Shown here: one piece after another, positions 1 to 56,996 of the stretch | Position numbering within the stretch: the stretch's first letter is position 1 | Layout of the letters: each line of letters opens with the position of its first letter | Sequence record: DRR378314_630 | Direction: 5' to 3' (one strand) | Length of the DNA: 56,996 bases | The notes under the pieces: model-generated | Told to the model about the DNA's origin: nothing | The model's database searches: none | Seen by the model: the letters and a program-made list of their open reading frames with translations, nothing else | Translations under genes and position numbers: made by a program

Positions 1-1
1 G

Positions 2-79
2 GCAGAAGGCCAGCAGGTTGAGTTCACCGTAACTGACGGCCAGAAAGGTCCTCAGGCAGAGAACGTTGTTGCTGTTTAA
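2..79 (+). CDS. cold-shock protein, C-terminal part (5' end outside window)
   Basis: Frame from base 2 reads AEGQQVEFTVTDGQKGPQAENVVAV*, a typical CspA-family C-terminus. Confidence 0.92.
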   Translation, partial: AEGQQVEFTVTDGQKGPQAENVVAV

Positions 80-98
80 ATAACAGCCAGCACGTTTG

Positions 99-126
99 AA
101 AAAGGCAGCTTCGGCTGCCTTTTTTT
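99..126 (+). terminator. rho-independent terminator of the csp gene
   Basis: AAAAAGGCAGC-TTCG-GCTGCCTTTTTTT hairpin plus T tract. Confidence 0.9.
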
Positions 127-132
127 ATTGTC

Positions 133-183
133 CCCTCATAATTTCGTCATTGACCTGTCACCTACCTGACACCGTTTTGTCAC
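133..183 (+). promoter_or_regulatory. tandem Pho box (PhoB binding) upstream of ptxA
   Basis: CCCTCAT(133), TCGTCAT(144), CTGTCAC(155), CTGACAC(166), TTGTCAC(177) at exact 11-bp spacing; consensus half-site CTGTCAT. Confidence 0.85.
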
Positions 184-250
184 CCTCGAGGATTACCGTT
201 GCATTGTAACTCGCAATAAAGCGAGCTTATGTATTGCGAAAGGTGATTCC

Positions 251-1962
<1,712 letters not shown>

Positions 1963-1970
1963 GGGGCGTT

Positions 1971-2801
1971 ATGACTCACACGACGACGGAACCGGCGGCC
2001 CTGTCGCCGGCGCCGTCGGCTTCCGTGCTGGATGAACACGCACGGGGCTGGCGGAGCAAGCTCTGGCAGGCAGGCCTGGTACTGGCTGTGGTCTTCTTTG
2101 CCAGCTGGTACGTGGGCCTGCTCGACTTCCGCACGCTTGCCAACGGCGTTCCCGCGATCGGAACCCTGTTGGGAGAGTCGCTACCACCTGACTTCACCCA
2201 TGTGATGGACTGGGTATCGCCCCTGCTGGATACCCTGGCAATGAGTATTGCCGGCACGGCCATAGCCGTCTCGGCGTCCGTGCCCCTGGCCTTTCTGGCA
2301 GCCCGAAACACCACGCCCCATCCGGCGGTTTTCCACATCACCCGCACCATTCTGAATGGCCTGCGCTCCGTGCCGGAGCTCATCATGGGCATCATTTTCG
2401 TAGCGGCGGTGGGCTTTGGCGCGCTACCGGGTGTTCTGGCCCTTGGCCTGCATTCCATCGGCATGGTCGGTAAGTTCTTTGCTGAAGCCATCGAACATGT
2501 GGACGAAGCCCCCGTAGAAGCGGCCAATGCCTCCGGCGCCACCCGTTTGCAGGTGCTCTGGCACGCGGTTCTGCCCCAGGTGCTGCCACAGTTTGCCGAT
2601 GTGTCCATCTATCGCTGGGAATACAACTTTCGCGCCTCCACCGTCATGGGCATGGTCGGTGCCGGCGGCATCGGCTTCGAACTCATGGGGTCGTTGCGCA
2701 TCATGCAGTATCAGGAAGTCAGTGCCATCCTCATCGTCATATTGATGATGGTAACGCTGGTGGACAGCCTGAGCGGCCATCTCCGTAAGAAATTCAAATA
2801 A
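1971..2801 (+). CDS. ptxC: phosphite ABC transporter permease
   Basis: PhnE-family motifs YRWEYNFRASTVMGMVGAGGIG. Confidence 0.9.
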   Translation: MTHTTTEPAALSPAPSASVLDEHARGWRSKLWQAGLVLAVVFFASWYVGLLDFRTLANGVPAIGTLLGESLPPDFTHVMDWVSPLLDTLAMSIAGTAIAVSASVPLAFLAARNTTPHPAVFHITRTILNGLRSVPELIMGIIFVAAVGFGALPGVLALGLHSIGMVGKFFAEAIEHVDEAPVEAANASGATRLQVLWHAVLPQVLPQFADVSIYRWEYNFRASTVMGMVGAGGIGFELMGSLRIMQYQEVSAILIVILMMVTLVDSLSGHLRKKFK

Positions 2802-2810
2802 GGACAGCGA

Positions 2811-3821
2811 ATGAAACCAAGAGTTGTCATCACCCACCGAGTCCACGACAGTATCCTGGCCGGGCTGGAGCCCCACTGCGAGCTGATTACCAACCAGTCC
2901 GCCACCACCCTGCCACCGGACTCGGTGAGAGCCCGTGCGGCAACAGCCGATGCGATGATGGCGTTTATGCCAGATCGCATTAGCGAGGACTTTCTGATGG
3001 CCTGCCCGAACCTTAAGGTCATCGGCGCGGCCCTCAAGGGATTCGATAACTTTGACGTGGACGCCTGCACCCGTCACGGGGTCTGGCTGACCTTCGTGCC
3101 CGATTTGCTGACAGTGCCCACCGCGGAGCTCACCATCGGCTTAACCATCGGCCTGATTCGTCAGATCCGGCCGGCAGACCGGTTCGTCCGTTCTGGAGAG
3201 TTCAGGGGCTGGCAGCCTCACTTTTACGGCCTCGGCATTGAAGGCTCCACCATTGGCATCGTGGGCATGGGCGCCATTGGCAAAGCCGTCACGGCAAGAT
3301 TCCAGGGCTGGGGCGCGCGAATGCTGTACTCGCAACCGGAGAGCTTGCCGGCTGCCGAGGAAGACGCCTTGGGTCTTTCCCGCTCCGACCTGGATGACCT
3401 GTTGGCCGAATCCGACATCGTCATACTGGCCCTGGCGCTGAACGAACATACCCTGCACACCCTCAACGCCCACCGCCTGCGCCAGATGAAACCCGGTAGC
3501 TTTCTGATCAATCCCTGCCGAGGGTCCGTCGTGGACGAGGCAGCCGTTCTGCAATCGCTGATGTCCGGACATCTGGGTGGCTACGCCGCGGACGTGTTTG
3601 AAATGGAAGACTGGGCGAGAAAGGACCGCCCGCAGCGGATAGATCCGTCCCTGCTCGCCCACCCGAACACCCTGTTCACGGCACACACCGGCTCGGCCGT
3701 CAGAGACGTGAGACTCGCCATCGAGCAACGCGCTGCCGACAACATCCTTCAGGCGCTCAGAGGTGAGCAGCCCCAGGATGCGGTCAACTCACCCAACACA
3801 TCCAAGGGAACCGCATGCTGA
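2811..3821 (+). CDS. ptxD: NAD(P)-dependent phosphite dehydrogenase
   Basis: 336 aa, collinear with P. stutzeri PtxD as recalled; [10 protein letters not shown] (K76), NPCRGS (R237), FEMEDW, H292 region AHTGSA. Confidence 0.95.
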
Positions 3822-4675
3822 ACCTGGTCTGGCTCAAGAGTTTTATCACCCTCGTTCAGCATCGCAGTTTCCAGGCCGCCGCCAATCACCTCGGAATCGC
3901 CCAGCCCACGCTTTCCCAGCACATTCAAAAACTGGAAGAGCAGATCGGCGCACTGCTGATCCAGCGCGGCAAGTCCGGTTGCGACCCCACCAGGGCGGCC
4001 CAGGCGTTGATGCCGTTCGCCCTCAGCATGTTGCGCCTGGACGAACGCGCACGGGAAGCGGTCACGGGGACAAGCCTGCGGGTAGGCGCCAGCTCAAACA
4101 TCGGTATCTACATGCTGCAGCCTCACGTTCGCTCCTTCATGGACCGGCAGGCGTCTCCGCATGTGGATCTGGTGATCGACAACAACCCCGCCATCGCTCG
4201 CCAGCTCACCAGCGGAGAGCTGGATATCGCGGTCATGGAATGGTGGCATCCCAAGCCAGGCTTCCAGGCCCGTGACTGGAAACAGGAGCCAGTGGTATTG
4301 ATTGTGCCGCCTGGCCACCCCTGTGCCGATATGACGCAGATCGACCGGGAAACCCTCGCTGGAATGACGCTGCTGGGCGGCGAACCAGGCACGGGAACCG
4401 GCCGCTTATTGGCGAACTTTTTTGGCGACAACGGGCCATTTCCGGACGTATCGAGGCAGCTAGGAAGCACCGAAGCCGTAAAGCAGGCGGTCAAGGCGGG
4501 GATGGGCATGTCGCTGGTGCTGGCCGCCGCCGTCACCGATGAAGTCCGGGCAGGTACGCTGAGAGCCATACCCGTCAGCGGTGCCGGGCTTGCCAAGGAA
4601 CTGATGGTCATCTGCCCCGAGACCATTGCCCAGCATCCACCGGTCTCCACCTTTGTCAGCCATCTGTGTCATTGA
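3815..4675 (+). CDS. ptxE: LysR-family regulator
   Basis: N-terminal LysR HTH ([17 protein letters not shown]); overlaps ptxD stop as in ptx operons. Confidence 0.85.
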
Positions 4676-4694
4676 GAAAGACCCTGGTACAGGG

Positions 4695-5366
4695 TTACCA
4701 GGGCAACTCTTCCCCATTGCTGTGCCAAAAGGAACCGGTGTTTTCCAGGTTCAGGCCTTCAATTCTCGCGGCTAACCCCTTTGCAGACTCTTCGGGCGTG
4801 ATCAGTCCACCGAAGTTCACCATCCGGGTTTGCACGTAACCAGGGTGGAGCTGAGCCACCGCAATGCCTTTGGGCTTAAGGTCCATCGCCAGTGACTTGC
4901 CAAAGGCGTTCAGTGCCGCCTTGGAAGCACGATAGCCATAGCGGCCGCCGGAATCGTTGTCTGCAATGGATCCCATCCGACTGGTGATGTTGGCAATCTT
5001 GCCACCGTAAGGTATCTGGGACATCAACGCTTCCGCCACCCTCAGCGGCGCATAGGCGTTGATTTCCATCTGGGTGCGGATGGAATCGAAATCGATGCTG
5101 CCCAGTTTTTCATCCTGCAGCAGACCCGCGTTATTGATCAGCAGATCAACGGACTGGCCCTTCAATCCATCAATTAGGGTCTGAAGGCCACTCGCCGTGG
5201 TGACATCGACAGAGTCAATTACCCGAGTCGCCACTTCCTTGAGCTCGGATGACGATTCGCGGCAAACGCCAATCACATCGCAGCCTTCACCCGCATAGTG
5301 ACGGGCCAACTCAAGGCCGATGCCACGATTGGCACCGGTAATCAAAACGGTTCTGTGTTCAGGCAT
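4695..5366 (-). CDS. short-chain dehydrogenase/reductase (C-factor-like)
   Basis: TGANRGIG, NNAG, YRASK motifs. Confidence 0.9.
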   Translation of the reverse strand: MPEHRTVLITGANRGIGLELARHYAGEGCDVIGVCRESSSELKEVATRVIDSVDVTTASGLQTLIDGLKGQSVDLLINNAGLLQDEKLGSIDFDSIRTQMEINAYAPLRVAEALMSQIPYGGKIANITSRMGSIADNDSGGRYGYRASKAALNAFGKSLAMDLKPKGIAVAQLHPGYVQTRMVNFGGLITPEESAKGLAARIEGLNLENTGSFWHSNGEELPW

Positions 5367-5420
5367 GGAAATCTCCTGTGCTTGGTAAAGGTCCGTTATA
5401 CGTGCTGGCCACTGCAGGGT

Positions 5421-6224
5421 TCAACCCTCAAATTGAGAGAAAAATCGCCGGGCATTGTCGTTGGCGGGAAAGATCATCTCGACCCGTAGCTCCGAGAGAA
5501 ACACGTCGTTCACGGGCCCGAAGTGCGCGATCATCGTCGTGGTTTCCAGGATCTCTCCGCCCATTCTAAGGCGCGTATGGATCGAAGGGCTGGCCGGCAT
5601 CATTTCTGGCCTGGGCGTGTCCCGCAACAGGCCCTGGACTTCCTGGATAAGCGTCTGCATACGCTTGTCCCCCTGGTAACGGGAAGCGTCATTGACCAGA
5701 TGCTCATAGGCCGCCCAGGCAACCTCGTTCCAGTTTACAACCAGCTCTTTCCATTTTGGTGACGACAGGTATACCTGATAAAGGTTCGCGGGCGGGTCTG
5801 TCTTGAACTCAGGGAACATCAGGAACGCGGTCGCGTTGCCATCTACCACATCGCCCCAGCGATTGAGCACCAGGGCGGGATAAGGCTGATGATTGGTGAT
5901 CAGCTCGTGAATGGCCTCGCGGTAGACCGCCAATTCCTGGCTGTCGTAGTCCTCTTCGAAATAGGCTGCCGGCAACCCGGCAGCCATCAACATGTCGTTG
6001 CGTTCACGCAGCGGAACCTCAAGGGTTCCAGCCAGCTTGAGCACCAGATCCCGCTTGGGGCGTGAACGGCCGGTTTCAATAAAGGAAAGATGTCGGGGTG
6101 AGATGCCCGCTTCCAGCGCCAGATTCAACTGGCTCATTCCCCTATGGCGTCGCCAATACCGCAACTTGTGGCCAAACGCGCTGTGTTCACCACCTCGGGA
6201 AATCGACGTTTCGCTGACAGTCAT
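5421..6224 (-). CDS. XRE-family HTH regulator with MmyB-like ligand-binding domain
   Basis: SQLNLALEAGISPRHLSFIETGRSRP HTH; HQPYPALVLNRWGDVV and ELRVEMIFPA. Confidence 0.85.
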   Translation of the reverse strand: MTVSETSISRGGEHSAFGHKLRYWRRHRGMSQLNLALEAGISPRHLSFIETGRSRPKRDLVLKLAGTLEVPLRERNDMLMAAGLPAAYFEEDYDSQELAVYREAIHELITNHQPYPALVLNRWGDVVDGNATAFLMFPEFKTDPPANLYQVYLSSPKWKELVVNWNEVAWAAYEHLVNDASRYQGDKRMQTLIQEVQGLLRDTPRPEMMPASPSIHTRLRMGGEILETTTMIAHFGPVNDVFLSELRVEMIFPANDNARRFFSQFEG

Positions 6225-6333
6225 GTTGCCTGGCCTTTACCTAATCGGGAAGTGCGCCGGTATGGCTACGGGCGCATGATCTTTGTCGAGAGCATAACCA
6301 ATTTTGACAACCCGTACACGGAGGCACACTGCC

Positions 6334-6675
6334 ATGATACTGACTCGCGTCGTCCCACTGGTTTTCGTACTGTTCACCAGCTTCACACTGTGGGTGCTGG
6401 CCACCTCGGATCAGGACTTCTGGCAATGGTTCCTCAGCCTGTTCACCGAAAAGGAATCCCTGCAGGTGGTCCTGGATCTGGGCATCGCTGTACTGCTCCT
6501 GATGTACTTTCTGTATCGCGACCATGTTACCCAAGGCGGACGTTTAAAGAGCTTTGTTCCCTTTCTGATCGCCACACCGCTTGTTGGCGTGATTGCGCCA
6601 CTCAGCTATCTGACCCTGCGGGCACTCCAGCCACGGTGGTTCACGACTGCAGCCCCGGGCCCAAAACGTCCCTGA
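6334..6675 (+). CDS. small membrane protein (DUF2834-like)
   Basis: Three hydrophobic helices; ATG at 6334 after GGAGG; divergent from XRE regulator. Confidence 0.6.
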   Translation: MILTRVVPLVFVLFTSFTLWVLATSDQDFWQWFLSLFTEKESLQVVLDLGIAVLLLMYFLYRDHVTQGGRLKSFVPFLIATPLVGVIAPLSYLTLRALQPRWFTTAAPGPKRP

Positions 6676-6780
6676 AACAAACCATTGAAACCGGGCTCCG
6701 GTGTCTGTTTGTCGGAGCCTCAACAGTTGACTCTCACAGGCAGCCCTTCCACTATTCGGGAAAACAATAAGGCATTGCCC

Positions 6781-7794
6781 GTGACTCAGAACTCTTTCAA
6801 GGTCGTTATATTTGGCGCCGGCAGTATCGGCTGTTACCTCGGCGGAAGGCTGCTGGCGGCCGGTGTTGACGTGGTCATGGTGGGTCGACAGACCATGCAG
6901 GTGCGCCTTCAGTCCACCCCGCTGACGGTCACCGACTACGAGGGTTTTCGCTTCCACAGCCAACTGGCCGATCATCAGTATGTGACCTCCGCCGAGGCAG
7001 CGGGCAACGCCGATCTTGTGCTGGTAACGGTCAAGTCGGCCGCTACATCCGAGGCCGGTAAACAGCTCGCGCCCTGGGTTAGGCACGGCGTACCGGTGGT
7101 CAGCCTGCAAAACGGAATTTCCAACGCAGAACATCTCCAGGCTGCCATGCCCAACGCCAACGTATTGGCCGGTATGGTTCCATTCAATGTGCTGCAACAG
7201 GAGCCGGGGCACTTCCACCAAGGTACCGAAGGCCACCTGATGGCTCACCGGCACCCGTCACTGGAACCGGCGCTACTCTGGTTTGAGCGCGCAGGGCTAC
7301 CCCTGGAACTGCGAAGCGACATCGAATCGGTGATGTGGTCCAAGTTACTACTGAACCTGAATAACCCGGTGAACGCTCTGTCCGGTGTGCCACTGCTGGA
7401 AGAGCTCTCACAACGGGATTATCGCCGTTGCCTGGCGATGGCCCAGAGAGAGACACTGCAACTCCTTAAAGCGGCGGGGATACCAACGGTAAAACTCACA
7501 GGCCTGCCAACCCACCTCATACCCATGATGATGTCCCTTCCGGACTGGCTGTTTACCCGACTCGCCAAACGGATGCTCACTATTGATCCCGTTGCCCGCT
7601 CCTCCATGTGGGAAGACCTCCAGGCCGGGCGACCGACAGAAATTGACTGGATCAACGGGGAAGTGGTCAAGCTTGCCGAGAAGTTGCGCATGGACGCACC
7701 GGTCAATCGCAAACTCGTGCAGTTGATGCATGAACGAGAGACAACGCCGACAACCTGGGGCGCGACCGAACTGCTGAATGAACTCACTGGTTAA
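6781..7794 (+). CDS. 2-dehydropantoate 2-reductase family protein
   Basis: GAGSIG, VSLQNG, WSKLLLNLNN, SSMWEDL..RPTEID..NG (PanE/ApbA family); GTG start at 6781 inferred. Confidence 0.88.
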   Translation: MTQNSFKVVIFGAGSIGCYLGGRLLAAGVDVVMVGRQTMQVRLQSTPLTVTDYEGFRFHSQLADHQYVTSAEAAGNADLVLVTVKSAATSEAGKQLAPWVRHGVPVVSLQNGISNAEHLQAAMPNANVLAGMVPFNVLQQEPGHFHQGTEGHLMAHRHPSLEPALLWFERAGLPLELRSDIESVMWSKLLLNLNNPVNALSGVPLLEELSQRDYRRCLAMAQRETLQLLKAAGIPTVKLTGLPTHLIPMMMSLPDWLFTRLAKRMLTIDPVARSSMWEDLQAGRPTEIDWINGEVVKLAEKLRMDAPVNRKLVQLMHERETTPTTWGATELLNELTG

Positions 7795-7986
7795 CCAAGG
7801 CCGTATAGGCCGCCGGTCAGAGAGGGACACGCCGTTTCGAGAGCCCCATCACACTTAACGTCATCCCGCCGAAAAAGACAAAAAACCTGCCACTTCTGAC
7901 CTGCCACTCTGATCACAATTTGTGCACGTTGCCAATGGATGGTGCCTTATCAGGCACCGTTCATCCCCAACAACGGAGACACAATA

Positions 7987-8766
7987 ATGAACAACATCCG
8001 ATGCTGTGACGAAAGAGACACCTCTTTCAGGGGGCATCCCCTGCTTAGACTCCTGGCCATCACCGCGATGGCCATAGCCATGACAGGCTGCGGCCAGCTG
8101 GGGCAGTTACTCAGCAACCCCCAGGTCTCTGATGCCGATAACGATCAGGTGATCTTCCTCGGCGATTCGATCTTTGCCCTATCCGGTAAAATCCAGGACG
8201 AGCTGGAAGCCAAGGCGGGGGAAACCTTTCGCCGCTACACGGTCTCCGGTGCCGAACTCACCGGCGGGTTCCTCGCCCCCTCTGTCGTGGAGCAGTTTGC
8301 CACCGCTCAGGAGGACAATCCCGACATTCGCACCATGGTTGGCAACGGCGGCGGCAACGACATCCTCATTCCGGCGATTGCCCTTGATCCATACAACTGC
8401 AAAACCCAGTGGTATCAGTTCGGCCGTCTCAGCAGCAAATGCAAGGATCTGATCGATGATCTGTATGTGGACGGGGTGAACTATCTGAACGAACTGGCCG
8501 ACGCCGGTGTGGAAAACGGCGTGCTGGTGGGTTACTACTACACCAAAAACGGCCTGTTTCGCCTTAAAAGCATGAAACAGGCGGTCGACTACGGCAATAA
8601 AATCCTCGCCAGGGCCTGCGAATACTCCACTCTCAACTGCACCTTCGTGGACCCAAGGCAGGTTGTGAACGAAAGCGACATCATCTTCGATGGCATACAC
8701 CCGGCCGATAGCGGCTCCCAAAAGATCGCGGAGTTGATCTGGCCGAAACTCCAGCCGTTGCTGTAA
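7987..8766 (+). CDS. SGNH/GDSL hydrolase lipoprotein
   Basis: Lipobox-like AMTGC; FLGDSI, GGGND, DGIHP catalytic blocks. Confidence 0.85.
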   Translation: MNNIRCCDERDTSFRGHPLLRLLAITAMAIAMTGCGQLGQLLSNPQVSDADNDQVIFLGDSIFALSGKIQDELEAKAGETFRRYTVSGAELTGGFLAPSVVEQFATAQEDNPDIRTMVGNGGGNDILIPAIALDPYNCKTQWYQFGRLSSKCKDLIDDLYVDGVNYLNELADAGVENGVLVGYYYTKNGLFRLKSMKQAVDYGNKILARACEYSTLNCTFVDPRQVVNESDIIFDGIHPADSGSQKIAELIWPKLQPLL

Positions 8767-8835
8767 ATCAACCAGGGGGGCGCCAGCGACGTTAAACGGC
8801 GCACCCCTGATCACCGGCACATAGGTAACCACACC

Positions 8836-9705
8836 GTGAAAACAACCCTTTGGCTCACCGGGGTGGCCACGATGATTCTGGCCACCGCCGGCTATATCCA
8901 TGGCCTTCCGCCAGCGCCGGAAAAGTCGCTGATGTCGGACAACTCGGCCACGCCAGTGCAATCCGGGCAACCATCCCCATCCTCATCCTCATCCCCATCG
9001 CTGTCGGCACAGTCGCAGACGCCATCCGCCCTGACCACAGAGGATCTCGAAAAGCTCGCGGCGTACGAGCAATGGCTGGAAGACCATCTGCTACTGCTAC
9101 AGGGAATGCCTATGCTTGAACGCCAGACAGCGCTCTGGGAAAAGCGGGAAGCACTGTTCGGCGACGACGCCAGCCGCCTATGGGGCGAGCGGGAATCTCC
9201 CATGCATGCGAATCAGGATGCTTTCCAGGCGGAACTCCAGCGGCTGGACCAGGCTCATGACATCACCCCGGAAGAAACCGCGCATCAGCTTAAAACCACG
9301 GTAGAAACACTCTACAACAATGATATGGCTCGACAGCTCATCGGCCCGGAGGTCATGGCTCGCACCTTGTTCAGCCTCGATGCTGTCCAGAGCCACCTCC
9401 ACACGTTGCCGGCAGACGCTCGCCAGGCACGCATCAATAGCCTGCGCAGCCAGATGGGCTACCCTGAGGACGCCATCAGCCGGCTTGAAAAGCAGGACCA
9501 GCAACGCAACGAACGTTGGCGAAACGGCAACGCCTACATGGAAGAACGAGCCCAGCTTGGACGGCGCTATTCCGGAGAGCACCTGAATGAGGCGCTGGAC
9601 GAGTTGCGTGAAGAACACTTCGGCCGCTCCGCCAAAACCATTGCCCTTGAAGAACAGGACGGATTTTTCCGGTTTGAGCGAGAGCGTCGATTTGGGGTTA
9701 ACTGA
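8836..9705 (+). CDS. membrane-anchored helical protein, lipase-chaperone (foldase)-like
   Basis: N-terminal TM, Ser/Pro linker, helical charged body with 'REALFG', 'RLEKQDQQRNERW', 'LREEHFG' resembling Lif proteins. Confidence 0.55.
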   Translation: MKTTLWLTGVATMILATAGYIHGLPPAPEKSLMSDNSATPVQSGQPSPSSSSSPSLSAQSQTPSALTTEDLEKLAAYEQWLEDHLLLLQGMPMLERQTALWEKREALFGDDASRLWGERESPMHANQDAFQAELQRLDQAHDITPEETAHQLKTTVETLYNNDMARQLIGPEVMARTLFSLDAVQSHLHTLPADARQARINSLRSQMGYPEDAISRLEKQDQQRNERWRNGNAYMEERAQLGRRYSGEHLNEALDELREEHFGRSAKTIALEEQDGFFRFERERRFGVN

Positions 9706-9714
9706 AGCCCGCCA

Positions 9715-10794
9715 TCACAATCGGTGAACGTTCCGTGACGGATCAAAACGGGTGGGCTTTTCCGCCACCTCTCCGTTCAACGACGCTTTGAAGAAATCCA
9801 TAACTTTCGCGTTCTTTAGCGGCGTTTCCTCAAAGTAGGCGTGCGAATCTCCCACATGGGGCTGGCCGGTAAAATCGATATAGGTCGCCACCCTGGAATC
9901 GAGCCGTCGCAGGTAGTGCCCCAGCCTGGCTTTTTGCTGTTCCCCCATTTTCAGGCGAGACGCTTTCAGGGCGCCGTCGTTTTCGTTGATGGTGATGTAA
10001 AGACGGTTGCGGTACGGAATCCGGTCCACCCATTCCCCATGCTCTTCGTTGTTGGTATCGGCCGCCACCATCACCACGTTGTCGAACAGAAGCCGATCAC
10101 CGCTGTAGACCGAACTCCCCAGCAAATGCTTGTAGAGATAGTTCCCCATACTGTGCAGCATCAGGTTCACAGTGAACGGGCAGTGCTTTTCGACTTCCTT
10201 CGCGAAATAGCGATCCCACGCAGCCGCGTTATCCGTAAACCGGGCTTCCGCCCGCGCTTCCAGCTCAATCACGTACTGGGCATGGAACTCGCTCACAAGG
10301 GCTTCCAGCTTCTCCAGCACGCGGTTGAATGCGCCCACCGAGGCAAGAGCATCCCGCTTATCACTCTTGTAGCTGAGCACCCCATGCAACCCTCCACCAT
10401 TGGCCGGCCAACTGAACACAATCACTTCAACATCGAAGTTCCGCTCCAACCTTTCCGCACGATCAAGCACATCGGTCATATCATTGTTGAAGCCATGCAC
10501 AAACAACAGCAGGTTCTTTCCCTTTGCGCGCGCACCGGCACCATGGCCGGATTTCTCGATCAGCTTGCGGGCCACGTAGGCGCTGGCCGGGTAGGTATTG
10601 TCGGGATTCAGGTCAACACTCTCCGCCATTTTCGGCGTGATCTGGTCAGGCAGGATATCGATATGCCAGCGATTTCCGCGGCGAGACGCCTCCGCCAGCC
10701 GCAACTCGTTGGGGCCTTCTATGGGCTTACTGCCAAAGGCCTCGCTTTCGGTGTGTTTGCTTTCATCAACGGTTCGATTGGTCACAATATACAT
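9715..10794 (-). CDS. alpha/beta hydrolase (DUF900-like)
   Basis: FVHGFNN, FSWP, LHSMGNY, HAYF motifs. Confidence 0.8.
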   Translation of the reverse strand: MYIVTNRTVDESKHTESEAFGSKPIEGPNELRLAEASRRGNRWHIDILPDQITPKMAESVDLNPDNTYPASAYVARKLIEKSGHGAGARAKGKNLLLFVHGFNNDMTDVLDRAERLERNFDVEVIVFSWPANGGGLHGVLSYKSDKRDALASVGAFNRVLEKLEALVSEFHAQYVIELEARAEARFTDNAAAWDRYFAKEVEKHCPFTVNLMLHSMGNYLYKHLLGSSVYSGDRLLFDNVVMVAADTNNEEHGEWVDRIPYRNRLYITINENDGALKASRLKMGEQQKARLGHYLRRLDSRVATYIDFTGQPHVGDSHAYFEETPLKNAKVMDFFKASLNGEVAEKPTRFDPSRNVHRL

Positions 10795-11009
10795 GGAGCA
10801 GCTTCCTTTGTGCTTCCATGCCACGGAACAACCTGGTGGCCACTACGGATAGGAAATCGTGATAAGTTTCCTGACGATGGTCCTTCAACACCTTATGATG
10901 GACAGCGTCAGAGGTCGGTGGTGGTTTGGGATAACCCCGCTCCACCTTCTACTTAATTAGCAAACTGAACTAAAATGTCAAACCCCAACAGAGTAACGGA
11001 ACCCCGCCA

Positions 11010-11828
11010 ATGCTGATTTATACCTTCTGTGCGTTGGCAGTCATTGCCGCCTCTGTTTTCTATTTGTTCTTCTACCGCAGTTGGCGGCGGCAAAGGCAGC
11101 TTCAGAAGCCCTTCCCGGAGCACTGGCGCAAAACGCTCCAATCGCAACTGCCGTTGTTCAACGGGCTCTCCCCCAAACTCAGGCAACAGCTGGAACAGCA
11201 CGTGCAACTGTTCCTCGCGGAAAAAACGTTCTATGGCTGCGACGGGTTCGAGGTAGACGATACCGTGCGCTTAACCATCGCTGGGCATGCCTGCCTGCTG
11301 ATCGTTGCCCGCAACTATTCCGATTTCGACGAGATACGCAGCGTACTGGTCTATCCCGACGCCTACCATGTCAGGGATGTTGAGAACGATGGCCTGGTGG
11401 TGAGTGTGAGCAACGAGATTCGCGCTGGCGAGGCCTCCAGTCGCGGCCAGGTGGTTCTGGCCTGGGCGGAATGCCAGGAAGGTGCGGTAAACCCGGACGG
11501 GCACCACAACGTGATCCTTCATGAGTTCGCCCACCAACTGGACTACCTGGACGGCACGGCCGATGGCGCTCCCCCGCTCAGCGGCGAACAGGCGCAACAC
11601 TGGCAGGACACCATGACCCGGGCCTACGAACACCTGCGGCATTCCCTGCAACACCACCAGAAGCCCTGGCTGGACCCTTATGGCGCTACCGAGCCCGCCG
11701 AGTTTTTTGCGGTTCTCACAGAAGCATTCTTTCAGCAACCTGACCATCTGAAAGAAGAACAGCCCGAAGTTTACGAGGCGTTGTGCGGGTTCTACCGATT
11801 GGACCCAATCTCGCTCTCAGTTCATTAG
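11010..11828 (+). CDS. M90 family zinc peptidase (MtfA-like)
   Basis: HEFAHQLD and YGATEPAEFFAV..EAFF. Confidence 0.9.
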   Translation: MLIYTFCALAVIAASVFYLFFYRSWRRQRQLQKPFPEHWRKTLQSQLPLFNGLSPKLRQQLEQHVQLFLAEKTFYGCDGFEVDDTVRLTIAGHACLLIVARNYSDFDEIRSVLVYPDAYHVRDVENDGLVVSVSNEIRAGEASSRGQVVLAWAECQEGAVNPDGHHNVILHEFAHQLDYLDGTADGAPPLSGEQAQHWQDTMTRAYEHLRHSLQHHQKPWLDPYGATEPAEFFAVLTEAFFQQPDHLKEEQPEVYEALCGFYRLDPISLSVH

Positions 11829-11856
11829 AGGTCATTGATCATAGAGGGAACAACTC

Positions 11857-13023
11857 ATGAAGAGTGACGACCAAACACAGCCTGACGAGTCACGAACAAA
11901 AGACGATCCACAGAACAGTCAGGCGCTGATTGAAGCCATCAACATGCGCAGCATGTCCCTGGTGACACTCACAAGTATTGCCACGCTGTATTTTATCGAC
12001 TGGGCCCAGGCTGTCCTTTTACCGCTTGTGGTGGCCGTGCTGATCAGCTACGCCCTTGAGCCCCTCGTCGCGACCATCACTCGGTTTAAGGTTCCTCGGC
12101 CACTCGCAGCGGCCATAGTTCTGGTCCTGCTGATCAGTATCATCGCCGGAGGTAGCATCCCGCTTCAGCGCGAGGCAATGGCCATGCTGGACAAGATTCC
12201 TGTGGCCATTGAACAGTTTCAGCAGAACGAAGCCAGCCGTCCCAAGGATGGCGAAAGCATGATGGAAAAAGCACAGTCCGCCGCCATAAAAATTAAAGCC
12301 ACGGCCAATCCGGACGACGGTGGGGACAATGCGTCCCAACGTGATGCAACGCCTGTTCGGGTGGTGGACAAGCCCCTGGACATAAAAGATTACGTACTTC
12401 AGGGCTCCCCCGCTGCGCTGGTGCTGATTTCCCAGTGTTTCTCCGCACTACTGCTGGTGTATTTCGTGTTGGCGGTCGGGTCACTTTACCGGCGCAAAGT
12501 CGTCAAGATTTCCGGGCCATCCTTCGCCCGTATGCGCAAGGCCGCCAGAATTATGAACGAGTTTCATCGCAGCGTGCGGCAGTTTCTGTTTGTGATGTTG
12601 GTGGGCGCTCTGTTCGTTGGGGTGCTAACTTGGCTGGCGTTTATGGCTTTGGGCGTAGAACAGGCCGGCTTTTGGGGGGTGCTTGCGGGCATCGCCAGTG
12701 GCGTTCCCTATCTCGGGCCCTTTCTGGTGCTTATTGGCACCGGTGTGGCCGCCTTTATCCAGTTTGGCGAGCTTCAGATGTCGATCGTCGTGGCCGGCAC
12801 TTCGCTGGCCATCACCAGTATCCAGGGGTACCTGCTGACCCCCTGGTTAACGAGCCATATTTCCAGCCTCAATGCCGTGGCCATATTTATCGGCCTGCTT
12901 TTCTGGGGTTGGCTCTGGGGTCCCGTTGGCCTGGTTGTAGCCACTCCAATACTGATGATCGTCAAGTCTCTGTGTGATCATGTGGTGAACTTGCGCCCAG
13001 TGGGCGAGCTGCTCGGGAAATAG
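11857..13023 (+). CDS. AI-2E family transporter
   Basis: VPYLGP, FWGWLWGPVGLVVATP; multi-TM. Confidence 0.88.
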   Translation: MKSDDQTQPDESRTKDDPQNSQALIEAINMRSMSLVTLTSIATLYFIDWAQAVLLPLVVAVLISYALEPLVATITRFKVPRPLAAAIVLVLLISIIAGGSIPLQREAMAMLDKIPVAIEQFQQNEASRPKDGESMMEKAQSAAIKIKATANPDDGGDNASQRDATPVRVVDKPLDIKDYVLQGSPAALVLISQCFSALLLVYFVLAVGSLYRRKVVKISGPSFARMRKAARIMNEFHRSVRQFLFVMLVGALFVGVLTWLAFMALGVEQAGFWGVLAGIASGVPYLGPFLVLIGTGVAAFIQFGELQMSIVVAGTSLAITSIQGYLLTPWLTSHISSLNAVAIFIGLLFWGWLWGPVGLVVATPILMIVKSLCDHVVNLRPVGELLGK

Positions 13024-13069
13024 ACCCTCGTATTGCTCATCGTGGGCATAAAGCTCTGCCCGCAGACCG

Positions 13070-14509
13070 TCAGAAGGCCGTTGTCGACAGCCCCGCCACC
13101 CACTGGATCATCGGTGCGGGGTAGACACCGAGCACCAATATCAACACGGCAACCACCAGCAGTGTCAGCCCGCCAATGCGGTTGCCCCAGTCGTTGGTGG
13201 CGTCCATGCGGCGCATCCCGGGTTCTGGCAGATAGAGCGTGACCATCACCCGCAGGTAGTAGAACAGGCCAATAGCGCTGCCTGCGACAATACCGCCCAC
13301 CAGCCACCATCGGCTTTCAGCAACCCCTAGCGCCAGCACATAGAACTTGCCGATAAAGCCAGCGGTGAGCGGAATACCTGCCAGCGACAGGAAGCTTACC
13401 GTCATCACCGCCGCCAGCCACGGCCGGCGCCAGAACAGGCCGCGGTAGTAGTGCAGCCCGGCGGCGTCTTCACCGCTGAACGGGCTGGACAGCTGGGTGA
13501 CAACACCGAAGGCCGCCAGGGTGGTGATCAGATAGGTCATCAGGTAAACCCCAACGGTTTCCACCGCGAGGTTGCCGCCCGCCACAATCGCCACCAGCAG
13601 ATAACCGAAATGGGCAATGGATGAGTACCCCAGCAGACGCTTCAGGTTGGACTGGAACAGCGCCAACAGGTTGCCACCCAGCATGGTTACCAGCGCCAGC
13701 AGCGTCACCAGTGTGTTCAGCCAGTCACTGCTGAACACTGGCGCGGTCATCACCAGCCGCATCAACAGTACGAACACCGCCAGCTTGCTGACCGTGGCCA
13801 GGAAAATCGTCGCCGGCGCGGGCCCACCCTGGTAAACGTCCGGCGTCCAGAGGTGGAAAGGAATGATGGACAGCTTGAACCCGAGCCCCACCAACATCAG
13901 CGTGGCACCGGCCAGGGTCCAGACATCGGAGCTCATCGCCAGCCCCGTCGCCAATCCGGCCAGATCAAGGTGCCCGGTTCTGGCATAGATCAGCGCCATG
14001 CCGAACAGCAGGAAAGCGGTGGCGGCCGCCGACAGGACCAGATACTTGATACCCGCCTCCAGCGACCTCTCTGCCCGGAAGCTGTAGGCCAACATGCCAT
14101 AAAGCGGCATCGACAACAGCTCCAGGCTGATAAACAGGGTCGCCAGGTGGTCGCTGGCCACCAGCCCCAATGCGCCTGTCACGGCACAGAGAAGCAGCAG
14201 GTAGAACTCTTCCTTGGGGCCGATGTAACCGGTCAGGTAGTGATGGCTAAGGGCCACCGTTACCAGCGCGCACACCAGAACCAGCACACTGCCCATGATC
14301 GCCAGACCGTCCATGGTCATCAGCGGCGGCGAAGGCACTACCGTCGACGCCAACGGCAAGCAGACCAGTGCCAGCATCAACCCTGCTGCCGATAGCAGCG
14401 CTGTTACAGCATGATGCCGACGCCAAGCCACGCCCAACATGACCAGCACCGCAGTGGTGCCAACGACGATCAGCGGCAGCAGTGCAACAAGGTTTTCCAG
14501 GGTCAGCAT
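13070..14509 (-). CDS. nuoN: NADH-quinone oxidoreductase subunit N
   Basis: EAGIKY, GFKLSIIPFHLWTPDVYQG, NLKRLLGYSSIAH. Confidence 0.95.
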   Translation of the reverse strand: MLTLENLVALLPLIVVGTTAVLVMLGVAWRRHHAVTALLSAAGLMLALVCLPLASTVVPSPPLMTMDGLAIMGSVLVLVCALVTVALSHHYLTGYIGPKEEFYLLLLCAVTGALGLVASDHLATLFISLELLSMPLYGMLAYSFRAERSLEAGIKYLVLSAAATAFLLFGMALIYARTGHLDLAGLATGLAMSSDVWTLAGATLMLVGLGFKLSIIPFHLWTPDVYQGGPAPATIFLATVSKLAVFVLLMRLVMTAPVFSSDWLNTLVTLLALVTMLGGNLLALFQSNLKRLLGYSSIAHFGYLLVAIVAGGNLAVETVGVYLMTYLITTLAAFGVVTQLSSPFSGEDAAGLHYYRGLFWRRPWLAAVMTVSFLSLAGIPLTAGFIGKFYVLALGVAESRWWLVGGIVAGSAIGLFYYLRVMVTLYLPEPGMRRMDATNDWGNRIGGLTLLVVAVLILVLGVYPAPMIQWVAGLSTTAF

Positions 14510-16044
14510 CAGTTCACCTCCCCGGCCCGCGCAGCGAGTTCGGCCGCCGCTTCCTGAAAGAGCTCAGCCGCCGGGGCGGCAACCGGCGTGGTGATGTCCA
14601 GTATTGGCTGGGGATAAAGTCCTACGACCAAGGTCAGTACCAGTAGCATCAGCATCATGCTGTATTCCCGGGTGTCCGGCCCTCTCAGGGCCCCCTGACG
14701 GTATTCCGGGCCGTAGTGCACACGCTGCATTAACAACAGTGAATAGATCGCCGCCAGTACCAGCCCAATACTGGCGATGACGACAACCACAGGGGCACTC
14801 GGGAACGTACCAAACAGCACCATGAACTCACCCACAAAATTGGCGGTGGCAGGCATGCCCAGGGACGCAGCCACAAAACACAGGGTAAAACCGGGCAGCA
14901 CCGGTATACGCCCCCACAAGCCGCCCATGATCCGCATGTCCCGAGTGTGCACGCGTTCATAAAGCTGGCCGCTGAGGATAAACAGCCCAGCGCTGGAGAA
15001 GGCGTGCGCCACCATCAGGATAATCGCGCCCTGGATCGCCAGCTCCGACCCGGAATACAGAGCGATCAGCACGAAGCCCATGTGGGAGATGCTGGTGTAG
15101 GCAATCAGCCGCTTGATGTCCTGCTGTCCGCAGGCCAGCACGGCGCCATAGATAATCCCCACCAGCCCCAGCGTCATGGCGATGGGCGCAAACGCCTGGG
15201 ACTCTTCCGGGAACAGTGGCAACGCAAAGCGAAGAATGCCGTAGGCGGCGGTTTTCAGCAGTATGCCCGCGAGGTCAACACTGCCAGCCGTCGGCGCCTG
15301 GGCGTGGGCATCGGGTAGCCAGCCATGGAAGGGCACCACGGGCAGTTTCACTGCAAAGGCAATGAAGAAACCCAGCATCAGCCAGGGCGCCAGTGCATCC
15401 GGAATATCCGTGTCCAACAGAGTGTCGTAACTGAAGGACAGCTCCCCGGTATTGGAGAAATGCACAAACACCAACGAGAGTATCGCGACCAGCATCAGCA
15501 GCCCGCTGGCCTGGGTATAGATGAAAAAACGCGTTGCTGCACGAATACGGGTCTGGCCAGCCGAACCGCTATGGCCCCACAGAGCAATCAGAAAATACAT
15601 GGGCACCAGCATCATTTCCCAGAACAGGAAAAACAGGAACAGGTCCAGGGCCAGGAAAACGCCCACCACGCCGCCGAGGATGAACAGCAGGTTAAGGTGG
15701 AAAAAGCCCACCCGCTGGTCGATTTCGTGCCAGGAACACAGCACCGCCAGGGCGCCAAGGAAACCGGTTAATGCCACCAGAATGAGCGACAGGCCGTCCA
15801 TCGCCAGGTGAATTTCGATGCCAAAACGGGGTATCCAGGCCGTTCGCCATTCCAGCAGCCAGTGCCGGCTGTCCTCCCCCGGCAGACCAAAGTCACCGGT
15901 GATCCAGAGCATCAGGCTGATACCCAGAACGAACAGCATGGTGGCCAGGGCAATCCAGCGGGGTGCGCGGTCGCCCCACTGGTCCGCCTGCCAGCACAGC
16001 AGGCCACCCACAAACGGGATAAGGATCAGCCACACCAGGATCAT
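14509..16044 (-). CDS. nuoM: NADH-quinone oxidoreductase subunit M
   Basis: FWEMMLVPMYFL, HGWLPDAHAQAPTAGS; ATG at 16044 overlaps nuoL stop. Confidence 0.95.
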   Translation of the reverse strand: MILVWLILIPFVGGLLCWQADQWGDRAPRWIALATMLFVLGISLMLWITGDFGLPGEDSRHWLLEWRTAWIPRFGIEIHLAMDGLSLILVALTGFLGALAVLCSWHEIDQRVGFFHLNLLFILGGVVGVFLALDLFLFFLFWEMMLVPMYFLIALWGHSGSAGQTRIRAATRFFIYTQASGLLMLVAILSLVFVHFSNTGELSFSYDTLLDTDIPDALAPWLMLGFFIAFAVKLPVVPFHGWLPDAHAQAPTAGSVDLAGILLKTAAYGILRFALPLFPEESQAFAPIAMTLGLVGIIYGAVLACGQQDIKRLIAYTSISHMGFVLIALYSGSELAIQGAIILMVAHAFSSAGLFILSGQLYERVHTRDMRIMGGLWGRIPVLPGFTLCFVAASLGMPATANFVGEFMVLFGTFPSAPVVVVIASIGLVLAAIYSLLLMQRVHYGPEYRQGALRGPDTREYSMMLMLLVLTLVVGLYPQPILDITTPVAAPAAELFQEAAAELAARAGEVN

Positions 16045-17909
16045 GGGCCACCTCCCGGCATCAGGGCCAGAGCCAACAGGAACACCGTGGCCCCGCACAC
16101 CATCACCAGGGCGTAACTACGAACCCGGCCATTCTGGCTGCGCACCAGGCCGGCATTCAGTATTCGCGCCAGAACCGCAGGCAGGTTCATCACCAGGTTG
16201 ACCAGATCCACCCGCAGGATTTTCACCATCCACTGCCAGGGCCGAACCAGCAGCCGGTCAAACAGGGCATCGAAGCCCCACGCATGGTGCCAGACCGTCC
16301 ACAAGCGTGCGCCTATGCCCTGCCGGGACTGTTGGGCAAGCCAATCCCTCCGCCAGAGGAACAGCCACGCCGCCAGCAGCAGGCCGGCTATAGCCGCGCC
16401 CATGGCCAGCACCTGTAGCAGCGTGTGGCCGGTGTCCGTTGTCTCACCGGGGGCTTTGGGAAAGAGGTCGCCCAACCCCGGGTAGAGCCACGCCCCGATG
16501 AACGTGGACAGCACCGCCAGTACCACCAGCGGCAGGTGGTGAGTGACGGGGTTGGTACCGGGCTCCGGATGGCGGGCGTGATCACTTCCGGGCTCGCCAT
16601 GGAACGTGCCCAGAATCAGCCGCACGGTGTAGATTCCGGTCAATACCGCACCCAGCAAGCCGACGGTCAGCAGGCCGGTCTGATCAGCCGCCATCGCCTG
16701 CCACAGGATCTCGTCCTTGCTGAAAAAGCCGGCGGAGACCAGCGGCAGCGCCACCAGTGCCGCACCGCCCACCAGGAAGCCACCATAAGCCACAGGCAAC
16801 TTGCGCCAGAGGCCGCCCAGCCGCCGCATGTCCTGTTCATGATGGCAACTGATGATCACCGCGCCGGCGGACAGGAACAGCAGGGCCTTGAAAAAGGCGT
16901 GGGTCACCAGGTGGAAGATGGCGGCATCGAACGCGCCCACTCCCAGCGCCACGAACATATAGCCAATCTGGCTCATGGTGGAATAGGCCAACACCCGCTT
17001 GATATCGGTCTGGGCCAGGGCCGCGAAAGCGGCGAGCAACAGGGAAACCGCACCGATGACACCCACCAGCAAAAGCACGTCCGGCGCCAGCAGGAACAGA
17101 CCGTTGAGCCTGGCAATCAGGTAGACGCCTGCCGTAACCATGGTGGCAGCGTGGATCAGCGCAGATACTGGCGTGGGGCCCGCCATGGCATCCGGCAGCC
17201 AGGTATGCAACGGCACCTGGGCCGACTTGCCCAGGGCACCACCAAGTACCAGCAGCGCCGCCAGGTTGGCGGTAGTGCTACCCGACGGCCACTGCTGAGG
17301 CGCCATGGCCAGCACCTGCTGGATGTCCAGGGTGCCCAGTTCCATGAAGATCAGGAACAACCCCAGCGCCAGGAACACATCACCAATACGGGTCACCACA
17401 AACGCCTTGAAGGCCGCCCAACCGTTGGCACTGCCCTGGTAGTAATAGCCAATCAATCCGTAGCTGCACAGGCCGACCCCTTCCCAGCCCAGGAACAGCA
17501 GTAACAGGTTGTCCCCCAGCACCAGCAGCATCATGCTGAACACGAACAGGTTCATCCAGGCGTAGAAGCGGGTGATACCTTCCTCTCCCGTCATGTACCA
17601 GGCGGCGAACAGGTGAATCAGGAAACCGACGCCGGTAATCACCGACATCATCACCAACGACAAGCCATCCACCGCCAGGCCAATATCCGGCTGAAAATCT
17701 CCGACGGCAATCCAGGTCCACAGGGTGACAACGTCGCTGCCGCCGGAATGAGCCATTGTGGCCCAGGCCGTCGCCAGGGCAGCCAGACCCACGCTGCCCA
17801 CGCCCACGACGGAACTGGCCAGTGCGCCGAACCTTCCGGCACTGAACGCCAGAATCAGCGTGCCAGCCAAAGGGAACAGGAATGAAAGAATCACTGCCAT
17901 CGCCATCAT
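16041..17909 (-). CDS. nuoL: NADH-quinone oxidoreductase subunit L
   Basis: [32 protein letters not shown]. Confidence 0.95.
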
Positions 17910-18214
17910 CCACGCATCCTGCTAACGGCATCCAGGTTCAGGGAGCGGAACCGCTGGTAGAGCTGGATCATCAGCGCCAGCCCAACACTCGCTTCCGCCG
18001 CCGCCAGGGTAATCACCAACAGGAACATGGCCTGGCCGTCCGGCTGGTTCCAGGCCGTGGCCCCCACCACGAACGCCAGTGCCGCCGAGTTGAGCATGAC
18101 CTCCAGGCTCATGAGCACAAACAGCATACTGCGGCGCAGCATCAGCCCCAGCAGTCCCAGACTGAACAGAATGGCAGCCAGGATCAGCCCATGTTCCATG
18201 GGTATGCCATTCAT
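17906..18214 (-). CDS. nuoK: NADH-quinone oxidoreductase subunit K
   Basis: [20 protein letters not shown]. Confidence 0.95.
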
Positions 18215-18753
18215 AAATTGCCTCCCTGTTTGCGGTTGTCCATTGAGGCCTGCTTTCGCAGGGGGTTCGATCGCCGGCCCACGTGGGACGCCGTCACCAA
18301 CGCCGCCAGCAGCAGGATGGCCGCCAGTTCCACCACCATCAGCCAGGGCCCGAACAGGGTCAGGGCTACGGCCCGGGCGGTCAGCAATTCACCATCAATG
18401 ACCTGCCCCATGCCACCCTGGCCGATGAGCGTCGCCAGGGCCCCCAGAAGCAGCAACGCCAGCAACGACGGCCCCAGCCAATGCCGGGGACTCAGCAGGG
18501 TCTGCTCCCGCTCCGCATCCGACCGCAGGTTGAGCATCATCACCACGAACACAAACAGCACCATGATGGCGCCAGCGTAGACGATGATCTCCAGGGCCCC
18601 CGCAAACGGCGCGCCCAGGGCAAAGAACACCAGCGCGACGGCAATCAGCGACACGATCAGATACACCACTGCGTGAACCGGGCTGGTGCCCGTGATCACA
18701 CCGATGGTGGCCAGCACGGCCACCAGACCGCTGAGGTAAAAGGCGATCTCCAT
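18211..18753 (-). CDS. nuoJ: NADH-quinone oxidoreductase subunit J
   Basis: [19 protein letters not shown]. Confidence 0.95.
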
Positions 18754-18771
18754 CAGTTTGCCCCCGCTTTG

Positions 18772-19341
18772 TCAGGGCAGCAGCGAACGCACATCTTCCG
18801 GCGCCTCCTCGTTCCGGGCCTGCCCCTTGTCCTTGCCGCCAATGGCCATGCCAGCCACTTTGTAGAAGTGGTAGTCGTGGTCCTTGCCTGGGCCGTTGAT
18901 CAGCAGGTCCTCTTTCTCGTACACCAGTTGTTGGCGGTCGTACTCACCCATCTCGAAATCCGGCGTCAGCTGAATCGCGGACGTCGGGCAGGCCTCCTCG
19001 CACATGCCACAAAAAATGCAGCGGGAGAAGTTGATGCGGAAGAACTCCGGGTACCAGCGGCCGTCTTCCTGCTCACCTTTCTGCAGGGAAATGCAGTCCA
19101 CCGGGCAGGCCACCGCACACAGGTTGCAGGCCACGCAACGCTCTTCCCCATCCGGGTCGCGCGTCAGCACAATGCGGCCCCGGTAACGAGGCGGCAGGTA
19201 GACGTCCTGCTCCGGGTAGTTCACCGTTTCCCGCTTGCGGAAGCTGTGCATGAACACCATGCCCAGGGTGCGCAACTGGGACCAGGTGGCCGGAAACAGC
19301 CAGAGCATGTGTTTGATGATCGGGACCTTTTCTCTGTCCAT
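18772..19341 (-). CDS. nuoI: NADH-quinone oxidoreductase subunit I
   Basis: Two CxxCxxCxxxCP ferredoxin motifs. Confidence 0.95.
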
Positions 19342-19350
19342 AAGTCCTCC

Positions 19351-20328
19351 CTATTCGGCCATCAGGAGCATAACTGCGCCTGTGGCCAGCAAGTTGATCA
19401 GCGTGAGCGGCAGGCACACCTTCCAGCCAAAACTCATGACCCGATCATACCGGGGCCGGGGCAGTGACGCCCGCAACAGGATGAACAGCATCAGGAAGAA
19501 GCCGGTTTTCAGTGCAAACCACAGGATCGGTGGCAGCCAGGGGCCGTGCCAACCGCCAAAGAACAGCGTGACGATCAAGGCCGACACCAGCACCATGCCG
19601 ACGTATTCGCCAATGAAGAACATGCCGAACTTCATGCCCGAGTACTCGATGTGATAGCCGTCCGCCAGCTCCTGTTCTGCTTCCGGCTGGTCGAAGGGGT
19701 GCCGGTGAGTCACCGCGATGCCGGCAATCAGGAAAGTGGCAAATCCGAAGAGCTGGGGGATGATGAACCAGAAGCCTTCCTGGGCATTGACGATGTCCCT
19801 CAGGTTGAACGATCCGGCCAGTGCCACCACACCCATCAGCGACAGCCCCATGAACACCTCATAGGACAGGGTCTGTGCCGAGGCGCGCATGGCCCCCAGC
19901 AACGCGTATTTATTGCCGCTGGCCCAGCCCCCGAGAAGCACCGCATAGACATTGACGCCGGCCATTGCCAGAAAGAACAGCAACCCGATGTGCATATCCG
20001 CCACGCCCCAACCGGGGGTGATTGGAATAATCACGAATGAAAGCAGCAGTGAGGCAAAGGCAATCACCGGCGCCATCACGAACAGTGGCCGATCGGCGAA
20101 CGGCGGTATCCAGTCTTCCTTGAAGAAGATCTTGATCATGTCCGCCACCAGTTGCAGGGTACCGAAAGGCCCTACCCGATTGGGCCCATAACGGTCCTGC
20201 CATAGCCCCAGCAGCCTGCGCTCAACCACCGTCATCACCGCGCCCAGCAGCACGGCGCCCAATAGAATCACCAGAGCCTGGAACATCCCCCAGGCGATGG
20301 CCGCCACTTGCGGGGTCCACCAGCTCAT
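19351..20328 (-). CDS. nuoH: NADH-quinone oxidoreductase subunit H
   Basis: [34 protein letters not shown]. Confidence 0.95.
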
Positions 20329-23042
20329 GGCTCACCTCCGGCAGTCTTGTACAGGGTGACGGGCGTGCCCTGAAGCAATCCAGGAATCAGCCCCGCCGGC
20401 AGGCCTGCCCAACCAGCAGGCCAGTCCTCCGGCACCACAACCGGTAATGTCAGCCCGTCTCCAATGGACAGGGTATCGCCATTGTCCACCGCCAACCGCT
20501 CAGCTTCATCGCGACTGAGCATGACGCAAGGCGCCTCCATACGCTGCTGAATCGGCGCTGCCATGGCAGAGGTTTCCTCGCCACCAAACAATCGTGGCAG
20601 GATCAGGGCCGACAGCGCTTCGGTGGCTTCGTAATCGGGAACGGGCTGGCTATAGATCCCCTGGCCAGGCACCGGATTAATCAGGCGCACACCCGGGTCA
20701 CCGCCTCGCAGGTGCCCGCCCACTTCGTCGGTAAATTTGTTCCAGGCCTGGGGAGAGTTCCACCCCGGCGCCCAGGCGAAAGGCACCTGTTGCCGTGGCT
20801 CCTGGTGACCGCTGTAGCCCTCCATGGAATAGGCAAACGCTGAATCCGGGTCCTGCGGCACCCGCGGCTCGCTGACATTCTGGTTGGCTCGCATGGAGGT
20901 ACGGCCGCTGTACCTGTGAGGCTCCCGGGCCAATCGCAGGCCGTCTATGCGGTAGTGGGATCCCGGTGCTGCATCCATCATTCCGGCCAGTGCCGGATGG
21001 GCCGCCGCGCAGGCCGCGATCACGGTATCGAGGGTAATGTCTCCGGCTTCCTCGCCACGGAGATTGACCGCCAGGGCATGTAACCATCGCCAGCTTTCGT
21101 GAATTCGGCTTTCCGGGCGCATATAGCCGGGATCGTATACCTGGAAGAATCGCTGTGCCCTGCCCTCCAGGTTCACCAGGGTGCCATCGGATTCGGCGAA
21201 ACTGGCGGCGGAAAGCAGAAAGTCTGCCCGGTCTGCCGTCGCCGTGCGCTGATGGTCGAGGACAATGCAATGCTCAACCCTGGCGAATCCGGCCTCCACC
21301 GACTCCCTGGGCAGTCGCTGGTAGAGGTCGTTCTCCAGCACCACGACCGTATCGGCGTTTCCGCTCGACAATTCGTCCAACGCCCAGTCCAGGGGCTGGC
21401 CCCCCATGAGCGACAGCCCGGCGCTGTTGGCTTCACGGCGGATCAATACCAGGCCGCCCCGCTTGGCCCGCCGGGACAGTGCCCGTGCTACGTTGCCCGC
21501 TGCCTCCAAAACCGCTTCGGACGCCAGCGAGCCACCACTGACCACCAGCGGCCGGTCCGCTGCCATCAGCGCTTTGGCAATGCGTTCTGCGGCCTCGGCC
21601 GTTTCCGGAGGCACGTTCTCTAGCGCTGGGGCGGCGGGGTCAATCCGATGGGCCACCGCAAAGCCAAGCCGGGCAATGTCGTCCGGGGCCATGGCGTGAC
21701 GGGCTTCGGCCACGTCGTCCAGGTCTGTGGGGGCCGGCCAGGCAATAAACAGGGGATGGTAACGGTCCTGGGCCAGAGTCTTAAGCGCTTCCGCGTTCCA
21801 GGCCGGCACGCCTATGGATTCGCCAAGAGCCTCACGGCGCGCCAGGGCCGACTGACGCAGGCTCAGTCCCAGACGACCTGCGCTCTGGACCGGGTCTTCC
21901 CCAAGAACAAGCACCGCGTCGTGATCCTCGATCTCTCGCAGCGTTGGGGTTGGCAGGCCCGCGTGGCGCTGCAGGTGAGCCATCAACTCGATGCAGGCCT
22001 GCTCCCGCGCCTCGATACCGGTAGAAAAATTGTCGGCGCCCACCAGCGCCTGCAGCATGTGGTTGCTTTCCAGGCTGGCCCGGGGCGAGCCAATACCAAT
22101 CACCCGACGAGCATGGCGCATTGTATCGCTGATGCGGGCCAGTGCGTTATCCACCTCCAGGCTGACTGGCTCGCTGTCCGGCGAGGACCGCCACTCCGGT
22201 ACCCGTGGCCGGTCTGCCCGATTGACATAACCGTAGCCAAATCGACCGCGATCACAGAGGAAATAGCCGTTCACCTCGCCGTGGTAGCGGTTCTCGATCC
22301 GGCGGATCTCGCCATACCGCTCCCCCGGGCTGATGTTGCAGCCCACCGAACACTGGTGGCAGATGCCCGGCGCAAACTGCAGGTCCCACTTGCGGGTGTA
22401 ACGTTCAGAATGGCTCTGGTCGGTAAACACGCCCGTGGGGCAAACCTCTGTAAGATTACCCGCAAAGGGGCTCTCCAGAACGCCCTCCTGATAGCGTCCA
22501 AAATAGACATTATCCTTGGCACCGAAAGCGCCCAGATCGTTACCGCCGGCGTAGTCGTTGTAAAAACGCACACAGCGGTAGCAGGTAATGCACCGGTTCA
22601 TCTCATGGGCAATGAACGGTCCCAGGTACTGGTTGCGGCGGGTGCGTTTGCGGAAGCGGTAACGGCGGCGATCATGGCCCGTCATCACCGTCATATCCTG
22701 CAAGTGACAATGGCCGCCCTCTTCGCACACCGGGCAGTCATGGGGGTGGTTGATCATCAGCCACTCAACCACACTGGCGCGAAAGGCTTTGGCTTCCTCG
22801 TCGTCGATGTCGATATGGGTCTGGTCCGCTGCGGGTGTCATACAGGACATCACCAGCGTCCCCTTATCGTCATCCTTGTCCTTGTACTGTTTGACCGCAC
22901 ACTGACGGCAGGCACCAACACTGCCCATGGCGGGATGCCAGCAGAAATAGGGAATATCCAGGCCGAGGGACAGGCAGGCCTGGAGCAGATTGTGTGCCCC
23001 GTTGACTGTATAGCTCTGTCCATCCACATGAATCGTTGCCAT
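20325..23042 (-). CDS. nuoG: NADH-quinone oxidoreductase subunit G
   Basis: [32 protein letters not shown]; long E. coli-type form. Confidence 0.95.
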
Positions 23043-23059
23043 GATTCTGCCTATTCGTT

Positions 23060-24442
23060 TCAGACTTGCCCCACCGGAATCGGGTCCTGGTGGGCCTTAC
23101 CCCTGGGTTTGCTAACGCCTTGCTCGAACTCATGCCGGAAATGCTTCAATGCGGTCTGCAAGGGCATGGCGGCGCCGGGTGCATGGGCGCAGAACGTGAG
23201 CCCGGGGCCACAATCCGCTGCCAGTTTGTCCAGCAGTTCGATATCGCCCTCTTCCCCCTGCCCCAGCTCGAGTGCCCTGAGCAGTTTCACGGTCCAGGGC
23301 AGGCCGTCCCGACAGGGTGTACACCAGCCACAGGATTCCCGCGCGAAAAACGCCTCCAGGTTGCGCATCAGTGCCACCATGCTCTGCTCCTGCGGCACCA
23401 ACGTCAGCAACCCCGTACCCAGGCGACTGCCCTCCTTGCCCACGGTGTCAAAATCCAGCGGCAGGTCCAGATGCTCTGGCAACAGGAAGCCGGTACTGGC
23501 ACCACCCGGAAGCCAGGCCTTGAGTTTCCGGTTGTCGCGCATGCCCCCGGCGCGATCGAGAATTTCGCCGCCGGTCGTACCCATGGGCAGTTCCCACAGG
23601 CCGGGCCGTTCCACGGGGCCGGAAATGCCATACAGCTTGCTGCCGCCATCGTCGGTGCGGTCACCGGACAAAGCCTGATACCAGTCCGCTCCGTTAAGGA
23701 TCACTGCCGGTACGTTGCACAGGGTTTCTACATTGTTCACCACCGAGGGCTTGCCCCAGGCTCCGGACTGCCCCGGGAACGGCGGTTTGGCGCGGGGGTT
23801 CGCACGCCGCCCCTCCAGCGAGTTGATCAGCGCCGTTTCCTCGCCGCAGATATAGCGCCCGGCGCCGGTGTGCACGGCAATATCAAAATCGAAGCCGCTA
23901 CCATTGATGTCTGCCCCAAGCCAGCCTGCCTCGCGGGCTTCCTCCAGGGCATGGTTCAGAACGCTGGCTGCCTCCACGTATTCCCCCCGAAGGAAGATGT
24001 AGCCATAGAAGGCCTTGTTGGCGAGTGCCCCCAGAATCATGCCTTCAATCAACAGATGTGGCTGCTGCTCCATCAGCAACCGGTCCTTGAAGGTGCCCGG
24101 TTCCATCTCGTCAGCGTTGCAGATCAGGTAACCCCGGGGCATATTCCCGCCCTGAAGGGTCAGGCTCCACTTGAGCCCGGCTGAGAAGCCGGCACCGCCG
24201 CGCCCACGGACATTTGCCTCTTTCATGGCGGCGATAATGGCCTGAGGATCGCCTTCATCCAGGGCTTTACGGACCGACTGGTAGCCATCCTTACGCAGGT
24301 ATTCCGCCAGCCAGACGGCCTCACCATCATCCCGTAGCCGCCAGGTTAGCGGATGGGTGTCCGCATGGCGTTCGGCTTCTGGCTGCAACAACCGACTGCG
24401 ATAGCGCGTTGAGCCACGCTGGCTGGGAATGGACTGGCTCAT
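23060..24442 (-). CDS. nuoF: NADH-quinone oxidoreductase subunit F
   Basis: [29 protein letters not shown]. Confidence 0.95.
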
Positions 24443-24951
24443 GCGTACCCCTCCAACAGACCCGGCAAGTCGTCCGGCGAGACCGGGCCGTAGGTATCGT
24501 CGTCAATCATCAACGCCGGCGCGCCATCGCAGGCGCCCAAACAACACACAGGCAACAGGGTGAAACGGCCGTCTTTGGTGGTCTGGCCGTAATCGATCCC
24601 CAACTGGGTCACCAGCGCCTGTTTCAGTTCATCAAAGCCGGTCAGAAAGCACGAACTGCTGTCGCAAACCAACACCACATGGCGCCCCACCGGCTGGCGA
24701 AAGATCAGACTGTAGAAGGTGGCCACACCTTCCACCGCCGCGGGGCCAATACCCAGAACCCGGGCAATGGCAGGAATGGCGCTATCCGGCACCCAGCCAT
24801 GGCGGCGCTGGACAATCTTCAGAGCCTCAATGCAGGCGGCCTGCGGCTGCTCGTAGTGCCCCATTTCCTCCAACATCGCGGCCTCGTCCTCCGGATGAAG
24901 CTCAAAGCCGTCGGTGCCAATAACCTGGTGTCTCTGTGGTGTCGTTGCCAT
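24439..24951 (-). CDS. nuoE: NADH-quinone oxidoreductase subunit E
   Basis: VATFYS, CDSSSC, CCLGAC. Confidence 0.95.
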
Positions 24952-24953
24952 CG

Positions 24954-26735
24954 TCAGCGGTCCACGTCAGCCATCACAAAATCGATACTGCCCAGGTGGG
25001 CGATCAGGTCCGGCACAAAGCCACCACGCATCACCGCCGGTATCTGCTGCAGGTGCGGAAAACTGGGGGTGCGTATGCGGGTGCGGTAACTCATAGTGTT
25101 GCCGTCGCTGGTCAGGTAATAACTATTGATGCCCTTGGTGGCCTCAATCATCTGCAGGGATTCATTTGGCTCCAGCACCGGGCCCCAGGACACCTGCAGG
25201 AAATGGGTGATCAGCGTCTCGATGTGTTGGAGCATGCGCTCCCGGGGCGGTGGTGTGGTCAGCGGATGATCCGCCTTATAGTCTCCCGCCGGCATGTGAT
25301 TCACACACTGCTGGATAATCCGAAGACTCTGTCGCATCTCATCAATACGCAACTGGCCGCGATCAAACACATCGCCGTTATGGCCCAGCGGCACTTCAAA
25401 ATCGAACTGTTCGTAACCGGAGTATGGCCGCTGTTTGCGAAGGTCGAAGTTGCAGCCAGTGGCCCGCAGGTTAGGCCCGGTCACTCCCCATTCCAGCGCT
25501 TCGGCGGTGTTGAAGGCCGCCACATGGCGAGTACGCTCGCGCACGATGGCGTTTTCCATCATCGCCCGTTCGTATTCCTTCAGGCGCGCGGGCATCCAGT
25601 CCAGAAAGCCCTGCACCAGTTTTTCCCAGCCCTGGGGCAAGTCCTGCATCACGCCCCCAATCCGATACCACGCCGGGTGCATGCGAAAGCCGGTAATGCC
25701 CTCAATCACCTCATAGCCCCGCTGCCGGTCACTGAACGTGTAGAACACGGGAGACATGGCGCCCAGGTCCTGCAGGTAGGTGCCCAGAAACAGCAGGTGA
25801 CTGGTGATGCGAAACATCTCGGCCATCATCACCCTGATGACTTTCACCCGGTCCGGCACGTCAATGCCCGCCAGTTTTTCCGCCGCCAGTACATAGGGCA
25901 GATTGTTCATCACCCCGCCGGTGTAATCGATGCGGTCGGTGTAGGGAATGAAGCTGTGCCAGGACTGGCGCTCGGCCATTTTCTCAGCACCCCGGTGGTG
26001 ATAGCCGATGTCCGGCACGCAGTCGACAATCTCCTCGCCATCCAACTGCAACACGATGCGGAAAGCACCATGAGCGGACGGATGATTAGGGCCCAGGTTC
26101 AGAAACATGAACTCGGCGCCGTCCCGCTCCCGCTGCATGCCCCAGGCTTCCGGCTCGAACCGCATGGCTTCCTGCTCAATGTCCTGTCCCTCCACCGTCA
26201 GCGTGTAGGGATCGAACTCGGTGGCGCGTGCCGGATAGTCCTTGCGCAAGGGGTGGCCAGTCCAGGTCGGTGGCATCAGGATGCGTTCCGGGTGCGGATG
26301 GCCGGCGATGGCGATACCGAACATGTCCAGAATTTCCCGCTCGTACCAGTTGGCATTGGCGAACACTTCGCTGACGGTGGGCACTCGCAGATCGTGCTCT
26401 GACAGTGCCACTTTCAGCATCAGATCTTCATTCCGCTCCACTGACAACAGGTGGTAGAACACCGTGAAATCCGCCTCTGGCAGTCCCTTCCGGTGTCCAC
26501 GAAGGCGCTCGTCGACCGCCGACAGGTCGTACAGCATCGAGAACGGTGCAGGCTGCTGCTTCAGGTGTTTCAGAATGTCCACAATACGCTCGCGAGACAC
26601 CCAGAATACCGGCAAACCGGTCAGCGTGGGCTGCACGTGCAGCACGTCCTCCCGGAAGTGGCCCAGCAGGTTCTCGGTATTGGCGCCTTCAACGCCGGCC
26701 TGTGATCTGTCAACGGTGCCTGTCGTCATGGTCAT
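24954..26735 (-). CDS. nuoC: NADH-quinone oxidoreductase subunit C/D (fused)
   Basis: NuoC motif WYERE..GHPLRKD followed in frame by Nuo[21 protein letters not shown]. Confidence 0.95.
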
Positions 26736-26740
26736 GATCG

Positions 26741-27418
26741 TCAGAGTTTGTCCGGCGTTCGCAATTCCGTGGCCTGGATACGCTGATCCCGCCACTTTTC
26801 CCGCTGAGAGGGCATGTCTGCCCGATAGACGCCCTGATCACCCACCACCCAGGATAAGGGACGGCGTTCCTCCTGAATGGAGTCCTGAAGCAACTGCAAT
26901 CCCTGCAGGAAGGCCTCGGGGCGTGGCGGGCAGCCCGGTACATAGACATCCACGGGCAGAAACTTGTCCACGCCCTGCACCACTGAATAGATGTCGTACA
27001 TGCCGCCGGAGTTGGCGCAGGAGCCCATCGAGATGACCCACTTGGGTTCCAGCATCTGGTCGTAGAGTTGCTGAATGACGGGGGCCATCTTGATGAAACA
27101 GGTGCCGGCAATCACCATGAAATCCGCCTGGCGGGGCGATGCGCGGATCACTTCCGAGCCAAAACGGGCAATATCATGGGGCGCGGTGAAGGCCGTCGTC
27201 ATCTCTACGTAGCAGCAGGACAACCCGAAATTGTAGGGCCACAAGGAATTCTTCCTGCCCCAGTTAACGGCGGAATTGAGAACCTCGCTGAGCTTGCCGG
27301 TGAACACGTTGCGCTCAAGCTGACGTTTGACCGGGTCCTCCGACGGCTCCTGTTGTCGTGGCGGATACCGTCTGTCGCCTTCTGGCGATGGTTCCGCCCT
27401 GGTCAATGTGTAGGACAT
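26741..27418 (-). CDS. nuoB: NADH-quinone oxidoreductase subunit B
   Basis: [26 protein letters not shown]. Confidence 0.95.
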
Positions 27419-27490
27419 GCTGCGCCTCCATGGGCGCGGTGCCGGACGATGATTTCATCGCCGGCCCGCGCCTTGAACGGGTGCGTTGAA

Positions 27491-27907
27491 TCAGCCTGCC
27501 GGACTACGAGGTCTACCGCTGGATGATTCCGGTGCCCAGTCCAGGGCACCGGTACGACTGTCATAGAGCAGACCGGCCAGCAGAATCAGGATAAACACAG
27601 CCGCACCCCAGAACCCGGTCCAGCCTACGTCAGGGATGACGATGGCCCAGGCAAACAGGAACACGGCCTCAATGTCGAAGATCACGAACAGCATCGCGAC
27701 CAGATAGAACTTGACGGAAAAGCGCTGTCGGGCATCGCCAGTGCCGACGATACCGGACTCGAAAGGGAGGGATTTACTGACACCCTGGCTACGTCCTCCA
27801 AGCACACTGGAGGCGCCTACCATGAAAGCACAAAGGCCCAAGGCGGCAACGATAAAGAAGCCGGTAGCCCAGTAGCGGACCAGCAAGTCAGTCACGGTGT
27901 CTGCCAT
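27491..27907 (-). CDS. nuoA: NADH-quinone oxidoreductase subunit A
   Basis: PFESG, FYLVAMLFVIFDIE, GALDW. Confidence 0.95.
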   Translation of the reverse strand: MADTVTDLLVRYWATGFFIVAALGLCAFMVGASSVLGGRSQGVSKSLPFESGIVGTGDARQRFSVKFYLVAMLFVIFDIEAVFLFAWAIVIPDVGWTGFWGAAVFILILLAGLLYDSRTGALDWAPESSSGRPRSPAG

Positions 27908-28008
27908 GCGCTCTCCCCAGAAATCAGGTTGAAGCCTGACTAAAACCTAACAGTGGATTGGCGATTGCGCAAATAATGAGCGGCGAAAATCAATGACCTG
28001 CAATGCGT

Positions 28009-28236
28009 TCAGTTGTCCCTCACCCCCAACCTGTCCAGGTAAACATGAAGCTCAGCCTCGCTGATGTTGACGTATTCCACCACCCGGCCATAGAGCATTA
28101 CCGTCGGTACATTGCGCCCGTTCAGTTCCCGCTGGGTTTCCTGCAATACATAGAGAATGATCCGCTCCGTGCGGGTCAGTCCATCGCGGGCGTCAGGGAT
28201 GGTTTCCAGCAGGGTATCCATTTGTTCAGGCGTCAA
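28009..28236 (-). CDS. small hypothetical protein, possible winged-helix
   Basis: 75 aa ORF with GAGG upstream; helical LTRTERIIL pattern. Confidence 0.55.
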   Translation of the reverse strand: MTPEQMDTLLETIPDARDGLTRTERIILYVLQETQRELNGRNVPTVMLYGRVVEYVNISEAELHVYLDRLGVRDN

Positions 28237-28311
28237 TGAACGTTCTACCTCATAGTCGAAGCGCTGCTCTCACCAGCGCACTCACCCACTCCAGTGAATG
28301 ATCGGTCGGGA

Positions 28312-28325
28312 TTGATCTGAGTCAA
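28312..28325 (+). promoter_or_regulatory. FNR/Anr-type binding box upstream of USP gene
   Basis: TTGAT-CTGA-GTCAA (9/10 to TTGAT-N4-ATCAA); candidate -10 TGTTACCTT at ~28346-28354. Confidence 0.65.
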
Positions 28326-28387
28326 CCCTGTCGCGCCAGCCTCAATGTTACCTTGACACTATACCCATCGAGCATGGAGGGAACATC

Positions 28388-28828
28388 ATGACGAAAGAAA
28401 CTCCGAGCATAGTTGTCGCTTGTGACGGTTCAGAGCAGTCGTTGCGTGCGGCTAAAACCGGTGCCGAATTAGCCAAAGCTACCGGTCATCCGCTGAAGTT
28501 GCTATCGGTATTTCCGAGCTCAAAGGCAGAGCGGCTTGTCATCAGTGGCGTACGGCCCGAGGAGCTTGAAGAAAGAGAAGCGCAATATGGCCGTGACGTC
28601 TTTGATGCCGCGAGAAAGGCCGTAAGTGCCCATCTCGCCCCCGTAGACGTGGTTCTCCTCAAGGGTGATCCTGCCCACGAGATCATTGAGTACCTGGAAG
28701 CCAACCCCGGCACACATCTGGTTCTGGGAAGACGAGGCCATTCCCTGGTCCGAAGCCTGACTCTGGGCAGTATCAGCGAGAAGGTCGTGCGGCACGCCAG
28801 CGGGCCGGTCACCGTGGTAAGCGAATAA
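28388..28828 (+). CDS. universal stress protein
   Basis: IVVACDGS, LGRRG..LGSISEKVVRHASGPVTVV. Confidence 0.92.
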   Translation: MTKETPSIVVACDGSEQSLRAAKTGAELAKATGHPLKLLSVFPSSKAERLVISGVRPEELEEREAQYGRDVFDAARKAVSAHLAPVDVVLLKGDPAHEIIEYLEANPGTHLVLGRRGHSLVRSLTLGSISEKVVRHASGPVTVVSE

Positions 28829-29003
28829 CCCAGCCTCCACCAGGGCTCCAGCCAGTCTGCCCGGCACAACGCGCAGGCTGGTTGGCCAACGCCTGCCGTC
28901 AATCCCGTGACTGCACCCTTTTATTCAAGCGACACCGTCACTACAGTGTGTCCACGTAACCTCCCAAACTTCCTCTGATAGTCAGACAAGCGGGGACGGA
29001 CGA

Positions 29004-30251
29004 TTGATGCGAAATACCATCATCAGCCTGACGTCACTGATCCTGAGCATCATTCTGCTCATCGCGGGTAACGCTTTCCTCATGACCCTGCTGGGGCTCA
29101 GGCTCAGCATCGAAGACTTCAGCGCCAGCGTAATCGGATGGATCCTGGCGTTCTATTCCATCGGCTTTGTGGCCGGCACGCTCTATGCCGGGCGTATCAT
29201 TGAAAAGGTGGGGCACATCCGGGCGTTTGCGGTTTTCGCCGCAGTGCTTTCTGCCTCGATACTGATTTATCCAATGGCCGTCCAGGCCGGTCTCTGGGGT
29301 GGCCTGCGCGCTGTGGGCGGCTTCGTAATGGCCGGCCTGATGATCGTGATGGAAAGCTGGTTCAGCAGCAAAGCCGACAACCGCAACCGGGCCAGCCTGT
29401 TCGCCATTTATCAGGTCATCTTCTTCCTATCCACCGCCGGTGGTCAGGTGCTGATCCGCGTCGCTGACCCGGCGGGCTTTATTCCCTTCTCCCTGGCAAC
29501 CATCCTGGTGGTGCTCGCCCTCACGCCCCTTGCGATGACCCGTCGGGAGTCACCGTCTGTGTCCCAGGGTGAACGCCTGTCGTTGCGCAAACTCTATAGC
29601 AAGTCGCCGACCGGCACCCTAGGCGCCCTGATCGCCGGGCTGCTCATCAGCGCCTTCTACGCCATGGGGCCGGTGTATGCTAACCAGATCGGCCTGGACC
29701 TGGGGCAGCTTTCCAACTTCATGGCCTCCGCCATCGTGGCTGCCATGCTGCTAGCCTGGCCCATCGGGCAACTGTGCGACCGTTTCGACCGATACCGGGT
29801 GATGCTGGTGGCCGCCATTGTCGCCGCCGTGTGTAGTCTGGCAGCCGCCGCCATTGGCAGTATCAGCATGGTGGCGCTGGTATTGTTCGTAGGGCTGTAC
29901 ATGGGCATCAGTGCCGCCATCTACCCAATCGCCGTAGCCATCACCAACGATCTGATGGAAACCCACCAGATCACCGCTGCCAGCACCGCATTGTTACTGA
30001 GCTACGGGATTGGCAGCATTATCGGCCCGCTGATCAGTTCCCTGTTCATGGACGTGCTGGGGCCACGGGGCCTGTTTGTCAGCAATGCACTGATGCTGGG
30101 AGGACTGATCCTGTTTATGGTCGCGGGACCGAAGCGCCGCCACCCAACGGTGGAGCAGCAGGAGCAGTATTACACCGTTACGCCGGAGGCGGCATTGGGG
30201 ATGGAGGAGCTTGACCCCCGGAACACGGAGTTTGAGTCACGTGACACCTAG
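29004..30251 (+). CDS. MFS transporter (YcaD-like)
   Basis: VGHIRAF, ESW, WPIGQLCDRFDR; 12-TM pattern. Confidence 0.88.
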   Translation: MMRNTIISLTSLILSIILLIAGNAFLMTLLGLRLSIEDFSASVIGWILAFYSIGFVAGTLYAGRIIEKVGHIRAFAVFAAVLSASILIYPMAVQAGLWGGLRAVGGFVMAGLMIVMESWFSSKADNRNRASLFAIYQVIFFLSTAGGQVLIRVADPAGFIPFSLATILVVLALTPLAMTRRESPSVSQGERLSLRKLYSKSPTGTLGALIAGLLISAFYAMGPVYANQIGLDLGQLSNFMASAIVAAMLLAWPIGQLCDRFDRYRVMLVAAIVAAVCSLAAAAIGSISMVALVLFVGLYMGISAAIYPIAVAITNDLMETHQITAASTALLLSYGIGSIIGPLISSLFMDVLGPRGLFVSNALMLGGLILFMVAGPKRRHPTVEQQEQYYTVTPEAALGMEELDPRNTEFESRDT

Positions 30252-30319
30252 CATTTGCCAGCTCAGCCAAAAAGTCGCAACAGCATTCGTTCTTTGGGTC
30301 AGACGACCCTTGACCTGCA

Positions 30320-30778
30320 TTAACCTTCATTTCTGCCCCATATACGCCCCATGATCAGATAGCTGAACGACGCCGACCAAGTCACCATCATAAACCCGAC
30401 CAGCGCTTCTGTGCCGGCCAGGAAACGCACGTGTCCGGACGCGGCCAGATCCCCCCAACCGACCGTGGTGAAGGTAGCGGCGGAGAAATAAACACAGTCC
30501 CATAGCCCCAACTGCGTATAGCCGCTGATGTCACCCAGGCCTTCCTGGCCCAGCAAATACCAGAACGCCAGGCCAAAGAACCATATCTCCACCACATGGG
30601 CCAAGAGCAAGACGAACATGGTCGCGAGAATCACCGGCCGGTGCCGGAACTCGCGGTTCGACACGGTGGGCTGGCGCGGATACAAACCGTTGAGTATCCG
30701 AAGCACCTCGAAATGAAAGACGATGGCAACGCCAACGACCAGCGTTGTAACCAATACAACAACAATCTCACCACTCAC
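30320..30778 (-). CDS. small ion-channel (Ion_trans_2-like) protein
   Basis: YFSAATFTTVGWGDL pore-loop-like motif between TM helices. Confidence 0.8.
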   Translation of the reverse strand: MSGEIVVVLVTTLVVGVAIVFHFEVLRILNGLYPRQPTVSNREFRHRPVILATMFVLLLAHVVEIWFFGLAFWYLLGQEGLGDISGYTQLGLWDCVYFSAATFTTVGWGDLAASGHVRFLAGTEALVGFMMVTWSASFSYLIMGRIWGRNEG

Positions 30779-31073
30779 AACATGCGCCCTCTATGCTTAC
30801 AGTCTGCGTTTTCACCACGGATCTGCCTCAATCTGACCAACGACAAGCTCGGTAGAGCCTCGTCACCCTTGGTCCAGAATTCCATGCCCTCACCAGGGTA
30901 CTGGTTACAGCATAGCCCGTTGTGTAAGGGAGACGACACCGACAAGAAAAGCCCGTTAACTTCGCTACAATGCATAGTGCTGGTGCAGTAAAACTTTTTA
31001 CGCAGTCTTTGTGTATCAGCCAACAGAAGGAAGGAGTGAATCATCTATCATTAAGCTAAAAGGGACATTTCCG

Positions 31074-31703
31074 ATGAACATGGTACCTGCTCTTTCGAAG
31101 TACTCAGCCTGCATTACCCTCGCTGCCAGTCTGATTTTTGCTGGCAATGCACTCTCCCAGGAATCTACCCAGCACACATCGGCCGATACCTCAGATTCGT
31201 TTATTTCCGAGAAAGGGGTTCCCGGTGGTGTGGAAATAAAGACTGCACGCATGGAAGCAACCGTCCGGGAGATAGACTTCGAAGCCCGGACCGTTACATT
31301 GGAAGACCGTGATGGCGCCCAGCAGACCATTGCCGTCGGCCCGCAAGTAGTCAACTTTGATCAGATTGAGAAAGGCGATCAGCTTTCAATTCTCTACCAG
31401 GAAGAAACCGTGGTTCGTCTTCGGGCGTCTGATGAAGAAGCGGCTGGTGGTGCAGGATCGTTCTCCGGCGCTGCTGCAGAGGGCGAAAAACCCGTCGCTT
31501 ATTCACGGGGCCTCGTTAAGATCACTGTTGTGGTTAAAGACGTAGATCTGGAGAACCACACAGCCACTTTGGAGTTCCCGGATGGCAGCACTCGCGAGGT
31601 TGCGGTACGCGATGACGTGGAACTGAGCAAGGATCAGATTGGCGAGGAAATCATCATTCAGAAAACAGTCTCTTTCGCTGTCTCTGTTGATAAGCAGGAG
31701 TAA
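31074..31703 (+). CDS. secreted hypothetical protein with two beta-rich repeats
   Basis: Signal peptide; internal repeat VREIDFEARTVTLE / VKDVDLENHTATLE. Confidence 0.65.
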   Translation: MNMVPALSKYSACITLAASLIFAGNALSQESTQHTSADTSDSFISEKGVPGGVEIKTARMEATVREIDFEARTVTLEDRDGAQQTIAVGPQVVNFDQIEKGDQLSILYQEETVVRLRASDEEAAGGAGSFSGAAAEGEKPVAYSRGLVKITVVVKDVDLENHTATLEFPDGSTREVAVRDDVELSKDQIGEEIIIQKTVSFAVSVDKQE

Positions 31704-31828
31704 CGAGCCCTTCCCGGACACATGCGCCATAGGTCAAATTCCGGACTGGCGCCCAAACCATCGCTGAACCGGGCATCGTCATAGGTGTCGCAGAAATCAG
31801 CGTGACATGTGTAATCAATTTGGCAGGA

Positions 31829-33136
31829 TCAACGCTCTGCTAACCATTCCCTCAAACGCATACCCAAATGGGATTGGGGATACGACCAGTTCTCCTCCTC
31901 CATACCAATCTCCTCCTCCCATGTACGGATCTGTTGGTTGATCTCCTCGAACATTGCATCAGGGTGGGTCAATGACAGCCCCACACTCTGATAAACCGCC
32001 TTGGTAAACCAGGTCATCTCCGAGTCATCGCCGCAGCCGAAAGAGGTGCGGTCTGCCCGGGCGGAGGTCATGATCAGTGTGTCTTCGTCCTTAAGCGGCT
32101 CAATCCACTGGCCGGAGTAACATGCAGAAATCACCAGAAGCTTTCGGCGCACATTCAGAGGTTCCAGCATTTCCGAAAAATCCGCGGGCGAGAGGTTTGG
32201 CAATTCAATACCGGGTTGCTGCAACAGCAGTTGCCCGTTTTGCAAACCATGGCTGACCAGGTGAACCACCAACAGGTCCTCCTCGGGATTCATCTGCGCA
32301 TCCAATGCCTCCAGAGATTCGGCAATGGACGGTCGCGTAGCCAGGGGAAAGGTCTCATAATCCCGGTGATTGAGCAGCATGATGGCGCGGTTCTCAACAT
32401 CGAACTGCGCCTGAAGGCCGGTTCTGGCAACCTGGATATCGCGCTTGAACACGGATTCCGTACCATCGCCACCCACGGCCAGGAAATAGGCGTCTGCCAC
32501 GCCCGCCTGTTCCGGGGCCAGGCTCTCGATCTGATCGTTCAGGCGCTGACGGTCTTCAGCGAGAATGGTTTCAGTAAGAGGTGCTGGTTCTTCCGGGACC
32601 GGTACGTCTGCGACGTATTCTTCCTGATCGACGAATTCACCGAATTCCCAGGTTCCCGTCAGACTGCCCAGATCCTCCGATTCACCGGTGAAGGTGTAGG
32701 TGCCTTCGCCATGGTAATACCAGTCCCGAAACTCCCCTTCATAGGTGCCGTAGTCGGTAACATGTTTACCTTCCACGGGGTTGCCATCTTCAAACTCAGC
32801 GATATAGACGCTGCCGCCATCTTCGAAAACGCCCTGTCCCGACATCGTACCGTTCTGGAACTCGCCCTCGTAATGCCAGCCCGCCGGGGATTCCAGCTCG
32901 CCTTGGCCATGCCAGTAGCCCTCCCGGAACTGGCCGGTATAGATCATGCCGCTGGTAAACTCCTGAACGCCCTCGCCGTGGAAAAATCCGTTCTGGATGT
33001 CACCGGAATAGGTGCTGCCGTCCGGAAGGCGAGCGTCAGGCGGAAGGAGCGGTGGCGCATCGCAGGCGGTGAGCAAAAGCATTGCGACAAGCGGAAGAGC
33101 TTGCCGCAGAGGGCTTGATAAAACGGGCTTTCTCAT
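31829..33136 (-). CDS. C13-family peptidase lipoprotein with MORN repeats
   Basis: Lipobox LTAC; YxGxF..HGxG MORN repeats; SHG and SACYSG dyad, SFGC. Confidence 0.85.
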   Translation of the reverse strand: MRKPVLSSPLRQALPLVAMLLLTACDAPPLLPPDARLPDGSTYSGDIQNGFFHGEGVQEFTSGMIYTGQFREGYWHGQGELESPAGWHYEGEFQNGTMSGQGVFEDGGSVYIAEFEDGNPVEGKHVTDYGTYEGEFRDWYYHGEGTYTFTGESEDLGSLTGTWEFGEFVDQEEYVADVPVPEEPAPLTETILAEDRQRLNDQIESLAPEQAGVADAYFLAVGGDGTESVFKRDIQVARTGLQAQFDVENRAIMLLNHRDYETFPLATRPSIAESLEALDAQMNPEEDLLVVHLVSHGLQNGQLLLQQPGIELPNLSPADFSEMLEPLNVRRKLLVISACYSGQWIEPLKDEDTLIMTSARADRTSFGCGDDSEMTWFTKAVYQSVGLSLTHPDAMFEEINQQIRTWEEEIGMEEENWSYPQSHLGMRLREWLAER

Positions 33137-33699
33137 CCGATCTCCTGTGTATCCGCCGCCTTCGGCGCACTGAGTGCCTTGCTGTAATACCCTGAAGGAT
33201 CAAAACAGCAAACCCGCCGCTTTCCCGAGGCCAGCATGTCACACGCATCGCTGATCCGCTTCGTGCGGGTCTTGGCTTGCTTGGCTGAGACAACCCAATG
33301 AATCCAGTCCAGCCGTGCGATGGTGGTGGTGTCCTCCCAAACGGCCCGAGCCTCCGGGGCCGCTTCCAGCGCCTCTTGCAGGTCCGAGGGAACCTCAGGC
33401 TCCGGCTCCTGGTCCACCGGCCTGATGTCCAACTCGACAACATCACCGGCGCTCACACCCGCGGCGTCGAGGTGTTCGTTGCTCACCTTCAACCAATGGC
33501 TCAATTGCCCATCGGGCTCAAGCGTCACCTGAAAACAATGACCGTTGAGGGTGGCCTCTACCGTTGTTCTTCCGCGCCTGGGAAGCTTTTCGCTTGCCTC
33601 CCGGGGCAAGACCGTAAACGCCCAGGATGAGTCATCGCCCGGCTTGGCCGGGCGAAGTAACTCTGTTTCGAACTGAGAGGTTGTGTTGCTTTGATCCAT
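33133..33699 (-). CDS. DUF1905 / YdeI-OmpD-associated family protein
   Basis: VPSDLQEAL..WIHWVVSAKQAKTR. Confidence 0.8.
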   Translation of the reverse strand: MDQSNTTSQFETELLRPAKPGDDSSWAFTVLPREASEKLPRRGRTTVEATLNGHCFQVTLEPDGQLSHWLKVSNEHLDAAGVSAGDVVELDIRPVDQEPEPEVPSDLQEALEAAPEARAVWEDTTTIARLDWIHWVVSAKQAKTRTKRISDACDMLASGKRRVCCFDPSGYYSKALSAPKAADTQEIG

Positions 33700-33768
33700 G
33701 CCAAATCCCTCCAAATACGTCTTGCGCTGTCTCCAGTGTCGGTCGCCGATATCAGCAGAAGTCGTCGC

Positions 33769-34509
33769 CTACGCTTCTCTGGCTTGAAACTGACGATCCC
33801 AGGATCGTTCAAGTGCTTCAAAAAGGCTATCCGCCGTAAGCGCAAGCAATCCGATCAGAATCGCCCCCTGCAGCACATACGCGGTATTGCCGTTCACCAG
33901 CCCGGCAATCACCGGATCGCCCAGGGTGCGGGCTCCAATGGTTGAGCCGATCGCGGCGGTCGCGATATTGATAGTAACAGAGGTTCGGATGCCCGCGAGA
34001 ATGACCCGTCCAGCCAGGGGCAGCTCTACTCGCACCAGGACTTGCACTGGTGACATGCCCATACCCAGCGCTGCCTCCCGTACTGCCGGATCTATGCCTT
34101 CCAGGCCTGCCAGGGTATTGCGCAAAATGGGCAGCAATCCATAAAGGATCAACGCAAGAAGAATCGGTGCTTCGCCGAAACCCAGCACCGGCACCGCCAA
34201 CGCCAGTACAGCCACCGGCGGAAAGGTCTGGCCAATGGAGGCCACCTGGCCAACCAGGGGCAGGAAATCGCGGCCAAAAGGACGGGTGACGAAGATGCCG
34301 CCAGCAACCGCAACGAGGGTACCCACAGCCGCCGATACGACGACCAGAAGCAGGTGATTCTGCAGCAGGAAGACAAAACTCTCCCGCTCATAGATCACCT
34401 GCTGCTTGTCCGGCTGCACCCAGCTAAACAATGGTTCGAGCACCGGCATACCTGCACTGAGCGTGCCCAGGAGCAAGGCCAGTACAATGGCAGGTAACCA
34501 GATACGCAT
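33769..34509 (-). CDS. osmoprotectant ABC permease (YehW-like)
   Basis: QTFPPVAVLAL, EAALGMGM EAA loop. Confidence 0.88.
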   Translation of the reverse strand: MRIWLPAIVLALLLGTLSAGMPVLEPLFSWVQPDKQQVIYERESFVFLLQNHLLLVVVSAAVGTLVAVAGGIFVTRPFGRDFLPLVGQVASIGQTFPPVAVLALAVPVLGFGEAPILLALILYGLLPILRNTLAGLEGIDPAVREAALGMGMSPVQVLVRVELPLAGRVILAGIRTSVTINIATAAIGSTIGARTLGDPVIAGLVNGNTAYVLQGAILIGLLALTADSLFEALERSWDRQFQAREA

Positions 34510-35456
34510 TACACGCCTTCCTGAATAATGCGTTCGCGGGTGATCACGCCCGTCTCCTGGCCCTGTGCATTGAACACTGCAACCTGCCGCAGATCCCGCC
34601 AGAGCATCACGGACAGGGCCAGGCGAATATTGTCCTCTTCCATGAGCATAGGCTCTCCGGGCTCAGACTGCCGTGGCTCCGTATGGGGCGCCATCAGGTC
34701 CCGCACGGGCCGCAGGCTCATCAGTTTCAGACCGCGGTCCTGCTTGCCGATCAGGTTCTCAACAAAGTCTGATGCCGGATACCGAAGGATGTTCTCCGGT
34801 GTGTCGTGCTGGATGATTCGCCCTTGATCCATCACGGCAATACGGGTGGCCAGCTTTAGGGCTTCATCAATATCGTGGGTCACGAAAACGGTGGTTTTAC
34901 GAACCTGTTTCTGGATCCGCAGCATTTCCAGTTGGAGGTTTTCCCGCGTTATCGCATCCAGTGCACCGAAAGGTTCATCCATCAGAAGTATGTTGGGGTC
35001 CGCCGCCAGTGCCCGCGCAACACCAACCCGTTGCGCCTGGCCGCCAGACAATTGCTGGGGGTATTTGCTGGCGTGGGCGGTGGGGTCGAGATCCAGCAAG
35101 GTCATCAACTCGTCGACGCGTGCATCGATCCGCTCCCTCGACCAGTTCAACAGCCTGGGCACCATGGCGATGTTGCGTGCCACCGTCCAGTGGGGAAACA
35201 ACCCCGTACCCTGGATCACATACCCCATGTTCAGCCGCAGCTGCTCCGGGTTCATGGTGGTAATGTCCTCACCATCCACCAATATCTCGCCGGCACTGTG
35301 GGGCAAAAGACGGTTGATCATGCGAAGCGTGGTGGATTTACCGCAACCAGAGCTGCCAACCAGCACGCAGACCTCACCGGTTTCAATGGTCAGGTTCACC
35401 CCATCCACTGCGATGGTATCGCCGAAGCGCCGGGAGACATTTTTCAGTTCAATCAT
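34509..35456 (-). CDS. osmoprotectant ABC ATPase (YehX-like)
   Basis: GSSGCGKS, LSGGQAQRV, MDEPFGALD. Confidence 0.9.
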   Translation of the reverse strand: MIELKNVSRRFGDTIAVDGVNLTIETGEVCVLVGSSGCGKSTTLRMINRLLPHSAGEILVDGEDITTMNPEQLRLNMGYVIQGTGLFPHWTVARNIAMVPRLLNWSRERIDARVDELMTLLDLDPTAHASKYPQQLSGGQAQRVGVARALAADPNILLMDEPFGALDAITRENLQLEMLRIQKQVRKTTVFVTHDIDEALKLATRIAVMDQGRIIQHDTPENILRYPASDFVENLIGKQDRGLKLMSLRPVRDLMAPHTEPRQSEPGEPMLMEEDNIRLALSVMLWRDLRQVAVFNAQGQETGVITRERIIQEGV

Positions 35457-35476
35457 CCAACCAGTTCCTTCCCCTA

Positions 35477-36661
35477 TCAGGCCGTTGCCGGTGTCGGCTT
35501 GAGACTGGAGGCCAACATCGTCAGTAATGCATCGGCAAGCAATGCCAAGGCAATGGTCGGCAAAGCACCGAGCAACACCAGGTCCATCGCCGCCTGCCCC
35601 AGCCCCTGAAAGATAAAACCACCGAAACCACCCGCGCCGATCAGGGCCGCCACCGCAGTCAGGCCGATTGCCTGAATCGTTGTAATGCGCACACCCTCAA
35701 TGATCACCGGCAGCGCCAACGGCAGCTTGAGCTGAAAAAACACCTGGCGTTCATTCATACCCATACCCCGAGCCGCATCGGCCAGGCGTTCGGGAACTTC
35801 GGTAAGCGCCACAAAGGTGTTGCGCACCATCGGCAGCAAACTGTAGGCGATCAACGCCAGCAACGCGGGTGCCCAACCAATACCGCGGATGCCGAGGTCC
35901 TGCAGGAACGGGAGTGCTGAGGAGAGCGCACTGAGTGGCGCAATCAGCAAACCGAACACCGCCAGGCTGGGAATGGTTTGCAAAAAACTCACGGCGCCGA
36001 GAAGAGGGCGCTGCCAGGCCGGACTGCGGATCATTTTGAGCGCCAGGGCAAACGCCAGGCCGGCACTGATGGCAACCGCACCCAATGCCAGGGCCAGGTG
36101 CGTCCAGAGCGCCTGCTGAAACTTGTCGGGGCGAGCGTTGAACTCCCGCACCAGCGACAGACTCTCCAGGCCGTCGCTACGCAGCAAGACAAGCCAGCTT
36201 CCACCGATAAACACGAGCAGCATCAGCTGCAGCCAACGACGGGCTTTCAGCCTGCCTAGCGTCTCAATTAACATCAGCGAAAGCAGAAATAACAGGGACC
36301 AGAACCCCGCCCCGACAGACGAGCGGGCGTAAGGCGCTCCCTCCGGCAGATGGCGGGTGGCAAACACCTCCAGCAGCAGCGGCATCGTCGCCAGAGAAAG
36401 CCCAAGCAGGCCGAGCAGAAGCTCATAACGCCGACGCAACGGCAACGTCGACAGCACAACCGTCGCCAACAGAATCCCCGTGACCAGTCCTGCCCCAGCC
36501 CATCCCGCAGCCGAGAGCAGGCCATGGCCGGTGCCTGGAACAATACGGTTCGGCTGGATAGTGCCAAGGTCCAGCCACCAGGCCAGGGCCAGGGCCAATA
36601 CCCCAAGCACTGGAATGACTCTGTTTGGAAACGTCTGGCGCGAAAGCTCAGTGATGGACAA
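35477..36661 (-). CDS. osmoprotectant ABC permease (YehY-like)
   Basis: PNRI N-terminal extension, QTIPSLA, DAARGMGM. Confidence 0.88.
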   Translation of the reverse strand: MSITELSRQTFPNRVIPVLGVLALALAWWLDLGTIQPNRIVPGTGHGLLSAAGWAGAGLVTGILLATVVLSTLPLRRRYELLLGLLGLSLATMPLLLEVFATRHLPEGAPYARSSVGAGFWSLLFLLSLMLIETLGRLKARRWLQLMLLVFIGGSWLVLLRSDGLESLSLVREFNARPDKFQQALWTHLALALGAVAISAGLAFALALKMIRSPAWQRPLLGAVSFLQTIPSLAVFGLLIAPLSALSSALPFLQDLGIRGIGWAPALLALIAYSLLPMVRNTFVALTEVPERLADAARGMGMNERQVFFQLKLPLALPVIIEGVRITTIQAIGLTAVAALIGAGGFGGFIFQGLGQAAMDLVLLGALPTIALALLADALLTMLASSLKPTPATA

Positions 36662-36664
36662 ACC

Positions 36665-37588
36665 TCAGTCCTGAGTCAGGGAATCCAGATAATCCCGGGC
36701 AACCGCCTCGGCCGGCACACCGTTTACCGCAACCTGACCATTCAGTCGCTGGAGGGTTTCCAGATCCAGAGACTCAAAGACCGGCTCAAGAACCTCGCGA
36801 ATGTTGGGATACGCTTCCAGCACCTCCGCGCGCACAATGGGTGTCGGCTGATAGACAGGCTGGACACCCAATGTGTCCTCCATCACCTTCAGGTCAAGCG
36901 CGTTCAGCCCACCATCGGTTCCGTAGGACATGGCGCCATTGACATCGTTGTCGTTGAGCGCAGCAGCCCGCAGTGTCGCGGCCGTGTTGCCACCTGACAG
37001 GATCAGCAACTGGTCAGACCCAAGCTTGAACCCGTACGCCTCCTGGAATGCCGGCAGCGCACTGGCGGATTCGACAAACTCGGCACTGGCCGCAAACTTG
37101 AAGGCGCCGCCGCCATTGATATAGGACGCCAGATCTTCAAGCGTGTTCAGGTTATTCGCGCGCGCCAGATCCCCCCGCACACTCATGGCCCAGGTATTGT
37201 TGGCCTGCGCCGGTGTTAGCCAGACAATGTTATGTGCCTGCTTATCAAGGCTGGCAGCCTGCTCGTAGGCCTTGTCGGCATCTTTCCAGATGTCCCGATC
37301 CGCCTGGTCATGGAAGAAGGCGGCATTGCCGGTGTACTCCGGGTACAGATCTATCTCACCCGCCTTGATCGCATTACGCACGATGTTGGTTGCACCAAGC
37401 TGCAGGCGGTTCTCAACCGGAATGTCGGCCCCTCTGAGAGTTTGCAGAATCATCTGGCCCAGCACGGCGCCTTCTGTGTCGATCTTGGACGACACCACCA
37501 CTGGGTCAGCGGCCATAGCCGGCCCGGCGATCAGAAAAAAGGTTAAAGCCGCTGTACGGCGAAAACGGGAGATAGCGGGCACGGTCAT
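36665..37588 (-). CDS. osmoprotectant ABC substrate-binding protein (YehZ/OsmF-like)
   Basis: VSSKIDTEG, GEIDLYPEYTG, QPVYQP. Confidence 0.9.
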   Translation of the reverse strand: MTVPAISRFRRTAALTFFLIAGPAMAADPVVVSSKIDTEGAVLGQMILQTLRGADIPVENRLQLGATNIVRNAIKAGEIDLYPEYTGNAAFFHDQADRDIWKDADKAYEQAASLDKQAHNIVWLTPAQANNTWAMSVRGDLARANNLNTLEDLASYINGGGAFKFAASAEFVESASALPAFQEAYGFKLGSDQLLILSGGNTAATLRAAALNDNDVNGAMSYGTDGGLNALDLKVMEDTLGVQPVYQPTPIVRAEVLEAYPNIREVLEPVFESLDLETLQRLNGQVAVNGVPAEAVARDYLDSLTQD

Positions 37589-37735
37589 TCCTCTTAGTCG
37601 TTGGCGTTTTTCTGATGTCTCAAGCGGCCACAACACCCTAAGAGGAGTTGCCGGCCGCTATGATCAGTCTATTGCAGGCAACTACGAAGACAAGATTAAT
37701 TTGGCCTTTCGCCATGTCAACGATGGTAGGTTTGA

Positions 37736-38779
37736 TTACCCATCCTTGGAACCCGCCAACTCCCGTGTAAGAACTGCAGCTGAAACCTCCTTGCAGCCAC
37801 TGGCATTCTGCCCCGCCCAAAGAGGCGAAAAGTCACCGCTACCGGCAGCTTCGGCCTTTGCACGCAACGGAGCAATGGCGGACGACGCCAGAGGGAAAGC
37901 TGGGGCGCTGGAACTCATCGGCCCAAGCTCGCGCATCACTCGGTTCACAATACCCCGGGCCGCTCCGCCACTGAACAGATTTGTCAGTGCAGTAACACGG
38001 CTGGCCTCTGACTTCAGTGCAGAGCGGTGCACCGCTCTGGTCTGGGCTTCCGGGCACAGTAAATACGCAGTGCCAATCTGCGCTCCGGCCGCTCCAAGCG
38101 CCATCGCAGCCTGCACGCCGTTAGCATCCGCAATACCACCGGCGGCGATAACGGGAATCTTCACCGCCTCGACCACCTGCGGAATCAAGGCGAAGGTACC
38201 CACCTGGGTACTGATGTTCCTGGACAGGAAGAACCCACGATGCCCACCGGCCTCGACCCCCTGGGCGATGATGGCGTCAACACCCTGCGCTTCCAGCCAG
38301 AGCGCTTCGTCCAACGTTGTAGCGGTCGAGAGTATCTTTCCGCCCCATCCTCTTATGCGTTCCATCAACTCAGTCGCCGGTAGGCCGAAGTGAAAGCTCA
38401 CAACCGGGGGCTTGAACTCCGCCAGAACCTCCGCCGCCTCGGCGCTGAATGGGGCCCTTCCTGCTTGCGCGGATACGTCATTGGAATCAATACCCAGCTC
38501 GTCGAAATATGGCGACAGCGCTTTGCGCCAGTGACGCTCTGCGTCGGCGTCTGGCTCCGGAGGCGTGTGACAGAAAAAGTTGACGTTGTAGGGCTTACTG
38601 GTCTGGCTTGTCAGTGCCTCCAACTCTTTTCGCAGTGCTTCAGGACTAAGCATGGCGCAGGGCAGCGAGCCAAGACCTCCCGCGTTGGACACCGCTACAG
38701 CCAGTTCATGCCCCTGCACGCCGGCCATCGGCGCCTGGATGATGGGGAAATCAATACCGAGCACTTCCTGGATGGTCAT
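37736..38779 (-). CDS. nitronate monooxygenase family flavoprotein
   Basis: PIIQAPMAG, EAGGHRG, IAAGGIAD, LWAGQ. Confidence 0.9.
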   Translation of the reverse strand: MTIQEVLGIDFPIIQAPMAGVQGHELAVAVSNAGGLGSLPCAMLSPEALRKELEALTSQTSKPYNVNFFCHTPPEPDADAERHWRKALSPYFDELGIDSNDVSAQAGRAPFSAEAAEVLAEFKPPVVSFHFGLPATELMERIRGWGGKILSTATTLDEALWLEAQGVDAIIAQGVEAGGHRGFFLSRNISTQVGTFALIPQVVEAVKIPVIAAGGIADANGVQAAMALGAAGAQIGTAYLLCPEAQTRAVHRSALKSEASRVTALTNLFSGGAARGIVNRVMRELGPMSSSAPAFPLASSAIAPLRAKAEAAGSGDFSPLWAGQNASGCKEVSAAVLTRELAGSKDG

Positions 38780-38849
38780 CTCTATATCCCATGGTTAAGT
38801 ATTGGTGATGATAGCAGCGCTAAGTTCCCACACTCTGGCAAGATTTCAT

Positions 38850-39722
38850 CTATTGGGCCAATCGCTCCCAAAGTGCATTTGCGACAACGCCAAGCGCGCC
38901 TTCCCGCCGGCGTATCACGTGTAGTTGGGAATGGCGAATCGGGTAGCCCTCCAAATTCAGAGGGACCAACACACCGGACTCCAACTCCTCGGTTATCAAA
39001 TGTTCCGGCATTCCGCCCCACCCCATGCCGGCGAGAACAATCTCCTTTTTAGCGGCAAAATCCGACACCGTCCACCGCAACCCATCCGGCACCACGTCCC
39101 GGCTCTGGTCATACCTTCCCTTGCCTGTGCCCGCCACCACAACCTGCACGTAGGGACGCATTTCGGCATTGCCAAGCCGCTTGCGACTGCGTGCCGGACC
39201 ATAGTCAGGATGAGCCACCGGTATCATATTCACCATGGTGTAGGGGGTGGCAAGAACAGCCTCAGCGGCCAGCCCATCCAGAGTGGCAATGATGAGCTCG
39301 GCTTCTCCCGCCATGAGACGTTCAGCACTCCCGCCCATGGCATCGGACATCAACCGGATATCCGTGGCGGGGAACGTCTTTTTGACGTCGCCAATCACCG
39401 ACAGGAGCTCGCCCAGTGGGCAGGTGGCGGTCATGGAAAGCCGCACCTCCGCTTCCTGACTGGCAGACAACTTACCAGCCAGCTCCTTCAGGGATTGCAC
39501 CTGATCCAGCACGACCCGCGCCTGACGGTAAAACGCCTTACCGGCCGGGGTAAGCACAGGGCGGTAACTTTCCCGGGAAAGCAGGCTCAGCCCGGTTTCC
39601 TCTTCCAGGCTCTTGATGGCCTGGCTCAAAGCGGGCTGGGATTTGTAGAGCGCCTCCGATGCCTTGCGAAAACTTCCCTGCGTGACGATAGCATCCAGCA
39701 CCCGCAATTGCTCCAGCTTCAT
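38850..39722 (-). CDS. LysR-family regulator
   Basis: GSFRKASEALYKSQPALSQAIKSLE; divergent from GST operon. Confidence 0.9.
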   Translation of the reverse strand: MKLEQLRVLDAIVTQGSFRKASEALYKSQPALSQAIKSLEEETGLSLLSRESYRPVLTPAGKAFYRQARVVLDQVQSLKELAGKLSASQEAEVRLSMTATCPLGELLSVIGDVKKTFPATDIRLMSDAMGGSAERLMAGEAELIIATLDGLAAEAVLATPYTMVNMIPVAHPDYGPARSRKRLGNAEMRPYVQVVVAGTGKGRYDQSRDVVPDGLRWTVSDFAAKKEIVLAGMGWGGMPEHLITEELESGVLVPLNLEGYPIRHSQLHVIRRREGALGVVANALWERLAQ

Positions 39723-39762
39723 CAGCGCCCCTAAATGATCCATTTAAATTATCGTATTAATC

Positions 39763-39777
39763 ATAACTCAATATTAT
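39763..39777. promoter_or_regulatory. LysR T-N11-A binding site
   Basis: ATAA-CTCAATA-TTAT palindrome in the AT-rich divergent intergenic region. Confidence 0.6.
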
Positions 39778-39849
39778 TTAATTATCATTTCAAGGCGTAA
39801 TCTCTTCCTTGTTCAAGCCTGCTGCTTGTCACACAGAGGAGATCTACCC

Positions 39850-40452
39850 ATGAAACTGTATTTCAAACCCGGCGCCTGCTCACTGGCCTCACATATCGTG
39901 TTACGAGAACTGGGTGTTGATTTCACCCTCGAGAACGTCGATACGCAAACCCAGCGCACCGAATCCGGCATCGACTATAAAACCATCAATCCAAAAGGTT
40001 ATGTACCGGCCCTGGATACCGGCAGCGCGGTCCTCACCGAAGGCGCTGCCATCCTTCAATACCTGGCGGAATCAACTTCGCTGGTTCCGCCGACAGGAAC
40101 GCTTGAGCGGATCCGTCTGCAGGAACACCTGAACTACATCGCCTCAGAACTACACAAGGCTTTTGGGCCATACTTCAAAGCCAGTGCAACCGACGGGCAA
40201 CGCGCTCAAGCACATGAGGCCATCATTCGCCACTTCGATTACCTGGAATCCCTATTTGCCGATGGTCGAGCCTACCTGTTGGGTGAAGCCTTCACCGTTG
40301 CCGACGCCTATCTCTTTGTGGTTTGCAGTTGGGTAGGCGTGGCCGGTATCGATCTCAGGGATTGGCCACCCCTGAAAGCCGTGTGGGATCGAGTGATGGC
40401 CCGGTCGAGCGTCAAGGCTGCCATGCAGGCTGAAGGGCTGATCGCACAATGA
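39850..40452 (+). CDS. glutathione S-transferase (beta class)
   Basis: PGACSL, NPKGYVPAL, SELHK. Confidence 0.92.
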   Translation: MKLYFKPGACSLASHIVLRELGVDFTLENVDTQTQRTESGIDYKTINPKGYVPALDTGSAVLTEGAAILQYLAESTSLVPPTGTLERIRLQEHLNYIASELHKAFGPYFKASATDGQRAQAHEAIIRHFDYLESLFADGRAYLLGEAFTVADAYLFVVCSWVGVAGIDLRDWPPLKAVWDRVMARSSVKAAMQAEGLIAQ

Positions 40453-40838
40453 ACTCCCCCAAACCTCATGAGGCCATCCTGGCCCTGCTTGAAACCTATT
40501 TCGAAGGACTGCACCGGGCCGATAGCGACATGCTCGCCGCCGTGTTCCATCCCGATGCCCAGTATGTGAACGCAGTGCCAGAGGATTACCAGGTACTGTC
40601 GTTTCCCGAATACCGGCAAGTCCTGGATAAAAGGGTGCCACCCGCGAACACCGGAGAGACGCGCAGGGAGCGCATCATTTCCATCGAGACAAGGGCCAAC
40701 ACTCTCGCGTTCGCGAAAGTGGAAATGACCATGATGGGCCGCGAATACACCGACTTCCTGACACTGGTGTTCAACCAGGGTCGGTGGGCCATCATGTCCA
40801 AAATCTTTTACTACGAAAAGACAAACAAAGGAGACTGA
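40449..40838 (+). CDS. NTF2-like (lumazine-binding_2) protein
   Basis: YFEGL..VFHPDA..YTDFLTL..WAIMSK. Confidence 0.8.
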   Translation: MNSPKPHEAILALLETYFEGLHRADSDMLAAVFHPDAQYVNAVPEDYQVLSFPEYRQVLDKRVPPANTGETRRERIISIETRANTLAFAKVEMTMMGREYTDFLTLVFNQGRWAIMSKIFYYEKTNKGD

Positions 40839-40840
40839 CC

Positions 40841-41062
40841 GTGCCGTACGTCAATATCAAAGTCACCCGCGAAGGTGGCCCGGAGGGCAAAGGCCCGTCC
40901 GCTGAGCAGAAAGCGGAACTCATCGCGGGCGTCACCGACCTGCTTGTCAGAGTGCTGGACAAAAAACCATCCGCAACCATGGTTGTGATTGATGAAGTTG
41001 CATTGGAGGATTGGGGGATTGGGGGTCTTCCGGTGCCAGAGTATCGGGCGCGAAAACCCTAG
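40841..41062 (+). CDS. 4-oxalocrotonate tautomerase family protein
   Basis: GTG start then catalytic Pro1 (PYVNIK), QKAELI, WGIGG. Confidence 0.88.
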   Translation: MPYVNIKVTREGGPEGKGPSAEQKAELIAGVTDLLVRVLDKKPSATMVVIDEVALEDWGIGGLPVPEYRARKP

Positions 41063-41154
41063 GCAGCTGAGTTCAAAGCCGGTGCAAGGTTACTATCCCT
41101 GCGCCGGCATGTTCCACTGCACAAGAGTATGGGGGAATCCATCTGACTAAGTAG

Positions 41155-41484
41155 TCAGTCCACCACAAACAACTTCGCCCCTTGCTCGGTCGAAGACCGA
41201 TGAAGCTCTGCGTCATCCGCTACCTGGTAACTCGACCCAGGCTGGAGCAAAAAACAGCGTCCGTCTTTTAGCTCAGTGTGGAGCTCACCTTCCAGGCAAA
41301 GCAGAATGTGACCTTTGGCACACCAATGATCAGCCAGATAGCCGGGGCTGTACTCCACCATACGAACACGGATATCTCCGAAAGTGCGGGTCTGCCAATA
41401 GGCAGCCCCTTGTTCCCCGGCGTGTTCAGTCCTCTCAACTTCAGACCAGTCCGTAACTCCAAAGGGTAAATCCGATATCTTCAA
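41155..41484 (-). CDS. DHCW-motif cupin protein
   Basis: YLADHWCAKGH; TTG start at 41484 after AAGGAG. Confidence 0.85.
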   Translation of the reverse strand: MKISDLPFGVTDWSEVERTEHAGEQGAAYWQTRTFGDIRVRMVEYSPGYLADHWCAKGHILLCLEGELHTELKDGRCFLLQPGSSYQVADDAELHRSSTEQGAKLFVVD

Positions 41485-41535
41485 ACTGCTTCTCCTTAAG
41501 CAAGTAGTGGTTGGCATAGGCAGGCAGTACTCCTC

Positions 41536-42840
41536 CTACCAGGGCCCTACAACATACCCCAGTGTCTCCGGCAACCACAACGCAATCCCCGGCACCAACA
41601 TCACCAGCACCAGGCTGACAGCCATCGCAGCCACAAACACCATTGCCCAGCCGATGGTATGTTCCAGGCGAATGTTGGCGATGCGGGTGGTGACCATCAG
41701 GTTGACGGCGACCGGCGGTGTGAACTGGCCAATGGCGATGTTCATTGCCAGCAGGATGCCGAACCAGATCGGGTTCCAGCCAAAATGGTTCATCAGTGGC
41801 AGCACAATCGGGATCAGGATCAGATAGATGGAGATGGCATCCAGCAGCATGCCGGCAATCAGCACCAGAACCATCACCAGACCCAACAACACCCAACCGT
41901 TTTCCGAGAGCGACAACAGGGCATCTGCCAGGTGCTGAAAAGTACCCAGGGTGGTGCCCGCCCAGGCGAAGATGCCCGCCAGCGCGATGATGAACATCAC
42001 CACGCCGGAGGTCACTGCGGCATCCGTCATCAACCCCCAGAGGTTCCGCAGGCTGAGATTGCGATACAGCACGCAACCCACCAGCACCCCATAGGCCACC
42101 GCCACCACGGCCGCCTCGGTGGGCGTAAACAGGCCTGAACGCAGGCCGCCCAGGATAATCACTGGGGCAAACAAGGCAGGCAAAGCGGCCTTCAAGCTGG
42201 GCCAGAACGGCGGGCGTTCGACCGCTTCCGGATCTTCCCAACGGTACTTCTTCGCGAAATACAAAGCGGGTGCCAGCAGGGACACGCCCGCCAGAATGCC
42301 GGGGAAAATACCGGCGGCAAACAGCGCCCGCAGATCAACACCAGGCACCACGATGGAATAGAGAATCAGCGCAATGGACGGCGGAATCAGGATCGCGGTG
42401 GACGACGAAGCCGCAATGAGCGAGGCCGAGAACGGCTTCGGGTAACCGGCCTTCTGCATGCTCGGCAGCATCACCATCGCTACAGCGGCCGCATCGGCCG
42501 GGCCAGAGCCACTCATGCCCCCCATGATCAGGCACACCAGCACGGCGACCACCGTCAGGCCGCCATGGCGCGGGCCGATGATAGACTGGGCAAACCGCAC
42601 CAAAGCAGCGGCCACCCCCGCACGCTCGAATATCAGCCCGGTCAGGATAAACAGGGGAATCGCAATCAGCGGGTATTTGGCGACGCTGTTGTAGGTGTTG
42701 GTACCGAACGTGCCCAGCATTGCGGGCGGCAACCCCGCCACGATGCCCACCAGCCCACCCAGGCCCAGGGCAATGGCCACAGGCATCCCCAACAGCAATG
42801 CCAGCAGGAAGCTGCCGATCATCAGCAGGTCAGGACTCAT
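41536..42840 (-). CDS. dctM: TRAP transporter large permease
   Basis: LIAIPLF, GMSGS, LIPPS, TPTEAA, TPPV. Confidence 0.9.
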   Translation of the reverse strand: MSPDLLMIGSFLLALLLGMPVAIALGLGGLVGIVAGLPPAMLGTFGTNTYNSVAKYPLIAIPLFILTGLIFERAGVAAALVRFAQSIIGPRHGGLTVVAVLVCLIMGGMSGSGPADAAAVAMVMLPSMQKAGYPKPFSASLIAASSSTAILIPPSIALILYSIVVPGVDLRALFAAGIFPGILAGVSLLAPALYFAKKYRWEDPEAVERPPFWPSLKAALPALFAPVIILGGLRSGLFTPTEAAVVAVAYGVLVGCVLYRNLSLRNLWGLMTDAAVTSGVVMFIIALAGIFAWAGTTLGTFQHLADALLSLSENGWVLLGLVMVLVLIAGMLLDAISIYLILIPIVLPLMNHFGWNPIWFGILLAMNIAIGQFTPPVAVNLMVTTRIANIRLEHTIGWAMVFVAAMAVSLVLVMLVPGIALWLPETLGYVVGPW

Positions 42841-43324
42841 GGATCACCTCCGGGTCTTCCCTGCCACGAAGGCGATCAACAAGGTTCTGGGTCATGCGGA
42901 TAATGATGGCAACGGATAGCAGAGGCAGCCAGATCACATAGATCCAGTTAGGCAGACCCAGCCCTGGTGACAATGACTCCCACTGATATTCCTGCAGTGC
43001 AAAAGTGCTGCCATACCAAGTCATGACCCCCAGGACTGTCACGCCACCGAGCCATTGCAGCACAAACACCACCTTTTGCGCCCAAGGCGGTAGGTAATGC
43101 TCTATCAACTCGATACGAATGTGCTGGTTGTGACGCGCAGCCACCGCAGCGCCTGCGAAGGTGAGCACCACCAGAAGGAACACCGAGAATTCCTCGGTAA
43201 AGGCGAATGAAGCATCCGTCGCGTAGCGCACGATCACGTTGCCCAAACTGATCAAACAGATCGCAACCAGGGCAATGGTGGCCAGCCAGGCATCGAGCCG
43301 GAATTTGGGGGGACGGGACGGCAT
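42830..43324 (-). CDS. dctQ: TRAP transporter small permease
   Basis: Four TM helices, TEEFS, HIRIE. Confidence 0.85.
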   Translation of the reverse strand: MPSRPPKFRLDAWLATIALVAICLISLGNVIVRYATDASFAFTEEFSVFLLVVLTFAGAAVAARHNQHIRIELIEHYLPPWAQKVVFVLQWLGGVTVLGVMTWYGSTFALQEYQWESLSPGLGLPNWIYVIWLPLLSVAIIIRMTQNLVDRLRGREDPEVIHES

Positions 43325-43345
43325 GGGAACTCCGGTTCGCAAAGA

Positions 43346-43369
43346 GCGCCCACCGGCAGCGGTGGGCGC
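43346..43369 (-). other. intercistronic hairpin between dctP and dctQ
   Basis: GCGCCCACCG-GCAG-CGGTGGGCGC perfect 10-bp stem. Confidence 0.6.
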
Positions 43370-43384
43370 CTGAACAGATCGCTT

Positions 43385-44395
43385 TTACTGATTACGGTTG
43401 GCGACCGCTTCCTGGGCTTGCTTGACCAGATCCTCGCCAATGCGCGGCGTCCACGTTTCGTATACCGACTTCGTGGCTTTCATGAAGGCATCGCGCTGCT
43501 CGTCAGTCAGTTCGGTGACCTCCACGCCCCGCTCCTTGATCGCAGCCAGGGTCGCATCGATTTCGCTACGGGATTTCTCAATCTCCCACTGGCCGGCATC
43601 AATCGCCGCCTGCTTCAGCAATTCCTGATCTTCCGGGCTGAACTGGTCCCAGATGCTGTTGCTGACCGCGAACACCAGTGGGTCTGCCATGTAGTGCCAG
43701 CGGGTCAGGTATTTCTGGCCAACCTGATCGATACGCGCCACATCAAAGACCGACAGCGGGTTTTCCTGGCCATCAACGGCACCGGTGGTCAGCGCCGGTT
43801 TGGCATCGGCCCAGCTCATCTGGGTGGGGTTGGCGCCCAAGGCCGTAAAGGTATCCTGGAACAGCGGCGAGCCAACAACGCGGATTTTCAGGCCATCCAG
43901 ATCGGCCGGTTCATCAATGGTCAACTTGGAGTTGGAGAGCTCACGGAAGCCATTCTCACCCCAGGCCAGTGGAGTAACACCACGCTTCTTGATCGCTGCA
44001 AAGACAGCCTCGCCAGCTTCGCCCTGGGTGATCGCATCAATGGCAGCATAGTCCGGCATCAGGAAAGGCAGGGAAAACAGGTTCAGTTCCGGCACCTGCG
44101 GCGACCAGTTGATGGTGGAACCCACCGACATATCGATCAGCCCGGAGCGCATGGCCGAAAACTCCTTGGTCTGGTCACCGGAGACCAGTTGGGAGTTGCT
44201 GTAGATCTTCATGTTGATACGCCCATCGGAGCGTTCTTTCACCAGCTCCACCCATTTATCCGCAGCCTGCCCCCATGGAAAGGCAGACGGCAGTACGGTG
44301 GACACCGTGTATTCATCCTTGTAGTCGGCCTGGGTAACGGCACTGAACAGCAGAGTAGCCGCCGCGGCAGCCAGGAGAGAGCGACGTTTCAACAT
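43385..44395 (-). CDS. dctP: TRAP transporter substrate-binding protein
   Basis: ENGFR, DLDGLKIRV, GAVDGQEN. Confidence 0.9.
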   Translation of the reverse strand: MLKRRSLLAAAAATLLFSAVTQADYKDEYTVSTVLPSAFPWGQAADKWVELVKERSDGRINMKIYSNSQLVSGDQTKEFSAMRSGLIDMSVGSTINWSPQVPELNLFSLPFLMPDYAAIDAITQGEAGEAVFAAIKKRGVTPLAWGENGFRELSNSKLTIDEPADLDGLKIRVVGSPLFQDTFTALGANPTQMSWADAKPALTTGAVDGQENPLSVFDVARIDQVGQKYLTRWHYMADPLVFAVSNSIWDQFSPEDQELLKQAAIDAGQWEIEKSRSEIDATLAAIKERGVEVTELTDEQRDAFMKATKSVYETWTPRIGEDLVKQAQEAVANRNQ

Positions 44396-44628
44396 GTGGT
44401 TTTCCTTTTTATTGGGATTGTGACGATCGCTGTGCCGCTGTCAGGCAGCGGACCAACAGGTGATTATAGAAACCGGGCTATCTGCGAGCAATAGACTAAG
44501 GTGGGAGAGACACTCACCTCAATGAAAGCGCAATGCAATACGGCTAAAGGATAATTGGTGCTACCCCAGGCTTTTCGTTTAGCTTGCCAGCAATAAAACA
44601 AGCCGACAAAAAAATAGTGGAGGACAAT

Positions 44629-45936
44629 GTGTTAGACAGGGCATCCAAACCGATGGTCAGCCTGGTAGACAAATACCTACCGGACCCGTATCTGTTCGTC
44701 ATCATTCTGACGCTGTTGTCATTCGTCGCAGCGATGGTATTCCAGAGCCATGGCCCCATGGCAGTGGTGGAAATGTGGGGGGACGGCTTCTGGAACCTGC
44801 TGACTTTCTCAATGCAAATGCTACTGGTGCTGGTCACCGGCTTTATGATGGCAAGCACCCCACTGGTGCGCGGTATCCTGAACCGCATTGCAGGCCTTGC
44901 CAGAACACCTGGCCAAGCCATCGTGCTGGTGACCTTCATCGCGCTGGTCGCCAGTTGGATTAACTGGGGCTTTGGCCTGGTGGTCGGCGCACTGTTCGCC
45001 AAGGCACTCGCCCGTCAAATCCGCGTACATTACCCGTTGCTGATTGCCAGCGCCTATTCCGGGTTCATTGTCTGGCACGGCGGGCTTGCCGGTTCCATCC
45101 CACTGACCATTGCCACCGAAAACCACTTCACAGCCGACGTCATTGGCGTGATCGGTACCAGCGAAACCATCTTCGCCTTCTTCAATCTGGCCATCGTCGC
45201 AGCGCTCTTTATTGTTGTGCCCCTGGTTAACCGCCTGATGCTGCCAGACGAAAGAGACAGCGTGTACGCAGATCCTAAAATTCTGGACGATGAGCCCGAC
45301 ACCTCCGTTGTAATCAATCGCCCGGCCGACTACCTGGAGAACAGCAGAACACTTGCCTGGCTGATCGGATTCAGCGGTATCGCCTTTATCTTCCAATACT
45401 TTATCGATGGCGGCGGGCTGAACCTGAACATCGTGAACTTCATGTTCCTGTTCGTTGCCATCATCCTGCACCAGACTCCCAAACGCCTGCTTGCCAGCCT
45501 GAATGAAGCCGTTAAAGGCGGCGCTGGCATCGTTATCCAGTTTCCGTTCTACGCCGGCATCATGAGCGTGATGACAGCCTCTGGACTGGCAGCGAGTATC
45601 TCAACGGGGTTTGTGTCTATTGCGAGTGCCGAAAGCCTGCCATTCTGGAGCTTTATCAGCGCCGGGGTAGTCAACATCTTCGTGCCGTCCGGCGGTGGCC
45701 AGTGGGCCGTTCAGGCACCGGTTATGCTGCCTGCTGCACAGGAGCTTGGCGCTGACATACCGAGAGTAGCCATGGGCGTCGCCTGGGGCGATGCCTGGAC
45801 CAACCTCCTGCAACCTTTCTGGGCTCTGCCAGTGCTGGCCATTGCCGGGCTGAAAGCCAAGGACATCATGGGCTACTGCCTGATGCTGCTGATCGTCACC
45901 GGCATCATCATCAGCGCAGGCCTGACCTGGCTGTAA
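44629..45936 (+). CDS. atoE: short-chain fatty acid transporter
   Basis: LPDPY, FSMQM, NWGFGLV, PSGGGQWAVQ, QPFWALP. Confidence 0.88.
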   Translation: MLDRASKPMVSLVDKYLPDPYLFVIILTLLSFVAAMVFQSHGPMAVVEMWGDGFWNLLTFSMQMLLVLVTGFMMASTPLVRGILNRIAGLARTPGQAIVLVTFIALVASWINWGFGLVVGALFAKALARQIRVHYPLLIASAYSGFIVWHGGLAGSIPLTIATENHFTADVIGVIGTSETIFAFFNLAIVAALFIVVPLVNRLMLPDERDSVYADPKILDDEPDTSVVINRPADYLENSRTLAWLIGFSGIAFIFQYFIDGGGLNLNIVNFMFLFVAIILHQTPKRLLASLNEAVKGGAGIVIQFPFYAGIMSVMTASGLAASISTGFVSIASAESLPFWSFISAGVVNIFVPSGGGQWAVQAPVMLPAAQELGADIPRVAMGVAWGDAWTNLLQPFWALPVLAIAGLKAKDIMGYCLMLLIVTGIIISAGLTWL

Positions 45937-45954
45937 TTGCCCACCCAAACGCTT

Positions 45955-45990
45955 GGCCGGAGAGTGTCGTTACTCTCCGGCCCTTTCTTT
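45955..45990 (+). terminator. rho-independent terminator after atoE
   Basis: GGCCGGAGAGT..ACTCTCCGGCC 11-bp stem followed by CTTTCTTT. Confidence 0.75.
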
Positions 45991-46023
45991 AGACACCCAT
46001 AAAAGCCACCGAAGCTATGCTCC

Positions 46024-46944
46024 TCAAGTGGCCAACGCGTAATCGATCGCCGCACACACCGCGGTAGCCTGCGCAGCGTTGCATTGCTCGGGAGTGACAC
46101 GGGGGCTGTCGGGATAGACCTCGGTGGTGGTCTTGAAGGGTGCGCTGGTAACACTGGCGCACAGGCCCAACTGCGTTAGCGGATACTGAATGACACCCCG
46201 AGCGGCCACTGGTGAGCCGAAGATCTCTCCGTTTTCATCGGCCGGAGCGATATGAGCAACCTGTTCCACCGCCTTGATCAACGCCTGCTGGAATTCAGGT
46301 TGGGGGTCCTCGCTGTCATCAACCAGATAGAATCCGTCGGGAATCCCGCCCGGTTCGAACGGCTTGCCATCCCGGGCAGCCAGCGCGGGGCGAAACTCGG
46401 TTTCGTCGGTATCCGTGGTCTCATGCAAATCGATATGCAGCAGCACACGATCAACGACGGGCGCGACCAGTCGCATCAGTGCCGCCGATTCCTCTGCCTC
46501 ACCGTCATCGCGGAATGAGCGGTTCGGATCGACCGCGTTGGCGTTCCAGCGATGGATGCGTTCGTACGCCCAAGGGCTGACGCAGGGCGCGACCAGCAAA
46601 TTAACGCGGCCCGCGTAATCCGCCGCATACTGATCAACGAACTCCAGCGCGCCGTGCACGCCGCTGGTTTCATAGCCATGCACCCCGCCCGTTACCAGCA
46701 CGACCGGCAGATTGTCACGCCATTCGCGGCTGCGAATCGCCATCAGCGAATAACGATCGGAGCCATACTCCAAACAGCCATACTCTTCCACGTCGAAGCG
46801 GGAGCGCAGGCGCTCGATCACACTCAACACCTCGGATTCGTAGCTGCGTTGACGGGTCTGCTGCGACAACCACTCGGCGCGTTCTACCTCACCCCAGGGA
46901 ATGCCAGGTGTGCCGATGGGATAGGATGCGGAATCCTTGGTCAT
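46024..46944 (-). CDS. M14-family metallocarboxypeptidase / deacylase-like
   Basis: GGVHGYE, DPNRSF, IDLHET, TTEVYP. Confidence 0.85.
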   Translation of the reverse strand: MTKDSASYPIGTPGIPWGEVERAEWLSQQTRQRSYESEVLSVIERLRSRFDVEEYGCLEYGSDRYSLMAIRSREWRDNLPVVLVTGGVHGYETSGVHGALEFVDQYAADYAGRVNLLVAPCVSPWAYERIHRWNANAVDPNRSFRDDGEAEESAALMRLVAPVVDRVLLHIDLHETTDTDETEFRPALAARDGKPFEPGGIPDGFYLVDDSEDPQPEFQQALIKAVEQVAHIAPADENGEIFGSPVAARGVIQYPLTQLGLCASVTSAPFKTTTEVYPDSPRVTPEQCNAAQATAVCAAIDYALAT

Positions 46945-47038
46945 ACTGCCTTTTCTCCAGTCATAATCGTTGTATACGCCGCTTTTGGAGGGAGGGAAGC
47001 TGCCGAATAGAAGCCCTACACAGCCTTGCCTGCGATCG

Positions 47039-47812
47039 TTAGATATGCTCTTCGGCCCTGAGTGTCAGCACCTCATAACCATCGGAGGTAACGGCCACTG
47101 TATGCTCCCACTGAGCCGACAACTTCTTGTCGCTGGTGACAACGGTCCACCCATCTTTCTTCAACTTAACCTTGGCCTTACCCTGGTTAATCATGGGCTC
47201 TATTGTAAACACCATGCCTTCCTGGAGGACCAACCCTTTTCCCCGCTGGCCATAATGCAGAACCTGTGGCTCTTCATGCATTTCTCGACCAATCCCATGC
47301 CCACAATACTCGCGAACAACTGAATAGCCGTGCTTCTGGGCGTGGCTTTGAATGGCATGGCCGACATCTCCAAGTGTGGCACCAGGCTTTACGCTTCGAA
47401 TCCCTTCCCACATGGCCTCATAGGTCTTGTCGACCAAGCGCCTGGCGACCGGAGTTACGTCGCCGATCATGTACATTTTGCTGGAATCAGCGATAAATCC
47501 GCCCTGCTCTAATGTGATATCAACGTTGATGATATCCCCGGATTTCAGCTTCTGAGCAGTCGAAGGAACGCCGTGGCATACAACCCGGTTTACAGAGCTA
47601 TTCAGAACATACTGATACCCATACTGACCTTTACTCGCAGGGCGAGCGTTCAGCTGATCGACGATGTACCTCTCCGCAAGATCGTTGATATCCATTGTGG
47701 ATACGCCGATCTCGATATGGCCATCGAGGTAGTCGAAAACCGTTGCGAGAAGCCGACCGGACTCCCGCATCACACTCAATTCCTCGGTGCTTTTCCGTTT
47801 TACACTAGCCAC
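47039..47812 (-). CDS. map: type I methionine aminopeptidase
   Basis: CHGVP, NVDIT..DSS, GHGIG..HEEP, TIEPM, AQWEHT. Confidence 0.95.
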   Translation of the reverse strand: MASVKRKSTEELSVMRESGRLLATVFDYLDGHIEIGVSTMDINDLAERYIVDQLNARPASKGQYGYQYVLNSSVNRVVCHGVPSTAQKLKSGDIINVDITLEQGGFIADSSKMYMIGDVTPVARRLVDKTYEAMWEGIRSVKPGATLGDVGHAIQSHAQKHGYSVVREYCGHGIGREMHEEPQVLHYGQRGKGLVLQEGMVFTIEPMINQGKAKVKLKKDGWTVVTSDKKLSAQWEHTVAVTSDGYEVLTLRAEEHI

Positions 47813-48011
47813 CGACAGCCTTCCTTATGTCTACTTCGGCCAGCTTCATTTGGTCGCGCATGATGTCGGAGAACGACATGCTGGGATTCGCCTCGGCAAG
47901 CATGCCAACTTTTATCCAATATTCAGCCTGAGCATTGATAGAGCGAACCATCACGGCACTTGCCTTGCGGATCTCCCCGTGTAATTCGTCGTCAATCTTA
48001 ACAATTCCCAT
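47805..48011 (-). CDS. ParD-like ribbon-helix-helix protein
   Basis: MGIVKI..RSINAQAEYWIKVG; overlaps map start. Confidence 0.8.
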   Translation of the reverse strand: MGIVKIDDELHGEIRKASAVMVRSINAQAEYWIKVGMLAEANPSMSFSDIMRDQMKLAEVDIRKAVGG

Positions 48012-48023
48012 AGCAGCCCTTTA

Positions 48024-48051
48024 ATATACGATTTGTATACGAATCATATAT
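48024..48051. promoter_or_regulatory. palindromic operator upstream of ParD-like gene
   Basis: ATATACGATTTGTA|TACGAATCATATAT, 12/14 inverted match. Confidence 0.6.
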
Positions 48052-48157
48052 CGCGAGCAGCAGCCATTCAAGATGGGTAGGTAGATCTGGCACCCCATTG
48101 CCGAAGTATCAATCGTTCCGTTCTAATCATGGTTCAGGTGGTGCCTTGGAAAGGGGT

Positions 48158-48193
48158 CATCACGCGCTTGTCGCGTGGATGGCGTTATTAGCT
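48158..48193 (-). repeat. degenerate, truncated attC remnant
   Basis: Minus strand AGCTAATAACGCCATCCACGCGACAAGCGCGTGATG resembles an attC left arm and loop; right core missing. Confidence 0.5.
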
Positions 48194-48651
48194 TCCGCTA
48201 TCTCATATTGGCTAAACACCTGGATATTATGCCGACGTAACAACGCAGCCGTAACACCCATGCCAGGAGTTCGGTTACCAGAAAAGCGACCGTCATAGAT
48301 AAATGAACTTCCACAAGAGGGGCTGGACTCGGCCAGTATCGCTATCTCAATACTGAACTTTTTGCACAATTCCAGAGCAATAGATGCACCTGCAATAAAA
48401 TCGTCGGTGACAACATTTCCGCCCTTTTCAATAACGTCGGATTCGCCGTCTAATACATTGTTCCCGCTTCCTTCGACAATCTCCGCAGGTTTCCGTGGGA
48501 TACTCATTCCGGCCTCAACTTCGGGGCATACTGAAACAACCCGGCCTTCAGATATCCACCTCTCAATAAGCTGATCGTTCACCGAAAGGCTCCCGCCATC
48601 GTATCGAACCCTTTTCCCTAGAAGGCAGGCACTCATTAGTACTTTTCTCAA
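48160..48651 (-). CDS. DUF523 / 2-thiouracil desulfurase-like protein (cassette)
   Basis: SACLLG..RYDG, VCPEV, SPSCG; TTG start at 48651 inferred. Confidence 0.85.
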   Translation of the reverse strand: MRKVLMSACLLGKRVRYDGGSLSVNDQLIERWISEGRVVSVCPEVEAGMSIPRKPAEIVEGSGNNVLDGESDVIEKGGNVVTDDFIAGASIALELCKKFSIEIAILAESSPSCGSSFIYDGRFSGNRTPGMGVTAALLRRHNIQVFSQYEIAEANNAIHATSA

Positions 48652-48674
48652 ACGAATAGACCCCAGTATTGTGG

Positions 48675-48724
48675 TGCTAAGTTTTCGAGTATTGGGACCG
48701 GTGCTACCACCGCGGTTGTTAAGC
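48675..48724 (-). repeat. degenerate attC
   Basis: GTTAAGC at 48718-48724 overlapping GNAT stop; mutated core TGCTAAG at 48675. Confidence 0.55.
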
Positions 48725-49210
48725 ATTTGACTCCAGGACATGACCCTGCAGATCAAGTCCATAGAATTTCGTTCCGGGCGTTGGGTTATAAAAATAGGGC
48801 TCGATTTCCTCAAAGCCCATTAACTCATAAAGTTCCTGCGCCTTTTTCGTAGGAGGCACGGCATCCAGAACGACTCGGGTATAACCCATTCCTTTCAGCT
48901 TCAATAGCAGATTGTCCATGAGCACACGTCCGAGTCCCTTACCCTGATATTGTCGACGTACGTACAGACGCTTCACCTCTGCTGTATGATCGTCAATCCG
49001 TCTAAACCCAACACCACCGGCGATGCGAGAATTCTCGATTGCGAATGTATATTGGCCGCTAGGCAGCGAGAACAGTGCTTCGAGCGAGGCCATCTCTCCC
49101 TCAAAATCCTGATAGGAAAGATCGATACCCAGCCAATCTGCATACTCGAGAATAAGCTTTCTTAGCTCATCGCTATCTGCGGGGAAGACCACATCCCTGA
49201 TCATAACCAT
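48719..49210 (-). CDS. GNAT acetyltransferase (cassette)
   Basis: AEVKRLYV..QGKGLGR, LYELMGF. Confidence 0.9.
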   Translation of the reverse strand: MVMIRDVVFPADSDELRKLILEYADWLGIDLSYQDFEGEMASLEALFSLPSGQYTFAIENSRIAGGVGFRRIDDHTAEVKRLYVRRQYQGKGLGRVLMDNLLLKLKGMGYTRVVLDAVPPTKKAQELYELMGFEEIEPYFYNPTPGTKFYGLDLQGHVLESNA

Positions 49211-49232
49211 CTCTTCCGTGCTTTAGACTATT

Positions 49233-49328
49233 GCTCGACACCTTTGTTTGGCAGCGCCCCTGTGGCTTAACGAAAAGGCATTCGGTGGAGGCCGGAGGCC
49301 CAAAACGTACTTGAGCGACCTGCTACAC
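49233..49328 (-). repeat. degenerate attC
   Basis: Shares CGGTGGAGG-CCG-AGGCCC with attC at 52624-52709; cores GCTTAAC (49265) or GCTCGAC (49233) and GCTACAC (49322). Confidence 0.65.
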
Positions 49329-49709
49329 ATTGACTGAATACTTAAGGTCCCGTGCCTCGTCTCCAGTCATACCCCGAAATCCCCAACAATGGGCAGGCTG
49401 CTCCTTAATTGTCACTTCGATATCTACAGGAGATATGCCAACCACAGACTCAATTTTTCTGAAAAGTTCCTTGATCAGAGCCTTTTGGGTCTCTGGAGCC
49501 CTCCCCTGCATCATATTGATCTCTATGGCAGTGTAGGCCGGAGTTCTGCCACCTGGGTAATAAAAATCCTCGGCATCCATAGGGATAAAACGATGAGCCC
49601 GCTTGTCTTCCGGCATTCCGAGTACGGATTGCATGCATCCGTGAATGACCTCAGAGAGCTGAGCTTTGACCGGGTTAAGGTGTTCTCTGATTCCATATAT
49701 GACTATCAC
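49323..49709 (-). CDS. tautomerase-superfamily protein (cassette)
   Basis: MQGRAPETQKALI..WGFRG; GTG start after GGAGG; lacks an N-terminal Pro. Confidence 0.8.
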   Translation of the reverse strand: MIVIYGIREHLNPVKAQLSEVIHGCMQSVLGMPEDKRAHRFIPMDAEDFYYPGGRTPAYTAIEINMMQGRAPETQKALIKELFRKIESVVGISPVDIEVTIKEQPAHCWGFRGMTGDEARDLKYSVNV

Positions 49710-49726
49710 GATGCCTCCTGCAATAT

Positions 49727-49762
49727 GTGTAACGCTCCCATAACTCAATTCGATAATTAAGA
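49727..49762 (-). repeat. collapsed attC remnant
   Basis: GTGTAACGCTCCCATAAC... joined directly to mutated core ATTAAGA; interior missing. Confidence 0.55.
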
Positions 49763-50227
49763 GATTTTATACTCCATGAATACAGCTTCTGGGTGAGGGT
49801 TGAACCGGTACGGCTCGATTTCCTGGAAGCCAAAAGCTTGGTACAACCGCAAGGCCTTATCAAGCTCACGAACGCTGTCGAGTCGCACAGAACCATAACC
49901 CATTTCCTTCGCCTGACAGATCAAAGCCTCAGTCAGAGCTTTACCGATACCCATGCCATGGTAGTCTGGCAAAACATACATCCGCTTCATCTCAGCAACT
50001 CCGGGCTCGAACTCTCTGAGGCCGACAGCACCAACACACACTCCCTCAAAAGAGCTCAGCAATAGCGCACCTTTGGGTGGACCGTACATTATTGGCAGCG
50101 ATGCCAACTCACTGGAAAAGCCCTGAAACTCCAAATCCAGCCCTAGAAATTCTGCATATGCACGAATCAACCTACCACCCAAATCAAACTGTTCGGCGGT
50201 CTCAGCCACCTCAATACTTACGGACAT
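49757..50227 (-). CDS. GNAT acetyltransferase (cassette)
   Basis: AEMKRMYV..HGMGIGK, LYQAFGF. Confidence 0.9.
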   Translation of the reverse strand: MSVSIEVAETAEQFDLGGRLIRAYAEFLGLDLEFQGFSSELASLPIMYGPPKGALLLSSFEGVCVGAVGLREFEPGVAEMKRMYVLPDYHGMGIGKALTEALICQAKEMGYGSVRLDSVRELDKALRLYQAFGFQEIEPYRFNPHPEAVFMEYKIS

Positions 50228-50234
50228 CCTTATC

Positions 50235-50300
50235 TCCTAACGCTGGCTTTTGCGGCTAACACGCAATGCTTCAGCCGCCGCCGTGACAGCGAGGCCAAGG
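50235..50300 (-). repeat. degenerate attC
   Basis: TCCTAACGC.. core and CGCCGTGACAGC arm similar to the intact attCs; end approximate. Confidence 0.55.
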
Positions 50301-50331
50301 GGCTCAAGACAAAGCTCTCGCAGTACTTCAC

Positions 50332-50400
50332 CCGGGTGCCAGAGAGTTCGTGCAAACGAAGACCGGGTAAGTCCATATCTTTAGCATTCGCCGCTGCATC
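50332..50400 (-). pseudogene. HigB/RelE-type toxin internal fragment
   Basis: Minus frame from 50400 reads [23 protein letters not shown]. Confidence 0.7.
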
Positions 50401-50540
50401 GCCTCAACTACTTTCCTACCAACACCTTTACCGTGTTGATCTGGGTGCACGAGTAGCTGATGGTAATACACTACCAAGCTACCGTCTGAAATTGCGTTAC
50501 CGAAGCTAATGAGCTCGCCATTAATCCTCGTGGTTACCAC
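50394..50540 (-). pseudogene. GNAT acetyltransferase internal fragment
   Basis: GNAISDG.LVVYY..LLVHPDQHGKGVGR without normal N- or C-terminus. Confidence 0.75.
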
Positions 50541-50940
50541 TCTCTACCACGCTCAGAAGGTGCAAACTAACAATTGCAAGCGCGGCTACAGCAACATTCG
50601 TTGACACAGGATTGAAGGCTGCCCCAAGCAGCATGGGCTGCATCAGAGCAACAAATGCCAGCAAGCCGATCATTGCAATCAATGTAACGACTATCGGCCA
50701 TCGCTGGCGCCAAAATATCAAGACAACAGCCGACATGGCGATCTCTAGTACGCCACCGATATTTGCCAACTGCAACGCACCTGCCGGTGAAAAGCCCGCT
50801 GCCATCCCCATGGCCAGTTCATCCTCATGCGGATAGAGCAGTTTCGGAATCAAGCCATGATAGAACCAAATAAAGGCGATAGCGCCACGGCAGACTGCAT
50901 AGCTAAAAAATGGGCTACTCGCCCAGGAACCTCGATTCAT
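50521..50940 (-). CDS. DoxX-like membrane protein (cassette, second gene)
   Basis: WFYHGLIPKL, AAFNPV; four TM helices. Confidence 0.75.
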   Translation of the reverse strand: MNRGSWASSPFFSYAVCRGAIAFIWFYHGLIPKLLYPHEDELAMGMAAGFSPAGALQLANIGGVLEIAMSAVVLIFWRQRWPIVVTLIAMIGLLAFVALMQPMLLGAAFNPVSTNVAVAALAIVSLHLLSVVESGNHED

Positions 50941-51352
50941 GATCTTTATCCGGAATCATACAAACGTCATAGCGACCGAAAAGCTTGTAACGATTTAGTG
51001 CGATGCGGTCGTAAAGCCAGTCCCGAATGACTGAGGGGACAACCCAGCCAATACAGAAAAGTGGCCACGGCCATGGTAACCGAAGCATTACTCTGAAAAA
51101 CGCTGAGGACTTCGTGTATATGTTGGGCCCTTCAGCAAGCAGCATGGTTTCGAATGAATCTGTTGGGAAACCATGCGATTCCAGAATGGCCTGGCCTTCA
51201 GGTGACTGAACAGTCGCCAACTTGAATCGACGCTTTCTATCGAACCTGATGAGGAAGCGCGCCCACGCGGAACACAATCGGCACACTCCGTCGAACAGGA
51301 CCACTCGATCCTCGGGGGCAATATCTGGTTTAGATTGCGATTGTTGTTTCAT
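50915..51352 (-). CDS. DCC1-like thiol-disulfide oxidoreductase (cassette)
   Basis: FDGVCRLC, RDWLYDRIALNRYKLFG. Confidence 0.9.
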   Translation of the reverse strand: MKQQSQSKPDIAPEDRVVLFDGVCRLCSAWARFLIRFDRKRRFKLATVQSPEGQAILESHGFPTDSFETMLLAEGPNIYTKSSAFFRVMLRLPWPWPLFCIGWVVPSVIRDWLYDRIALNRYKLFGRYDVCMIPDKDHESRFLGE

Positions 51353-51357
51353 AACTG

Positions 51358-51485
51358 AGGTAACGTCTACTTTAAAGCGCCGGTGCCGAACACAGCGAAG
51401 TACCGGCTGGTTTGGACGGTTGTTTATGTTTCACTCCGCTAAACGCGCCAGAGCATGCGCTTCCGCCAAGAATCTCGGGTTATGT
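51358..51485 (-). repeat. degenerate (possibly composite) attC
   Basis: Cores AGGTAAC (51358) and GTTATGT (51479); internal CCGGTGC..GTACCGG stem. Confidence 0.6.
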
Positions 51486-51489
51486 GATC

Positions 51490-51897
51490 CTAGCTTACTC
51501 TGGCAGGACCTCGAATTCTGGCACGTCTCCAATCGCCCCATCCCAAACCCGCTCTGCTCGATGTAAAGATGTGCGCAGTTGGCAACACAGAGACTTCAGT
51601 GTCCAAACACCCTGCAGGAACAACGAGCAAACCTGCAACCTGAGTGTTTGGCAATGCCGAGCCACACAACTTACAGAAGCTTTTGTTATGACGAGTGCCA
51701 GGGAGCGTAAAGGAAGTCACAGCATCTACACCCGACTGCCAGACCAATTTAGCTGACTGCGAGAATAAATTTGCCGCATGAGCTGATCCCGTATCTTTCT
51801 GACAATACTCACAATGACACAGGTAAAAGCTGTCGAAGTCCCCATGGACCTCAAATTTCACTGTGCCACACAGGCAAGAACCAACATGCTTAGTCAT
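51490..51897 (-). CDS. GFA-family (CENP-V) zinc-binding protein (cassette), probable C-terminal frameshift
   Basis: GSCLCG, CHCEYC, FCKLCGS, PTAHIF. Confidence 0.85.
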   Translation of the reverse strand: MTKHVGSCLCGTVKFEVHGDFDSFYLCHCEYCQKDTGSAHAANLFSQSAKLVWQSGVDAVTSFTLPGTRHNKSFCKLCGSALPNTQVAGLLVVPAGCLDTEVSVLPTAHIFTSSRAGLGWGDWRRARIRGPARVS

Positions 51898-51930
51898 AGG
51901 GTTCCCTGCTATGATCTGTAGGTGACGCAC

Positions 51931-51975
51931 ACATAACGCCCGGCTCACGCGCCGGTTTGAAGCCGTTGGCTATAA
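51931..51975 (-). repeat. attC with internal deletion
   Basis: ACATAACGCCCGGCTCACGCGCCGGTTTGAAGCCG nearly identical to attC at 54976, then jumps to mutated core GCTATAA. Confidence 0.8.
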
Positions 51976-52608
51976 GCCAATGTACCCCAAGGCCACATCG
52001 ACTTCTGTGTAATCCCGAATCGATTTAGGGCTAATAATACGATCCCCGACAGAAACAAAGTTGTAACCCAGAGTTTTGGAAGCTTTCTGATCCCAAGGCC
52101 CATCCCCAAAATAGGTCATGGAATCGTAATGACTCATACCCGCACGCCTTTCGGCCAACCGCATAATCTCTGTTCTGCTGTAGTGATCCGAGGAAGAGGC
52201 CAACGGTATAGAAGGGAAGGTGATACCTGCAGCACCAAGTTTCATCGTCGCGGATTCACTCCAGCCTCCGGTCGCAAAAGCGACTGCAACATTCTTGCGT
52301 GCAACGAGTTGCGATAAAAACTCGTACGCTCCGGGGATTGGGGATACAGCGTGACTCGAAATGTAATCCGTTACTCTGCTCACGAACTCTTCTTTAACGT
52401 CTGCGGTGATCCTCTCGCTGTCACTTTGAAGGCCTAGTCCATCAATCACCTCAGCGAGAATCCCTGAATCAGTCACATGATGATAGCGACTCCAGTCAGG
52501 CACGATCCTTACTCCCAATACGCCCTCGATAGCTGCTTGGAAGCACTCAGTATCGAAGTCGTACGACTCAACCAACGTTCCGTCTATGTCGAATAAGACC
52601 AGATGCAC
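51970..52608 (-). CDS. HAD-family hydrolase (cassette)
   Basis: FDIDGTL, ATGG, FGDGPWD. Confidence 0.9.
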   Translation of the reverse strand: MHLVLFDIDGTLVESYDFDTECFQAAIEGVLGVRIVPDWSRYHHVTDSGILAEVIDGLGLQSDSERITADVKEEFVSRVTDYISSHAVSPIPGAYEFLSQLVARKNVAVAFATGGWSESATMKLGAAGITFPSIPLASSSDHYSRTEIMRLAERRAGMSHYDSMTYFGDGPWDQKASKTLGYNFVSVGDRIISPKSIRDYTEVDVALGYIGL

Positions 52609-52623
52609 AACCTATCCCTTGGT

Positions 52624-52709
52624 TTATAAAGTGAAGCTAAGCGGCGCCCTGACAAGGGCGTCCGGTGGAGGACCGAAGGCCCGGAACAACCTTAATGGCC
52701 TGGTTATGC
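52624..52709 (-). repeat. attC (one core mutated)
   Basis: TTATAAA(52624)...GTTATGC(52703), internal hairpins CGCCCT/AGGGCG. Confidence 0.8.
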
Positions 52710-52717
52710 GGCATGCC

Positions 52718-53122
52718 CTATAGCCCGAGCAACTTTGATGCAATCGAATCAAAATGAATGCCGAGATAGAGCAAAGCTGAAAGATTAGCGAACAAAAGCG
52801 TTGGAACAAGCCAAAGAACTGCTGCAAGGCCCCCTTCGTGTAGGTAGATGAAGATTTGAAACATAAAAAGTCCAAGATAAAGATCTATTCCTATCTGCCT
52901 ACCCCAGTGAAACTCTGCAACCTTGCGAATGGTGCGAAATATGTTTTCCTGGAAACTACAGTAAACGCTATATGCTAGAAACGCTGCGAATGTCACCCAG
53001 ACGACAAGCTTTAAAATTCCCAATTGACCAGTGAATGAGAAAATATCGGGATGCCAATTCAGGTACAGGGCGGCGGCGGCAAATATCGAATAGACCGACC
53101 ATGAAATCGTGTTCGCCGACAT
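52718..53122 (-). CDS. hypothetical membrane protein (cassette)
   Basis: 134 aa, about four TM helices, GGAGG RBS; bounded by GTTATGC/GCATAAC. Confidence 0.75.
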   Translation of the reverse strand: MSANTISWSVYSIFAAAALYLNWHPDIFSFTGQLGILKLVVWVTFAAFLAYSVYCSFQENIFRTIRKVAEFHWGRQIGIDLYLGLFMFQIFIYLHEGGLAAVLWLVPTLLFANLSALLYLGIHFDSIASKLLGL

Positions 53123-53144
53123 TAGGTATATCCTCCTGTGTGCT

Positions 53145-53204
53145 GCATAACGTCAGAGCGCACCGGCGCACTTTAGTGCGTCCGCGTGACGCGACTTGTT
53201 AAAG
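53145..53204 (-). repeat. attC, classical 60-bp type
   Basis: GCATAAC..GCGCAC..GCACT-TT-AGTGC..GTGACGC..GTTAAAG. Confidence 0.92.
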
Positions 53205-53205
53205 C

Positions 53206-54963
53206 TCAAAACCATCTCAGATTCGCGAGAATCTCCTTTTGGTAGATTTCCGCAACTTCTTCAAACCTTTCGTAACTACCACCGAACATGCCTGCGCGTA
53301 TAGGCCCCCAATTATCTTTGAGTTGCGCGGCTTCGCTCCTAAGCTTTTGGAAAGGAGAAATACCAATTCTGCGACCTTTCCAGCCAAACCTCCCAACGGG
53401 TCCCCAGCAGTAACTATCATCTTGCTTTTTCAGGTCGGCCGTCACCAAAGCAAAAAGTATCTCAAACTCATCAAACACTCGTTCATACGCCTTACCTAAG
53501 AAAAACAAGTCATCGAGGCTGGGTTGAAGAAGTTTGTAAAGATATTCACTCATTGGTGTAAAGTTTCGCTCATGCTCGGGTACTCGTTTGAAAACATCAG
53601 AAAGCTCCCCTGCTGCATTGGCAACTTTTTGAACGAATAGTGGTTCACTACTCTCGTGAATTGGCAACCCTAGCTTGGTATAAAATATTGTTGAGAGACT
53701 CTTATAATTTTGCCTTTCAATCGCGGCTATGCCAGCGCTGTAAACCAAGAGTAAAAGGGGATACCACCTGAGATTCACCCAAGCTACAAGACCACCTTGA
53801 CTCTCTAAAAGCCTGTCGCATGATCTAGAGACAATTTTGGAAAGCGATTTCAGTTGATTGTCACTCGCCCAATGTGACAAGCAAGCTACTATTGCGGATA
53901 AGTCTTTGGTGTGGCTCTCATAAGCCGAGATCCGTTCCAATAATTCTTCGTCAGAAAACTTTCCATTCACTGCGAAATTATCTTCGCTTGTAGACGATAG
54001 GAAGCGCCTTACTTCCTCAATAACGTAATCGTGCAACTTTATTTGTGAGCTATCGGATGGAATCAATTCTTTGAGATATTCGACTTTTTCCTCAGTTGTA
54101 TGCGTATCCCTTACTTCATCTGCATATGGTATGGTAATCAGATCATCATTGTCAGTGGTGCCATCATCTGACTCTGACTCCGAGTCAGGGACGGTTATAA
54201 TGAAATCCCCGTCACCATCGAATTGGCCATAATGAGGTGTTTGCTCCGAGTTAATATCATTTGCAACTTTTGAATATACATAAGCCATCAAGCCACTGGC
54301 TGTTATGACCCCATACTCATTCGCCGCTTTGCCTCTTATCCCCTCAATGAAATGTCCCGTGAAAACTGAGTGTCCAGGCAAGGGCCCACCGGAGTCTGCA
54401 ACGACCTCATTTGCCTTTCCTGCGGTAATTACCTGTCTTGAGAAACGCTGGTACATATCTCTGAGAAATCTACTACTTCCGGGCTTCAGATCCCTATGAA
54501 CCGCCAACCCTCCGTAGCATGCGTCCATTACGAATAAAATATGCTTTGCGCGAATTAGCTCAGCATTCCGAGTAAGCTCATCCCACCTTATAAACGTGGA
54601 GAAGTCCTCCAAATCGGCATCATAGGGTACAAGATAACCTACCTCACCTCTGACTCCTGATCTGGTATGGCCGTGACCAGCAAAAAACACAAACAACCTG
54701 TCATCAACTTTGACGTCGTCATTTGAAAACCTCAAGAATGATCTTAATATATTTTCTCGCGTAGCTTCGCTATCAAGAAGATACGTTACATTGCTTTCGT
54801 CGAAACCCAGGTCATTTATTAATACCTCACCAATCTCTTTTGCATCATTAACCGCATATCCAAGTGGCGCTACTCTCTCATAGCGATTGATGCCAATAAC
54901 CAAGGCTCTGCTGGTCTCATATTTTTGCTGAAGAATGAACTTAATATCACGCACTCTCAACAT
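53206..54963 (-). CDS. caspase (C14)-domain protein with uncharacterised C-terminal domain (cassette)
   Basis: ALVIGIN.Y, AVNDA, FFAGHG and MDACYGG catalytic dyad, HSVFT; start approximate. Confidence 0.88.
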   Translation of the reverse strand: MLRVRDIKFILQQKYETSRALVIGINRYERVAPLGYAVNDAKEIGEVLINDLGFDESNVTYLLDSEATRENILRSFLRFSNDDVKVDDRLFVFFAGHGHTRSGVRGEVGYLVPYDADLEDFSTFIRWDELTRNAELIRAKHILFVMDACYGGLAVHRDLKPGSSRFLRDMYQRFSRQVITAGKANEVVADSGGPLPGHSVFTGHFIEGIRGKAANEYGVITASGLMAYVYSKVANDINSEQTPHYGQFDGDGDFIITVPDSESESDDGTTDNDDLITIPYADEVRDTHTTEEKVEYLKELIPSDSSQIKLHDYVIEEVRRFLSSTSEDNFAVNGKFSDEELLERISAYESHTKDLSAIVACLSHWASDNQLKSLSKIVSRSCDRLLESQGGLVAWVNLRWYPLLLLVYSAGIAAIERQNYKSLSTIFYTKLGLPIHESSEPLFVQKVANAAGELSDVFKRVPEHERNFTPMSEYLYKLLQPSLDDLFFLGKAYERVFDEFEILFALVTADLKKQDDSYCWGPVGRFGWKGRRIGISPFQKLRSEAAQLKDNWGPIRAGMFGGSYERFEEVAEIYQKEILANLRWF

Positions 54964-54975
54964 TCCTTTTGTATG

Positions 54976-55053
54976 CTTTAACGCCCGGCTCACGCGCCGA
55001 TTTGGAGCCGCGAAGCGGCGGAAAAACGGTCGCCGTGCAGCCGATTGTTAAGC
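54976..55053 (-). repeat. attC, 78 bp
   Basis: CTTTAACGCCCGGCTCACG..CCGC-GAA-GCGG..CGTGCAGCCGATTGTTAAGC. Confidence 0.93.
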
Positions 55054-55056
55054 CTT

Positions 55057-55905
55057 TTATCGCAATGGCCACACTTTCCTATTTTTTAGGAAGCTGTCAT
55101 CTACAGTATAGGTATAGAAATATTCTTCAATTCCGAAGAAGCCATCCACATTGTGTTGATGGCATGCGGTGCGGGCTATTCGCGATAGAACATCAGAGAG
55201 CCAACGAGCAATTGTTAATGCGTAGTACCTGCCGAGCCTCTGGACAATCTTATTTTGACCCGTTCGGATAGAGGCTGACTTCACATCCTGCATCATCCTT
55301 CCGCTTTCATCAGTTTGCCTCACCATGGAAATAGGGGACATGAAATAATCAATGACTTCGGCATTGGCTTCGACCCGTCGCTGTGACGATTTCCCATAAT
55401 AGTGCTGATGCAATATAGCTTCCGCCACCTCATCCCACCACTTCCCAATTGGCTCTTCACTTGAGAGATTCGGCTCATCTAGAGAAGCGAAATTCGCGTA
55501 CCGCCCTCTCCGAGCATCGGCGAATGCATCTAGGCACTCCAAAATTTTCCTACTAATCTGTGTATCTGGGCGCGTGTACCTGAGGCCCAAATCTCTTGTC
55601 TTGGAAACCGCATCAACTGCATTTGCAAGATCTAGCAACTTATGACCAAATTTACGCACTTCTTTTTCTTCAGGCATTCGGCCGTTATTATTTATCGCGT
55701 AATCGGCCACTAAAATTAACTTTGCGAGCCTTTCCAATCCAACTGAAAGCCCAAAAAACGCAGTGTAATACTCGCCCATTTGGTCAGCATAATTAGCTCT
55801 CCCTAAGGCCGTGGCACCTGAGCCAATCAAGTGCCTCACTAACGCAGCTTCTCGCCCTAGCGCGTGCCATTCTGGTATATCCCATGGATTTATATTTCTG
55901 TCCAT
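55057..55905 (-). CDS. hypothetical protein, HEPN-like motifs (cassette)
   Basis: GLERLAKL..GHKLLDL..GRYANF; ATG at 55905 after GAGG. Confidence 0.7.
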   Translation of the reverse strand: MDRNINPWDIPEWHALGREAALVRHLIGSGATALGRANYADQMGEYYTAFFGLSVGLERLAKLILVADYAINNNGRMPEEKEVRKFGHKLLDLANAVDAVSKTRDLGLRYTRPDTQISRKILECLDAFADARRGRYANFASLDEPNLSSEEPIGKWWDEVAEAILHQHYYGKSSQRRVEANAEVIDYFMSPISMVRQTDESGRMMQDVKSASIRTGQNKIVQRLGRYYALTIARWLSDVLSRIARTACHQHNVDGFFGIEEYFYTYTVDDSFLKNRKVWPLR

Positions 55906-55929
55906 TTCTTCCTCGAAGTTCCATATGAG

Positions 55930-56013
55930 GCTTAACGCTTGCAGCATGCGCGCCCATGAAATGGAGCCAAAGGCGCAATTGAATGGGCGTCGCCGTGCCT
56001 GCGCTTGTTAGAT
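55930..56013 (-). repeat. attC, 84 bp
   Basis: GCTTAACGCTTGCAGCATG..CGCCCAT..ATGGGCG..CGTGCCTGCGCTTGTTAGAT. Confidence 0.93.
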
Positions 56014-56029
56014 ATTTCAGATCCAAGAA

Positions 56030-56932
56030 CTACCATGTGAGGTCGTTCTCCAAAATGAGTGAGGGATCGATAAGGTCAATTCTGCGACAGAATCTATCAA
56101 GGTTTTCGGGGGCCTCGAATTTTATCTTAAAGGAAGGAGGCTCAACGGTGCCCTCCTTAATAGCCTTCGCGTCGATTGAAGCCAGTTGATCCAGAACACT
56201 AAGAAATTCATCGACGCCTTTACGAATTGGCCCGGCCCAGCAATGAGTCATTTCGTGAACTTCTTCAAAAGGCTCTGGCGGCACTATCTTGTGGCAGTCG
56301 ATCTCGAAATCTTTTAAGTGAAGATACAGGGCCGCCAACGCATCCACTTCGACTTGAAGTCGGCTGAGACCGCCTTCGTCTTTTACATCTCCAACGATGT
56401 TGGGAAGATCATGCGTGCAAAGAACGGATACAGAACGCAATAAACGTCTTATCGTATCGGGCCTACGCACTAGCCAGCTAAAATACTCTCGACCGTTTAA
56501 GTGGGTCGGCGATATAAAAGCGGCGCCACGTATCACTCGCTCAAGTTCAATTTCGGCGCGAGAGATACGGTCATCAAGCATTTGGCGGGTAATGGCCATA
56601 TTCCATCCACACCGCTGCTTCCGGAAAATTCGTTTTACCTCGGGAGATTCAGATTTGAGGGCGGCCGGCACATAATCTTTAAAACGGATATATGCCTTAA
56701 AGCCAATGGCTATCAACGAAATGGCCAATATGGGCGCTGCGAAATTTGCTACCGGTGCACGATTTCCAACGGCAGCCATAATCACCTCTGCTAGAGCCCA
56801 CAGCGATATCACGAGCGCTGCAAAAGTTGGGGCTTCAGGGGGCAAAAATCTTAAGTATTCCAGCGCAGCCTCATACCATCGCTTCTCAGAGAACTCGATC
56901 TTGTGCTCGCCTGAATACTGTCCATCACCCAT
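56030..56932 (-). CDS. hypothetical protein with two N-terminal TM helices (cassette)
   Basis: ATG at 56932 after GGAGAG; fills the cassette bounded by GTTAGAT/ATCTAAC. Confidence 0.75.
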   Translation of the reverse strand: MGDGQYSGEHKIEFSEKRWYEAALEYLRFLPPEAPTFAALVISLWALAEVIMAAVGNRAPVANFAAPILAISLIAIGFKAYIRFKDYVPAALKSESPEVKRIFRKQRCGWNMAITRQMLDDRISRAEIELERVIRGAAFISPTHLNGREYFSWLVRRPDTIRRLLRSVSVLCTHDLPNIVGDVKDEGGLSRLQVEVDALAALYLHLKDFEIDCHKIVPPEPFEEVHEMTHCWAGPIRKGVDEFLSVLDQLASIDAKAIKEGTVEPPSFKIKFEAPENLDRFCRRIDLIDPSLILENDLTW

Positions 56933-56944
56933 AGGCTCTCCAGA

Positions 56945-56996
56945 ATCTAACGCCTGGCTCACGCGCCGGTTTGGAGCCGCGAAGCGGCGGAAAATC
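56945..56996 (-). repeat. attC (cut by window edge)
   Basis: ATCTAACGCCTGGCTCACGCGCCGGTTTGGAGCCGCGAAGCGGCGGAAAA nearly identical to attC at 54976. Confidence 0.9.

Follow-up and report, generated by a model that had tools for sequence, protein, structure and literature searches.

Decay of attC sites beside surviving reading frames in the integrase-distal part of a chromosomal integron of Marinobacter type

Results

The stretch of DNA analysed here (56,996 nucleotides of record DRR378314_630, referred to as the window) carries, between 47 and 57 kb, part of a chromosomal integron array of Marinobacter type from a marine host, namely the end furthest from the integrase. The cassette ORFs are all encoded on the minus strand, as are the gene fragments and flanking genes described below, and all matches to our attC model lie on the plus strand, each at the 3' end of an ORF. 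The attC bottom strand is therefore the window plus strand, on which all sites and remnants are given, and the array has a single orientation with a site directly after each ORF. A ParD-like antitoxin gene overlapping an M24-peptidase gene (47039-48011) separates the last cassette from the conserved chromosomal flank, which is formed by an M14/AstE-like gene (46024-46944); arrays of other Marinobacter genomes end beside the same gene. It is matched in 105 of the 191 genomes of the genus, and attC matches are present beside it in the syntenic loci of G174, G083 and G009, as well as in L066, and absent beside it in the syntenic loci of G058, G172 and G099. By this flank the array occupies the same chromosomal position across related species, as sedentary integrons do. 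There is no intI within the window, whose right end falls inside an attC site, and a metagenome scan for sequence beyond that end found no match. The array probably belongs to a sedentary integron on the chromosome of a Marinobacter-like bacterium, whose integrase side would lie beyond the right end of the window.

Sites were scored with R2, a pan-attC covariance model seeded with 79 attC sites from other genomes only, in whose structure 87.8% of cells are paired, compared with 62.4% in shuffles. A preliminary description of the sequence had proposed that the attC sites right of 53100 are intact and that those further left decay progressively. The right-hand sites bear this out: the complete sites B (55930-56013), C (54976-55053) and D (53145-53204, a short type with known family copies) are canonical, score 59.9, 69.1 and 47.6 bits respectively (with an R1 score of 86.6 bits for B), and fold into R-box/L-box hairpins. 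Inverse cores of the form xxxxAAC/GTTxxxx are present in all three and in the visible half of site A (56946-56996), a C-type site truncated where the window stops, which shares 96% identity with C over 47 nt and has a partial R1 match at 56968-56996. Copies of the C-type attC with at least 90% identity are found in over 100 loci. The associated ORFs encode products of 310 aa (56030-56962), 296 aa (55057-55947) and 134 aa (52718-53122) that belong to no Pfam family, and a 595 aa product with a caspase-like Peptidase_C14 domain (53206-54993).

Left of these sites the picture changes. Alignment of the E-type site E (52624-52709) with 36 family copies confirms a mutated core: it reads TTATAAA where nearly all copies have xxxTAAC, with AAC changed to AAA at base 52630, and the next block is GTGAA versus GCTGA or GCGAA in the family; its R2 score is 14.8 bits, compared with 17-44 bits in family copies. 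The next ORF encodes a HAD hydrolase (51970-52608) and ends in a TAG stop overlapping the dead core of the C-type site F (51931-51975). This core reads GCTATAA, GTT having become GCT at base 51970, and a further 33 nt, lying between the near-repeats TGGAGCC and TGCAGCC, are deleted. The three HAD orthologues each retain GTTATAA and the 33 nt, which substantiates the internal deletion described earlier, and their sites score 70.9, 53.0 and 52.5 bits versus 22.0 for F. The GFA-family ORF (51490-51948) is followed by G2 (51437-51487), a short and poorly folding remnant of that cassette's own attC with both core triplets present; the GFA orthologue in L039 has a 70-nt attC of 46.4 bits. Beside it lies G1 (51358-51429), an attC-like hairpin whose helix is closed by AAC/GTT (12.5 bits, E 0.66) and which effectively amounts to a cassette of about 80 nt that lacks an ORF. 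A single cassette (50521-51352) then holds two overlapping ORFs, for a DCC1-like thiol-disulfide oxidoreductase (50915-51352) and a DoxX-like membrane protein (50521-50940).

Junction H (50230-50520) has no attC and consists of fragments of three genes, encoding a GNAT (about 50400-50520), HigB (50337-50397) and HigA (50250-50338), although the boundary CCTAAC is kept at 50236-50241. At site I (49727-49762), which follows a GNAT acetyltransferase ORF (GNAT2, 49757-50227), only the two ends of a C-type site are left, with about 42 nt missing and GTT changed to ATT at base 49756, and the TAA stop is kept; the GNAT2 orthologue in L075 has a whole C-type attC of 69.5 bits, in agreement with the proposed collapse to about 36 bp. 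The tautomerase-family ORF (49323-49709) again ends in a TAG stop overlapping a dead core, here that of site J (49233-49328), a full-length site of the long E-type with mutations in its stems and in both cores (bottom-strand AAC to GAC at 49237-49239, where GTT has become GTC, and GTT to GCT at 49322-49324). Junction K (48652-48724), behind a second GNAT acetyltransferase ORF (GNAT1, 48719-49210), keeps a GTTAAGC core with the TAA stop (48718-48724), and its interior has given way to 38 nt left over from an aminotransferase class IV gene (48676-48713); the next cassette has CTTAGCA at its boundary instead of GTTAGCA. The last ORF, of the DUF523 or 2-thiouracil desulfurase family (48160-48636), has its final 10 codons inside its own attC, site L (48146-48193, R1 score 13.6 bits). 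What had been described as a half site is the portion overlapping the DUF523 C-terminus: 26 nt of it are identical to the orthologue and AAC has changed synonymously to AAT, and the non-coding end with the crossover core has diverged beyond recognition.

R2 scores fall from right to left along the window (Spearman rho -0.93 over 11 junctions), although they drop in one step from D to E and only then slope, rather than forming a smooth gradient: E, F and G1 are intermediate, and at G2, H, I, J, K and L no R2 match exceeds about 9 bits. These values are to be read with the choice of seeds in mind, since all were picked with perfect TAAC/GTTA cores and core changes are thus heavily penalised. At nine related loci, 115 of 124 R2 matches score at least 26 bits, and in one relative (G174) good sites continue until about 3 kb before the M14 gene, so that arrays of this kind need not decay at their distal end. 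At least one core triplet is altered in E, F, I, J, K and L, and both are retained in G1 and G2; the R box/spacer/L box hairpin folds partly in E and J, is mostly deleted in F, I and L, and is missing from K.

We considered whether the covariance model misjudges the left-hand sites and they are functional attC of an unusual kind. Over 69 nt, E shares 93% identity with good family copies, AAA, CAC or GTA cores occur in a few family copies elsewhere, and G1 has its helix closed by AAC/GTT. However, attC recombination requires the AAC/GTT triplets and a paired L box, and most of the orthologues' hairpin is gone in F, I and L, both triplets are altered in J, gene scrap fills the interior of K, and H offers no candidate site at all, making this explanation very improbable.

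Orthologous cassettes provide the ancestral states. In other Marinobacter genomes we found orthologues with their own intact attC, scoring 12-71 bits, for the HAD, GNAT2, GFA, GNAT1, tautomerase and DUF523 cassettes, each of which has a broken site here. In addition to the HAD, GNAT2 and GFA scores given above, these are 53.4, 53.9 and 53.3 bits for GNAT1, 47.1, 34.4, 31.3 and 28.1 bits for the four tautomerase orthologues with a match, and 38.3, 20.4, 19.6 and 12.3 bits for DUF523. The left-hand sites of the window thus score far below both its right-hand sites and the sites of their own orthologues. Read from these sequences, the last 4.5 kb of the array (48.1-52.7 kb) evidently consisted of ordinary mobile cassettes, whose orthologues elsewhere keep good attC.

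The same comparison bears on the stop codons. The HAD (GCTATAA, 51969) and tautomerase (GCTACAC, 49322) ORFs were correctly described as having TAGC where TAAC is predicted, and the orthologues have both the attC and the TAA-C arrangement: TAAC is found in all three HAD orthologues (GTTATAA) and in 8 of 12 tautomerase orthologues (GTGTAAC). The preliminary description had named two outcomes that would refute it, left-hand sites as good as the right-hand ones and orthologues that never have attC and already use TAG; both were checked, the first by score, and neither was obtained. The three further tautomerase lineages with a dead core all likewise keep a stop, as TAG in L138, as TAG in L134 and L139, and as TGA in L137. 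The window has four ORF-side core mutations, each of them protein-silent, for which a rough count gives a chance of about 2-5%. Because the ORF-side core usually overlaps the stop or the last codons, only protein-silent core mutations would be fixable, and we tentatively suggest that coding overlap might in this way steer how an attC dies. Silent routes would include TAA to TAG or TGA, synonymous AAC to AAT, and changes of the base after the stop.

Contigs from four other runs, belonging to four studies, share the decayed junctions at 96-99% identity. They bridge J and I (48718-49996 and 48990-50254), H, G (50832-51928) and L (47855-48536), and one has 1163 nt in place of 48652-48717 at K; the block is also covered by contigs from RNA libraries, although such coverage is no proof of transcription. 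The related contigs all stop at 51928-51939, where the cassette boundary of F lies, and past that point they diverge. No contig in the four related runs covers the HAD cassette, and one joins its two flanks, indicating that HAD is polymorphic among close relatives; since its attC is nevertheless broken, a decayed attC need not be old. The preliminary description had called the decaying cassettes the oldest, distal ones. Distal they are, given that the array ends at the M14 gene, but the greater age is doubtful for HAD, as it is missing from the four runs.

These contigs also raise the possibility of two zones, in which an old inert relic block shared by the species, from ParD to GFA, adjoins younger active cassettes and the polarity reflects one boundary. 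The single score step from D to E, the contig ends at exactly F's cassette boundary, the absence of HAD from related runs and the ORF GC content (0.44-0.49 right of E, 0.48-0.51 left of it) are all consistent with such a boundary. The left zone is itself ordered, however, with point changes in E, a deletion at 22 bits in F, 12 bits at G and then nothing, and E and F, which flank the polymorphic HAD, are decayed too, so that decay extends outside the shared block. We regard two zones as possible though doubtful.

The ORFs of the HAD, both GNAT, the tautomerase and DUF523 remain open, as do those of DoxX, DCC1 and GFA. The claim that the ORFs survive is accordingly right for most of them and fails for the HigB, HigA and GNAT fragments at H and the aminotransferase scrap at K, which are wreckage. 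For surviving ORFs dN/dS is low (0.02-0.26 overall; HAD 0.12-0.15, tautomerase 0.02-0.05, DUF523 0.07-0.12, GNAT1 0.08-0.10, GNAT2 0.11, and GFA highest at 0.16-0.26), and codon changes private to the window have non-synonymous to synonymous ratios of 12:27, 0:5, 3:13 and 9:32 (crude omega 0.13 for HAD, 0.07 for DUF523 and 0.09 for GNAT1, with 0 of 5 for the tautomerase), both measures spanning time before and after attC loss and thus being no proof of selection since immobilisation. It might be argued that the array is eroding neutrally towards loss, with ORFs open merely because too little time has passed and nothing domesticated. The wreckage lies in the same zone, promoter-like sites are not in excess (12 versus 12.5 expected), GFA reaches 0.26, and a detectable attC is lost in 8 of 12 tautomerase orthologues, so that loss is common and may be passive. 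We nonetheless consider neutral erosion unlikely, in that the private changes are strongly skewed to synonymous, the ORF-side core mutations are without exception silent, and the 26 DUF523-coding nucleotides of L are unchanged beside its unrecognisable non-coding end.

Discussion

We propose that the distal cassettes were formerly mobile, that their attC sites were destroyed in this lineage by several independent lesions, and that they probably now form a fixed, vertically inherited block. The lesions comprise substitutions in AAC/GTT, hairpin deletions between short near-repeats, which resemble replication slippage, and replaced non-coding ends. Because a cassette can be excised only when functional sites flank it on both sides, these cassettes would now be locked together as one immobile block. 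Selection would thereafter act on coding sequence only, keeping those parts of an attC that overlap the frame or stop protein-silent (TAA to TAG, AAC to AAT); some cassettes would be retained under purifying selection, while HigBA, a GNAT and the aminotransferase would have been deleted to scraps. The earlier suggestion that these are being fixed as ordinary chromosomal genes is thus favoured by attC decay, low dN/dS and shared junctions, and is qualified by the wreckage and by HAD, which is not simply the oldest. Shutdown of the whole integron, instead of local decay, may fit as well.

Related situations are known. The 3' conserved segment of class 1 integrons (qacE-delta-1/sul1) contains a cassette made permanent with a truncated attC, and decayed Xanthomonas arrays illustrate degradation once recombination stops. 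Fused gene cassettes in class 1 integrons (PMC4670013) are single events in short mobile resistance integrons, whereas the array described here has eight consecutive chromosomal junctions with differing lesions and ancestral states known from orthologues. A 2016 paper (PMC4889954) suggests, for whole clusters without an integrase, that an integron-acquired gene is stabilised by lost cassette mobility; our array resembles that proposal, but here the decay lies inside one array beside good sites. Domestication of genome-inserted cassettes through slippage deletion of a folded attC is raised in a one-sentence outlook in the preprint of Loot et al. (10.1101/2022.09.11.507474). The 33-nt deletion in site F resembles this mechanism, although the preprint concerns single cassettes inserted outside integrons rather than cassettes within their array. 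Stabilisation of cassettes by attC loss is therefore already in print, and the window adds a well-resolved example of it, not a new principle.

Work on integrons usually treats them as devices for capturing and shuffling genes, and the way in which captured genes drop out of the system and turn into ordinary chromosomal genes has for the most part only been suggested in the discussions of papers. Here one array provides a natural stepwise series that runs from a core with point mutations through an apparent slippage deletion, a collapsed site and a half site to gene wreckage, in which orthologous cassettes record the ancestral state behind every step and the survivors show signs of purifying selection. 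The stop-preserving core mutation is a sequence signature that could be looked for in other genomes. If coding overlap does steer attC death, a 'ghost core', ...TAGC or ...TGAx preceded by the complement of the cassette's own 5' TTRRRY, would be usable genome-wide to spot chromosomal genes that were once cassettes and to time their immobilisation.

An integron cassette array ends at a conserved Marinobacter locus

From about 47 kb to the right end of the window the G+C content is 0.44–0.52, compared with 0.55–0.66 elsewhere, and the ORFs are short, densely packed and on the minus strand throughout. Between them lie imperfect palindromes that read xxxTAAC...GTTAxxx on the plus strand and fold as R-box/L-box hairpins. 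The locus is an integron cassette array, and its recombinogenic bottom strand is the plus strand of the window. Since the cassettes point left, the attI/intI side is expected past the right end, which makes the left end the integrase-distal one. The window contains no integrase gene and its right end falls inside an attC site (site A, 56946 to the end; junctions are named A to L from right to left); a search of metagenome contigs with exact 40-mers for a rightward extension gave no matches to that end. The left flank, an M14/AstE-like gene and a short-chain fatty acid transporter, is conserved in Marinobacter; the M14 gene was found in 105 of 191 Marinobacter genomes (E ≤ 1e-60), and in several of these an attC array terminates beside it. 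On account of this common end point, the array is by position a sedentary chromosomal integron, with any integrase gene lying beyond the window. A promoter and terminator scan gave no surplus over shuffled sequences.

Several genes in and around the array deserve mention. At 47039–48011 (minus strand) genes for a ParD-like antitoxin and an M24 peptidase (methionine-aminopeptidase type) overlap, the first extending into the start of the second. A ParD–M24 pair is also present in a Halopseudomonas MAG (L056, 15184–16147; 66% and 78% amino-acid identity), about 5 kb past attC sites, and could be either an unusual antitoxin–peptidase pair or a terminal cassette. A cassette at 53206–54993 (minus strand) encodes a 595-aa protein, large for a cassette, with an N-terminal caspase-like Peptidase_C14 domain at residues 28–254 and about 340 residues without a family match; it has a defence-like look. 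Outside the array, a nitronate monooxygenase gene (37736–38779) has a 70% identical homologue in M. changyiensis (L029, 14338–15378), where it lies between two copies of the attC family named after site E (E-type).

attC scores fall towards the distal end

No Rfam family reached its gathering threshold anywhere in the window, so there was no Rfam attC model to use. A 20-nt pattern from the window's commonest attC type (C-type, named after site C) located at least 122 loci in public genomes, most of them in Marinobacter, Halopseudomonas and Halomonas. Together with later loci these yielded 431 attC candidates (398 unique sequences in 76 clusters) under a family-blind rule requiring TAAC...GTTA 44–135 nt apart and a fold of −0.22 kcal per nt or better, and 79 oriented representatives from 40 clusters made up alignment A2. 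A consensus of 22 base pairs was derived from constrained folds of each sequence, used in place of a MAFFT alignment of the mixed families with RNAalifold, whose consensus was unusable. In this structure 87.8% of cells are paired, compared with 62.4% in shuffles, and none of 500 shuffles reached that value. The resulting pan-family covariance model, R2, is free of window sequence and strongly penalises core changes, because its seeds required perfect TAAC and GTTA; it replaced an earlier model, R1, that represented only C and B types and missed E-type sites. Among nine related loci R2 gave 124 matches, on a single strand at each locus, 115 of them at 26 bits or more.

The C-type attC (54976–55053), 72–78 nt in length, recurs with 90–96% identity in well over 100 loci (L001–L122). 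Those beyond Marinobacter, Halomonas and Halopseudomonas include loci in MAGs labelled Gemmatimonas, Acidobacteriota, Anaerolineae, Prevotellaceae, Peptococcaceae, Binatia and Mesorhizobium, reflecting either an extremely widespread cassette type or contaminated bins.

When the window was searched with R2 (filters off, E up to 10), plus-strand matches were obtained at junctions B (55930–56013, 59.9 bits), C (54976–55053, 69.1 bits), D (53145–53204, 47.6 bits), E (52624–52709, 14.8 bits), F (51931–51975, 22.0 bits) and G1 (51358–51429, 12.5 bits). The only two other matches (9.5 and 8.8 bits) are both far outside the array, and at the same threshold junctions G2, H, I, J, K and L gave none; R1 alone matches site L (48146–48193), scoring 13.6 bits (E 0.19) in an alignment that skips 37 model positions. 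The preliminary description had proposed that attC sites decay towards the left, and the scores bear this out: sites on the right reach 47.6–69.1 bits and those on the left at most 22.0, or no match. For 11 junctions the rank correlation of score with order is −0.93 (permutation p about 2e-5), and the three best scores fall at the three proximal junctions (chance 1 in 165), although both values are overstated, the pattern having been noticed before testing. G1, which as an intact attC would have broken the polarity, was discounted as such in view of its 12.5 bits.

Orthologous cassettes retain attC sites that are decayed in the window

The earlier proposal implied that the same cassettes should be found elsewhere with intact attC sites, and such orthologues exist for HAD, GNAT2, GNAT1, tautomerase, DUF523 and GFA (12.3–70.9 bits). 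The HAD protein had no match in five genomes reached through the loci, and a genus-wide search found orthologues in three of 191 Marinobacter genomes (87–91% amino-acid identity), all three with a complete C-type attC (70.9, 53.0 and 52.5 bits with R2). At the ORF end all three read GTTATAA, compared with GCTATAA in the window, which indicates that the ancestral stop was TAA within the core TAAC and is now TAG. Site F additionally lacks 33 nt of its hairpin, the gap lying between the near-repeats TGGAGCC and TGCAGCC. At the 5' boundary of HAD the orthologues share TATAAC and diverge after it, and the window has TATAAA, the changed base of site E. Nearly all of 36 aligned copies of the site E family have TAAC (AAA is present in one other and CAC in two), and they score 17–44 bits with R2 compared with 14.8 for site E.

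The GNAT2 orthologue of M. daepoensis (L075), 83% identical in amino acids, has a complete C-type attC, which scores 69.5 bits; site I (49727–49762) retains about 9 nt at one end and 13 nt at the other, GTT reads ATT, and the stop is still TAA. Three GNAT1 orthologues have an attC of 53–54 bits. Site K (48652–48724) retains its GCTTAAC core with the TAA stop, and its interior consists of 38 nt that match, at 89% identity, the 3' portion of an aminotransferase class IV gene; this gene is located at the distal end of a syntenic array in one genome (G009). In a contig of the public sequencing run X1, 48652–48717 is replaced by 1163 nt. The GFA orthologue (L039) has a 70-nt attC of 46.4 bits, and the corresponding site in the window, G2, is a poorly folding remnant of 51 nt, followed after 4–6 nt by the weak hairpin G1. 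Between this remnant and the start of DCC1, whose start codon is embedded in a GTTATG motif, 51358–51436 has the appearance of an ORF-less cassette of about 80 nt consisting almost entirely of an attC-like hairpin.

The tautomerase gene occurs in 26 of 191 Marinobacter genomes. At the 12 loci examined the ORF ends in GTG-TAA-C in eight, TAG in three and TGA in one, and an attC of its own is detectable at four (47.1, 34.4, 31.3 and 28.1 bits) and at none of the other eight. Three loci with changed stops (L134, L137 and L139, in genomes G092, G102 and G060; GTGTAG or GTGTGA) share a non-array context with CCTTACAC upstream in place of GCGTTACAC, retain cassette-boundary remnants, and have no attC matches within 1.5 kb of the gene; it seems that the same cassette became fixed here independently and completely. 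In the window, site J (49233–49328) is full length with both triplets changed (AAC to AGC on the ORF side, GTT to GTC on the crossover side) and its stems mutated too. Its crossover core was placed at 49233–49239 by alignment with GNAT1 orthologues and one long E-type copy; GCTTAAC at 49262–49268, an earlier candidate for this core, is an internal loop in the orthologue alignments. Elsewhere, contig 1 of genome G080 has three tautomerase cassette copies inside 10 kb of one array (3283905–3293210).

The DUF523 cassette is present in 13 of 191 Marinobacter genomes. In five orthologues the ORF enters a minimal attC of about 48 nt with the stop inside. The own attC sites of orthologues score 38.3, 20.4, 19.6 and 12.3 bits. 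At site L the 26 nt that encode the DUF523 C-terminus are identical to the best orthologue, and eight of 12 positions in the non-coding end, where the crossover core lies, are different. The ORF-side AAC has become AAT, a synonymous Asn change. In genome G058 the end is truncated in a similar way. In site L a C-to-G change (48184–48190, now GTTATTA) gives rise to another GTT, three bases further in than the dead one, so that a coding-strand AAC persists, shifted by one codon. The G174 array holds, next to its DUF523 cassette, a DUF2931 protein and a 621-aa PAAR/Tle1-like phospholipase protein (L176, 10949–12814), the gene for which would resemble those of type VI secretion effectors while lying within an integron cassette array.

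ORF-side core changes are silent in the encoded proteins

The HAD and tautomerase cassettes had been singled out as keeping the stop codon while losing the core, TAGC standing where TAAC was predicted. TAAC is indeed read by all three HAD orthologues, and GTG-TAA-C by eight of the 12 tautomerase loci. ORF-side core changes in the window are protein-silent in four of four cases (TAA to TAG twice, the base after the stop once, and a synonymous codon once), for which we infer a chance probability of about 2–5% from a rough count of possible single changes.

The suggested dN/dS comparison gave low pairwise values for six ORFs (0.02–0.26, over a span that includes time before attC loss): 0.12–0.15 for HAD, 0.02–0.05 for tautomerase, 0.07–0.12 for DUF523, 0.08–0.10 for GNAT1, and, pairwise to orthologues, 0.11 for GNAT2 and 0.16–0.26 for GFA. 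Nonsynonymous to synonymous counts at window-private codons, a crude terminal-branch stand-in that likewise spans time before attC loss, are 12:27, 0:5, 3:13 and 9:32 for HAD, tautomerase, DUF523 and GNAT1 respectively. Survival of ORFs after attC loss holds for these genes but not for all cassettes, as an aminotransferase scrap remains in site K and fragments of HigA, HigB and a GNAT in region H (50230–50520). Region H has no attC site; it contains 89 nt and 61 nt homologous to HigA and HigB of an M. sediminicola cassette, with about 140 nt missing between the two pieces, as well as the GNAT fragment.

Decayed junctions are shared among relatives, and HAD is polymorphic

We aligned contigs from four public runs of four studies (two DNA metagenomes, one isolate RNA library and one metatranscriptome) to 47000–53300. 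Contigs 96–99% alike span 48718–49996 and 48990–50254 (GNAT1, J, tautomerase, I and GNAT2), and others span 50248–50828 (H), 50832–51928 and 50310–51928 (DoxX, DCC1, G and GFA), and 47855–48536 (ParD, L and DUF523). As the decayed junctions are common to related contigs, the decay is older than the split of these strains. Contigs from RNA libraries cover the block, which is no proof of transcription.

All related contigs halt at 51928–51939, the cassette boundary in site F, with unlike sequence beyond. The HAD region (52064–52485) has no contig cover in the four runs, a gap that by itself is no proof of absence; direct indication that HAD is absent comes solely from an X1 contig in which 51939 is joined to 52674 with 19 other letters between. 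A second joint, from 48147 to 51934 in a contig of run X2, was set aside as another organism's attC, with only 26 nt on its shorter side. The X1 joint and the lack of HAD cover together indicate that HAD is polymorphic among close relatives, even though both of its flanking sites are damaged in the window. This argues against position simply equating to age, and the idea that the distal cassettes are the oldest does not strictly hold.

Distal decay differs among Marinobacter lineages

In genome G174 attC sites remain good (37–52 bits) until some 3 kb before the M14 gene; the attC matches of G083 and G009 begin after a conserved attC-less set of DUF899, a PhnB-like protein and a glyoxalase; and G058, G172 and G099 have no attC matches in 20 kb. 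Distal decay is lineage-specific, not universal. Between the M14 gene and the first attC, four Marinobacter genomes (L175, L177, L178 and L179) share the attC-less set (DUF899, PhnB-like/3-dmu-9_3-mt and a 116-aa glyoxalase); in the window this place is taken by ParD–M24. The genes of the set may be much older fixed cassettes.

Discussion

The distal attC decay is real and well beyond chance. Its interpretation as domestication of cassettes is probably right in large part, and was overstated with regard to ORF survival and to the distal cassettes being the oldest. Comparable cases are the Xanthomonas arrays that have decayed and, in class 1 integrons, the 3' conserved segment.

In the literature searched, mostly outside subscription journals, we found no description of a positional gradient or distal series of attC decay within one array. 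The process itself has been anticipated in three sources: fused cassettes are defined as arising when an attC is lost wholly or in part (PMC4670013), clusters with very degenerate attC sites are described as possibly intermediate to definitive gene stabilisation (Cury et al. 2016, PMC4889954), and a preprint of Loot et al. states that inserted cassettes could be domesticated because replication slippage readily removes attC sites in their folded form (10.1101/2022.09.11.507474). The locus is a clear new example of this already proposed process, and its freshest element is the stop-codon-coupled manner in which the cores have died.

Follow-up and report, generated by a model that had tools for sequence, protein, structure and literature searches.

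The window analysed here, the whole 56,996-nucleotide stretch of sequence record DRR378314_630, carries at its right end an array of integron cassettes (Table 1). Every long ORF of the array lies on the minus strand, as the original prediction held; there are one or two ORFs per attC, with short leaders, and G+C falls from 0.58 in the flank to 0.44-0.50 in the array. The five pairs of start and end cores on which that prediction was based are exact, with perfect complementarity over 7-9 nt, and we add a sixth, GTTAAGC 49271/48718; in all six the start core is complementary to the cassette's own R''. Between 48001 and 56996 there are seven GTTA-core pairs, where shuffled sequence gives a mean of 1.8 (seven were reached in 4 of 500 shuffles); the first 47 kb of the stretch has four. 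The pair 50533/51080, which lies inside genes, is probably a chance match.

An attC covariance model, for which 36 sites from other genomes served as training set, was run over the whole 57 kb. Three intact sites (45-55 bits) were recovered at 53145, 54976 and 55930, exactly where attC sites had been expected, together with a weak, internally deleted one (cassette E) and one cut by the window edge, found with the model's default filters; no further match was obtained in the 57 kb. The sites display the two cores, R'' (RYYYAAC) and R' (GTTRRRY), together with L boxes, and their bottom strand folds into a hairpin. A free-ends fold scan produced many chance hairpins in the G+C-rich flank, and a stricter scan combined with the model kept array sites only. 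Rfam showed no family in 44000-56996.

Homology to other genomes stops at G/TT and the neighbours differ, pointing to single-cassette movement, with weaker evidence for the DCC1-DoxX unit. The model matches and the homologous cassettes ending at G/TT support the reading that the array is made of integron cassettes inserted at this junction, and its order is not fixed across relatives, among which it varies cassette by cassette. Other elements of the prediction needed revision. The left limit, placed at 48158, moves to about 46965 because the ParD-like/methionine aminopeptidase pair is a cassette too, a finding that also led us to reject the aminopeptidase gene as a fixed flank anchor. The estimate of about 11 cassettes becomes about 13 units plus remnants, and an intact palindrome at every boundary does not hold left of 52710, where the sites are mutated or partly deleted. 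This decay gradient and the leftmost cassette are not part of the original prediction.

Table 1. Features of the cassette array and its distal neighbour, from right to left
Feature	Position	Strand	Description
attC of unseen upstream cassette	56945..56996	-	20 bits, 5'-truncated, cut by window edge
Cassette A ORF	56030..56932	-	300 aa; two predicted N-terminal hydrophobic helices (2-TM) and helical bundle
attC of cassette A	55930..56013	-	intact, 84 nt, 49 bits, hairpin
Cassette B ORF	55057..55905	-	282 aa; HEPN-like fold, widespread unnamed family
attC of cassette B	54976..55053	-	intact, 78 nt, 55 bits, fold z -3.0
Cassette C ORF	53206..54963	-	585 aa; caspase (Peptidase_C14) fused to C-terminal PDC-S65 domain
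attC of cassette C	53145..53204	-	intact, 60 nt, 45 bits
Cassette D ORF	52718..53122	-	134 aa, hydrophobic; family matches none (Pfam/NCBIfam/PADLOC)
attC of cassette D	52623..52709	-	damaged; crossover-core G replaced (T at 52630)
Cassette E ORF	51970..52608	-	HAD hydrolase (Pfam)
attC of cassette E	51931..51975	-	AAC to AGC, 24 bits
Cassette F ORF	51490..51897	-	GFA family (PF04828)
Unit G	50521..51352	-	DCC1-like oxidoreductase 51352-50915 and DoxX-like protein 50940-50521 (Pfam); start core GTTACCT (51365)
Remnants	50255..50540	-	GNAT fragment (Pfam), then toxin-antitoxin-like pair fragments
Cassette J ORF	49757..50227	-	GNAT (Pfam); start core intact (50241)
Cassette K ORF	49323..49709	-	tautomerase (Pfam); start core at 49733; attC partly deleted
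Cassette L ORF	48719..49210	-	GNAT (Pfam); core pair intact, attC otherwise decayed
Cassette M ORF	48160..48636	-	2-thiouracil desulfurase family (PF04463); crossover G and right attC arm lost
Cassette N	47039..48011	-	ParD-like ribbon-helix-helix 48011-47805 and methionine aminopeptidase 47812-47039 (Pfam)
M14 peptidase gene	46024..46944	-	distal neighbour of array
Core pairs	GTTAGAT 56951/56007; 55936/55047; 54982/53198; GTTATGC 53151/52703; 51937/51479		start core/end core

Only the right-hand cassettes A, B and C have two good attC sites each. The truncated attC at the window edge contributes the core GTTAGAT with which cassette A starts, and is 96% like the attC sequence 54979-55025. Cassette A has 11 homologs and no Pfam, NCBIfam or PADLOC match; its structure model (pLDDT 86) retrieved generic helical-bundle matches only (Z up to 8.8), and by its architecture the product may be defence-like. 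Foldseek assigned no fold to cassettes A or B (for B, nothing at E<=0.001), and the ESM Atlas returned unnamed clusters only. Cassette B, without a Pfam match, has 550 homologs, Vibrio and enterobacteria among them. Its best fold match is the HEPN protein 4nqf (Z 8.9, rmsd 4.2, 145 aligned), followed by about ten further HEPN entries at Z 5.7-6.5, modest values for a helical protein. The HEPN RNase motif is RxxxxH; by eye, no conserved motif of this form was seen in the cassette B family, which has invariant H88 and R135-Y136 instead.

The caspase part of cassette C matches Pfam at E 1e-18 and contains both the His motif AGHG and the Cys motif DACYG. Residues 287-578 match the PADLOC candidate PDC-S65 at E 2e-49 over the C-terminal half of the model only (301-586 of 592). 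Since the N-terminal part is a caspase and the match is confined to this half, we regard cassette C as a domain variant of PDC-S65. Among 80 metagenome loci with cassette C homologs, attC adjoins the gene in eight (L083-86, L091, L093, L094 and L096), five of the attC-bearing loci having contributed to the training of the attC model; at a further locus, L108, attC lies upstream. Taken together, cassettes A-C look like candidate anti-phage genes. They recall the anti-phage cassettes described in 10.1101/2024.07.02.601686 and 10.1101/2024.07.02.601719, single genes with HEPN-like (Esos, compared by description only) or transmembrane (Brigantia) products, homologs of which occur in Marinobacter arrays; the passages searched of these two sources contain no caspase cassette.

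The array is polar. Intact, rare cassettes occupy the right end and decayed, common ones the left, the proximal cassettes matching 2 of 191 genomes and the distal ones 99. Most distal genes are intact cassettes in other genomes, and their sites are damaged in the window. The attC of cassette D gave no covariance-model match; the homologous cassette start in G168 reads G/TTATAA at the base replaced here, and run X15 contains 496 nt of the cassette in a different setting, with 28 differences. Cassette E is 91% identical in G168, where an attC stands at either side; 33 nt of the hairpin have been deleted here between two short direct repeats, leaving 45 nt versus 78 nt in G168. The attC of cassette F (about 51485-51432) is decayed; a second remnant resembling attC comes next (about 51432-51359). 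The product of cassette F shares the Gfa label with fosfomycin-resistance Gfa173, a comparison by label only, and in the Gfa173 paper resistance is conferred by only a subset of homologs.

A block 98% identical to unit G is found within a PCuAC-headed array of G064, where a weak attC (19 bits) lies upstream of it; the status of unit G as a cassette is weaker because homologs in G016, G066 and G182 lack attC. The HTH antitoxin among the remnants has been cut by a 325-nt deletion and persists in longer form in run X5 and in G064, whose copy is HTH_3; the remnant pair may be HigBA. Cassettes J and L are intact in G100 and G025, respectively, the attC of J having collapsed here to about 39 nt. Homologs of cassette K retain an intact attC in G157 and G193, and in G090 and G052 they occupy the first position at orphan attI sites; cassette M keeps an intact 48-nt attC in G182. 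Cassette N has an R'' core at 47043-47037 and an attC decayed to about 46965; a promoter-like site and a palindrome lie at 48071-48020, in a scan that overall did not exceed chance. Homologs of cassette N have attC at their borders in L005 and in Alcanivorax DG881, there within a complete integron. The M14 peptidase gene beyond may itself be an old cassette, and is found at the distal array end also in G014, G090, G180, G064, G083, G029 and G074.

Runs X5 and X15 contain the distal block at 96-98% with different sequence on its left; the block has therefore moved or recombined, and synteny may mislead. The largest share of the stretch found in any sequencing run is 0.19, and none covers the array from end to end or extends it to the right. 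attC-attC joints in the runs were rejected as cassette circles, as they come from other cassettes with common attC sequence. RNA contigs of run X18 cover part of the distal block and do not show its transcription. A plasmid search gave a single match, one 47-nt attC.

The right edge of the window falls inside an attC, and the head of the array lies beyond it. No attI motif was found in the window, and tblastn detected no IntI there or in any fetched syntenic interval. Within 4 kb (relaxed, 10 kb), intI is absent on the left of the array and at the syntenic locus of relatives, the window's right side being out of view; at least two attC sites are present, as in a CALIN. At the same place, the best left-flank matches, G014, G180, G064 and G090 (88-90% identity), have cassette-like genes that are variable and all point the same way. 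None has intI at this locus, their integrase genes lying 0.2-0.6 Mb off or on another contig. In two of the four (G014 and G090) an attI-like site is recognisable at the upstream end of the array, after PCuAC, with 1 mismatch over 21-23 nt to the attI adjacent to intI in G014; in G090, G064 and G180 the attI beside intI is of a different type from the orphan. The PCuAC-headed array of G064 includes two blocks 98% identical to the distal cassettes of the window. All 13 pattern-found PCuAC sites have different first cassettes, which could also be explained by loss from a longer ancestral array. Among 98 genomes with both matches, no intI lies near PCuAC; the nearest of 13 same-contig pairs is 479 kb apart.

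The original prediction offered two possibilities, intI to the right of the window or a CALIN. The relatives favour a third state, in which the head would be attI-like and lack intI. That a complete chromosomal integron is present, with intI, attI and Pc just past the right edge and a gradient reflecting normal array ageing, seems to us rather unlikely. Such an integron would fit the four good attC sites in succession at the right end, compared with one (G014) and three (G090) at syntenic sites; IntI matches occur in 126 of 191 genomes, and in the more distant G074 (79%) an array with the same M14 peptidase as distal neighbour is headed by an intact intI. However, intI is absent here from all four closest flank matches, orphan arrays can also be long and intact (8 attC matches in G055, more than 10 in G011), and intI mostly adjoins imuAB or nrdB (40 loci fetched).

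Sites without their own integrase are frequent in the genus. Of 150 matches to this attI type, 108 adjoin no listed intI, so that orphan heads outnumber intI-adjacent ones. When 126 of the 150 were examined in sequence, 88 had no intI upstream, a count that leaves out four sites with less than 900 nt upstream. As the attI pattern was derived from sites that it then found, other attI types and their orphans are uncounted. An attC lies downstream in 69 of the 88 orphans, and 59 have the full platform, about 273 nt ending in the attI G/TT. A genome may hold up to four sites of this type and one integrase gene. A LexA-like box accompanies 23 of 29 intI-adjacent sites versus 1 of 93 others. One orphan platform was scanned for promoters, with none on the cassette strand, and scans did not exceed chance. 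One orphan site has a class A beta-lactamase-family gene as its first cassette. In literature outside subscription journals we found no description of orphan, additional or duplicated attI sites.

Loading in trans by IntI at orphan sites is suggested, indirectly, by identical first cassettes within single genomes. In G070 the intI site and an orphan site 380 kb from it carry first cassettes that agree fully over 434 nt, as far as the attC, despite platforms only 93% identical; in G046 the first cassettes at both sites are identical over the 105 nt available.

It is conceivable, though we hold the idea only tentatively, that IntI copied the platform around the chromosome via a G/TT 273 nt upstream of attI, moving it with the first cassettes and without intI, so that one integrase would seed and serve daughter landing pads, the array in the window included. 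The left boundary fixed at G/TT in the 59 complete orphans, the missing LexA-like box and at least 19 upstream-context groups would agree with this, as would the orphan platform of G048, which over 273 nt differs at 1 position from the platform beside intI in that genome, identity beginning exactly at TT. Against it, the three bases left of G are equally conserved in orphans and beside intI, a pattern not expected from simple insertion at new targets, and for 11 of 18 comparable orphans the same locus in another genome is a closer match than their own intI platform. The nrdB, imuA and cobS loci exist both with and without intI, and five sites keep intI fragments (40 of 147 IntI matches were fetched with 3' flank); these observations fit intI loss plus gene conversion.

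A headless CALIN without attI, either a piece of an integron cut off by rearrangement or transposition or an array built at attG and attC sites, in which ordered cassette gain has ended, appears improbable. Such routes are listed in passages of Cury et al. 2016 (PMC4889954) and Loot et al. (10.1101/2022.09.11.507474). The locus is split by rearrangement in G064, G180 and G037 have a degenerate PCuAC site at the head, the distal block is also found in other contexts, and DUF772 transposase ends lie at attC crossovers in relatives, with none in the window. However, an attI-like site is recognisable here in most relatives, and the strict polarity between an intact, rare end and a decayed, common one requires repeated insertion at one end.

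We consider it probable that this is a satellite chromosomal array of a Marinobacter-like marine bacterium, loaded in trans, at whose head there is probably an attI platform that lacks an integrase gene of its own. The state of the head is read from relatives by synteny, whereas attC-bounded cassettes, the decay gradient and variation among relatives are seen directly. Beyond the right edge there would be a few more cassettes and then an attI-like site just after the PCuAC copper-chaperone gene, with no intI. The main integron, at another place on the chromosome, would supply SOS-controlled IntI, which would insert excised cassette circles at the orphan G/TT, each insertion pushing older cassettes to the left. 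There, point mutation and short-repeat deletion would destroy the attC hairpins and the genes would be fixed, leaving excision possible for cassettes A-C only. Cassettes A-C are rare in the genus, and the fixed ones are common detoxification or housekeeping genes.

The array resembles a CALIN, described in Cury et al. 2016 (PMC4889954) as clustered attC sites without an integron integrase, in having two or more attC sites with no intI seen in the window; its cassettes are unrelated to class 1-5 resistance cassettes. Unlike a CALIN, relatives keep a whole platform of about 273 nt at the head, unseen in the window, and appear to receive cassettes. The passages of that paper concerned limit the attI search to classes 1-3 and treat CALINs as donors, with the speculation that an integrase elsewhere can mobilise their cassettes. 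With the Marinobacter integron beside imuAB/nrdB such arrays have in common the attC family, attI type, position-1 insertion and cassettes. In PMC11023631, a sedentary chromosomal integron reads intI-Pint-attI-Pc-array; up to four attI sites per integrase gene and orphan heads devoid of a LexA-like box depart from this plan.

Action of IntI in trans outside the integron, proposed here, is shared with SALIN/attG insertion as presented in parts of Loot et al. (10.1101/2022.09.11.507474), where hairpin loss by slippage, observed here in a window attC, is also mentioned. There, however, attG is a short GWT motif with scattered single cassettes, while orphan heads are long conserved platforms with ordered arrays at recurrent loci. 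Xanthomonas CALINs (10.1101/2025.06.18.660453) likewise occupy a few recurrent chromosomal loci distant from intI, but the passages on them see in them the remains of ancestral activity and do not mention an attI heading them.

The window's array is an element of an ordinary kind, yet it offers a clear natural record of cassette fixation through attC loss. The main interest lies in the wider orphan-attI pattern of the genus, to which the window is linked through synteny. CALINs are common, and attI sites outside classes 1-3 are invisible to standard tools. Orphan heads lead attC arrays and, in at least one genome, carry a fresh copy of the cassette that stands first in the main integron. Should they be active, many 'dead' CALINs would be extra first positions served by one integrase, and more cassettes, defence and resistance genes among them, could be expressed or shuffled.

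By definition, the element at the right-hand end of the window is an integron cassette array, and we regard its presence as virtually certain. All five core pairs quoted in the original prediction recur exactly in the sequence, together with a sixth that was not quoted (GTTAAGC, 49271/48718). The last 9 kb contain seven GTTA-core pairs against 1.8 in shuffled sequences, a number reached by 4 of 500 shuffles; one of the seven is probably due to chance. G+C content drops from 0.58 to 0.44-0.50 on entering the array. A covariance model trained on 36 attC sites, all from other genomes, matched only the four sites tabulated below across the whole window, one of them weakly; the other three lie at the predicted coordinates 53145, 54976 and 55930. 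The attC site truncated by the window edge was also matched. According to this model output, the attC sites are therefore three intact and one cut, rather than eleven. The left limit first assigned to the array lay too far right, since cassette N lies to the left of it; attC sites flank this cassette in Alcanivorax DG881, where the integron is complete, and in a fetched locus (L005).

Features of the window, with the cassettes or units of the array lettered from right to left
Feature	Position	Strand	Content
A		minus	300 aa; two hydrophobic helices and helical bundle; 11 homologs
B	55057-55905	minus	282 aa; 550 homologs; HEPN-like fold, modest Z
C		minus	caspase with PDC-S65-type C-terminal domain
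D		minus	134 aa
E		minus	HAD
F	51490-51897	minus	GFA family
G		minus	DCC1-like and DoxX-like
between G and J		minus	GNAT fragments and toxin-antitoxin-like pair fragments
J		minus	GNAT
K		minus	tautomerase
L		minus	GNAT
M		minus	2-thiouracil desulfurase family
N	47039-48080	minus	ParD-like and methionine aminopeptidase (MetAP)
attC	55930-56013		model match
attC	54976-55053		model match
attC	53145-53204		model match
attC	51931-51975		weak model match
Phosphite uptake/oxidation-like cluster	251-4675		ABC transporter, dehydrogenase, LysR regulator; presumably ptxABCDE, from translations
NADH dehydrogenase I (nuo)-like operon	13070-27418	minus	labelled by eye

In other genomes, the counterparts of E, F, J, K, L and M adjoin attC sites that are intact, and the similarity ends at G/TT; the cassette status of unit G is less well supported. 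In the window, the crossover G is missing before E and before M, the attC of E carries a 33-nt deletion between short repeats, that of J has collapsed and the antitoxin unit lacks 325 nt. As excision is established to require two good sites (PMC11023631), cassettes A-C alone should, judging from their sequence, still be mobile. Genus-wide, A-D are matched in 2 of 191 genomes and E-N in 99.

The cassette B family, with members from Vibrio to Klebsiella and in rhizobia, has neither a name nor a Pfam model; the V. cholerae defence cassette Esos is a possible relative. A 2026 preprint reports that an integron-borne Gfa inactivates fosfomycin, an activity limited to some of its homologs; cassette F shares the GFA family label. 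The ParD-like ribbon-helix-helix gene and second methionine aminopeptidase of cassette N sit behind a palindromic promoter-like region (window and loci L001-L080). In Alcanivorax and Marinobacter this pair travels within integrons as a cassette; Psychrobacter, Halomonas and enterobacteria carry it as two plain neighbouring genes. It may provide an accessory MetAP under its own regulation, one that a preprint on accessory peptide deformylase does not mention.

The window flank is Marinobacter-like: of the 191 genomes assigned to the same genus as a Marinobacter record, 161 match it. In each of the four genomes that best match across the TRAP-atoE-M14 flank (88-90%), the corresponding place is occupied by a short run of genes that share one orientation and vary between genomes; intI is distant in all four, and the fetched syntenic intervals contain no IntI remnants. 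In genomes G014 and G090 this run ends upstream directly after a PCuAC gene, in an attI-like site almost identical to the intI-adjacent attI of G014; the site is degenerate in G180, and the locus is split in G064. The PCuAC-attI head was also found in G027, G055, G113, G118 and G125 and, by eye, in G064 and G141, the PCuAC-headed array of G064 including two blocks 98% identical to the distal part of the window. The 13 PCuAC sites found by pattern have 13 different first cassettes, and no intI was found near PCuAC among the 98 genomes with matches to both. We consider it fairly probable that the window array has a head with attI and without intI, beyond the right edge, loaded in trans by an integrase encoded elsewhere on the chromosome. 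A complete integron, set against the distant intI of those four matches, is a rather doubtful alternative; in G074 (79%), an intact intI heads an array ending at the same M14 gene, which counts against an intI-less PCuAC head. A headless fragment, set against the attI-like heads of relatives, is improbable. Sequencing runs X5 and X15 place the distal block in another context, which also counts against an intI-less PCuAC head, and the right-hand continuation was not found in any run searched.

A head with attI and without intI recurs across the genus. Searching the 191 genomes with a 20-nt attI pattern gave 150 matches, spread over 87 genomes, against a single match with the reversed control; 42 of the 150 adjoin a listed intI and 108 do not. 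Among 126 fetched sites, an IntI match lay upstream in 34 (five of them fragments), none was found in at least 900 nt at 88, hereafter orphans, and four were too short to judge. The 88 orphans come from 65 genomes, and their upstream contexts fall into at least 19 groups (PCuAC, cobS, pfkB, acyl-CoA synthetase, nrdB, an LPD1 gene, zinc dehydrogenase and others); 69 have a same-strand attC match within the fetched DNA, and 59 keep the full platform of ~273 nt, which starts with a palindromic GGAG/TTATAC motif that recurs further in. A LexA-like box occurs at 23 of 29 intI-adjacent sites versus 1 of 93 others. Twenty-seven genomes combine an intI-adjacent site with one or more others, and 124 sites have 106 distinct first cassettes.

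Several of these loci have further peculiarities. In G141, a gene of the class A beta-lactamase family occupies the first cassette position of the orphan PCuAC site (L262:2970-3908). In five genomes (L286, L334, L393, L395, L396), the attI G/TT marks the exact start of an element that has a tyrosine recombinase together with an IS91-type transposase. A ~430-nt cassette with a LexA-like box, a long inverted repeat and no clear ORF comes first at seven attI sites of five genomes (L343, L329, L386, L394, L400, L437, L359). Beside cobS, at the locus that holds an orphan platform in other genomes, lies an IntI of a second clade with another attI type (L367, L368, L370, L371); it shares 54-56% identity with the imuAB-linked IntI.

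In G070, the first cassettes at the orphan site and at the intI site, 380 kb apart, are identical over 434 nt, to the attC end, whereas their platforms share 93% identity and copies of the cassette elsewhere show 11-21% divergence within the first 105 nt. The pattern recurs in G046 over the 105 nt available. Replicative excision followed by re-insertion at a second attI would produce such identical cassettes within G070. Loss of intI is evident from its fragments and from the nrdB, imuA and cobS loci, which occur both with and without the gene. Platforms have also been copied or converted within genomes: in G048, the orphan differs from its own intI platform at one position in 273 nt, with identity starting at TT, and 7 of 18 orphans are nearer their own intI platform than the same locus elsewhere (the reverse in 11). 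Simple insertion into randomly chosen GWT sites is hard to reconcile with the GGA conserved to the left of the G at the platform start.

Earlier studies list four CALIN origins and state that attI sites beyond classes 1-3 could not be searched (Cury et al., PMC4889954), describe attG insertion (Loot et al., bioRxiv 10.1101/2022.09.11.507474) and report Xanthomonas CALINs at recurrent loci (bioRxiv 10.1101/2025.06.18.660453). No description of an orphan, second or duplicated attI was found in the literature searched, which covered few subscription journals. In several relatives, a DUF772-type insertion sequence, presumably IS1182, ends right at attC crossovers (L002, L004, L206, L212, L215, L400, L463), and attC-bounded genes adjoin the transfer region of a Marinobacter shengliensis conjugative plasmid that has no annotated integron integrase (L161:14183-15055). 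Taken alone, the window array is an ordinary element; the novelty rests on the orphan platforms found throughout the genus.

Follow-up and report, generated by a model that had tools for sequence, protein, structure and literature searches.

The question raised by this locus is whether a single integron cassette gene, encoding a caspase-like protease fused to a helical domain, could by itself serve as an anti-phage defense. Judged from its sequence and its homologues, the gene is a good candidate for such a one-gene system. The window, i.e. the whole stretch of DNA that was analyzed, is 56,996 nucleotides long and holds the gene in the following setting:

46945..56996, minus strand: integron cassette array with at least nine attC-like sites and cassettes all co-oriented
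53145..53205 (approximate), minus strand: attC belonging to the caspase cassette (R'' GCTTTAAC, R' GTTATGC)
53151..54981, minus strand: caspase gene cassette, running between the G|TT of the upstream R' and the G of its own R'
53206..54963, minus strand: caspase-fusion coding sequence, an intact ORF of 585 aa from ATG
54976..55053 (approximate), minus strand: preceding cassette's attC (R'' GCTTAAC, R' GTTAAAG)

The array extends past the right end of the window, within which no integrase gene was found. At about 46.9 kb the GC content drops from ~0.6 in the core to ~0.5 in the array, and the array's other cassettes hold typical small cassette genes (GNAT, tautomerase, DoxX, DCC1, GFA and HAD). 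The caspase cassette had been described in an earlier note on this DNA as visibly AT-richer, and so it is: GC is 0.41-0.47 over 53350-54999 compared with ~0.48-0.53 in the neighboring cassettes and 0.59-0.64 at 46000-46900. By repeat finding, attC sub-families recur along the array (51934/54979/56948, 47023/55992, 49274/52654 and 55029/55989), and a 96%-identical copy of the attC preceding the caspase cassette is found at 56948-56994.

The same note held that two intact attCs flank the caspase ORF. This was upheld by reading the R'' and R' cores on both sides and by folding the bottom strands, both of which form bulged hairpins more stable than most shuffled sequences. For the preceding attC, the hairpin has a dG of -23.4 and a z-score of -2.87, with 0 of 200 shuffles folding equally well; for the cassette's own attC, the values are -15.8 and -2.47, with 3 of 200 shuffles. 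The caspase cassette's 5' junction is marked by the R' GTTAAAG of the preceding attC, and reverse-complementing the cassette's own R'' gives exactly the junction sequence GTTAAAGC. The limits of the cassette are also given by homology: when 11 kb were queried with blastn, the match to a Halomonas MAG (L001; 89% nucleotide identity) was limited to 54985..53148 of the window, and its ends thus mark the predicted cassette limits to within 4 nt on either side. Four further homologues (L003, L005, L007 and L014) have the same junction layout. Read by eye, cassette-type junction motifs are present in 8 of 13 homologous loci, intact on both sides in three (L003, L005 and L007) and one-sided or degenerate in the other five. 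There were 0 Rfam matches in 40000-56996, and the attC calls rest on the sequence as read directly, on hairpin folding, on repeats and on the points where homology ends, rather than on a curated attC model. What identifies the element as an integron cassette is an ORF lying between attCs, imperfect bottom-strand hairpins, an R'' complement at the 5' junction, and recurrence with different neighbors.

A single ORF fills the cassette. Its true start is probably GTG 54954, giving a 582-aa protein, because the homologues P0003 and P0007 begin at MRDLKF; a longer alternative from GTG 54993 would extend into the attC. Upstream of the gene, the coding strand showed no promoter-like site, so its expression here would rely on read-through. 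Every motif previously quoted for this gene was located in the translated ORF, namely AGHG (residues 95-98), DACYGG (147-152), DSESESDDGTTDNDD, FTPMSEYLY, YERVFDEFE and WGPVGRFGWK. The protein is laid out as a metacaspase-like C14 protease, an acidic linker of ~41 aa and an all-helical C-terminal domain of ~300 aa:

54232..54912, minus strand: Peptidase C14 (metacaspase-like) domain, residues 18-244, Pfam E 1.3e-18
54673-54675, minus strand: codon of the catalytic His97
54517-54519, minus strand: codon of the catalytic Cys149
54076..54198, minus strand: acidic, Lys/Arg-poor linker, residues ~256-296
53209..54105, minus strand: all-helical C-terminal module of PDC-S65 type, residues ~287-585

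The protease domain matches Pfam PF00656 (Peptidase_C14) with 68 bits against a gathering cutoff of 21.4. The His-Cys dyad is intact, as had been claimed, with H97 and C149, like D40 and D147, each invariant in 51/51 aligned full-length homologues. In alignments with metacaspases, the domain lines up with the ND, SGHG and DSC (DSCHSG) motifs, D40 and D147 falling on the Asp residues of ND and DSC. In the full-length predicted model (pLDDT 88.9), the best solved folds for this domain are those of metacaspases and MALT1. Foldseek matched Yca1 at E 4.5e-9 and also C. glabrata MCA1, MALT1 and AtMC9, down to 1e-7, with the bacterial homologue GSU0716 among the structures listed; a PDB sequence search returned metacaspases only, via the N-terminal domain. 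The fold, the catalytic dyad and both acidic pocket residues are thus shared with metacaspases and MALT1, whereas sequence identity to them is only 12-19%. Where those proteins have Ca2+ loops, Ig or death domains for regulation, this one has the helical module. From its sequence, then, the domain looks like an active metacaspase-type cysteine protease, and the conserved D40 and D147, together with what is known of metacaspase pockets, predict cleavage after Arg or Lys. The NCBIfam model for EACC1-associated caspases (NF047832) scored 76.7 bits, under its cutoff of 140.

The acidic linker that the earlier note had pointed out has 14 D/E versus 2 K/R, and the bias is general, with means of 22% D/E and 5.8% K/R across 51 homologues. 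Part of the linker is predicted to be disordered, as pLDDT drops below 50 for residues 262-270 when the full-length protein is modeled. The scarcity of Lys and Arg in the linker of all 51 homologues would fit shielding from self-cleavage.

The C-terminal region was predicted, as the earlier note had proposed, to be helical: helices only over the C-terminal 306 residues, with a mean pLDDT of 94.9. It keeps the motifs WYP..GIAA, SEYL, YE..FD.FE and WGP.GRF.WK. Pfam gave nothing on it at E<=1, no Pfam family was common to 54 members of the domain, NCBIfam and PHROGs returned no matches, and no informative solved-structure relative was found. The domain is nevertheless abundant, as 2029 clusters at 50% identity match it at E<=1e-3. 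A two-copy complex prediction of the domain, run without controls, scored 0.00 against a mark of 0.32, which speaks neither for nor against self-association.

In PADLOC, the domain matches two models of the candidate system PDC-S65. PDLC05061 matched at E 1.7e-49 over profile positions 301-586 of 592, and PDLC05060 at E 7e-31 over positions 209-490 of 503, i.e. the C-terminal ~290 residues of PDC-S65 are homologous to those of this protein. Profile positions 1-300 and 1-208 were unmatched, so that only half of either model is covered. The PADLOC check proposed for this gene therefore came out in part: the C-terminal half is that of a PDC-S65 candidate, and the SIR2 half of the models has no counterpart. 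PDC-S65 is, according to the accessible part of the source, one of 145 PADLOC candidate systems predicted by 'guilt by embedding' (10.1101/2024.01.29.577857). Like the present gene, it consists of a single gene found sporadically on mobile DNA; its typical protein is a SIR2_2 domain followed by the helical domain, whereas a caspase takes the place of SIR2 here. Neither a mention of 'PDC-S65' nor an experimental study of this family was found in the searchable literature. That PADLOC lists the SIR2 form as a defense candidate counts for the defense reading.

Is the helical domain, then, a part that can be exchanged between effectors? The earlier note had proposed that a similar region occurs behind SIR2- and TIR-type effectors, and both fusions exist (SIR2_2 in L067 and L068, TIR_2 in P0193 and P0269). 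SIR2_2 also precedes the domain in L069, L076 and, by blastp, L078-L081; L067 and L068 span both PDC-S65 models end to end with 411-712 bits (best 712 and 666). The N-terminus of P0193 is TIR_2/ThsB-like (ThsB model E 4.9e-65). Other homologues carry a Pkinase domain, which also matches PD-T4-6 models, a ParA/CbiA-like domain, which also matches PDC-M28B, or, in L074, a Schlafen AlbA_2 domain. The survey of N-terminal fusions that had been suggested thus yielded caspase, SIR2, TIR, Ser/Thr kinase, ParA-like ATPase and Schlafen, together with stand-alone domains. N-termini of 110-210 aa without an assignment (P0124, P0139 and others) were considered as extra effector types and rejected, since blastp clustering joined them to the caspase group and they are probably truncated gene calls; only the N-terminus of P0148 was left unexplained. 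When the C-terminal domains are arranged in a tree, proteins with different N-terminal types are mixed among one another, the labels needing 46 changes where the minimum is 7. Counting well-supported branches only, there are 11 changes for caspase, 3 for kinase, 3 for ParA, 2 for TIR and 2 for SIR2. The C-terminal domain has therefore been joined repeatedly to different immune-type effectors. From this modular use we infer a sensor role for the helical domain.

The reading that we favor, and consider somewhat probable, is that the gene encodes a two-domain conflict protein in which a helical sensor or switch controls a caspase that aborts phage infection. The promoter-less cassette would carry one gene for this protein, and the helical module would hold the effector silent until it meets an infection cue, be it a protein of the phage or a small molecule tied to infection. 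On meeting the cue, the module would free or cluster the protease, which would then cut host proteins, phage proteins or both. Phage growth would be halted at the cost of the infected cell, i.e. by abortive infection. Observed here are how the cassette and the protein's domains are built, the intact catalytic and S1-pocket residues, the repeated use of the C-terminal domain and its carriage on mobile elements; sensing, clustering as the mode of activation, the choice of substrates and the effect on phages are proposals.

This assignment of roles could also be reversed. Among 143 representatives with a complete domain, 68 are stand-alone copies, and a single Atlas cluster (293-aa proteins) holds 1260 members; a pure sensor that lacks an effector would need a partner in trans. 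The helical domain might instead be the autonomous core, as an enzyme or effector, with the N-terminal caspase, SIR2, TIR or kinase regulating or reinforcing it, in which case defense could still be the outcome. Consistent with this, the stand-alone and fused sets alike keep polar residues of the FD.FE and GRF motifs without variation. Three residues, D498, E501 and R525 (P0001 numbering), are invariant even in very distant members, and such invariant polar residues fit a fixed ligand-binding or catalytic site better than a fast-evolving sensor of phage proteins. The sole stand-alone context obtained was L085, which adjoins a DUF4062 gene; L089 and L090, two other members of that DUF4062 family, have no copy of the domain beside them within ~1.5 kb. 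Three scans of viral sequences for stand-alone contexts found none, and a metagenome scan gave one locus, which was actually a caspase fusion. We regard the reversed arrangement as unlikely and retain the helical sensor with a caspase effector as the preferred reading.

Another potential reason for invariant polar residues in the C-terminal domain is that it acts as the receptor of a nucleotide-type alarm signal made elsewhere in the genome, the cassette gene then being an orphan effector. A precedent is the caspase-like effector of type IV Thoeris, which the accessible part of the report by Rousset et al. (10.1101/2024.10.24.620036) describes as a promiscuous Arg-specific executioner and as the proposed receptor of a nucleotide-type alarm signal from another protein. 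The Arg specificity found there is also the one predicted here from Asp40 and Asp147. However, the type IV Thoeris operon has two genes, one of them for a TIR protein that makes the signal, whereas no TIR or cyclase gene was found among the 147 neighbor ORFs of 26 homologous loci or in the cassettes flanking the caspase gene, which gave no family matches. The cassette also moves as one gene, and fusions of a TIR to the same domain, which do exist, would be unexpected if the domain received a signal made by a TIR. We consider a remote signal producer quite improbable.

How the gene is distributed bears on whether it has a role in genetic conflict at all. Bacterial caspase homologues are numerous and mostly uncharacterized, as far as the accessible text of the same study goes (10.1101/2024.10.24.620036), and one of them could simply be an ordinary regulatory or housekeeping protease. 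Against this, the domain was present in 2/400, 3/399 and 7/401 sampled genomes, i.e. in just ~1%, and homologues in different phyla are 42-55% identical. Carriage on cassettes and phages also argues against housekeeping, as does the use of the same module with SIR2, TIR and kinase domains, and we think this explanation very unlikely. Besides the present cassette, several gammaproteobacterial loci carry the caspase form on a cassette, and it is also found within the structural-gene modules of two viral contigs. One of these (L072) is Mu-like; in the other (L073), the gene lies between those of the small terminase subunit and the portal. The domain occurs in addition on plasmids and in IS-flanked regions, but tblastn found no match to it among 50,697 phage records.

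A lack of enrichment of homologues near defense genes would, by the earlier note, count against its reading. Clear PADLOC matches were found at only 2 of the 26 homologous loci (147 neighbor ORFs, E<=1e-10; a raw count), namely PDC-S31 at L019 and a type II restriction-modification system at L026, with two doubtful matches at L031 and L043. The few defense-gene neighbors, the common stand-alone copies, the invariant polar residues and the lack of a promoter-like site count against the favored reading. No partner family recurs among the same neighbor ORFs, and since one ORF also fills the cassette, the caspase-fusion gene is a unit that travels singly, without a conserved partner.

The scarcity of known defense genes nearby, together with the carriage on cassettes, phages, plasmids and IS-flanked regions, could also point to some other conflict or stress system, such as addiction-like stabilization of mobile elements, stress-triggered cell death or anti-plasmid defense. 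Toxin-antitoxin parts do lie near three homologues (L017, L026 and L031), but an antidote-like partner gene is not conserved. The fused effectors also match anti-phage types, i.e. ThsB-like TIR, PD-T4-6-like kinases and pAgo-type SIR2, and phage-carried defense genes typically lie amid the structural genes of prophages, as the gene does in the two viral contigs; both points speak against a conflict that does not involve phages. We hold such a system to be unlikely too.

The same one-polypeptide logic, an N-terminal effector followed by a large helical C-terminal part, is seen in Avs/STAND receptors, DSR-type sirtuins and PD-T4-6 kinases, and the effector repertoire of these single-chain systems (SIR2, TIR, protease and kinase) is common to the present family. 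The gasdermin-associated or CRISPR-associated (CHAT) caspase-like proteases are different: no gasdermin or type III CRISPR genes were found among the neighbors of the homologous loci, and CHAT gave only sub-cutoff matches, in 3 homologues. In two papers on the modularity of defense systems, caspases are named in other systems only. If the gene is anti-phage, a family so far listed only as a database candidate would gain a member armed with a caspase, and the compact 582-aa protein would offer a model for how a bacterial caspase is switched on when no TIR, CRISPR or gasdermin partner is present.

Of greater value still would be the C-terminal domain, with its 2029 clusters, no Pfam entry, no structural relative found and many immune effectors. 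It is possible, if doubtful, that this domain is a new and widespread immune switch with a fold unlike solved ones, which without an NTPase or second messenger arms at least six effector classes, or a separate partner, on one conserved cue. If so, it would be a general receptor module of bacterial immunity with a reach comparable to that of the SAVED, CARF and STAND sensors, carried by integron cassettes and phage genomes among others. The cue that it senses, once found, would account for a whole set of single-gene systems.

Phage defense encoded by integron cassettes has been described (10.1101/2024.07.02.601719; PMC12614218), and those cassettes are likewise compact, single-ORF and part of an array; in the accessible parts of the integron-defense and cassette-survey papers, no mention of 'caspase' was found. 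IntI scored above its cutoff in 5 of 10 genomes with close homologues, though in none of them was it shown to adjoin the homologue, and a recombinase next to the L002 copy did not score as IntI. If the present gene is a defense gene, its occurrence in both settings would be a concrete example of integron arrays and prophages exchanging the same gene.

The structure of this locus and of its protein is secure. The caspase gene fills one cassette (53151..54981, minus strand) of an integron array, and the features that define it and its surroundings are as follows.

53206..54963, minus strand, intact caspase ORF, 585 aa from ATG
~54976-55053, upstream attC (coding-strand reading), R'' GCTTAAC, R' GTTAAAG
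~53145-53205, the cassette's own attC (coding-strand reading), R'' GCTTTAAC, R' GTTATGC
55057-55947, minus strand, upstream cassette ORF, ~282 aa protein
56030-56962, minus strand, next upstream cassette ORF, ~300 aa protein
46945-53122, minus strand, other array cassettes with small genes

Since homologues begin at MRDLKF, the true start is probably the GTG at 54954, which would give 582 aa. No promoter-like site was found upstream of the gene on the same strand. The bottom strands of both attC sites form bulged hairpins (z -2.87 for the upstream site, -2.47 for the cassette's own), and the 5' junction, GTTAAAGC, exactly complements the R'' belonging to the caspase cassette, as expected of a unit that had earlier existed as a circle joined at its attC. 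GC content is 0.41-0.47 in the caspase cassette, compared with ~0.5 in neighbouring cassettes and ~0.6 among the core genes on the left-hand side. When the window's last 11 kb was compared by blastn with 59 homologous loci, a Halomonas MAG (L001) was homologous to window positions 54985..53148 only, at 89% nucleotide identity. Read by eye, cassette-type junction motifs were present in 8 of 13 homologous loci, either intact on both sides (L003, L005, L007) or one-sided or degenerate (L001, L004, L008, L013, L014); the same reading did not find them in L009, L011, L066, L072 or L073. The Halomonas junctions (L001 100-160 and 1908-1975) are degenerate, with ATT replacing GTT upstream and AAA replacing AAC in R''. 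A search of that MAG genome gave no integron integrase above cutoff, and the copy may be a stranded cassette.

In the N-terminal part, Pfam assigns residues 18-244 to Peptidase_C14 (caspase; E 1.3e-18). In alignment A2, whose 51 full-length homologues share 35-92% identity with the window protein, His97 (AGHG), Cys149 (DACYGG), Asp40 and Asp147 are each invariant (51/51), and the ND, SGHG and DSC motifs of metacaspases align with these positions in phmmer comparisons with solved structures. Foldseek places Yca1, the C. glabrata metacaspase, MALT1 and Arabidopsis metacaspases as the best solved neighbours of the AlphaFold model (E 4.5e-9 to 1e-7). Conserved Asp residues in metacaspase pockets go with cleavage after Arg or Lys, and the same specificity is predicted for the window protein from its two conserved Asp residues, Asp40 and Asp147. 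The full-length model has a mean pLDDT of 88.9 and a pTM of only 0.62; by these measures both domains are well folded, with the orientation of the caspase relative to the helical domain uncertain. Residues 262-270 form a low-confidence stretch of the model. The linker (~41 aa) has 14 D/E against 2 K/R in the window protein, and throughout A2 it is variable in sequence yet acidic and Lys/Arg-poor (mean 22% D/E against 5.8% K/R, n=51). A related caspase domain occurs in L048, L054 and similar loci (L046-L059) of Bacteroidota, Kryptonia and other MAGs, in most of them at 41-45% identity over residues ~10-260. The helical domain was absent beside it in both genomes checked; this caspase domain is therefore also joined to other C-terminal partners.

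Residues ~287-585 match the C-terminal halves only of the two models (PDLC05061 and PDLC05060) for the PADLOC phage defence candidate PDC-S65 (E 1.7e-49 and 7e-31). The PDCs are 145 phage defence candidates derived from 'guilt by embedding' (10.1101/2024.01.29.577857). The literature searched contained neither PDC-S65 by name nor a description of the caspase form of the helical-domain protein. Exhaustive phmmer searching with the C-terminal part alone gave 2029 clusters (50% identity) at E<=1e-3, of which 1193 reach E<=1e-10 and 269 reach E<=1e-30. When 53 stand-alone relatives (alignment A1) were supplied for folding, the domain was predicted to be a 16-helix bundle (mean pLDDT 94.9), and no Pfam family is common to all 54 A1 members. 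Its conserved motifs are WYP..GIAA, SEYL, YE..FD.FE and WGP.GRF.WK. In P0001 numbering, E501, G524 and R525 are invariant and D498 nearly so in the fused set A2, while D498, E501 and G524 are invariant and R525 nearly so in the stand-alone set A1.

The earlier note had suggested a similar C-terminal region behind SIR2/TIR-type effectors, and both kinds of fusion were found. A Pfam scan of 42 of the 150 listed representatives from the C-terminal-domain search matched Peptidase_C14 in nine, Pkinase in four (P0147, P0159, P0192, P0252), TIR_2 in two (P0193, P0269) and the ParA-like CbiA/AAA_31 in two (P0251, P0255). Three SIR2_2 fusions (L067, L068, L069) were added by searching whole genomes with the A1 profile. 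L067 and L068 align with both PDC-S65 models over their full length, at 411-712 bits (best 712 and 666), so that PDC-S65 proper consists of SIR2 followed by the helical domain. A third genome sample contributed four further SIR2 fusions and one kinase fusion, and a Mycolicibacterium plasmid a Schlafen AlbA_2 fusion; three other plasmids carry domain proteins annotated as SIR2 family, with SIR2_2 confirmed by Pfam in one of the three. The TIR of P0193 matches the Thoeris ThsB model (E 4.9e-65), the kinase parts match PD-T4-6 models and the ParA-like parts match PDC-M28B. Local clustering of 143 complete-domain proteins gave 68 stand-alone, 58 caspase, 4 kinase, 3 ParA-like, 3 SIR2, 2 TIR, 4 short-extension and 1 unknown architecture, shares that are biased because the top-150 list was ordered by similarity to the caspase form. 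A quick maximum-likelihood tree built from the domain requires 46 changes of architecture label against a minimum of 7. Well-supported branches force 3 changes for kinase, 3 for ParA, 2 for TIR and 2 for SIR2, as well as 11 for caspase and 15 for stand-alone, the last two counts possibly inflated by truncated gene calls. P0124 and others were rejected as new N-termini; they cluster with the caspases and are probably truncated gene calls.

The full-length caspase form (42-92% identity) is spread over many phyla, among others Gamma- and Betaproteobacteria, Desulfobacterota, Chloroflexota, Planctomycetota, Acidobacteriota and Gemmatimonadota, and also occurs in Paenibacillus. The domain is rare, with 2 of 400 other genomes from the phylum of genome G001, 3 of 399 from its class (one more genome unscored) and 7 of 401 in a second phylum sample. 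Several copies look broken, namely the Pseudoalteromonas luteoviolacea caspase form (L014 8001-9751; two ORFs, 390 + 190 aa), a SIR2 form (L069 602-2469; 169 + 457 aa) and one domain copy in two pieces (L083/L084). In a Sedimenticolaceae MAG (L002 9632-12504), Mutator-family (IS256-like) transposase genes interrupt the caspase gene near residue 547, and the final 123 nt of homology pick up 2.7 kb downstream.

Neighbours were scanned at the 26 of 59 loci with a near-complete match and flanks, taking the three nearest ORFs per side. The 147 ORFs at these loci held no recurring partner family, TIR or gasdermin. Clear defence genes (PADLOC, E<=1e-10) adjoin only two of the 26 loci, L019 with PDC-S31 and L026 with type II restriction-modification; another two matches are doubtful. 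Transposase, integrase or phage structural genes adjoin five (L002, L003, L009, L016, L024) and toxin-antitoxin parts three (L017, L026, L031). In two MAGs unrelated to each other, DUF4238 proteins are encoded beside the caspase gene (L012 6961-7866, L036 10181-11134). Two IMG/VR contigs carry the caspase gene inside structural modules, in Mu-like L072 between a virion morphogenesis gene and protease and head genes, and in L073 between the small terminase subunit and portal genes, where the ORF directly upstream is unannotated. The caspase of type IV Thoeris likewise bears a C-terminal domain that is unexplained, but acts together with a neighbouring TIR gene (10.1101/2024.10.24.620036), whereas no TIR lies near the window-protein homologues at the 26 loci.

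What the protein does we infer from this pattern. One conserved module is joined to many enzymes that serve known anti-phage systems as effectors or signal makers, and the single gene moves with cassettes, phages and plasmids, occurring in ~1% of genomes. Because module reuse, single-gene mobility and this frequency fit such a system, we lean slightly towards a one-protein defence with an exchangeable killing part, in which the helical module would sense or switch and the caspase would act as executioner, cleaving after Arg or Lys. Phage defence on integron cassettes is described in two reports (10.1101/2024.07.02.601719; PMC12614218). Weighing against the reading as a one-protein defence with an exchangeable killing part are the few known defence genes near homologous loci, the abundance of stand-alone domain copies and the invariant polar site in the domain. 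Given these points, three alternatives stay in play: the helical domain may itself provide the core activity, it may respond to a small-molecule signal produced elsewhere, or the system may serve a conflict of another kind. The sole stand-alone copy obtained with context (L085 6799-8865; 291 aa) lies 25 nt downstream of a gene for a 388-aa protein on the same strand, named DUF4062 from precomputed Pfam matches of its relatives. That family has >430 relatives of ~389 aa, and no helical-domain neighbour was found beside the two other members checked.

In the rest of the array, attC sub-families recur across 46.9-57.0 kb, with at least nine sites; the array exits the window at its right end, and no integrase was seen within the window. 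The proteins of 55057-55947 and 56030-56962 had no matches in Pfam, PADLOC, NCBIfam or PHROGs, and in the ESM Atlas the former is similar only to clusters labelled 'hypothetical protein'. As the longest ORFs of these two cassettes enclose the attC R' sites, their true starts must lie downstream, for 55057-55947 probably at MDRNINPW. The cassette genes at 46945-53122, among which PADLOC found no match, encode a 134-aa membrane protein without known family, a HAD hydrolase, a GFA protein, an M24 peptidase, a DCC1-like oxidoreductase whose gene overlaps a DoxX-like gene, two GNAT acetyltransferases, a tautomerase and a 2-thiouracil desulfurase-like protein. A 70-aa ORF (50328-50540, minus strand) in a 293-nt 'intergenic' stretch matches GNAT acetyltransferases in their middle part only and probably represents what is left of a decayed cassette. 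A 347-nt spacer (47813-48159, minus strand) holds a short ORF starting MGIVKIDDELH, which may resemble ParD-like antitoxins.
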